DNA from: an uncultured Phycisphaerales bacterium
GTDB lineage: Bacteria > Planctomycetota > B15-G4 > SIAN01
DNA length: 24,848 bases
Direction of reading: 5' to 3'
NCBI GenBank assembly: GCA_964426265.1
Contig: CAYRQC010000230.1
Coordinates: forward strand, 1 to 24,848
Shown: piece by piece, positions 1 through 24,848 of the stretch
Position numbering within the stretch: the stretch's first letter is position 1
Layout of the letters: each line of letters opens with the position of its first letter
Position numbers and translations under genes: made by a program
Notes under the pieces: generated by a model
The model's input: the letters and a program-made list of their open reading frames with translations, nothing else
The model's database searches: none
Told to the model about the DNA's origin: nothing

Positions 1-1
1 C

Positions 2-244
2 GAAGGCGAAGCTGACGTCGACATCCAGATGGTGATCCGCAACCTGTCTGCGAACGCCGATCGCGCCCGGGCTCTCTTGCCGACGCTCGCGCCGAAGGTC
101 GCCGCCTCCACGCGCATGTGCGGATGCGGCGATGCTTGCCGCTTCGCGATCATCACGGCACCCGAGCGCCAACCGGCCGCCACGAAGGCCAAGCTTGCGC
201 ACGTGCTGCCGCGCTACTTCGGAGCACAGAGGAAGCGCTCCTGA
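2..244 (+). CDS. mtnP: S-methyl-5'-thioadenosine phosphorylase, C-terminal part (5'-truncated by the window edge)
   Basis: The frame is open from base 2: EGEADVDIQMVIRNLSANADRARALL...MCGCGDACRFAIITAPE...KLAHVLPRYF. This matches the bacterial MTAP C-terminus pattern (V..VI.NL..NA..A...; C.C..AL..AIIT.P). Confidence 0.8.
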   Translation, partial: EGEADVDIQMVIRNLSANADRARALLPTLAPKVAASTRMCGCGDACRFAIITAPERQPAATKAKLAHVLPRYFGAQRKRS

Positions 245-331
245 GGTGCGATTGCGTGAGCGAAAGCATCTGCATGAGGGCGTCGCGGCTGGCACGCTCG
301 AGCTCGTGGTTCCTTGATTCAACGGCTTTCG

Positions 332-344
332 TGTCAATGACTTA
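332..344 (+). promoter_or_regulatory. IHF-like binding site
   Basis: TGTCAATGACTTA versus the consensus WATCAANNNNTTR (1 mismatch), in a locally AT-rich patch ~50 bp upstream of a sigma54-like motif. Confidence 0.3.
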
Positions 345-392
345 CCGCCGTTGACCAGGATCGACGCAGCGCGCGAGCCAGCCGGGTCTGGA

Positions 393-408
393 TGGCACAG
401 TCTTTGTT
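393..408 (+). promoter_or_regulatory. sigma54-like -24/-12 promoter
   Basis: TGGCACAGTCTTTGTT versus the consensus TGGCACGNNNNTTGCW. The GG-N10 spacing is correct, but the -12 element is GT instead of GC. Confidence 0.35.
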
Positions 409-568
409 GAACGAGGTGTCGAACCCCGAGGCCAGCGAAGAGCGGCCTCTCGATCGGATCAAGTACAGGCCAGCCCGGTCTCCTTTGCGGCACTCGGGCC
501 GGTTTTCGCCCCTCGGGGTTTCTCTGAAACCAATCCTCCTGAGACGCTCATCTCGGGAGATCCCCCGG

Positions 569-619
569 TCGGAAGGGGCCGTGCGCGGAAGTCGTCGTAC
601 ACGGCCCCTCCCGATTTTT
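569..619 (+). terminator. Intrinsic terminator-like hairpin
   Basis: TCGG-A-AGGGGCCGTG (569-583) pairs with CACGGCCCCT-C-CCGA (600-614), followed by TTTTT (615-619). Confidence 0.5.
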
Positions 620-770
620 CGGGTGCAACCGTCCTGGACTGAGCGTCGTCTCATGCGCCTCGTCGACCTCGCGACCTGATGGCGCGACTCGGTCGCAGTC
701 GAACGGGTGACGGGTCCCGGGAGTAGGGTGCCCGTCACGGACGAAACAGCGCATCAAGGAGAAGTGGCGC

Positions 771-2918
771 ATGCGACTCGGACAGACTCCCTTCGCGGCC
801 TGGATGGTGGTGTTTGCAACGGCCCCGGCGGTGGCGGCGCAAGACTCACTGGCCGATCGCTACCCCGCCGACGCGATCCTCTACGTCTCGATCGACACCA
901 ATCGGCTGGTCAACGGTGCCATGAACCTCGATCTCGTCAAGCTGGTCGACGAGGTGTCGATCCAGGAGTTCTTGAAGCCGCTGGCGCGCGAGGCAGACAT
1001 CGAGGTCTCGACGCACGGGTTGCGCGCACTGCTCGACGCGGTTCCGTGGCGCCAGTTCGTCGATGGTCGGATCGAGATCGCGGCGCGCGGCATCCAGGTG
1101 CAGTGCGGTGACACGACCATCGACCTGTCGCCGTCGCATCCGCTCGATGCCAAAACGCTGAATCGGATGGGACAAATCGTCGATGCGCTCCAGAGCGGCG
1201 GCCCGGGTGCCGTGAGCATGTCGGTCGACATCGTCGCGAGCGTTGATGCAGGCGACGGTTTCGGAGCCTGGTTCGAGGGAATGCTGAAGAACGTCGGGCA
1301 GGCGGGGGCCGCTGCCCACACCGAGGCGTGCCGCGTCGGTGGACGCGATGCGACCCGCATCTCCTTCTCGCTTGACCATGACGCGCCGATGCAGGTGGCC
1401 TACTTCCTGCGCGACGGCAAGCGCTGGTGGTTCGCTGGATCGTCGGCGACGCTCGAGGGTTGCCTTGCCGGTCACGGTCAGCAGACGCTCGCACACAATG
1501 CGCAGTTCCAGAAGAGTCGGGCGTTGGTCAGCAGTGGCGATTCGGCGGTGATGGCCTATCTCAACGTCGCCAACGTCGCTCGCATGTTCGAGCGCTTCGT
1601 TCCGCCGATCGTGAAGGAAGAGCTCGACCTCTTCGGCATCTCGTCGATCGAGTCGGTGGGGGTGGCGAGCAGCTTCGTCGAGGGTGGCGTACGCGACTCG
1701 ATCGCCCTCAGCTACAACGCGCCACCGACCGGGCTGGTGTCGTTGCTCGATTGTGTTGATGGTGGTTTCGACTACCTCAAGGTCGCGCCGGCCGAAACCG
1801 GTTTCTACTTGGGCGCGCGGATCGATCCGGAGACCTTCGTCGACAAGCTGCTCGCGGTTTCTGAGCAGATCGCGCCTGGATCCGCGGGTGGTCTCGAGCG
1901 GGCACTCGGGCAAGCCGACCGCCAGCTCGGCATGAGCGTTCGTGAAGAGCTGCTCCCGGCGTTTGGCGATGAGATCGGGATCTTCCTGACGCCGCCGGGC
2001 GCCGGTGGAATGTTGCCCGACGGCATGGCCATGCTCGAGATCGGCGATCACGAACAGTTCTGCAAGCTGGTCGCCAAGCTGCGCGAGCATCTGGGCCTCT
2101 TGGGCATGCAGCCGACCGATGCGAAGGGGCTCCCCGAAGGCGTCACCGGCTTCACGATCACGCCCCCGAACTCGCCGGTCCAGCCGGCCTTCGCTGTGAC
2201 GAAAAACGCGCTCTGCGTGGCGCCGAACGTCGTGTCACTCAAGAAGGCGCTGCGCGCGATGAACGGCGGCCTCGCCACTTGTGCCACGGACAACCCGAGC
2301 TTGAAACACGTCCTGACCGGGCTCACCGGCAAGCCGTCGGCGGACGGACTGTCGCTACTCGCCTTCGTCGACCTCGCGCAGCTCGTCTCGCTTGGCTACC
2401 AGTTCCTGCCGATGGTTGCCGGTCCGATCCAGGAGCAGACCGGTGGCAAGCTCGACCTGGCCGCGCTGCCGGAGGCCGATGTGATCACGAGCCACTTCAG
2501 CGGCATCGGGATTGCCGGCCGCTCCGACCAGCATGGGCTCGAGCTCAGTATCTTCACGCCATTCGGCGTGCTTCCCGCGATGGCGGCGGCAGCTGCCATC
2601 CACCACTTGCGGTCGGGTGGCATGGCGATGCTGCACGGTCGCGGTCAACCGGATCACGCGGTTCCTGCGCCGGTTCCAGCCGAATCGGTTGCGGCAGGAG
2701 GGCGCACCAAGTCGCTCGCCGACCTCTTCAGCAACCTGGAAAAGGCGACCGGCGCGACGATCAGCTTCCCGGACGATCTCGCCGAGGTGCAGGTCGGCTA
2801 CAGCGCACGCAGCGGGGACCTCGCGACGATCCTCGATGATCTCGCGCGACTCGTCGGCTTCCGCTACGAGATGCACAAGATCGATGGCGAGACGTTCGTC
2901 GAGGTGTCGAGCGGCTGA
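771..2918 (+). CDS. Exported DUF3352-like protein with C-terminal STN/secretin-N0-like domain
   Basis: 715-aa ORF with SD AAGGAG at 756-761 and a signal peptide (AWMVVFATAPAVAA-Q). DUF3352-like pattern: YPADAILYVSID, SAVMAYLNV, LLPAFGDEIG, LAFVDL, SHFSGIGI. C-terminal SLADLFSNLEKATGATISF...DLATILDDLARLVGFRYE. Confidence 0.65.
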   Translation: MRLGQTPFAAWMVVFATAPAVAAQDSLADRYPADAILYVSIDTNRLVNGAMNLDLVKLVDEVSIQEFLKPLAREADIEVSTHGLRALLDAVPWRQFVDGRIEIAARGIQVQCGDTTIDLSPSHPLDAKTLNRMGQIVDALQSGGPGAVSMSVDIVASVDAGDGFGAWFEGMLKNVGQAGAAAHTEACRVGGRDATRISFSLDHDAPMQVAYFLRDGKRWWFAGSSATLEGCLAGHGQQTLAHNAQFQKSRALVSSGDSAVMAYLNVANVARMFERFVPPIVKEELDLFGISSIESVGVASSFVEGGVRDSIALSYNAPPTGLVSLLDCVDGGFDYLKVAPAETGFYLGARIDPETFVDKLLAVSEQIAPGSAGGLERALGQADRQLGMSVREELLPAFGDEIGIFLTPPGAGGMLPDGMAMLEIGDHEQFCKLVAKLREHLGLLGMQPTDAKGLPEGVTGFTITPPNSPVQPAFAVTKNALCVAPNVVSLKKALRAMNGGLATCATDNPSLKHVLTGLTGKPSADGLSLLAFVDLAQLVSLGYQFLPMVAGPIQEQTGGKLDLAALPEADVITSHFSGIGIAGRSDQHGLELSIFTPFGVLPAMAAAAAIHHLRSGGMAMLHGRGQPDHAVPAPVPAESVAAGGRTKSLADLFSNLEKATGATISFPDDLAEVQVGYSARSGDLATILDDLARLVGFRYEMHKIDGETFVEVSSG

Positions 2919-3073
2919 GAGGCTGCTTCGGCAGACCCTGCAACGTTGGTCGTTGATCTCGTTCGCTCCGCGTCGCTGGATCCGTTGCCGGATCAGGAGA
3001 CGCGGAGCGAACTCTTTTCGTTCGTTTGCATCACGTCCATGCGTCGATATCGAGAGCCTCGGAGAGGCTTGCC

Positions 3074-3493
3074 GTGGCGCTCGAACACCGTGTCTTGATC
3101 TTTGTCTATCGCCGCCGGAGTGGCGGTATCGAGTACCTGTTCGAGCGCCGTCACCCGACCGAGGAGTTCGCCTGGACGCCGATTCCGGCCGAGGTCGGGC
3201 CGACCGACTCGCTCGAAAGCGCAGTCCGCCGCAGCATGGAGGTCGATTGGCAGGCCCCCCCTCCTGAACGGCTCCTCGACCTCAAGGTCTGCGGCCACTT
3301 GAGCGTCGGAGACCTTGACCTGGTCGACTGGGGTGTCGGCTACGGCGTACGTCCGTTGTGGGAGCCGCGCGAACGGCTCTCTCCCATGCGCGCGGAGCTG
3401 ATCTGGCGATCGCTGCCTGTGGCGCTCGGGCTGCTCGAGAACGAGTCGACCCGTCGCGCGCTGTTTCGCCTCCACCTGGAGGCGGCGAGCTAG
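3074..3493 (+). CDS. Nudix-fold protein (NudB-like) with degenerate Nudix box
   Basis: GTG at 3074 with GGAG at 3061-3064. N-terminal VLIFVYRR..GIEYLFERR....W resembles NudB-like proteins. The box region reads AEVGPTDSLESAVRRSMEVDWQ. Confidence 0.6.
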   Translation: MALEHRVLIFVYRRRSGGIEYLFERRHPTEEFAWTPIPAEVGPTDSLESAVRRSMEVDWQAPPPERLLDLKVCGHLSVGDLDLVDWGVGYGVRPLWEPRERLSPMRAELIWRSLPVALGLLENESTRRALFRLHLEAAS

Positions 3494-3582
3494 TCGTCAG
3501 CGACGGGCGCATTGCGCAGGCGTGGTCGCCGCGGAAGATTGCCGCCGGACGTGCGTCGGAGTGGGCGGTCCCGGAGCCTGGA

Positions 3583-5091
3583 ATGGACGCGGCGCGCAAG
3601 CAGCTCGAACGCCGATCACGGCGAGCACGCAGGAACGAGTCGGGGATCGTGTTGATCCTGGCGATGTTCGTCGTGCTCGTCCTCCTCGTGATCGTCCCGC
3701 AGTTCCGGTTCAGCGCGCACGTCGAGCGCGAGCTGGCGATGAACGACGTCCTCGACCTGCAGATGGAGCAGCTGGCGCGCGCCGGGATCATGCGGACGCA
3801 AGCAGCATTGCTCCTCGACCTCGAGGAGGACACCTCGAGTGAAGACGAGCAGGACCCGGCCGGTAATGGCGGGCTCGATGGCGGCGCGGGCGGCGCCGGT
3901 GGCGCCGGCGGTGGAAGCGGCGCGGGCTCGGGATCCGGTGGGGCAGCCGACGCCACCGGCGGGGCCGGGAATCACGTCGACTCGCTCGAGGAGCCGTGGG
4001 CGACCGGCCATCTCGACTTCACGCTTGGCGAGGAGGCCAATCTAAAGACGAAGATCGTCGTCACCGACGAGGACTCGAAGTTGAACGTCCTCCTGCTTTG
4101 TACCGAGGACGACGACTATCGTCGCGAGTGGCGCGGCCGCTTCGAGCGGTGCATCGATCTCATGCGCGATGGCCAGACCGACGACCTCGCGGTGAGCGAC
4201 GCGGCGAGCCTGCTCGACCGGATGGAAGGCTGGATGCACGGCGAGCGGGACGGCGACGAGCTCGCCGACCCTCCGCTCGCGACGGGCGACTGGCAGAAGA
4301 TCGTCCAACGCCCGACGCATGCGCCGCTATCACTCGCCGAGTTCTGCCTGGTTGGCGGATTGCCGCCGCGCTTGCTCCATGGATTTCCGGTCGGCGAAGG
4401 CGACGACGAGAAGTGGTTGCCCGGCTTGAGTCAGGCGCTGACGGTCTGGTCGAACGTCGAGTACAAGGAGAAGCAGTCGGAAGAGGACGAACCGCCGGCT
4501 GACGTCTCCAACGATCAACGGGTCCGTCCGCCTCCGCAGGGGGTCAACAACGGCCGCGTCAACGTGAACACGGCGCCGGTCTACGTGCTGAAGAGCCTCT
4601 TCCCCGACTCCGACGTGCCCTACTCAGCGTGGGATGAGTACGACGAGTTTCGTCGCGATCAGCTCGAGGAGATTCGTAAGCGTCAAGAAGATCGCGCGCG
4701 CGGCATCGGTGACGAGGAGAGCGATCGGGAGAAGAAGGACCCCGGGGACGACGACAGCCCCGCGAAGTACCCATTCAAGACGATCGACGACCTGCGCAAG
4801 GTCGATGGGTTCAGTGCTGGCGACAGCTCGATTCCGCCGGCCAAGTGGGACAAGCTCGCGTCACTGCTTGCGGTCGAGAGCAACGTCTTCACGATCACCG
4901 TGATCGTCGCAACGCTCGATCCGCCACGCCGCTACTACGCCGCCCGCGCCGTGGTCTGGCGGCGAGCTCAGGGTGGCGAGTCCGCCGAGTGCCTCCCCAT
5001 CGTCCCGTTCGAGCGCATGCCGTTGAGCGCGGTCGACCTCCGGGACTTCGCCAAGGAGCTCGAGGACGAGGAGGGGTACTCGTACCGGTAG
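3583..5091 (+). CDS. gspK: Type II secretion minor pseudopilin GspK-like protein
   Basis: Class III signal peptide RRARRNESG|IVLILAMFVVLVLL without Glu+5 (typical of GspK). Other motifs: DSLEEPWA, VTDEDSKLNV, GRVNVNTAPVYVL, FKTIDDLRKVDGF, LAVESNVFTI. GGAG at 3573. Confidence 0.8.
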   Translation: MDAARKQLERRSRRARRNESGIVLILAMFVVLVLLVIVPQFRFSAHVERELAMNDVLDLQMEQLARAGIMRTQAALLLDLEEDTSSEDEQDPAGNGGLDGGAGGAGGAGGGSGAGSGSGGAADATGGAGNHVDSLEEPWATGHLDFTLGEEANLKTKIVVTDEDSKLNVLLLCTEDDDYRREWRGRFERCIDLMRDGQTDDLAVSDAASLLDRMEGWMHGERDGDELADPPLATGDWQKIVQRPTHAPLSLAEFCLVGGLPPRLLHGFPVGEGDDEKWLPGLSQALTVWSNVEYKEKQSEEDEPPADVSNDQRVRPPPQGVNNGRVNVNTAPVYVLKSLFPDSDVPYSAWDEYDEFRRDQLEEIRKRQEDRARGIGDEESDREKKDPGDDDSPAKYPFKTIDDLRKVDGFSAGDSSIPPAKWDKLASLLAVESNVFTITVIVATLDPPRRYYAARAVVWRRAQGGESAECLPIVPFERMPLSAVDLRDFAKELEDEEGYSYR

Positions 5092-5172
5092 GCGCCGCGA
5101 ACCTGGCGAAGGGAGGGGTTTCTGCTCCGGCTGTGAGGCAGCTATCGTCCCCCGGTTTCGCTGAACCCGCTC

Positions 5173-5949
5173 ATGCGCACCCCACTGATCGCCGGAAACC
5201 TGAAGATGAACCTCGACCGCGCTGCGGTCGTGGCGCTCGTCCGCGAGCTGCGCGAAAAGGTGCCGGCACTGCGTGTCACCCGAGGTGTCGAGGTGGGCGT
5301 CGCCCCCCCGTTCCCGTATCTCGAAGCAGCCCACGGCCTTCTGCGCGGAAGCTCGATCTGGGTGGCCGGGCAGAACTTGTCGGCCGAGAAGTTCGGGGCC
5401 TTCACGGGGGAGGTCTCGGCGGAGATGCTCGCCGACGTCGGTTGCTCCCACGTGATCGTGGGCCACTCCGAGCGGCGCCGGCTGATGGGGGAAGCGAGCG
5501 ATCTGGTCGGTCGCAAGGTCGCTGCTGCGCTGGCAGCAGGGCTCGCTCCGATTCTCTGCGTGGGCGAGACCCTGGCTGAGCGCAAGGCGGGCCGGATCGA
5601 GGCAGTGGTGCTCGAGCAGCTCGACGCCGGCCTGCGTGGCCTCACGGAACCGCAGGTGCAGCCCCTGGTGATCGCCTACGAGCCAGTCTGGGCGATCGGC
5701 ACGGGGGTGAACGCCACCGCCCCACAGGTGGGCGAGGCGCACGCCCTGATCCGGGCTTGGCTCGCTCACCGGTTCTCGAACCAGTTCTCGGCTGCCGTGC
5801 GGATCCTGTACGGTGGCTCGGTGAAGGCGCAGAATGCTGGCGAGCTGCTCGCCGTCGAAGAGGTCGACGGCGCGCTCGTGGGTGGGGCGGCTCTCACCGC
5901 AGGCTCTTTCCTCGAGATCATTGCCGCGTGCCCGATCCGGGCGCGCTGA
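5173..5949 (+). CDS. tpiA: Triosephosphate isomerase
   Basis: AGNLKMN (catalytic K), VGHSERR (H), AYEPVWAIGTG (E), LYGGSV, LVGGAAL. Confidence 0.98.
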   Translation: MRTPLIAGNLKMNLDRAAVVALVRELREKVPALRVTRGVEVGVAPPFPYLEAAHGLLRGSSIWVAGQNLSAEKFGAFTGEVSAEMLADVGCSHVIVGHSERRRLMGEASDLVGRKVAAALAAGLAPILCVGETLAERKAGRIEAVVLEQLDAGLRGLTEPQVQPLVIAYEPVWAIGTGVNATAPQVGEAHALIRAWLAHRFSNQFSAAVRILYGGSVKAQNAGELLAVEEVDGALVGGAALTAGSFLEIIAACPIRAR

Positions 5950-5963
5950 CGAGGTGTGATTCC

Positions 5964-6440
5964 ATGACGGTGCTCTTTGCGACGTTGCTCTTTTCATTCG
6001 CCGGCGTCATGCACGGGCTGCTCTGGCTCCTGCTGATCGTCACGATGTTCCTGCTCATCGGTGTCATCTTGCTCCAAGAAGGCAAGGGCGGTGGGCTCGC
6101 CGAAGCGTTCGGTGGCGCCGGTGCCGAAACCTTCGGCGTCAAGGCGCACGGCATCAACAAGTTCACCGCGCTGGTCGGTGGCGTCTTCCTGCTCCTTTGC
6201 GTCGTGCTGGCGAAGTTCAAGGTCGAGCCCGATGCAACGCCGCTCAATCCGGACTACAAGCCACCGGTCCAGCGCAACAACGATCCGGGATCGATTGACC
6301 CGATGGAGAACGACATCCCCTCGACTCCGCTGGAAAATGGAGCGGGTGACGGATCGGGCGCGGGCGCGGGCACGCCACCAGCGAGCAGCGGTGCGGGCGG
6401 TACGCCGCCGGCATCCGGCGGGGTACCCGATCAAAAGTGA
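5964..6440 (+). CDS. secG: Preprotein translocase subunit SecG with long Pro/Gly-rich C-terminal tail
   Basis: LIGVILLQEGKGGGLAEAFGG...TFGVK...INKFTALVGGVFLLLCVVLA. Classic tpiA-secG order. ATG at 5964 after GAGG. Confidence 0.92.
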   Translation: MTVLFATLLFSFAGVMHGLLWLLLIVTMFLLIGVILLQEGKGGGLAEAFGGAGAETFGVKAHGINKFTALVGGVFLLLCVVLAKFKVEPDATPLNPDYKPPVQRNNDPGSIDPMENDIPSTPLENGAGDGSGAGAGTPPASSGAGGTPPASGGVPDQK

Positions 6441-6481
6441 TCCCTCCTGCGTGATCGAAGGGCTGCTGGGAGAGTGCACTC

Positions 6482-7096
6482 GTGGATGCTTCTGAAGTCC
6501 GCCGGCTGCTCGAAGAGACGCAGGCGCTGCTCACCGGCCACTTTCTCCTCAGCTCCGGCAAGCACAGCGACAAGTACTTCCAGTGCGCACGGGTGCTGGC
6601 CTCCCCGGCTCGCGCCTCGTTGCTGGGCGCCGGCATCGGCAGCCGTTGGGCCGAGGAGACGATCGACTTGGTCGTCGGTCCGGCAATCGGCGGAATCCTG
6701 ATCGCGCACGAAGTCGCCCGCTATCTCGGGACACCCGGCTACTACACCGAACGCGAGGCGGGGAAGATGACCCTCCGTCGCGGTTTCGCGCTGGAGCCTG
6801 GAACGCGGGTGCTGGTGGTCGAGGATGTCGTGACGACCGGCGGTTCGGCGCAGGAGGTGATCGACCTCATCGTGAGCCACGGACTGGAGGTCGTCGGCGT
6901 GAGCTCGATCGTCTGGCGTTCGCCCGAACCGAACGCAAGCTCGCCGTTCGGGGACCTGCGGTTCCGCCCACTGTTGACGTTGCCCACCGAGGCGTGGGAT
7001 CCACCGGAGTGTCCGCAGTGCAAGCAGGGCAAGCCGGTCTACAAGCCGGGCAGCCGCGCCCAGCCGCCCGTCGTCAACGCCCAAGCCGGAAAGTGA
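6482..7096 (+). CDS. pyrE: Orotate phosphoribosyltransferase
   Basis: GHFLLSSGKHSDKYFQC, VVGPAIGGI, and the PRPP-binding motif VLVVEDVVTTGGS. Confidence 0.95.
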   Translation: MDASEVRRLLEETQALLTGHFLLSSGKHSDKYFQCARVLASPARASLLGAGIGSRWAEETIDLVVGPAIGGILIAHEVARYLGTPGYYTEREAGKMTLRRGFALEPGTRVLVVEDVVTTGGSAQEVIDLIVSHGLEVVGVSSIVWRSPEPNASSPFGDLRFRPLLTLPTEAWDPPECPQCKQGKPVYKPGSRAQPPVVNAQAGK

Positions 7097-7100
7097 GACG

Positions 7101-7982
7101 ATGCTCGCGAGCATGACCGGATTCGGCCGCGCCGCGAGCCGCGGCCGGGGTCCGCGCCTGCTCTGCGAGGTGCGTTCGGTCAACCACCGCTTCCTCGCCA
7201 CGAAGATCCGGTTGCCGAGTGCGCTCCAGCAGCTCGAGCCATGGGTCGAGCAGCGGGTGCAGTCGCGGCTCCATCGCGGGTCGGTGGAAATCGCCGTCTT
7301 CTGGCGCGACGCCGGCGCGCGCCTGGCGTCGTACCTCGACGCGAAGGTGGCCGACCACTACCTCGAACAGCTCCGCGCCTACTCGAAGAAGCGCCGGCTC
7401 ACGGCCGAATTGCGGGTCGAGGCGCTGCTCGCTCTCCCGGGGGTGTTGGCTCCCGCCGACCCGGATGCCATCTCCGCGGACTTCAAGCCCGAGCTGCAGA
7501 AGGTGATTGACGCCGCGCTCGACGCCTTGGTGGCGATGCGGCAGCGGGAGGGGGAACGGCTTGCCGTGGTGTTGCGCCGTGAGGTGAAGCGGATCCAGCA
7601 GTGCGCGGCCACCATCCAGGAGCGCGTCCCGGAGACGGTGACGGGCTATCAGCGCCGGCTCGCGGAGCGGATCGCGGTGCTGCTGAGCTCGCAGTCGGTC
7701 ACTCCCGACCCGGCGATCCTGGCACGGGAGGTGGCGATTTTTGCCGATCGCTCCGACGTGACCGAGGAGTTGGACCGGCTCAAGAGTCACGAAGCGGAGT
7801 TCGAAAAGCTCCTCTCGAAGAGCGGGCCGATCGGTCGCGAGTTCGAGTTCCTGCTTCAGGAGATGGGCCGCGAAGTGCAGACGATCGGAAGCAAGCTGCA
7901 GGATCCGGAGCTGCTCTCCCGGGTGAGGGAGGCGAAGGCGAGCGTCGAGAAGCTCCGGGAGCAGGTGGCGAACATCGAGTGA
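7101..7982 (+). CDS. yicC: YicC/YloC family endoribonuclease
   Basis: SMTGFGRA, EVRSVNHRFL, ADRSDVTEELDRLKSH, GREFEFLLQEMGREVQTIGSK, KLREQVANIE. Confidence 0.95.
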   Translation: MLASMTGFGRAASRGRGPRLLCEVRSVNHRFLATKIRLPSALQQLEPWVEQRVQSRLHRGSVEIAVFWRDAGARLASYLDAKVADHYLEQLRAYSKKRRLTAELRVEALLALPGVLAPADPDAISADFKPELQKVIDAALDALVAMRQREGERLAVVLRREVKRIQQCAATIQERVPETVTGYQRRLAERIAVLLSSQSVTPDPAILAREVAIFADRSDVTEELDRLKSHEAEFEKLLSKSGPIGREFEFLLQEMGREVQTIGSKLQDPELLSRVREAKASVEKLREQVANIE

Positions 7983-8575
7983 GCGAAATCCGCACCGATA
8001 CTGGTGTGCCCCCGACCCGACGGCCGTTTCGGGGCGGCTTGGCCGTGCTCTCAGGGCCGTCCGGCTCAGGCAAGACCTCGATCTGCAAGGCGCTACTCGA
8101 GGATCCCCGCGTCGAGCTCTCGATCAGTGCGACGACCCGCAAGCCGCGCGTCGGCGAGCAGCACGGAGTCGACTACTGGTACTACTCGAAGGAGCAGTTC
8201 CAGCGGATGGTCGCGAGCGGCGACTTCGTCGAGTGGGCGGAGGTCTACGGCAACTACTACGGGACGTTGCGTGCACCGCTCGAGACGGCGAGCCGGCGGA
8301 CCGAGCGGCTGATGCTGCTCGACATCGACGTGCAAGGCGCCGCCCAGCTCCGCAAGCAGGGGATTCGCGCCCTCTCGCTCTTCGTCGCACCACCTTCGAT
8401 GGACGAGCTGCGCCGACGTCTCTCGACCCGAGGTACCGACTCGCCGGAGGTCATCGCACAGCGCCTGCGCTGGGCCGAAAGTGAGATGGCGCAGCGCGAT
8501 CAATACGACCACGTCCTGGTGAACTCGCAGTTGGACGCGACCATCGCGATGGCGCGGGCGCTGCTCGGCCTCTAG
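7979..8575 (+). CDS. gmk: Guanylate kinase
   Basis: P-loop SGPSGSGKT, SISATTRKPR.GE.HGVDY, FVEWAEVYGNYYGT, LDIDVQGA, FVAPPS. The GTG start overlaps the yicC stop (GTGA). Confidence 0.97.
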   Translation: MSEIRTDTGVPPTRRPFRGGLAVLSGPSGSGKTSICKALLEDPRVELSISATTRKPRVGEQHGVDYWYYSKEQFQRMVASGDFVEWAEVYGNYYGTLRAPLETASRRTERLMLLDIDVQGAAQLRKQGIRALSLFVAPPSMDELRRRLSTRGTDSPEVIAQRLRWAESEMAQRDQYDHVLVNSQLDATIAMARALLGL

Positions 8576-8653
8576 CATGCCCCGCGGTTGGGCGGCCCGG
8601 GGAGGGGGGCAGAGTGTATCTGCCCCGCGAGGCCGTTCGCTGCGAGTGCACCC

Positions 8654-11464
8654 GTGGCGAGCGAGCGTTCCAAAGAGCTGGCGGCGTTGGCCTGGATTGG
8701 CGCGGGCATCTTCATGCTCGCGGCGATGCTGTCGTATGAAGAGGTCGTCAAGTCGGCCGACCGCTGGGACAACGTTTGCGGGCATTTCGGTTTCGTGCTC
8801 GCGCGTGCGCTGCTCGGCCAGCTCGGCTTCGCGGCGTACTTGATCCCGATCGCGCTGATCGGCGAAGGGGTGCGCCTTTTCGGGCGGTTCGCCGCACGGC
8901 CGATCGCGTTGCGGGCGGTGGGCATCCTCCTCTTCATGCCGATGCTTGCGGCGGTGCTGAACGACGCGCTTGGTGGTCACAGCACGCGGATCCCCGATCC
9001 CGGTGGCGACGTCGGCATCGTGCTCGCGCGGCTCCTGAAGCACGAAGGGGGGCTCGGGCTGTTCGGCGGCCGCATTGCGATGGCGGTGCTGTTGCTGATC
9101 ACCTTCGTCTTGTATGCGGATCTCCTCTACTCGCGCTCGGCGCTGAACGCGTTGCAATGGGTCGAGCGGCGCGGCGGCGTCGCTCGGCTCTTCGGATTCG
9201 GCGGCCGATCGGCGGAGGTCCCCAGCCGTTCGGCGAAGCGCGAGCGTGGCGATGAGCGCGCGGCGTCCGACGCCAGCGAGCCGGTCGCCTCGTCGAATGC
9301 CGAGCTGGACGCCGACCTCGCCCGCTCGCTCGAGTCGGATCGCGCGGTGCCGGCCGCTGAGCGTGTGCCGCCAGGCGCGCCGAAGCGGCGTCCAAAGCGA
9401 CGGGCTGCATCGGTTGGCGCGGCGGTCGACGCGGCCGTCGCGAGCGACGACTTCGTCGCCGATGAGGAGACGCAAGAAACGGTCGACGACGAAGTCGACC
9501 TCGCACCGCGCACGTCGCGTTCGAAGAAGACGGTGAAGTCGACCGTTATTTCGGAGGTCGACGCAGCTGCGGGCGGCGCAGACGCCGGGAACGACGAGGG
9601 GATGGACGACGGGGCTGGAGACGACGAGTCTCGGGGCGACGACCAGGCAGATGACGACGCCGGGCAGGTTGCTGCACGCGCCGCCGAGTCGACTGCTGTG
9701 GAGCCCTCCGCGACGCCGGCGGTGGGTGACGACGAGTCGGAGGCGCCGCCCTCGCCGATCGCGACGCCCATCCCGGCCATGGTGGCTCCGCGCAAGGCGC
9801 AGTTGCCCATCAAGTCCACGTTGATCGAGCCGCCCGAGCCGCCGCTGATCCGCCCCAACGCGCCCTACCAGTTCCCGCCCTACCAGTTGCTCGATCCGCC
9901 GGAACGCGAGAGCGGTGGCGACTTCATCAAGTTCACCGAGGAGGCGGCACGCAAGCTGACGACGGCGCTGAAGTCGTTCAAGGTCGAGGCGTGCGTCGTC
10001 GGAGTCCAGCGTGGGCCGTCGATCACGATGCTCGAGGTCGAGCTGGCGGCCGGCACGAAGCTCACGCGACTGCGCGCGCTCGAGGACGACCTGGCGATGG
10101 CGCTCGCGGCGCAGAGCGTTCGCATCGTCGCGCCGATCCCCGGCAAGTCGACCGCCGGCATCGAGATCCCGAACGATGCCCGCGAGATCGTCCGGATGTC
10201 CGAGCTCCTGCAATGGCAGGGCTGGAACCCGCAGAAGTACGCGATCCCGATCTGCCTGGGCAAGGACTCGAGCGGCGCGCCGCGCATCGAGGACCTCGCG
10301 AAGATGCCGCACCTGCTGGTTGCCGGCTCGACCGGCTCGGGCAAGTCGGTCTGCCTCAACACGCTGATCATGTCGATCCTCTTCACTCGGACGCCGGAGC
10401 AGGTGAAGCTGATCCTGATCGACCCGAAGATGGTCGAGCTGTCGTCGTTCCAGAACGTGCCGCACCTCATGTGCCCGGTCGTCACCGACATGAAGCGCGC
10501 GGCCGGCATCCTCGAGTGGGCGGTCGAGAAGATGGAGGAGCGTTACGCCCTGCTCCACAAGGTGGGCGTGCGCAACATTTACGCCTACAACAAGGTCGGG
10601 GACGAGGAGGTCAAACGGCGGCTCGGCGACGAGTTCTCGGAGGACTTCGAGACGACGCTGCCGTTCGTGGTGATCGTGATGGACGAGCTCGCCGACCTGA
10701 TGCTCTCCCACGGCAAGGATGTCGAGCAGTCGATCACCCGGCTCGCGCAGAAGTCGCGCGCCGTCGGGATCCACGTGATCCTCGCGACGCAGCGACCCTC
10801 GACCAACGTGATCACCGGCCTCATCAAGGCGAACCTGCCGACCCGGATCGCCTTCCGCGTGACGAGCAAGATCGACTCGCGCGTCATCCTCGACCAGAAC
10901 GGCGCTGACAAGCTGCTCGGCCAGGGCGACATGCTCTACGTGCCACCGGGCAGCGCCGATCTCTCGCGAGTCCAGGGCTGCTTCGTCACCGACCAGGAGA
11001 TCCGCCAGGTCGTCGATTTCCTCGCCGACCAGGGGCCGCCGCTTTACTCGCGGGAGCTGGTGCAGAAGCACAGTGCCTCCGACAAGGATCCGTCCGAGGT
11101 CGACGACCTGTTCGACGACGCGGCCAAGTTCGTGGTGGAGACGCAGCGTGGATCGGCGTCGCTCCTGCAGCGGCGGTTCGCGATCGGCTACACGCGTGCG
11201 TCGCGATTGATCGACTTGATGGCGAATGATGGGCTGCTCGGGGACTTCAAGGGCAGCCAGGCGCGTGAGGTGCTCTGCACGAGCATGGAGGAGCTCGCTG
11301 CGCGCCGCACCGAGCAGCGACAGACGCGCGGCGTGAAGACGACGAGCAAGAGCGAACCACCGGGTGAGTCCGCCACGGCGCGAGATCCCGAGTCATCGGG
11401 ACTCGACTTCGACGACGCGCTGGAGGGCGGGAACGAGGGCAGGAACGAGGAGATGAAGGCATGA
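8654..11464 (+). CDS. ftsK: DNA translocase FtsK/SpoIIIE (complete: TM domain, linker, alpha-beta motor, gamma domain)
   Basis: N-terminal TM helices, Walker A AGSTGSGKS, DPKMVEL, Walker B VIVMDELADLM, RLAQKSRAVGIHVILATQRPS, gamma domain SASLLQRRFAIGYTRASRLID. Start taken as GTG 8654 (the ORF track begins at 8588). Confidence 0.97.
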   Translation: MASERSKELAALAWIGAGIFMLAAMLSYEEVVKSADRWDNVCGHFGFVLARALLGQLGFAAYLIPIALIGEGVRLFGRFAARPIALRAVGILLFMPMLAAVLNDALGGHSTRIPDPGGDVGIVLARLLKHEGGLGLFGGRIAMAVLLLITFVLYADLLYSRSALNALQWVERRGGVARLFGFGGRSAEVPSRSAKRERGDERAASDASEPVASSNAELDADLARSLESDRAVPAAERVPPGAPKRRPKRRAASVGAAVDAAVASDDFVADEETQETVDDEVDLAPRTSRSKKTVKSTVISEVDAAAGGADAGNDEGMDDGAGDDESRGDDQADDDAGQVAARAAESTAVEPSATPAVGDDESEAPPSPIATPIPAMVAPRKAQLPIKSTLIEPPEPPLIRPNAPYQFPPYQLLDPPERESGGDFIKFTEEAARKLTTALKSFKVEACVVGVQRGPSITMLEVELAAGTKLTRLRALEDDLAMALAAQSVRIVAPIPGKSTAGIEIPNDAREIVRMSELLQWQGWNPQKYAIPICLGKDSSGAPRIEDLAKMPHLLVAGSTGSGKSVCLNTLIMSILFTRTPEQVKLILIDPKMVELSSFQNVPHLMCPVVTDMKRAAGILEWAVEKMEERYALLHKVGVRNIYAYNKVGDEEVKRRLGDEFSEDFETTLPFVVIVMDELADLMLSHGKDVEQSITRLAQKSRAVGIHVILATQRPSTNVITGLIKANLPTRIAFRVTSKIDSRVILDQNGADKLLGQGDMLYVPPGSADLSRVQGCFVTDQEIRQVVDFLADQGPPLYSRELVQKHSASDKDPSEVDDLFDDAAKFVVETQRGSASLLQRRFAIGYTRASRLIDLMANDGLLGDFKGSQAREVLCTSMEELAARRTEQRQTRGVKTTSKSEPPGESATARDPESSGLDFDDALEGGNEGRNEEMKA

Positions 11465-13302
11465 CGTTGGGCGCGCTGTCGTTGACCGATCGGCTTGGCG
11501 GCTGGCCGCAAGGCTGCCTGGTTTTCTTCATCTTTTTCTGGCTGCTGCTGGCGCTGCTTGGCATCCGGAACTCGCGGCTGCCGGTGCGCGTCGTCGGCTT
11601 CGCGACGTTCGTGATCGCGTCGGCGCTCTGGCTCGGGATGCACCCGGCCCAGACCGAACGGTGGCAGATCGATGCTGGCCTCCTCGGCTACTGGGGCAAG
11701 GCAGGTCTGCTGGGTCAACTCACCGGGTCGCCATCGGCCCTGAATGCGATCGGCGCGCTGCTGATCGTCTGCTCGGTCGTCGGGCTCCTCATCGCGGCCG
11801 ATTGGTTGCCGTTGTTGGCGCTTGCGCCATTGGCGGAGAAGGTCGACGCGCGATGGAAGGCGTCGGCGATGGCGCGGGAATTGGTTCGCTCCCGGCAGTC
11901 GCCCGCGGCGCCGAGACCGCCGCTCCCGCTGTTGCCACCGCTACCGGCGCCCACCATGCAGCGCACCGCCACGGCGACCGTGGTTGCACCGGCGGCACCA
12001 CCACCGCCAGCTCCAGCCGCTCTGGCTCCAGTCACAGCCTCGCCAGTGAACGCAGCTTCGGTGCGCGAAGTGGTTGCGGTGGAGCCATCCGCCGCCACGA
12101 CGTCGGAGGTCAATGGTGAGCTCGCCGACGAAGTCGACGACGGTGTCGACGACGTGGTGGTCCAGCCAACCACGCAATGGGAGCGGTTCAAGCCGCGCGC
12201 TCGTCCCGAGGAATCTCCTGACCGCTTGCCGGTAGACAAGGGGCTGCAACGGACGCATAACACCTCGCTTTCGGAGGGCGAAAGCCGCGCTGTAGAGGTG
12301 CCACCCTCCGATGTTTCCGTCGAGGCAAGTGTTCCGGCGGCCGCGGTGTTGTCGGAGGCGTCATCGCCTTCGGACGCTGCGCCCCAGCTGGCACCCGAGC
12401 AGAAGGACGCGCCCGTGTTCGAGCACGATCGAAACCCAGAGGACCCTACGGACGAAGCAGGCGCGGCCGTTGTCGCGACGCTCGACGAGTTGCTCGAGGC
12501 GGCTTCGAACGAGCCGCCCGCCGCCAGTGCCAGCGAGACGCTCGCCCCGCGCCGAAAGAAAGCAGACGAGCCCTCCGAAGATCCGGCCGAGGAGCCGACG
12601 GAAGAGCCTGCCGAGAAGCCCGATGAAGAGGGTGAGGGTGAGGGCGAAGGCGAGGAGGGTGAGGAGGACGACGAAGAGAGCTGGGACGACGACGACGCCG
12701 AGGAGGGTGACGACAAGGAGGATTGGGAAGAGGACGACGAGAAAGAAGACGAGGACGAGAAGGAAGAAGAGGAACCGGAAGAAGACGACGAAGAGGAGGA
12801 GGAGGAGGAAGAAGAAGACGACGACGATTGGGACGAGGACGAGGACGAAGAGGAAGACGACAAGGCGAAGGACGACGAAGAGGACGAAGAAGAGGAGGGC
12901 GGTGGTTGGGACGACGACCAGAGCTCGTCGACGCAGCCCACGCCGAAGGTCACCTCACTCACCGACGAGTCGATCACCCCACCCGTCGAACCACGGGTCG
13001 CCGCAGTCGAGCTCCCCGATCGGCTGCCTGCAGTGCCCGACGCGTTGGTGCTACCTCGTGGGTTCCTGGCCGACCTTCCAGACGAAGAGCGGCAACTGCT
13101 GACGCGTGCCGTCGCGCTCCTCCTCGCGGTCGAGACGGTCTCACTCTCCAAGCTCCAGCGCGAGCTCGCCATCACGTATTACGCTGCGGCTCGCGTCTTC
13201 GAACGGCTGGAGAAGGAGGGCTTCATCGCGCCCTACTCGGGCAGCCTGGCCCGTTCGGTTCGCATCACTCGCGAAGAGTGGGACCAACGCCTCCGGGCGT
13301 GA
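11461..13302 (+). CDS. Motor-less FtsK-like protein: TM anchor, Pro/Ala linker, hyperacidic tract, FtsK-gamma-like winged helix
   Basis: 613 aa, ATGA overlap with the ftsK stop. About 3 N-terminal hydrophobic helices. C-terminal LLTRAVALLLAVETVSLSKLQRELAITYYAAARVFERLEKEGFIAPYSGSLARSV aligns with the gamma domain of the upstream FtsK. No Walker A or B. Confidence 0.8.
   Translation: MTLGALSLTDRLGGWPQGCLVFFIFFWLLLALLGIRNSRLPVRVVGFATFVIASALWLGMHPAQTERWQIDAGLLGYWGKAGLLGQLTGSPSALNAIGALLIVCSVVGLLIAADWLPLLALAPLAEKVDARWKASAMARELVRSRQSPAAPRPPLPLLPPLPAPTMQRTATATVVAPAAPPPPAPAALAPVTASPVNAASVREVVAVEPSAATTSEVNGELADEVDDGVDDVVVQPTTQWERFKPRARPEESPDRLPVDKGLQRTHNTSLSEGESRAVEVPPSDVSVEASVPAAAVLSEASSPSDAAPQLAPEQKDAPVFEHDRNPEDPTDEAGAAVVATLDELLEAASNEPPAASASETLAPRRKKADEPSEDPAEEPTEEPAEKPDEEGEGEGEGEEGEEDDEESWDDDDAEEGDDKEDWEEDDEKEDEDEKEEEEPEEDDEEEEEEEEEDDDDWDEDEDEEEDDKAKDDEEDEEEEGGGWDDDQSSSTQPTPKVTSLTDESITPPVEPRVAAVELPDRLPAVPDALVLPRGFLADLPDEERQLLTRAVALLLAVETVSLSKLQRELAITYYAAARVFERLEKEGFIAPYSGSLARSVRITREEWDQRLRA
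12577..12918 (+). repeat. Low-complexity GAG/GAA/GAC-rich tract encoding ~114 aa, about three-quarters Asp/Glu
   Basis: EDPAEEPTEE...EEEEEEEEEDDDDWDEDEDEEEDD...GGGWDDD. Mixed synonymous codons indicate protein-level selection rather than slippage. Confidence 0.9.
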
Positions 13303-13326
13303 GTCCCACGGACGAGGCGCCAGGAC

Positions 13327-13932
13327 GTGACCCTCGCCAACAAGATCACCACCTCCCGACTGGCGCTTGCGGTGGTGCTGTTCGTGCTGCTCGATCTGCT
13401 CGGGCGCGGCGACCCGTTGCCGGGGTGGCCTCTCACGACGGTCTGCTTCGTCCTCTTCATCGTCATCACCGCGACCGACGCGCTCGACGGCTACTACGCG
13501 CGCAAGCTCGGGCAGGTCAGCGACTTCGGGCGCATCGCCGACCCCGCCGCCGACAAGGTGATCGTCTGCGGCTCGTTCGTCTTCCTCTCGGCCGTGCACT
13601 GGGGGCGCGAGATTGTTCCACCCTGGATCGTGGTTGCGATCCTCTGCCGCGAGTTCATCGTCACAGCGTTGCGCGGCTACATGGAGCGCAAGGGACACGA
13701 ATTCGGTGCTGATCCGGCTGGCAAGGTGAAGATGATCGTCCAGTGCGTCACGATTCCGGTCATCCTCGGATACCGGATCGTCGATGACGGACTCTCCGAC
13801 CGCTGGCCCGCGTTGCCGCGCGCGGTCTGGTGGTCGGCGGTGGTCCTGGTCTGGTTGACGCTGCTGATCACCGTCTGGAGCGGGATCGGCTACGTGCGCA
13901 AGTCGGCGATTCACCTGAGGGAGGGGTTGTGA
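13327..13932 (+). CDS. pgsA: CDP-diacylglycerol--glycerol-3-phosphate 3-phosphatidyltransferase
   Basis: LANKITTSRL, CDP-alcohol phosphotransferase motif TDALDGYYARKLGQVSDFGRIADPAADK, REFIVTALR, GKVKM. Confidence 0.95.
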   Translation: MTLANKITTSRLALAVVLFVLLDLLGRGDPLPGWPLTTVCFVLFIVITATDALDGYYARKLGQVSDFGRIADPAADKVIVCGSFVFLSAVHWGREIVPPWIVVAILCREFIVTALRGYMERKGHEFGADPAGKVKMIVQCVTIPVILGYRIVDDGLSDRWPALPRAVWWSAVVLVWLTLLITVWSGIGYVRKSAIHLREGL

Positions 13933-14471
13933 CGCAACGGACGCTGGCTGACCCTTCGACGCCGCGTCGCCAGCCGACGATGGTCGACCGCCTGAACGCG
14001 GCGGTGGTCTCTTGCTTCGGACTCGGCTACGCGCCGGTCGCGTCCGGGACGTTCGGTACGCTCGGTGGCGTTGCGCTGGTGTTGCTGCTCGAGAAGGTGG
14101 TCTGCCCGGGTCAGGGTTGGCACTTCGGCCTTGCTGCGGGCGTCGTCGCGGCGCTCATCCTGCTGCTCGGGATCGCGCTCGGCGGGTGGGCGGAACGCTA
14201 TTACCAGATGAAGGATCCCAAGCCGTTCGTGATCGACGAAGTGGTGGGCTACCTGGTCGCCGTCCTGCGCTGGAAGGGGGGCACTCCAGGCGTCTCGGAG
14301 CTGGTACTCGCGTTCTTCGCCTTCCGGTTGTTCGACGTCGTGAAACCGTGGCCGGCGCGCCGCCTCGAGTTCCTGCCGAAGGGGTTCGGCATCATGCTCG
14401 ACGATGTGGTCGCCGGGCTCTACGCGCTGGCGTTGGTGGCGGTGGTGCGCGACTGGAACGAGTGGCAGTAG
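13929..14471 (+). CDS. pgpA: Phosphatidylglycerophosphatase A
   Basis: FGLGYAPVASGTFGTL, KDPKPFVIDEVVG, FRLFDVVKPWP, GIMLDDVVAG. GTGA overlap with pgsA. Confidence 0.93.
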   Translation: MTQRTLADPSTPRRQPTMVDRLNAAVVSCFGLGYAPVASGTFGTLGGVALVLLLEKVVCPGQGWHFGLAAGVVAALILLLGIALGGWAERYYQMKDPKPFVIDEVVGYLVAVLRWKGGTPGVSELVLAFFAFRLFDVVKPWPARRLEFLPKGFGIMLDDVVAGLYALALVAVVRDWNEWQ

Positions 14472-14523
14472 CGCCAGCCGGAAGCCGCTCCTCGGCTCAC
14501 CCACACGATCGGGAGACGACGCC

Positions 14524-16218
14524 ATGGCGCGCCACAAGCACCGAAGCCATCCTCACCACGCTGGCGGCGCAGAGGGGAGTTCGGGCCCACCGCTCGCGGG
14601 CGGCGGCCGCAACAAGTCCTCCGGACTCGGAGTCGCTGCCCAGTTCTCGGTGGCGACGGCCGGGACCGTCGCGGCCTCGCTGGTCGTCTTCGGCTTCATC
14701 CTCTACCGGATCCTCGGCGGCATCCTCTCCGACGAGATCGATGCGACCGGTGTGCAGGCGGTGCGCGCGCTCGCGGTGGTCGATGCCGGATGTTGGGAGC
14801 CGTTCCACGAGACGGCGCTCGAGGGGCGCGGTGCCGAGTCGCGCTCGGCGGGCGGTCTCGGTCCGGTCACGCTCGCGGCCGACAAGAAGGCACAGTTCGA
14901 GAAGCGGAACGCGCTGAACAAGGCTCGCATGCGCCAACTGGTCGCGGCTCGCGGCACGAAGCTGCTCGACGCGGTGATCCTCGATCCGATCTCGCGCAAA
15001 GTCATCAGTGGCGCCGCCACGATCGCCTCCGAGCCGATCTCGAGCCGCGCCTTTGCCGAGGTGTCGATCCAGGAGGGCTACTACCTCGCCGACTCGGGAC
15101 ACGGCAACCAGCGCCGGACGGCCGCGCGCATCTACTCCGCCGACGTGAAGGATCAGGACGGCAAGGTCGCCGCCAAGGCGGTCGTCGCGCTCTCCGCGGA
15201 GAAGATCGGCGAGAGCCTGTCGCGCGTGCTGATGAGCCTCGTGCTGCTCACCGTGGTCTTCCTCGGTGTCGGGATCGGCGTCTCTTTCCTGGTGGCGCAG
15301 CGCATCACCAAGCCGATCCAGCAGCTCGCGGAGGACATCGAGACGGTGGCCGCGGGTGAGCTCGAACACCGGACGCAGGCGCACAGCTCGGACGAGATCG
15401 GGGTGCTCGCTCGCACGTTCGACCGCATGACACAGAGCCTCTTCGAGCTGCAAGGCGTCGAGAAGAAGCAAGCGGCGCAGGAGCACCAGATCGAGGTGGC
15501 GCGCGAGGTGCAGGCGGCCCTGCTCCCCGAGAAGCTGCCCCCGGTGCCGGGCTTCGAGTGCGCGGCGGTGTCGCGGGTCGCGGCCAAGGTGGCCGGTGAC
15601 TTCTACGACGTGTCAGAGATGGCTGCCGGCGCCAAGCTGCTGGCGGTCGTCTCGGCGTCGGGCGGCGGCGTACCGGGCGCGATGGTGGTGACGATGGCGC
15701 GCTCGCTGCTCAAGGCGCTTGCCGGAAACGAATCGTCGCCCGCCGAGCTGTTGCGCCGCGTGAACCACTTCCTGGCACCCGACCTGCGCCGCGGCATGTA
15801 CGTGTCGGCCCTGCTCGTGCGCGTCGATCCCGGCTCGGGAAAGATCGTCGTCGCCAACGCGGGGCACCATCCGCTGTTGATCGTCAAGAAAGGGGCGACG
15901 GCGGCCTCGCCTCTCCACAGTGACGGGATCGCACTCGGCTTCGACAAGGGGCCGATCTTCGACCGGACGATCAAGGATCGCGAGCTCGAGCTCCTGGCGG
16001 GCCAGCGGCTGCTGCTCTGTGCTCGTTCGCTGTTCGGCGTCAAGGACGCGGAAGGCCGCGAGATCGGCGAGGCGGCGGTCTATGAGCTCTTCGCCCGCGA
16101 GTCGGCGCGCGCCGGCGAGGAGTTCGTCGCGGCGGTCCTCGCGGAGCTCGAGCGGTTCCGTGCCGGCGCCGAGGCGAGCGACGACGTGACCTTCCTCACG
16201 GTGCGGCGGGCGGTGTGA
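14524..16218 (+). CDS. Membrane sensor with HAMP and SpoIIE/PP2C-like domain, probably catalytically impaired
   Basis: Two TM helices flanking an extracytoplasmic region; HAMP RITKPIQQLA...DEIGVLARTFDRM; SpoIIE-like AREVQAALLP, AGDFYD, VANAGH, DDVT. ATG 14524 after GGGAG. Confidence 0.88.
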   Translation: MARHKHRSHPHHAGGAEGSSGPPLAGGGRNKSSGLGVAAQFSVATAGTVAASLVVFGFILYRILGGILSDEIDATGVQAVRALAVVDAGCWEPFHETALEGRGAESRSAGGLGPVTLAADKKAQFEKRNALNKARMRQLVAARGTKLLDAVILDPISRKVISGAATIASEPISSRAFAEVSIQEGYYLADSGHGNQRRTAARIYSADVKDQDGKVAAKAVVALSAEKIGESLSRVLMSLVLLTVVFLGVGIGVSFLVAQRITKPIQQLAEDIETVAAGELEHRTQAHSSDEIGVLARTFDRMTQSLFELQGVEKKQAAQEHQIEVAREVQAALLPEKLPPVPGFECAAVSRVAAKVAGDFYDVSEMAAGAKLLAVVSASGGGVPGAMVVTMARSLLKALAGNESSPAELLRRVNHFLAPDLRRGMYVSALLVRVDPGSGKIVVANAGHHPLLIVKKGATAASPLHSDGIALGFDKGPIFDRTIKDRELELLAGQRLLLCARSLFGVKDAEGREIGEAAVYELFARESARAGEEFVAAVLAELERFRAGAEASDDVTFLTVRRAV

Positions 16219-16282
16219 CGCGGTGGGACGCGTGGTGGTGTGACGCGAAGGGTGATGCTCGGTGCGACCGCGAGGACGAGTC

Positions 16283-16594
16283 ATGACCGTCGGCGAGTTC
16301 CAGCGACTGATCGACGCGACCTTCGGCGCGAAGGACCGCGGCCGCGGGCTCGAAGGCACCTTCATGTGGTTCACCGAGGAGGTGGGCGAGCTGTCGCGGG
16401 CGCTGCGCCGCAACGTGCGCGGCCCGCCGCTCGAGACGGAGTTCGCCGACGTCCTCGCGTGGCTCTCCACCCTGGCGAGCATCGCTGGCGTCGATCTCGA
16501 GGCGGCTGCGCTGGCGAAGTACGGCGGCGGCTGTCCACGCTGTCGCGCGATCCCGTGCCGTTGCGCGGAGCCGGCGAGGAGCCAGGCGCCGTAG
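16283..16594 (+). CDS. MazG-like nucleotide pyrophosphohydrolase with C-terminal Cys cluster
   Basis: MTVGEFQRLI, WFTEEVGELSRAL, EFADVLAWL, KYGGGCPRCRAIPCRC. Confidence 0.88.
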   Translation: MTVGEFQRLIDATFGAKDRGRGLEGTFMWFTEEVGELSRALRRNVRGPPLETEFADVLAWLSTLASIAGVDLEAAALAKYGGGCPRCRAIPCRCAEPARSQAP

Positions 16595-16709
16595 CTCTTC
16601 TTGCGCCCGGCGATGAAACCAGCGGCAACGGCCATCGTCCTGATCGTGGATGCCGACCGGCTCGTTGCTCGCTCTTGGGCCGCGTAGTGTCGGCGCAGTG
16701 AGCCGAACC

Positions 16710-18983
16710 ATGGACGATGCCAACGCCGCAACTACCGCCTTGCCCGCGCCCCTGCCGCAGCCGCGGTTTGCGCGCGTCGCGGTCGCGTTGCCCGTCGATC
16801 GGACGCTTCACTACCGGATTCCCGACGCGTTGCTGGCGCAGGTGGCGGTCGGCACGCGCGTCAAGGTGCGCCTCTCCGGACGGCCGGTCTTCGGGACGGT
16901 GGTCGCACTCGATGCAGTCGCGGACGTTCCGCGAGTCATCGACGTCGAGGCCGTCATCGCGCCCGGAACACGGGTCAGCGCCGAGGTGATCGAGCTCTGT
17001 CGGTACGTCGCCGATCGCTACGGAGCGTCGCTCGGCGAGACGCTGGAGAGCGCCGTGCCGCCGCCGGTGCGCCGCGGTGGCACGGGCGTCCGCAAGGTGG
17101 TCAACGTCAAGCTCGCACCGCGACTTGCCACCGCTCTGCAGACGCGCGTGGAGGTCGATGCCCTGCAGCTGAAGCACCCGAAGCAGGCGCGGGCGCTGCG
17201 TCTGCTTGGCGAGGCGGGCAGCGAGCTGCGCGAGATCGACCTCCAACGCCGCGCGGCCGTCGGCCCCTCGCCGGTCGAGAGCTTGGTCCGCCGCGGCCTC
17301 ATCGTGCGCACGCTGACCGACGACCGCACCGATCCGGCCTTCGCGGCGCCGCTGGCACCCGCCGCACCGCCGCCGCGCCCGACCGCCGAGCAGCAGGCCG
17401 CGGTCCACGCGATCACCTTGGCGCTCGAGTCGCGGCGTCACCGCGGATTCCTGCTCTTCGGCGTGACCGGCAGCGGGAAGACCGAGGTCTACCTGCGCGC
17501 GCTCGAGGAGACGATCAAGCGCGGGCGGCGCGGGATCGTCCTGGTGCCGGAGATCGCCCTCACGCCGCAGACGGTGGCGCGCTTTCGTGGCCGCTTCCCG
17601 CGGGTCGCGGTGCTCCACTCGGCGCTCTCGGAACGCGATCGGTTGCGCGAGTGGCGGAGCATCGAGGCGGGCGCGGTCGACGTCGTGGTCGGCGCGCGCT
17701 CGGCGGTCTTCGCGCCGATGCCGGACCTGGGCCTCATCGTCGTCGACGAGGAGCACGAGCCGAGCTTCAAGCAGCAGAACCCGCCGCGCTACCACGCGCG
17801 CGAGGTGGCGCTGGCCCGCGGTGCCCGTTGCGGCGCGGTGGTGGTGCTCGGCTCCGCGACGCCGAGCCTCGAGATGTGGGTGGCTGCGCGCGACGAGCGG
17901 TTGACGCTGCTGCGCCTGCCGCGCCGCGTCGGCGGCGGCGTCCTGCCGACCGCGCTCGTGCTCGACCTCTCGGCGCTACCGTTCACCAAGCATCCGCGCA
18001 TGCTGACCGACCGCCTGCGCGCGTCACTCGAGCAGGTGATCCGCAAGCAGGAACAGGCGATCCTCTTCCTGAACCGCCGCGGCTTCGCCCGGGTGGCGTT
18101 CTGCCCGGGCTGCAAGGCGGCCACGCAGTGTCCCGAGTGCGACGTGGCGCTCGTGCTGCACCAGCGAGCCGGGCGGCTCATGTGCCACCTCTGCGGCCAT
18201 GAAGAGCCGCCGTCCGCGCGCTGCAAGAAGTGCGGGCAGGGCGTGCGCTTTCTCGGCTTTGGCACCGAGCGCGTCGAGCAGGAGCTGCGCTCGGTGCTGC
18301 CCGGCGCCCGCATCGCGCGCATGGACAGCGACACCACGGCCGCGCAGGGCGCCCACGAGAAGCTCCTCGGCGCGTTCGGGCGTGGCGAGATCGACGTGCT
18401 GATCGGCACCCAGATGATCGCGAAGGGGCTCGACTTCCCGCGTGTGACGCTGGTCGGGATCGTGTCGGCCGACACGTCGCTCTCGGTGCCCGATTGGCGC
18501 GCCAGCGAGCGGACCTTCCAGCTGGTCGCACAGGTCGCCGGCCGCGCCGGCCGTTCCGATCGCGGTGGCCTCGTGATCGTGCAGACGATCCACCCGCAAC
18601 ACCCGGCGATCCAGTGCGCCGTGCGGCACGACTACGAGGCATTCGTCGCGAGCGAGCTCCCGTTGCGCATCGAGGCCGCCTATCCGCCGTCCACCGAGAT
18701 CGTGCGCATCCTCATCTCGCACGCCGATGTCGAGCGCACGCGGCTCGCGGCGATGAAGGTCAAGGAGAAGCTCGCGCCGATGGCCGGCGAGTTCGGTGTC
18801 GAGCTGCTCGGTCCCGCTCCATGCCCGATCGAGCGCGTCCGTGGCCGCTGGCGCTGGCAGCTGCTGCTCAAGTGCCGTGCTGTCACGGAGCTGACTCGCG
18901 TTGTCGCCTGGGCCCGCGAGCGCGTCGCGCAGAGCGCCCCCGTCCGCGTCACGCTCGACGTCGACCCTGCGTCGATGCTGTGA
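16710..18983 (+). CDS. priA: Primosomal protein N' (replication restart helicase)
   Basis: Walker A GVTGSGKTEVY, LVPEIALTPQ, DEEHE, SATP, LNRRG, four CxxC pairs, GTQMIAKGLDFP, QVAGRAGR, C-terminal DVDP. Start taken as ATG 16710. Confidence 0.98.
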   Translation: MDDANAATTALPAPLPQPRFARVAVALPVDRTLHYRIPDALLAQVAVGTRVKVRLSGRPVFGTVVALDAVADVPRVIDVEAVIAPGTRVSAEVIELCRYVADRYGASLGETLESAVPPPVRRGGTGVRKVVNVKLAPRLATALQTRVEVDALQLKHPKQARALRLLGEAGSELREIDLQRRAAVGPSPVESLVRRGLIVRTLTDDRTDPAFAAPLAPAAPPPRPTAEQQAAVHAITLALESRRHRGFLLFGVTGSGKTEVYLRALEETIKRGRRGIVLVPEIALTPQTVARFRGRFPRVAVLHSALSERDRLREWRSIEAGAVDVVVGARSAVFAPMPDLGLIVVDEEHEPSFKQQNPPRYHAREVALARGARCGAVVVLGSATPSLEMWVAARDERLTLLRLPRRVGGGVLPTALVLDLSALPFTKHPRMLTDRLRASLEQVIRKQEQAILFLNRRGFARVAFCPGCKAATQCPECDVALVLHQRAGRLMCHLCGHEEPPSARCKKCGQGVRFLGFGTERVEQELRSVLPGARIARMDSDTTAAQGAHEKLLGAFGRGEIDVLIGTQMIAKGLDFPRVTLVGIVSADTSLSVPDWRASERTFQLVAQVAGRAGRSDRGGLVIVQTIHPQHPAIQCAVRHDYEAFVASELPLRIEAAYPPSTEIVRILISHADVERTRLAAMKVKEKLAPMAGEFGVELLGPAPCPIERVRGRWRWQLLLKCRAVTELTRVVAWARERVAQSAPVRVTLDVDPASML

Positions 18984-19004
18984 CACCCACCACACGATTG
19001 AGGC

Positions 19005-19141
19005 AGGCGCCCTTGGATGGTTGCCGCGGCGTGTTGATCCTCGCGACCACCGGCGCTACCACGGCCGACGCAGCGCCGAGGGTGCAGATGCAAGGAGAGG
19101 CGTCCCGCAGTCTGGCTCCGTAGGAGCCAACAAGGGCGCCT
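19005..19141 (+). ncRNA. Candidate structured RNA / multi-stem palindromic element (family not recognised)
   Basis: Perfect 11-bp closing inverted repeat AGGCGCCCTTG (19005-15) / CAAGGGCGCCT (19131-41), enclosing two perfect 7-bp hairpins and a GU-containing helix. Confidence 0.4.
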
Positions 19142-19190
19142 CGACGCCGCAGATGCGCCCTCACCGCGAGGTGCCCCGCTGGCAAGTCGG

Positions 19191-19562
19191 CTAGGCGATG
19201 AACTTCCACATCAGCCAGAGCAGCAGCACCACCCCGATCACGCTGCCGAAGACCACCGCTAGCAGCCCCTTGCCGACGGCGCCGCTCCAGCCCTTGGCGA
19301 GGTCCTTCGAGAGCCGCGCGACATCGCGATCGATCTGGGCGAGCGCCTTCCGGTCGACCGGGTCATGGGGATGGAGCAGCCGGTGCAGCTCGGTCTGCAT
19401 CGCGGCCAGCTTGGGAAGGTGGGTGCGCGCCTCATCGAGGCGTCCACCCTTGACCAGGCTCTCGAGCGAGCTGACCAGCTGACGGAACTTCTGCCGCGAG
19501 TCGACGAGCGTCTCGCCGAGCAGGTTGGACTCTCTGGGTCGAAACGGGTTGTGGGCGGACAT
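19191..19562 (-). CDS. Hypothetical helical protein with single C-terminal transmembrane anchor
   Basis: 123 aa from ATG 19562 (MSAHNPFRPRESNLLGETL...). Amphipathic helical body and terminal GLLAVVFGSVIGVVLLLWLMWKFIA. The upstream extension to 19802 looks non-coding. Confidence 0.65.
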   Translation of the reverse strand: MSAHNPFRPRESNLLGETLVDSRQKFRQLVSSLESLVKGGRLDEARTHLPKLAAMQTELHRLLHPHDPVDRKALAQIDRDVARLSKDLAKGWSGAVGKGLLAVVFGSVIGVVLLLWLMWKFIA

Positions 19563-19658
19563 GGTGCCGTGTCTTAGCGCGTCAGCGGAGGATTGAAGCA
19601 TGTCGCCGTTCGACGCAGGCGGCGGCCGCTTCTTCCCACGCGACGGCCGCCCTGGCGT

Positions 19659-19688
19659 TCCCGGGAGCCCCCGGGGATCCCCGGGGAG
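19659..19688. repeat. Three CCCGGG units at exact 10-bp spacing, including an 18-bp perfect palindrome
   Basis: CCCGGG at 19660, 19670 and 19680; CCCCGGGGATCCCCGGGG at 19669-19686. Confidence 0.8.
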
Positions 19689-19862
19689 ACTGCGGTCAGC
19701 CGCCGCGGTCGGGAATCGTCTTCCGGTCGCGCCGATTGGCCGCGCTTGGCGCTCAAGGTAGTAGTCCTTCGTGCGCTGCCGGGTTCGGCCACCGCTTTCC
19801 ACCCGGCGCGCCTGCCCACCGAGTCCGTCGCCCGGCCGCCGGTTTCACCGCGAGCTCCTCCG

Positions 19863-20234
19863 ATGCACCGCTCACTCACGCTGCTCCTGCTGTTGGTCGG
19901 CGCCGTCGCGTGCGCCTCGCCCTACCACTCCGGCAGCCACGTGACCGGCGCGGGCGGCCTCGTGGTCGAGCAATCGTCCCTCCACGCGACTGACCACGGG
20001 CAGCGGTTGGCGCTGCGCCTGCTCGATCCGGCGGGCCTCTCGGCGGCCCGTTCCACGGTCGTCGTGTCGAGCGTCGCGGCGGATGGCTCCCTCGTCGAGC
20101 TGGCGCGCGGGCGGATCGATCGAATCGCTCTCTCTCACGTGCCCTACGACCGCTCCCGTCACGCCACGGCGGTGGTCGAGCTTGCCACGCCACTCCCCGC
20201 GGAGGTCATCGTCGAGCTCCGCCCCGGTCGCTGA
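19863..20234 (+). CDS. Putative small lipoprotein / exported protein
   Basis: MHRSLTLLLLLVGAVA-C (basic N-region, hydrophobic core, imperfect lipobox), followed by a beta-rich body. 123 aa. Confidence 0.6.
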   Translation: MHRSLTLLLLLVGAVACASPYHSGSHVTGAGGLVVEQSSLHATDHGQRLALRLLDPAGLSAARSTVVVSSVAADGSLVELARGRIDRIALSHVPYDRSRHATAVVELATPLPAEVIVELRPGR

Positions 20235-20474
20235 TCGAGCGGCAGCGCGTTCCGCTTCGTCGCTCACCGCGCCCGATGCGGTCGGAATCGTTTGCGCACA
20301 CCGCTGCTGCGTAGGCGCGCCGCGCGCAGCGTCCGCGAATCGAGCTGAAGCCCACCGCCGCGGTCGCGCCGAAGCAATCGGTGAGTCGCGCGCCCACGGC
20401 ACGCGGCCAGACCCGAGGTTCGGCGGCGGGAGGGCAGGGCGTTGGGGCAGCGCGCAAGCTGGTCGAACCGCGGC

Positions 20475-21701
20475 GTGCGGAGTCGCATTGTCTTCGGTGT
20501 CGGTTCTGCCATCGTTGGCGCGGTCGGCATGACGGTCGAAGCCGGCGCGCAGTCGTGGCTCGATCAGGAGCGATTGGGCGGCGACTGGCTCGGTCTGCAC
20601 GGCGCGCTCGCCGAGCGCGGCGTCGACGTCGAGGCCGGCTGGACCGCCGAGTTGGCGCGCGTGCTCGATGGCGGCGCCCGGGAGCGCTCGACCTTCCACC
20701 ATCTGCTCGACATCAACGTCACCTTCGATCTCGACCGGCTCACGGCCATTCCCGGTGCGACTCTCTACGCCGATGGCTACGTACTGAATGGCCGCCAGCT
20801 GTCGAACGACGTCGGCGACTATCAAGGGGTCTCGAACTTCGACTCGGCGCCGATGCAGCAGCTCGCAGAGGTCTGGTGGGAACAGCGCCTCCTCGACGAC
20901 CAGCTGCGCTTCAAGCTCGGCAAGGTCGACGCCTACACCGAGTTCGGCGTGGTCGAGAACGGAGGAGAGCTGCTCCACTCGTCGGTCGCCTACTCGCCGA
21001 CCACCGCGCTGCCGAGCTACCCCGATCCCGCGACCGCGATCTGTGCGTTCTGGGCGGCGCCCGCCGGCTCGCTGCTGGAGGGGGCGTCATTCTCCCTCGG
21101 CTGTTTCGACGGCGCCGCGCAAGAGGGAGTGCGCACCGGAGCGCGCGGGCCACGGACCTTCTTCGGACCGCCGGCCGACCTCTACTGGATCTGCGAGGCG
21201 GGCTGGCGCTGGAGCTGCTGCGGCGACCTGGCCGGTCGCTGCGCGGTCGGCACTTCGCTCCACACCGGCACGTTCGATCGCTTCGACGGGACCACCGAGA
21301 ACGGAACGCGCAACGGCTACCTGACCCTCGACCAGACGTTCTGGCGTGAGCATCCCGACGCCGCCGCGGATGGGCAGGGCTTCGGCCTCGCGCTGCGGTT
21401 CGGGCTCGCCGACGACGAGGTGAGCGAGGCGGCGCGGGACGGCGCGCTCGCGCTGCAGTGGACCGGCTGCGTGCCGGCGCGCGACCTCGACGTACTCGGT
21501 TTCGCTGCGGCATGGGTCGAGTTCGCCGACGATGCCGGGTTCACCGAAAACGAGGAGCTGGTGCTCGAGCTCGTCTACAAGGTCCAGGCGACGCCGTGGC
21601 TCGCGATCCACCCCGACCTTCAGTACGTCATCCACCCGGGTGGCGATGCAACGCTCGACAACGCGTGGGTCGCGATGCTCCGGATCGACGTGACGCTCTG
21701 A
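20475..21701 (+). CDS. Carbohydrate-selective porin, OprB family
   Basis: Signal peptide; RLGGDWLG..L.ERGV, LAEVWWEQRLLDD.LRFKLGKVD, LPSYP, ELVYKVQATPWLAIHPDLQYVIHPGG. Start taken as GTG 20475. Confidence 0.9.
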   Translation: MRSRIVFGVGSAIVGAVGMTVEAGAQSWLDQERLGGDWLGLHGALAERGVDVEAGWTAELARVLDGGARERSTFHHLLDINVTFDLDRLTAIPGATLYADGYVLNGRQLSNDVGDYQGVSNFDSAPMQQLAEVWWEQRLLDDQLRFKLGKVDAYTEFGVVENGGELLHSSVAYSPTTALPSYPDPATAICAFWAAPAGSLLEGASFSLGCFDGAAQEGVRTGARGPRTFFGPPADLYWICEAGWRWSCCGDLAGRCAVGTSLHTGTFDRFDGTTENGTRNGYLTLDQTFWREHPDAAADGQGFGLALRFGLADDEVSEAARDGALALQWTGCVPARDLDVLGFAAAWVEFADDAGFTENEELVLELVYKVQATPWLAIHPDLQYVIHPGGDATLDNAWVAMLRIDVTL

Positions 21702-21723
21702 GTGACCGGCTGGCCCTGCTGGT

Positions 21724-23310
21724 CTAGCGCGCCGGCGGCGGCGTGAAGAAGTCCTCGAGCGCGGCGCGCTGCTCGGGCGTGGGATCAGGGAGTGCAACGA
21801 CACGCCCCAGGCCGCCCTTGGTGGTGTAGCCGATCGTTTGCAGGCGCGTCTTGAGGTCGGGGAGCTTCGGGCCGTCGATGTAGGCGTCGAAGAAATCGTC
21901 GAGGTCGGCTTGGGCGATCCCGGCCACGATCGCCGGCATCTCCTCCTCGCCGAAGCCGCGGCCGCGCTGCGCATAGGCGCGGTTCAAGTAGCGCAGGAGG
22001 TCGGCGATTCCGCGCTCGCCCTTCGATGCCTCGCGCATCTCGAGGTCGAGCGCGAGCATCGTCCAACAACCACCCTGGTAGTGCTTGATCGAGAAGGCGA
22101 TCAGGTCGCCCATGCCCTTCCAGTCGGCGGTGGCGCGCGAGACGTCGGTCCACGAGCGGTCGCCAGCCATGCCCCACATCGCCTTCGCCTGCCCGCCCTC
22201 GTTCGCGAGCTCGTCGAAGAACTGCTGCCGCGTGCAAAGGCCGGCAGTGAGCATGAGGTGGCGGCAGAAATATTCGGTGATCCCCTCGTTGACCCAGATC
22301 GTGCCGGTCTCCAGCGGCTGGGTGTAGTCGGGGCGCTCGAGCGCGTCGACGTGGATCCGCTCGGCGCACCAGCAGTGGAAGTATTCGTGCGCGAGGAGGT
22401 GGTCGTACTCGCTGGTCGCGCCGAGCGCGGCCTCGCAGAAGATCAGCGTCGAGTTGCTGTGCTCGAGGCCGGCGCCGCCTCCTTCGTTGGCGGTGAAGCC
22501 GAGCAGGAAGTGGTAGCGATCGTAGGGCAGCCCTTGCATCCAATCGCGCCCCGCCTCGACCAGACGCCGGCAGTGGTCGGCGATCTGGTCGGCGCGCGCC
22601 TGCGTTCCGCCATAGAGCGTCACCCAGTGGGGGATGCCGTCCACCTCGAAAGGAACGGTGAGCTGCGTCGGAGAGAAGAGCGCCGGCGAGTCCTCGAGCC
22701 GGTACCAGCTCGGCGCGACCAGTGTCCCATCGTCCTTCGCCGGCAGTGCGCACGCGACCTTCCATCCCGCGGGCAGCTCATAGACCAGCTCGCACGGCCG
22801 GTCGAGCGCGCGCGCGACGAAGCCGAGCAGCGAGTTCGGGCTGACGAAGCCGTACTCCTGGGTGATGCGGTTGCCCTCGACGTTCAACACCATGTGGTCG
22901 TTGACGTCCTTCTGGGCGCAGGCGCGTGCGGTGTAGGTGAGCGTCACCGCGTGCGACTCGCCGGCGTCGATCACGAAACGGCTGGTGCCGTCCCGCGTGA
23001 CGGCGAGCGCGGAGCCGTCTTCGGAGGTCGCCGTCAGCTCGGTGACGAAGCTGCCGTACTCGGCGAGGTGGTAGGCGCCGGCCGTCCAACGCGCCATCTG
23101 GAACTCGAGATCGCCCGTTTCCGAGTGGGGGAAGGTCGCGGTGACCGTCCAGCTCTTCTCCTCCGCGTTCATCCGGACGCGATAGCGAGCCGGCGCGGGA
23201 TCGTCAGCGAATCGGGTTGCGGCCTGCAGCGGCGCTGCAGCGATCGACGCGACACCGAGCCACACGCCGGCGAGCGGCGCGGCATGGCGCCGCAGGCACG
23301 AGAGATCCAT
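21724..23310 (-). CDS. Secreted M61 (glycyl aminopeptidase)-like zinc metallopeptidase
   Basis: Signal peptide; M61 N-terminal pattern (FQMARWTAGAY, SWYRLEDSP); GGGAGLEH.NST; HExxH = AHEYFHCW (22375-22389); downstream WVNEGITEY. Confidence 0.88.
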   Translation of the reverse strand: MDLSCLRRHAAPLAGVWLGVASIAAAPLQAATRFADDPAPARYRVRMNAEEKSWTVTATFPHSETGDLEFQMARWTAGAYHLAEYGSFVTELTATSEDGSALAVTRDGTSRFVIDAGESHAVTLTYTARACAQKDVNDHMVLNVEGNRITQEYGFVSPNSLLGFVARALDRPCELVYELPAGWKVACALPAKDDGTLVAPSWYRLEDSPALFSPTQLTVPFEVDGIPHWVTLYGGTQARADQIADHCRRLVEAGRDWMQGLPYDRYHFLLGFTANEGGGAGLEHSNSTLIFCEAALGATSEYDHLLAHEYFHCWCAERIHVDALERPDYTQPLETGTIWVNEGITEYFCRHLMLTAGLCTRQQFFDELANEGGQAKAMWGMAGDRSWTDVSRATADWKGMGDLIAFSIKHYQGGCWTMLALDLEMREASKGERGIADLLRYLNRAYAQRGRGFGEEEMPAIVAGIAQADLDDFFDAYIDGPKLPDLKTRLQTIGYTTKGGLGRVVALPDPTPEQRAALEDFFTPPPAR

Positions 23311-23340
23311 CGGGTTCCGGTCTCCAGCGCTCCAGTGTCT

Positions 23341-24846
23341 TCAGCGGGCCGGCGGCGGCAGCACGTTCTTGAGCGCGAGCAGCGCGAAGGCGGTGCCGCA
23401 GCTCTTGCCGATCTCGTGGTCGTCGAGGAACGAGCCGTCGATTTCCGGCAGTCCCGTGATCTTCGCGAGGAACCAGCCGCGCAGAGCCTTCTGGCCGCCC
23501 ACCGGCAGCAGCCGCATCGCCGCGCTCGCGTGGTAGAGATCGTGGAAGAAGAAGAAGCCCCCGAGCTCGCCATCCGTATGGAAGTCACACTTCGAGATCT
23601 TCTCGAAGCGGTCGAAGTACTGCTGGTAGGTCGAGAGCGCCTTCGCCAGCGTCTTGACGTCGCTCTTCTTCCAGGCGAAGAGCGCCGCTTCGCAGACCGG
23701 CGTGCGGCCGCTCGAATCCTTGGCGTACTCGGGGCTGGGCGCCGGGGAACCACGCGCACCGGCGCCGTCGTAGGCGTAGGTGCCGTCCGCATGGCGCGCC
23801 GCGATCACCCCGTCGATCCCGCGCTGGACCACCTCCTTCTGCACCTCGACGCCGAGGTCGGCGGCGCACTTCAGTGCATCGAGCACAACCGCGCTGCAGA
23901 AGGCGTTGTCGTACTCGTGGGCCCATTGGCCGCTCTTCCGCTGGGTCGCGACCAGCTTCTGCACCAGCTCCGCGACGCGCGCGAGCAGGTCGGTGCGCTG
24001 GCCCTTGTCTTCCGTGGTGGCGATCACTCGATCGAGGTAGAGGATGCGGTAGGCGTGCGCGTAGCACTCCTCGTTGCGGCCGGCGTTGAGGTGACCCGAG
24101 TGCAGGAGATAGTCCTCCGCGCGCGCGAGCGCGCTGTCGACCTCGTCGGATGCCAAGTCGCGCCAATCGAGCAGCGCACTCGCCGCGAGCGCCGTGATCG
24201 CCATCCACGCGTTCGGTGTGATCTCGGGGGTGTCCCAGTAGGCGTAGCGGCAGTCGCTCCACGAGCCATCGGCGCGCTGCATCTTGAGCAGCCAGTGGAG
24301 CGCGCGATCGGCGACGTCGGCGGCGTCGGCCGGCTTGCGCCGCCATCGCGTGTCGGTGGGGATCGCCCCGGCCGCGGGCAGCGTCGTCTCGAAGGGCCAC
24401 TCGAAGGCGTGGCATGCCGCGCCCGCCGGCGTCTTGTCGGGCGTCAGCACCAGGTTGGCGGCCGCGCGCCACGCGAACGGGCTCCCTGCGTGGTCATGGG
24501 CGAGCGCGCGCCAACCGGCGAGCGCCGCCTCGTCCTTCCCGCCGAGCCAGGCGGTGAGCGCGTCGTAGTAGGCGGTGCGCGTCTTCTCCAGAAGCGCGGG
24601 TTCAGGAGTCGCGAAGACGTTGGCCGCCGACGGCTTCTTGTCTTCGGGATCGAGCTCCGGTCGCGCCGCGAGCACGCGGCCGAGCACCGCCGCGAACCAG
24701 CGCGGATCGAACGTGCGGATGTGGTCGACGACGTGGACGACCTTGCCGTCGGGCGCGAGGAAGACCAGCGCCGGTTCGAGGCTCTCCCATGCGACCAGTC
24801 CGAACTCCTTCCCGACCTCCTTCGACAGCCGCGTGCGCAGCGGGAC
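23341..24846 (-). CDS. Thioredoxin-like + TPR-like + prenyltransferase/squalene-cyclase-type QW-repeat toroid protein (5'-truncated by the window edge)
   Basis: The frame stays open to the window edge (…KEFGLVAWESLEPALVFLAPDGKVV…), so the 24687 start is internal. QW-like repeats: ALHWLLKMQRADGSW, LVATQRKSGQW, ARHADGTY, PEIDGSF. Confidence 0.75.
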   Translation of the reverse strand, partial: VPLRTRLSKEVGKEFGLVAWESLEPALVFLAPDGKVVHVVDHIRTFDPRWFAAVLGRVLAARPELDPEDKKPSAANVFATPEPALLEKTRTAYYDALTAWLGGKDEAALAGWRALAHDHAGSPFAWRAAANLVLTPDKTPAGAACHAFEWPFETTLPAAGAIPTDTRWRRKPADAADVADRALHWLLKMQRADGSWSDCRYAYWDTPEITPNAWMAITALAASALLDWRDLASDEVDSALARAEDYLLHSGHLNAGRNEECYAHAYRILYLDRVIATTEDKGQRTDLLARVAELVQKLVATQRKSGQWAHEYDNAFCSAVVLDALKCAADLGVEVQKEVVQRGIDGVIAARHADGTYAYDGAGARGSPAPSPEYAKDSSGRTPVCEAALFAWKKSDVKTLAKALSTYQQYFDRFEKISKCDFHTDGELGGFFFFHDLYHASAAMRLLPVGGQKALRGWFLAKITGLPEIDGSFLDDHEIGKSCGTAFALLALKNVLPPPAR

Positions 24847-24848
24847 GA

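Follow-up and report, generated by a model that had tools for sequence, protein, structure and literature searches.

In an uncultured Phycisphaerales bacterium, the gene directly downstream of ftsK encodes a derivative of this DNA translocase that has lost the motor and has kept an FtsK-type membrane domain, a long linker, and a C-terminal gamma winged helix. The gene occupies positions 11461-13302 of the plus strand (613 aa plus stop, as defined by the open reading frame list, Pfam, and AF2) in the window, which is the whole analysed stretch of 24,848 nucleotides (contig CAYRQC010000230.1 of assembly GCA_964426265.1). With a probability of about 0.5, its product would assist the FtsK machinery at the membrane as an accessory partner that does not itself translocate DNA, a reading that is built on sequence comparison. 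As a conserved, co-expressed FtsK derivative, it represents a concrete new candidate for planctomycete DNA segregation and division. A literature search found no work on the motor-less paralogue; the family appears to be undescribed apart from automatic Pfam labels and is a likely partner of FtsK.

The upstream ftsK (8588-11464, plus strand) is complete, comprising the 4TM N-domain, linker, alpha domain, beta motor, and gamma. Its open reading frame has 958 codons when counted from the first start, a TTG (the true start is uncertain), and its product matches FtsK_4TM (53 bits), FtsK_alpha (97), FtsK_SpoIIIE (210), and FtsK_gamma (80) in Pfam as well as the NCBIfam model for DNA translocase FtsK (E 4e-136). 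The possibility that the two genes represent a split ftsK was discarded, because the upstream gene is complete and carries its own gamma. As already reported in the initial annotation, which had been made from the letters alone, the two genes share an ATGA at 11461-11464 (plus strand; context ...ggcATGAcg...), in which the paralogue ATG (11461-11463) overlaps the ftsK TGA (11462-11464). A purine-rich GAGGAG lies 9-14 nt 5' of the ATG. ATGA is found in seven of eight close relatives (L001-L005, L015, and L050) and is replaced by TTGA in L009; an 8-nt overlap is present in L014 and L020, overlaps being also seen in more distant relatives. The proposed translational coupling of the paralogue to the complete ftsK is probable on these grounds, and the overlap of start and stop implies that both proteins would be made together. 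Downstream, pgsA (13327-13932; Pfam CDP-OH_P_transf) begins 24 nt past the paralogue stop and is followed by the pgpA frame (13830-14471; Pfam PgpA), both on the plus strand and probably in one operon with the paralogue. The order paralogue-pgsA-pgpA recurs in L001-L006, L015, L050, and the contig of P0001. A terminator-like hairpin at 11497-11518 was also considered and discarded, as the total of the hairpin scan was no higher than chance.

The N-terminal membrane domain (aa 1-145; 11461-11895, plus strand) is homologous to TM2-TM4 of FtsK according to AF2, hhalign, and Pfam. Its helices span approximately aa 14-32, 40-60, and 91-112, with an amphipathic GLLGYWGKAGLLGQ helix at aa 73-86 that corresponds to the GG.LG motif and an A-x-D-W motif at aa 112-115, and the AF2 model is confident (pLDDT ~88-95). 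The predicted topology places the N-terminus outside and the C-terminus inside, and the loop charges agree with the positive-inside rule. For the window protein, the match to FtsK_4TM (PF13491) is weak (aa 14-108, profile positions 63-152 of 171; 14.6 bits, cut-off 23.1), and 5 of the 27 family members in alignment A4 match this profile, with a best E of 3.5e-10. Profile comparison was much clearer: 29 paralogue N-domains aligned to 40 FtsK N-domains by hhalign with 98.5% probability (E 1.9e-15, 157 columns); the motifs line up, and the window protein begins at the equivalent of TM2. A smaller comparison, of 8 close paralogue N-domains with 7 FtsK N-domains, gave no usable signal (2% probability, E 0.02). 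The N-domain HMM of the family also matches genuine FtsK N-termini, and the N-domain motifs are highly conserved across all subgroups. TM1 is absent from the window subgroup, and the other subgroups have all four TMs. The initial annotation had recognized the last TM segments of FtsK in this region; the homology holds, but its extent was underestimated, as the predicted anchor is the homologous, conserved FtsK N-domain as a whole without TM1.

Between the two folded domains lies a disordered acidic linker of ~390 residues (aa 146-534; 11896-13062, plus strand), identified from AF2 (pLDDT <50 over ~aa 166-524) and composition, with no remnant of a motor. Its net charge is -100, versus -18 for that of FtsK, and the linker is net-negative in every family member. 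A short basic motif, TQWERFKPRA (12172-12201, plus strand), is followed by RLPVD (12223-12237, plus strand); the consensus of the former, T[NQ]W.RF[RK]PR, is kept in 13 of 17 group-A sequences, in which the flanking linker cannot be aligned. Further downstream, a hyper-acidic block (aa 384-490; 12610-12930, plus strand) is 73% D/E and contains four Trp residues set in acidic-W-acidic motifs, and such acidic-aromatic motifs occur in 16 of the 17 group-A members. This block is encoded by imperfect GAR/GAY repeats with an AT skew of 0.39. Opposite the linker, the open reading frame list contains an antisense shadow frame of 486 aa rich in Ser (11715-13175, minus strand), which is not a gene, yet misleads gene callers. 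The GA-rich linker gives rise to an antisense frame that causes gene callers to truncate the real gene, which is an annotation problem: for P0001, the JGI contig has the antisense frame annotated and the real gene cut to 67 aa.

The motor of FtsK is lost from the paralogue. Neither FtsK_SpoIIIE (PF01580) nor FtsK_alpha (PF17854) was found by Pfam in the window protein, in 15 locus-derived relatives, or in the 27 A4 sequences, and a local motor HMM gave no match in the window protein. Since the alpha/beta RecA-type motor is wholly absent, the paralogue cannot translocate DNA, and it may be viewed as a natural separation-of-function allele of FtsK, in which the membrane domain, the linker, and gamma persist, and with them the ends for targeting and regulation, but translocation does not.

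The C-terminal domain (aa 535-613; 13063-13299, plus strand) is an FtsK gamma winged helix, with a Pfam match to FtsK_gamma (PF09397) over aa 542-602 (13084-13266) that scores well above the cut-off (48.4 bits versus 30.6; E 7.5e-13); an extra C-terminal helix follows at aa 604-612. HMM searches had been suggested in the initial annotation as a check on this assignment, and they bear it out, as do the AF2 model (pLDDT 84-97) and its Foldseek matches to the solved FtsK gamma structures 2J5P, 2J5O, 2VE8, and 2VE9 (rmsd 1.1-1.4 Å over 58 aa; target TM-score 0.72-0.87). A phmmer search against the PDB also returned 2j5o (E 6e-4), so that the closest match in both structure and sequence is FtsK gamma specifically; weak Pfam matches to MarR overlap the domain. 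PF09397 was found in 15 of 15 locus-derived relatives and 25 of 27 A4 sequences, the other two being N-terminal fragments. Chance resemblance is excluded by the Pfam score, the AF2/Foldseek match, and the conservation in dozens of loci.

The recognition helix YYAAARVFERLEK (13177-13215, plus strand; alignment and residue table) is altered, as had been noted from the letters: it reads ITYYAAARVFE in the paralogue versus IGYTRASRLID in FtsK, the latter showing no variation among the 24 planctomycete FtsKs examined. The paralogue helix is subgroup-specific and is not conserved between subgroups. In Escherichia coli FtsK gamma, KOPS is read by N1296, R1300, and E1303 (PMC2533119). These residues correspond to Y574, R578, and E581 of the paralogue, of which two are retained, to T/R/D in the local FtsK, and to K/A/D or F/K/D in other paralogue subgroups. 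The contacts of E. coli gamma with XerD involve Q1288, R1289 (critical), R1292, I1293, G1294, and N1296 (PMC5052618), and the paralogue retains the equivalents Q566 (Q1288), R567 (R1289), and I571, with R1292 replaced by Ala (as in the local FtsK), G1294 by Thr, and N1296 by Tyr. Among the paralogues, Q566 and the wing residue R598 (R1320 in E. coli) are invariant, and R567 is near-invariant. The net charge from H2 to the wing is +3 in the window subgroup versus +2 in its FtsK; this charge and the retained residues speak for a potential to bind DNA or a recombinase. In group C, gamma has a neutral to acidic charge and is devoid of the helix arginines and of an R1300 equivalent; sequence-specific DNA reading can therefore not be a universal function of the family. 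Moreover, Kono et al. (PMC3025954) could predict no dif site in the only planctomycete genome that they tested, which makes the connection to Xer recombination uncertain.

The gene pair is not confined to one assembly. Orthologues were gathered by an exhaustive HMMER search in which the acidic linker was set as insert states against low-complexity matches, and metagenomes were scanned with the group-A alignment, the broad family alignment offering no conserved stretch. In this survey, of a kind that the initial annotation had recommended, ftsK was found directly upstream on the same strand in 31 of 31 related loci with enough upstream DNA from Planctomycetota MAGs and metagenomes. The arrangement was seen in the window, in 17 genome loci, in all 8 representatives that were looked up, and in each of the 6 metagenome contigs that include upstream DNA, and the pair persists although the flanking genes differ. 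The 40 related genome loci all belong to Planctomycetota MAGs except one contig titled Paratractidigestivibacter sp., in agreement with the planctomycete context assumed at the outset. Intact paralogue frames occur in >30 independent assemblies, and full-length orthologues form at least 12 clusters at 50% identity. On the other hand, the paralogue is absent downstream of ftsK in the Thermoguttaceae/Pirellulales loci, and the gene after ftsK in P. limnophila, Plim_2064, is mlaE, so that the paralogue is apparently missing there. Thus, it is dispensable in some lineages, and the published P. limnophila Tn-seq data are silent on the family. Word-index searches recovered very little (no match for an N-domain query, one 67-aa fragment for a gamma query, and one weak match for a family profile); this scarcity in databases results from gene-caller errors and the limits of word indexes.

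Both folded domains are under purifying selection. The dN/dS is 0.11-0.40 for gamma and 0.10-0.51 for the N-domain in nine comparisons; the value of 0.72 for the N-domains of L004 and L005, a near-identical pair (dS 0.011), is uninformative because there are too few changes. Gamma has the lowest dN/dS in six of seven window comparisons and is also the better conserved domain within the window subgroup (71-76% identity to close relatives versus 55-57% for the N-domain). As a whole, the paralogue evolves far faster than its neighbour, with 46-49% identity to the same relatives versus 89-92% for FtsK. In the gamma-domain phylogeny that the initial annotation had called for, the paralogue subtree mirrors the FtsK subtree, indicating that the paralogue would be an old ftsK duplicate co-inherited with ftsK; the monophyly of the paralogue gammas is weakly supported (bootstrap 35%). 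The adjacency of the two genes could partly stem from this ancestry as a tandem duplicate and not from function.

On the basis of these data, ftsK may have been duplicated in tandem in the ancestor from which a broad planctomycete group descends, after which the second copy would have shed its alpha/beta ATPase motor and, in the window subgroup, also TM1. It would have retained the FtsK-type membrane domain, the long disordered and now acidic linker, and gamma, and would since have been inherited as the gene immediately 3' of ftsK. The membrane domain would seat the paralogue in or beside the FtsK membrane assembly, and the cytoplasmic gamma, on a polyanionic tether of ~390 residues, would engage DNA, a Xer-type recombinase, or both, without any pumping. 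It would thereby provide an additional reader whose recognition helix differs from that of FtsK, and might tether DNA or adjust the place and timing of FtsK action or recombination. As background, the title of Bisicchia et al. 2013 (mBio) refers to hexamerisation of the E. coli FtsK N-domain at midcell, FtsK was reported to be the sole essential dcw gene in P. limnophila, and it was reported to be critical for divisome assembly in Chlamydia, which lacks FtsZ (PMC12283558). A bolder version, which is put forward tentatively as an unlikely one, is that FtsK in this large FtsZ-less clade of Planctomycetota works as an obligate two-protein machine, in which motor-less subunits would co-assemble with FtsK via the shared membrane domain. 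On a polyanionic tether that mimics DNA, these subunits would offer another gamma reader, tuned differently from that of FtsK, which would gate DNA loading or recombination and/or build an FtsZ-independent division site. If true, planctomycete chromosome segregation and division would involve a component that has so far gone unrecognised. Considerations set against the accessory-partner reading are the gamma of group C, the fast divergence of the paralogue, the failed dif prediction, and the losses in some lineages.

Several other readings were weighed against the same data. The membrane domain and linker, the parts that carry the division function of E. coli FtsK, might help to build an FtsZ-independent division or budding apparatus, with gamma as a protein-protein module and not a DNA factor. 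The strong conservation of the N-domain motifs in all subgroups, the conserved linker motifs (T[NQ]W.RF[RK]PR and acidic-W-acidic), and a group C gamma devoid of basic helix residues are consistent with this scaffold role, but gamma is the best-conserved part in the window subgroup by both identity and dN/dS, its wing Arg and Q-R pair for DNA and XerD contacts are kept, and no known divisome partner is encoded nearby, the neighbours being pgsA and pgpA; such a role is considered somewhat unlikely. It is less likely still that the paralogue acts as an antagonist or decoy, limiting FtsK through mixed inactive membrane oligomers or through the sequestration of KOPS-like sites or the recombinase, and delaying translocation or recombination until the right moment. 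Sivanathan et al. reportedly observed in 2006 that isolated gamma supplied in trans interferes with KOPS recognition, which would suit a decoy, as would co-production with FtsK from overlapping genes and a polyanionic, Trp-studded linker that could mimic DNA. The XerD- and KOPS-binding surfaces of gamma also overlap, as described by Keller et al. (PMC5052618). However, the recognition helix differs from that of FtsK, which makes direct competition for the same DNA motif unlikely, and there is no sign of expression regulated separately from ftsK.

A function independent of FtsK, for example that of a membrane-tethered winged-helix regulator whose adjacency to ftsK is a relic of tandem duplication, appears very improbable. 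Winged helices are generic DNA binders, and the MarR matches and the fast divergence would fit such a regulator; nevertheless, the adjacency has outlasted both extensive divergence, with FtsK identity falling to ~50%, and the turnover of flanking genes, the start/stop overlaps are maintained, and FtsK gamma itself is what the C-terminal domain matches best. Finally, the low-complexity middle region, the antisense shadow frame, and the few homologues found by word-index search could point to a non-functional remnant of duplication or to an annotation or assembly artefact of a high-GC genome. Intact frames in the many independent assemblies, dN/dS below 1, confident AF2 folds at both ends, and the clusters of full-length orthologues contradict this notion, which is regarded as hardly credible, and a pseudogene or assembly artefact was discarded.

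Comparison with known systems further defines the accessory partner proposed here. Its N-domain is homologous to those of the FtsK translocases of E. coli, P. aeruginosa, and the local genome (motifs FG, R..G loop, GG..G, and A-T-D-W/F where the last TM ends), and a long variable linker, the gamma fold, the Q-R pair, and the wing Arg are common to both; in contrast to FtsK, it lacks the alpha/beta motor and, in the window subgroup, TM1, and it has a more acidic linker and an altered recognition helix. Fusions of gamma to XerC or XerD are sufficient to catalyse Xer recombination, and gamma likewise works without the FtsK motor in them (PMC5052618). However, these are laboratory constructs, whereas the paralogue is natural and membrane-anchored, has a different helix, and belongs to a phylum with uncharacterised dif/Xer. 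A further small non-motor protein, XafT of the TLC-phi satellite phage, has been described as a Xer recombination activation factor (PMC6744903, PMC9226527) and offers a precedent for motor-independent action on Xer. Unlike the paralogue, it is encoded by a mobile element, and it did not turn up in the sequence searches. XafT is soluble and is not known to belong to Pfam FtsK_gamma. A second, reduced FtsK-family protein also occurs beside the full-length translocase in B. subtilis, where SftA has the motor and gamma without a membrane domain. The paralogue is the opposite of SftA, having the membrane domain and gamma without the motor.

The gamma domain exists outside translocases in a soluble tandem form as well as in the TM-anchored form. 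Soluble tandem-gamma proteins (such as P0014 and P0015/P0152), which carry FtsK_gamma without a motor, are common in metagenomes, so that a gamma domain without a motor is in itself not unusual; the TM-anchored, ftsK-linked protein is the distinct form. Unlike the paralogue, the tandem-gamma proteins contain between two and four gamma repeats and lack both a TM domain and a long linker; they look like a separate family. They are not located beside ftsK, and P0152 adjoins a large serine recombinase.

In the window, the 613-aa ORF at 11461..13302 (+) begins within the end of ftsK, its ATG sharing bases with the TGA stop of a 958-aa ORF that precedes it (ggcATGAcg), just as the initial annotation had read it. 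The product of that ORF counts as a complete FtsK, since the Pfam models FtsK_4TM, FtsK_alpha, FtsK_SpoIIIE and FtsK_gamma all score far over threshold in it, and it also matched the NCBIfam model "DNA translocase FtsK" (E 4e-136). The paralogue matched FtsK_gamma at aa 542-602 (48.4 bits, cut-off 30.6) and FtsK_4TM at aa 14-108 with just 14.6 bits (profile positions 63-152 of 171), and Pfam gave zero motor-domain matches in it. Both genes lie on one strand in the order tpiA, yicC, gmk, ftsK, paralogue, pgsA, pgpA, HAMP-SpoIIE phosphatase and priA. Since only 24 nt separate the paralogue stop from the pgsA start and a scan of 7000..16500 returned no promoter-like site, ftsK, the paralogue and same-strand neighbours such as pgsA are likely to form an operon. 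Early in the paralogue's coding sequence (11497..11518, +) there is a terminator-like hairpin with a tail rich in T, from a scan whose total was not significant (6 sites vs 3.5 ± 2.2 expected by chance).

An AlphaFold2 model built with a 27-sequence family alignment predicted with confidence a helical N-domain (pLDDT about 88-95), whose helices span aa 14-32, 40-60, 73-86, 91-112 and 122-145. Between about aa 166 and 524 the pLDDT falls below 50 and the chain is predicted to be disordered. The C-terminal domain, again confident (pLDDT 84-97), runs helix-strand-helix-helix-wing, as winged helices do, and ends in an additional helix. The disordered middle and the Pfam result agree with the earlier claim that the motor is missing between the two ends. 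Identification of the C-terminus as an FtsK gamma was likewise borne out by Pfam and by Foldseek comparison with solved FtsK gamma structures (rmsd 1.1-1.4 Å over 58 residues, target TM-score 0.72-0.87, identity 29-33%). In a PDB sequence search, the top matches were FtsK gamma entries only, and nothing matched the N-domain. Lys plus Arg counts of 2 in the loop that follows TM helix one and 6 at the C-terminus favour a cytoplasmic position of both, so the predicted topology has the N-terminus outside, three TM helices and a cytoplasmic gamma. By E-value, the top Foldseek match of gamma (13063..13299) was not an FtsK but the winged helix in the chromatin-binding region of a eukaryotic Hop1 (HORMAD; 9MUG), with 28% identity over 71 columns; 9MUG was also a weak match in the sequence search.

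The N-terminus had been thought to parallel the last TM segments of FtsK. Its homology was upheld and its extent enlarged, as the window protein begins at the TM2 equivalent of the FtsK N-domain. A profile of the family N-domain aligned with 40 genuine FtsK N-domains at 98.5% probability (E 1.9e-15, 157 columns, motifs in register), and the family HMM also matched true FtsK N-termini (E down to 6.5e-9). Across an alignment of 29 N-domains, conserved features are FG/LG, a Trp within the first of the shared TM helices, R..G in a cytoplasmic loop, the motif GG.LG, and A-T/I-D-W where the last TM helix ends; some subgroups have one extra N-terminal TM helix. By the defining test of a motor, the paralogue stands outside the translocase family, yet it is clearly derived from it.

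The distribution of the gene pair was examined by scanning species-representative genomes with the FtsK protein, which yielded 40 loci, followed by tblastn, ORF analysis and HMM scans. Their titles name Planctomycetota MAGs in every case but one, a contig listed as Paratractidigestivibacter sp., and the taxonomic scope given here is that of MAG titles. In loci L001-L016 and L020, ftsK is followed by a gene that codes for this N-domain and for a second gamma domain, with the sequence of L010 ending before gamma; no such gene lay 3' of ftsK in L017-L019 or L021-L040, which include Thermoguttaceae and Pirellulales among others, nor, apparently, beside ftsK in P. limnophila. In L012 (about 7500..9908), from a long-read MAG with a "tig..." contig name, the gene is split by a frameshift in the acidic repeat region, probably a sequencing error and not a pseudogene. 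With a profile in which the acidic linker was made insert states, HMMER was run exhaustively over 1.84 billion cluster representatives. From the close subgroup it recovered about 12 full-length clusters at 50% identity, and beyond these about 15 more distant TM-plus-gamma clusters without a motor. Eight representatives were checked in their contigs (P0032, P0046, P0057, P0055, P0150, P0122, P0146 and the fragment P0001), seven of which had a full FtsK directly upstream on the same strand, that of P0122 being a cut 528-aa product with FtsK motor and gamma by local HMMs; the P0001 contig begins inside the paralogue and shows only the shared downstream neighbours pgsA and pgpA. The genes that flank these seven pairs vary, among them ECF sigma/kinase, HEAT-repeat and MiaB-like genes. 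Nine further close relatives came from a metagenome scan, with ftsK in front in all six having upstream DNA. Overall, the ftsK-paralogue pair was present in 31/31 loci with sufficient upstream sequence, and the arrangement is thus not unique to this assembly.

The junction is also recurrent, with the ATGA overlap in seven of eight close relatives and in the distant relative L050, TTGA in L009, overlaps of 8 nt in both L014 and L020, and gaps of +4 to +171 nt at other loci. Close-subgroup members carry a GAGGAG/GGAGG element about 6-15 nt 5' of the paralogue ATG. The order yicC, gmk, (coaC, dut), ftsK, paralogue, (MiaB-like radical-SAM/TRAM), pgsA, pgpA, HAMP-SpoIIE phosphatase, (mazG), priA recurs in distant relatives (L045, L048, L050; window 7101..18983), which suggests an old conserved block. 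IMG automatic labels place PF13491 and PF09397 together on two family members.

In a neighbour-joining tree of gamma domains, all paralogue gammas bar one subgroup formed one clade, with a weak bootstrap of 35%; branching within this clade parallels the FtsK tree, with longer branches. Mean identity between a paralogue gamma and that of its own FtsK was 31%, and relative to loci L002, L003 and L015 the window paralogue shared 46-49% identity vs 89-92% for FtsK. In the simplest history, an old tandem duplication of ftsK was followed by motor loss, and the paralogue was then passed on vertically together with ftsK, evolved faster and disappeared from some lineages.

In E. coli FtsK, KOPS is read by N1296, R1300 and E1303 (PMC2533119), and XerD is contacted by Q1288, R1289 (critical), R1292, I1293, G1294 and N1296, and the two binding surfaces overlap (PMC5052618). 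All 24 planctomycete FtsKs examined carry Q, R, G, Y, R and R at 1288, 1289, 1294, 1295, 1297 and 1300, with T at 1296 (S in L048) and D at 1303 (E in L045). In the paralogues, Q1288 and the wing Arg R1320 are invariant and R1289 is mostly kept; the reading positions depart from FtsK and are constant within each subgroup. At 1296, 1300 and 1303, subgroup A, which holds the window protein, has Y, R and E, confirming the altered recognition helix; subgroup B has A/G, R and R/Q; subgroup C has K (A in L011), A/T/E and D/E; and subgroup D has F, K and D/T. The net charge from helix 2 to the wing is +3 in subgroup A vs +2 in its FtsK, and ranges from -3 to +2 in subgroup C. This pattern of residues and charge makes it plausible that the window protein binds DNA with a specificity unlike that of FtsK, which could not be assumed family-wide.

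The linker carries a net charge of -100 (33% D/E) vs -18 in FtsK, and is net-negative in every family member (-19 to -236). A 107-aa block with 73% D/E is coded by imperfect GAR/GAY repeats (12610..12930) and contains four single Trp/Phe residues between D/E runs; such acidic-aromatic motifs, two to four per hyper-acidic block, occur in 16/17 close-subgroup sequences. A basic motif, T[NQ]W.RF[RK]PR (window aa 238-247; 12172..12201), is kept in 13 of the 17 and followed by LPVD[NK]. Judged by their sequences, both look like short linear binding motifs.

The data show a real gene under selection, inherited along with ftsK and probably co-translated with it, whose motor-less product derives from FtsK and joins a membrane domain to a cytoplasmic gamma through an acidic tether. 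We favour, at a probability of about 0.5, a general model in which it acts as a non-translocating partner of FtsK: the membrane domain would bring the protein to the FtsK assembly, and gamma would bind DNA and/or a recombinase. The title of one paper reports hexamers of the FtsK N-domain at midcell in E. coli, and XerC/XerD-gamma fusions have been reported to be sufficient for Xer recombination (PMC5052618). Caveats on the partner model come from the failure of dif prediction in one planctomycete genome tested (PMC3025954) and from the pair being missing beside ftsK in several lineages.

A division scaffold whose gamma serves as a protein-interaction module is the most credible rival, albeit a tentative one; the candidate binding motifs of the linker and the lack of basic helix residues in the gamma of subgroup C speak for it, the retained Q1288 and R1320 against it. 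An antagonist or decoy, for which the overlap of the KOPS and XerD surfaces is of interest, appears rather unlikely. A function independent of FtsK is improbable, the paralogue having been found behind ftsK wherever upstream sequence sufficed. That the gene is a dead remnant is hardly tenable, as dN/dS was 0.11-0.40 for gamma, which argues against a decaying duplication, and 0.10-0.51 for the N-domain (the outlier of 0.72 comes from the near-identical L004/L005 pair, with too few substitutions to inform).

The finding itself is solid and conserved, and it bears on an open question, how bacteria divide without FtsZ while FtsK is essential. Full-text literature searches on planctomycete FtsK and on gamma domains turned up no account of a TM-anchored, motor-less paralogue like this one, and only automatic Pfam-based names exist for the family. 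Gamma-only proteins are common: the HMMER search returned many soluble proteins of two to four tandem gamma domains without TM or motor (P0014, P0015/P0152 and others; also L046 6001-6516 and L047 4095-4610). They share the lack of a motor with the paralogue, whose class is set apart by its TM anchor and its link to ftsK. Near P0152 lie genes for a helicase, a Macro-domain protein and a large serine recombinase, and not ftsK; the tandem proteins may form a gamma family associated with mobile elements.

A Ser-rich shadow ORF of 486 aa (11715..13175, -) runs antisense to the part of the gene that codes for the acidic linker, which is GA-rich. In the JGI contig of P0001, the gene caller picked the antisense ORF (318 aa) and reduced the real gene to a 67-aa gamma fragment; through such miscalls, the family is probably truncated or absent in many protein sets. 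Four further long ORFs had no Pfam match at E ≤ 0.001: 771..2918 (+, 715 aa), 3358..5091 (+, 577 aa), 6431..7201 (-, 256 aa) and 19872..20978 (-, 368 aa). As listed, gmk (7601..8575) and pgpA (13830..14471) overlap yicC and pgsA, respectively, by hundreds of bases, and their Pfam matches begin only at aa 148 and aa 59, so their real starts probably lie further downstream.
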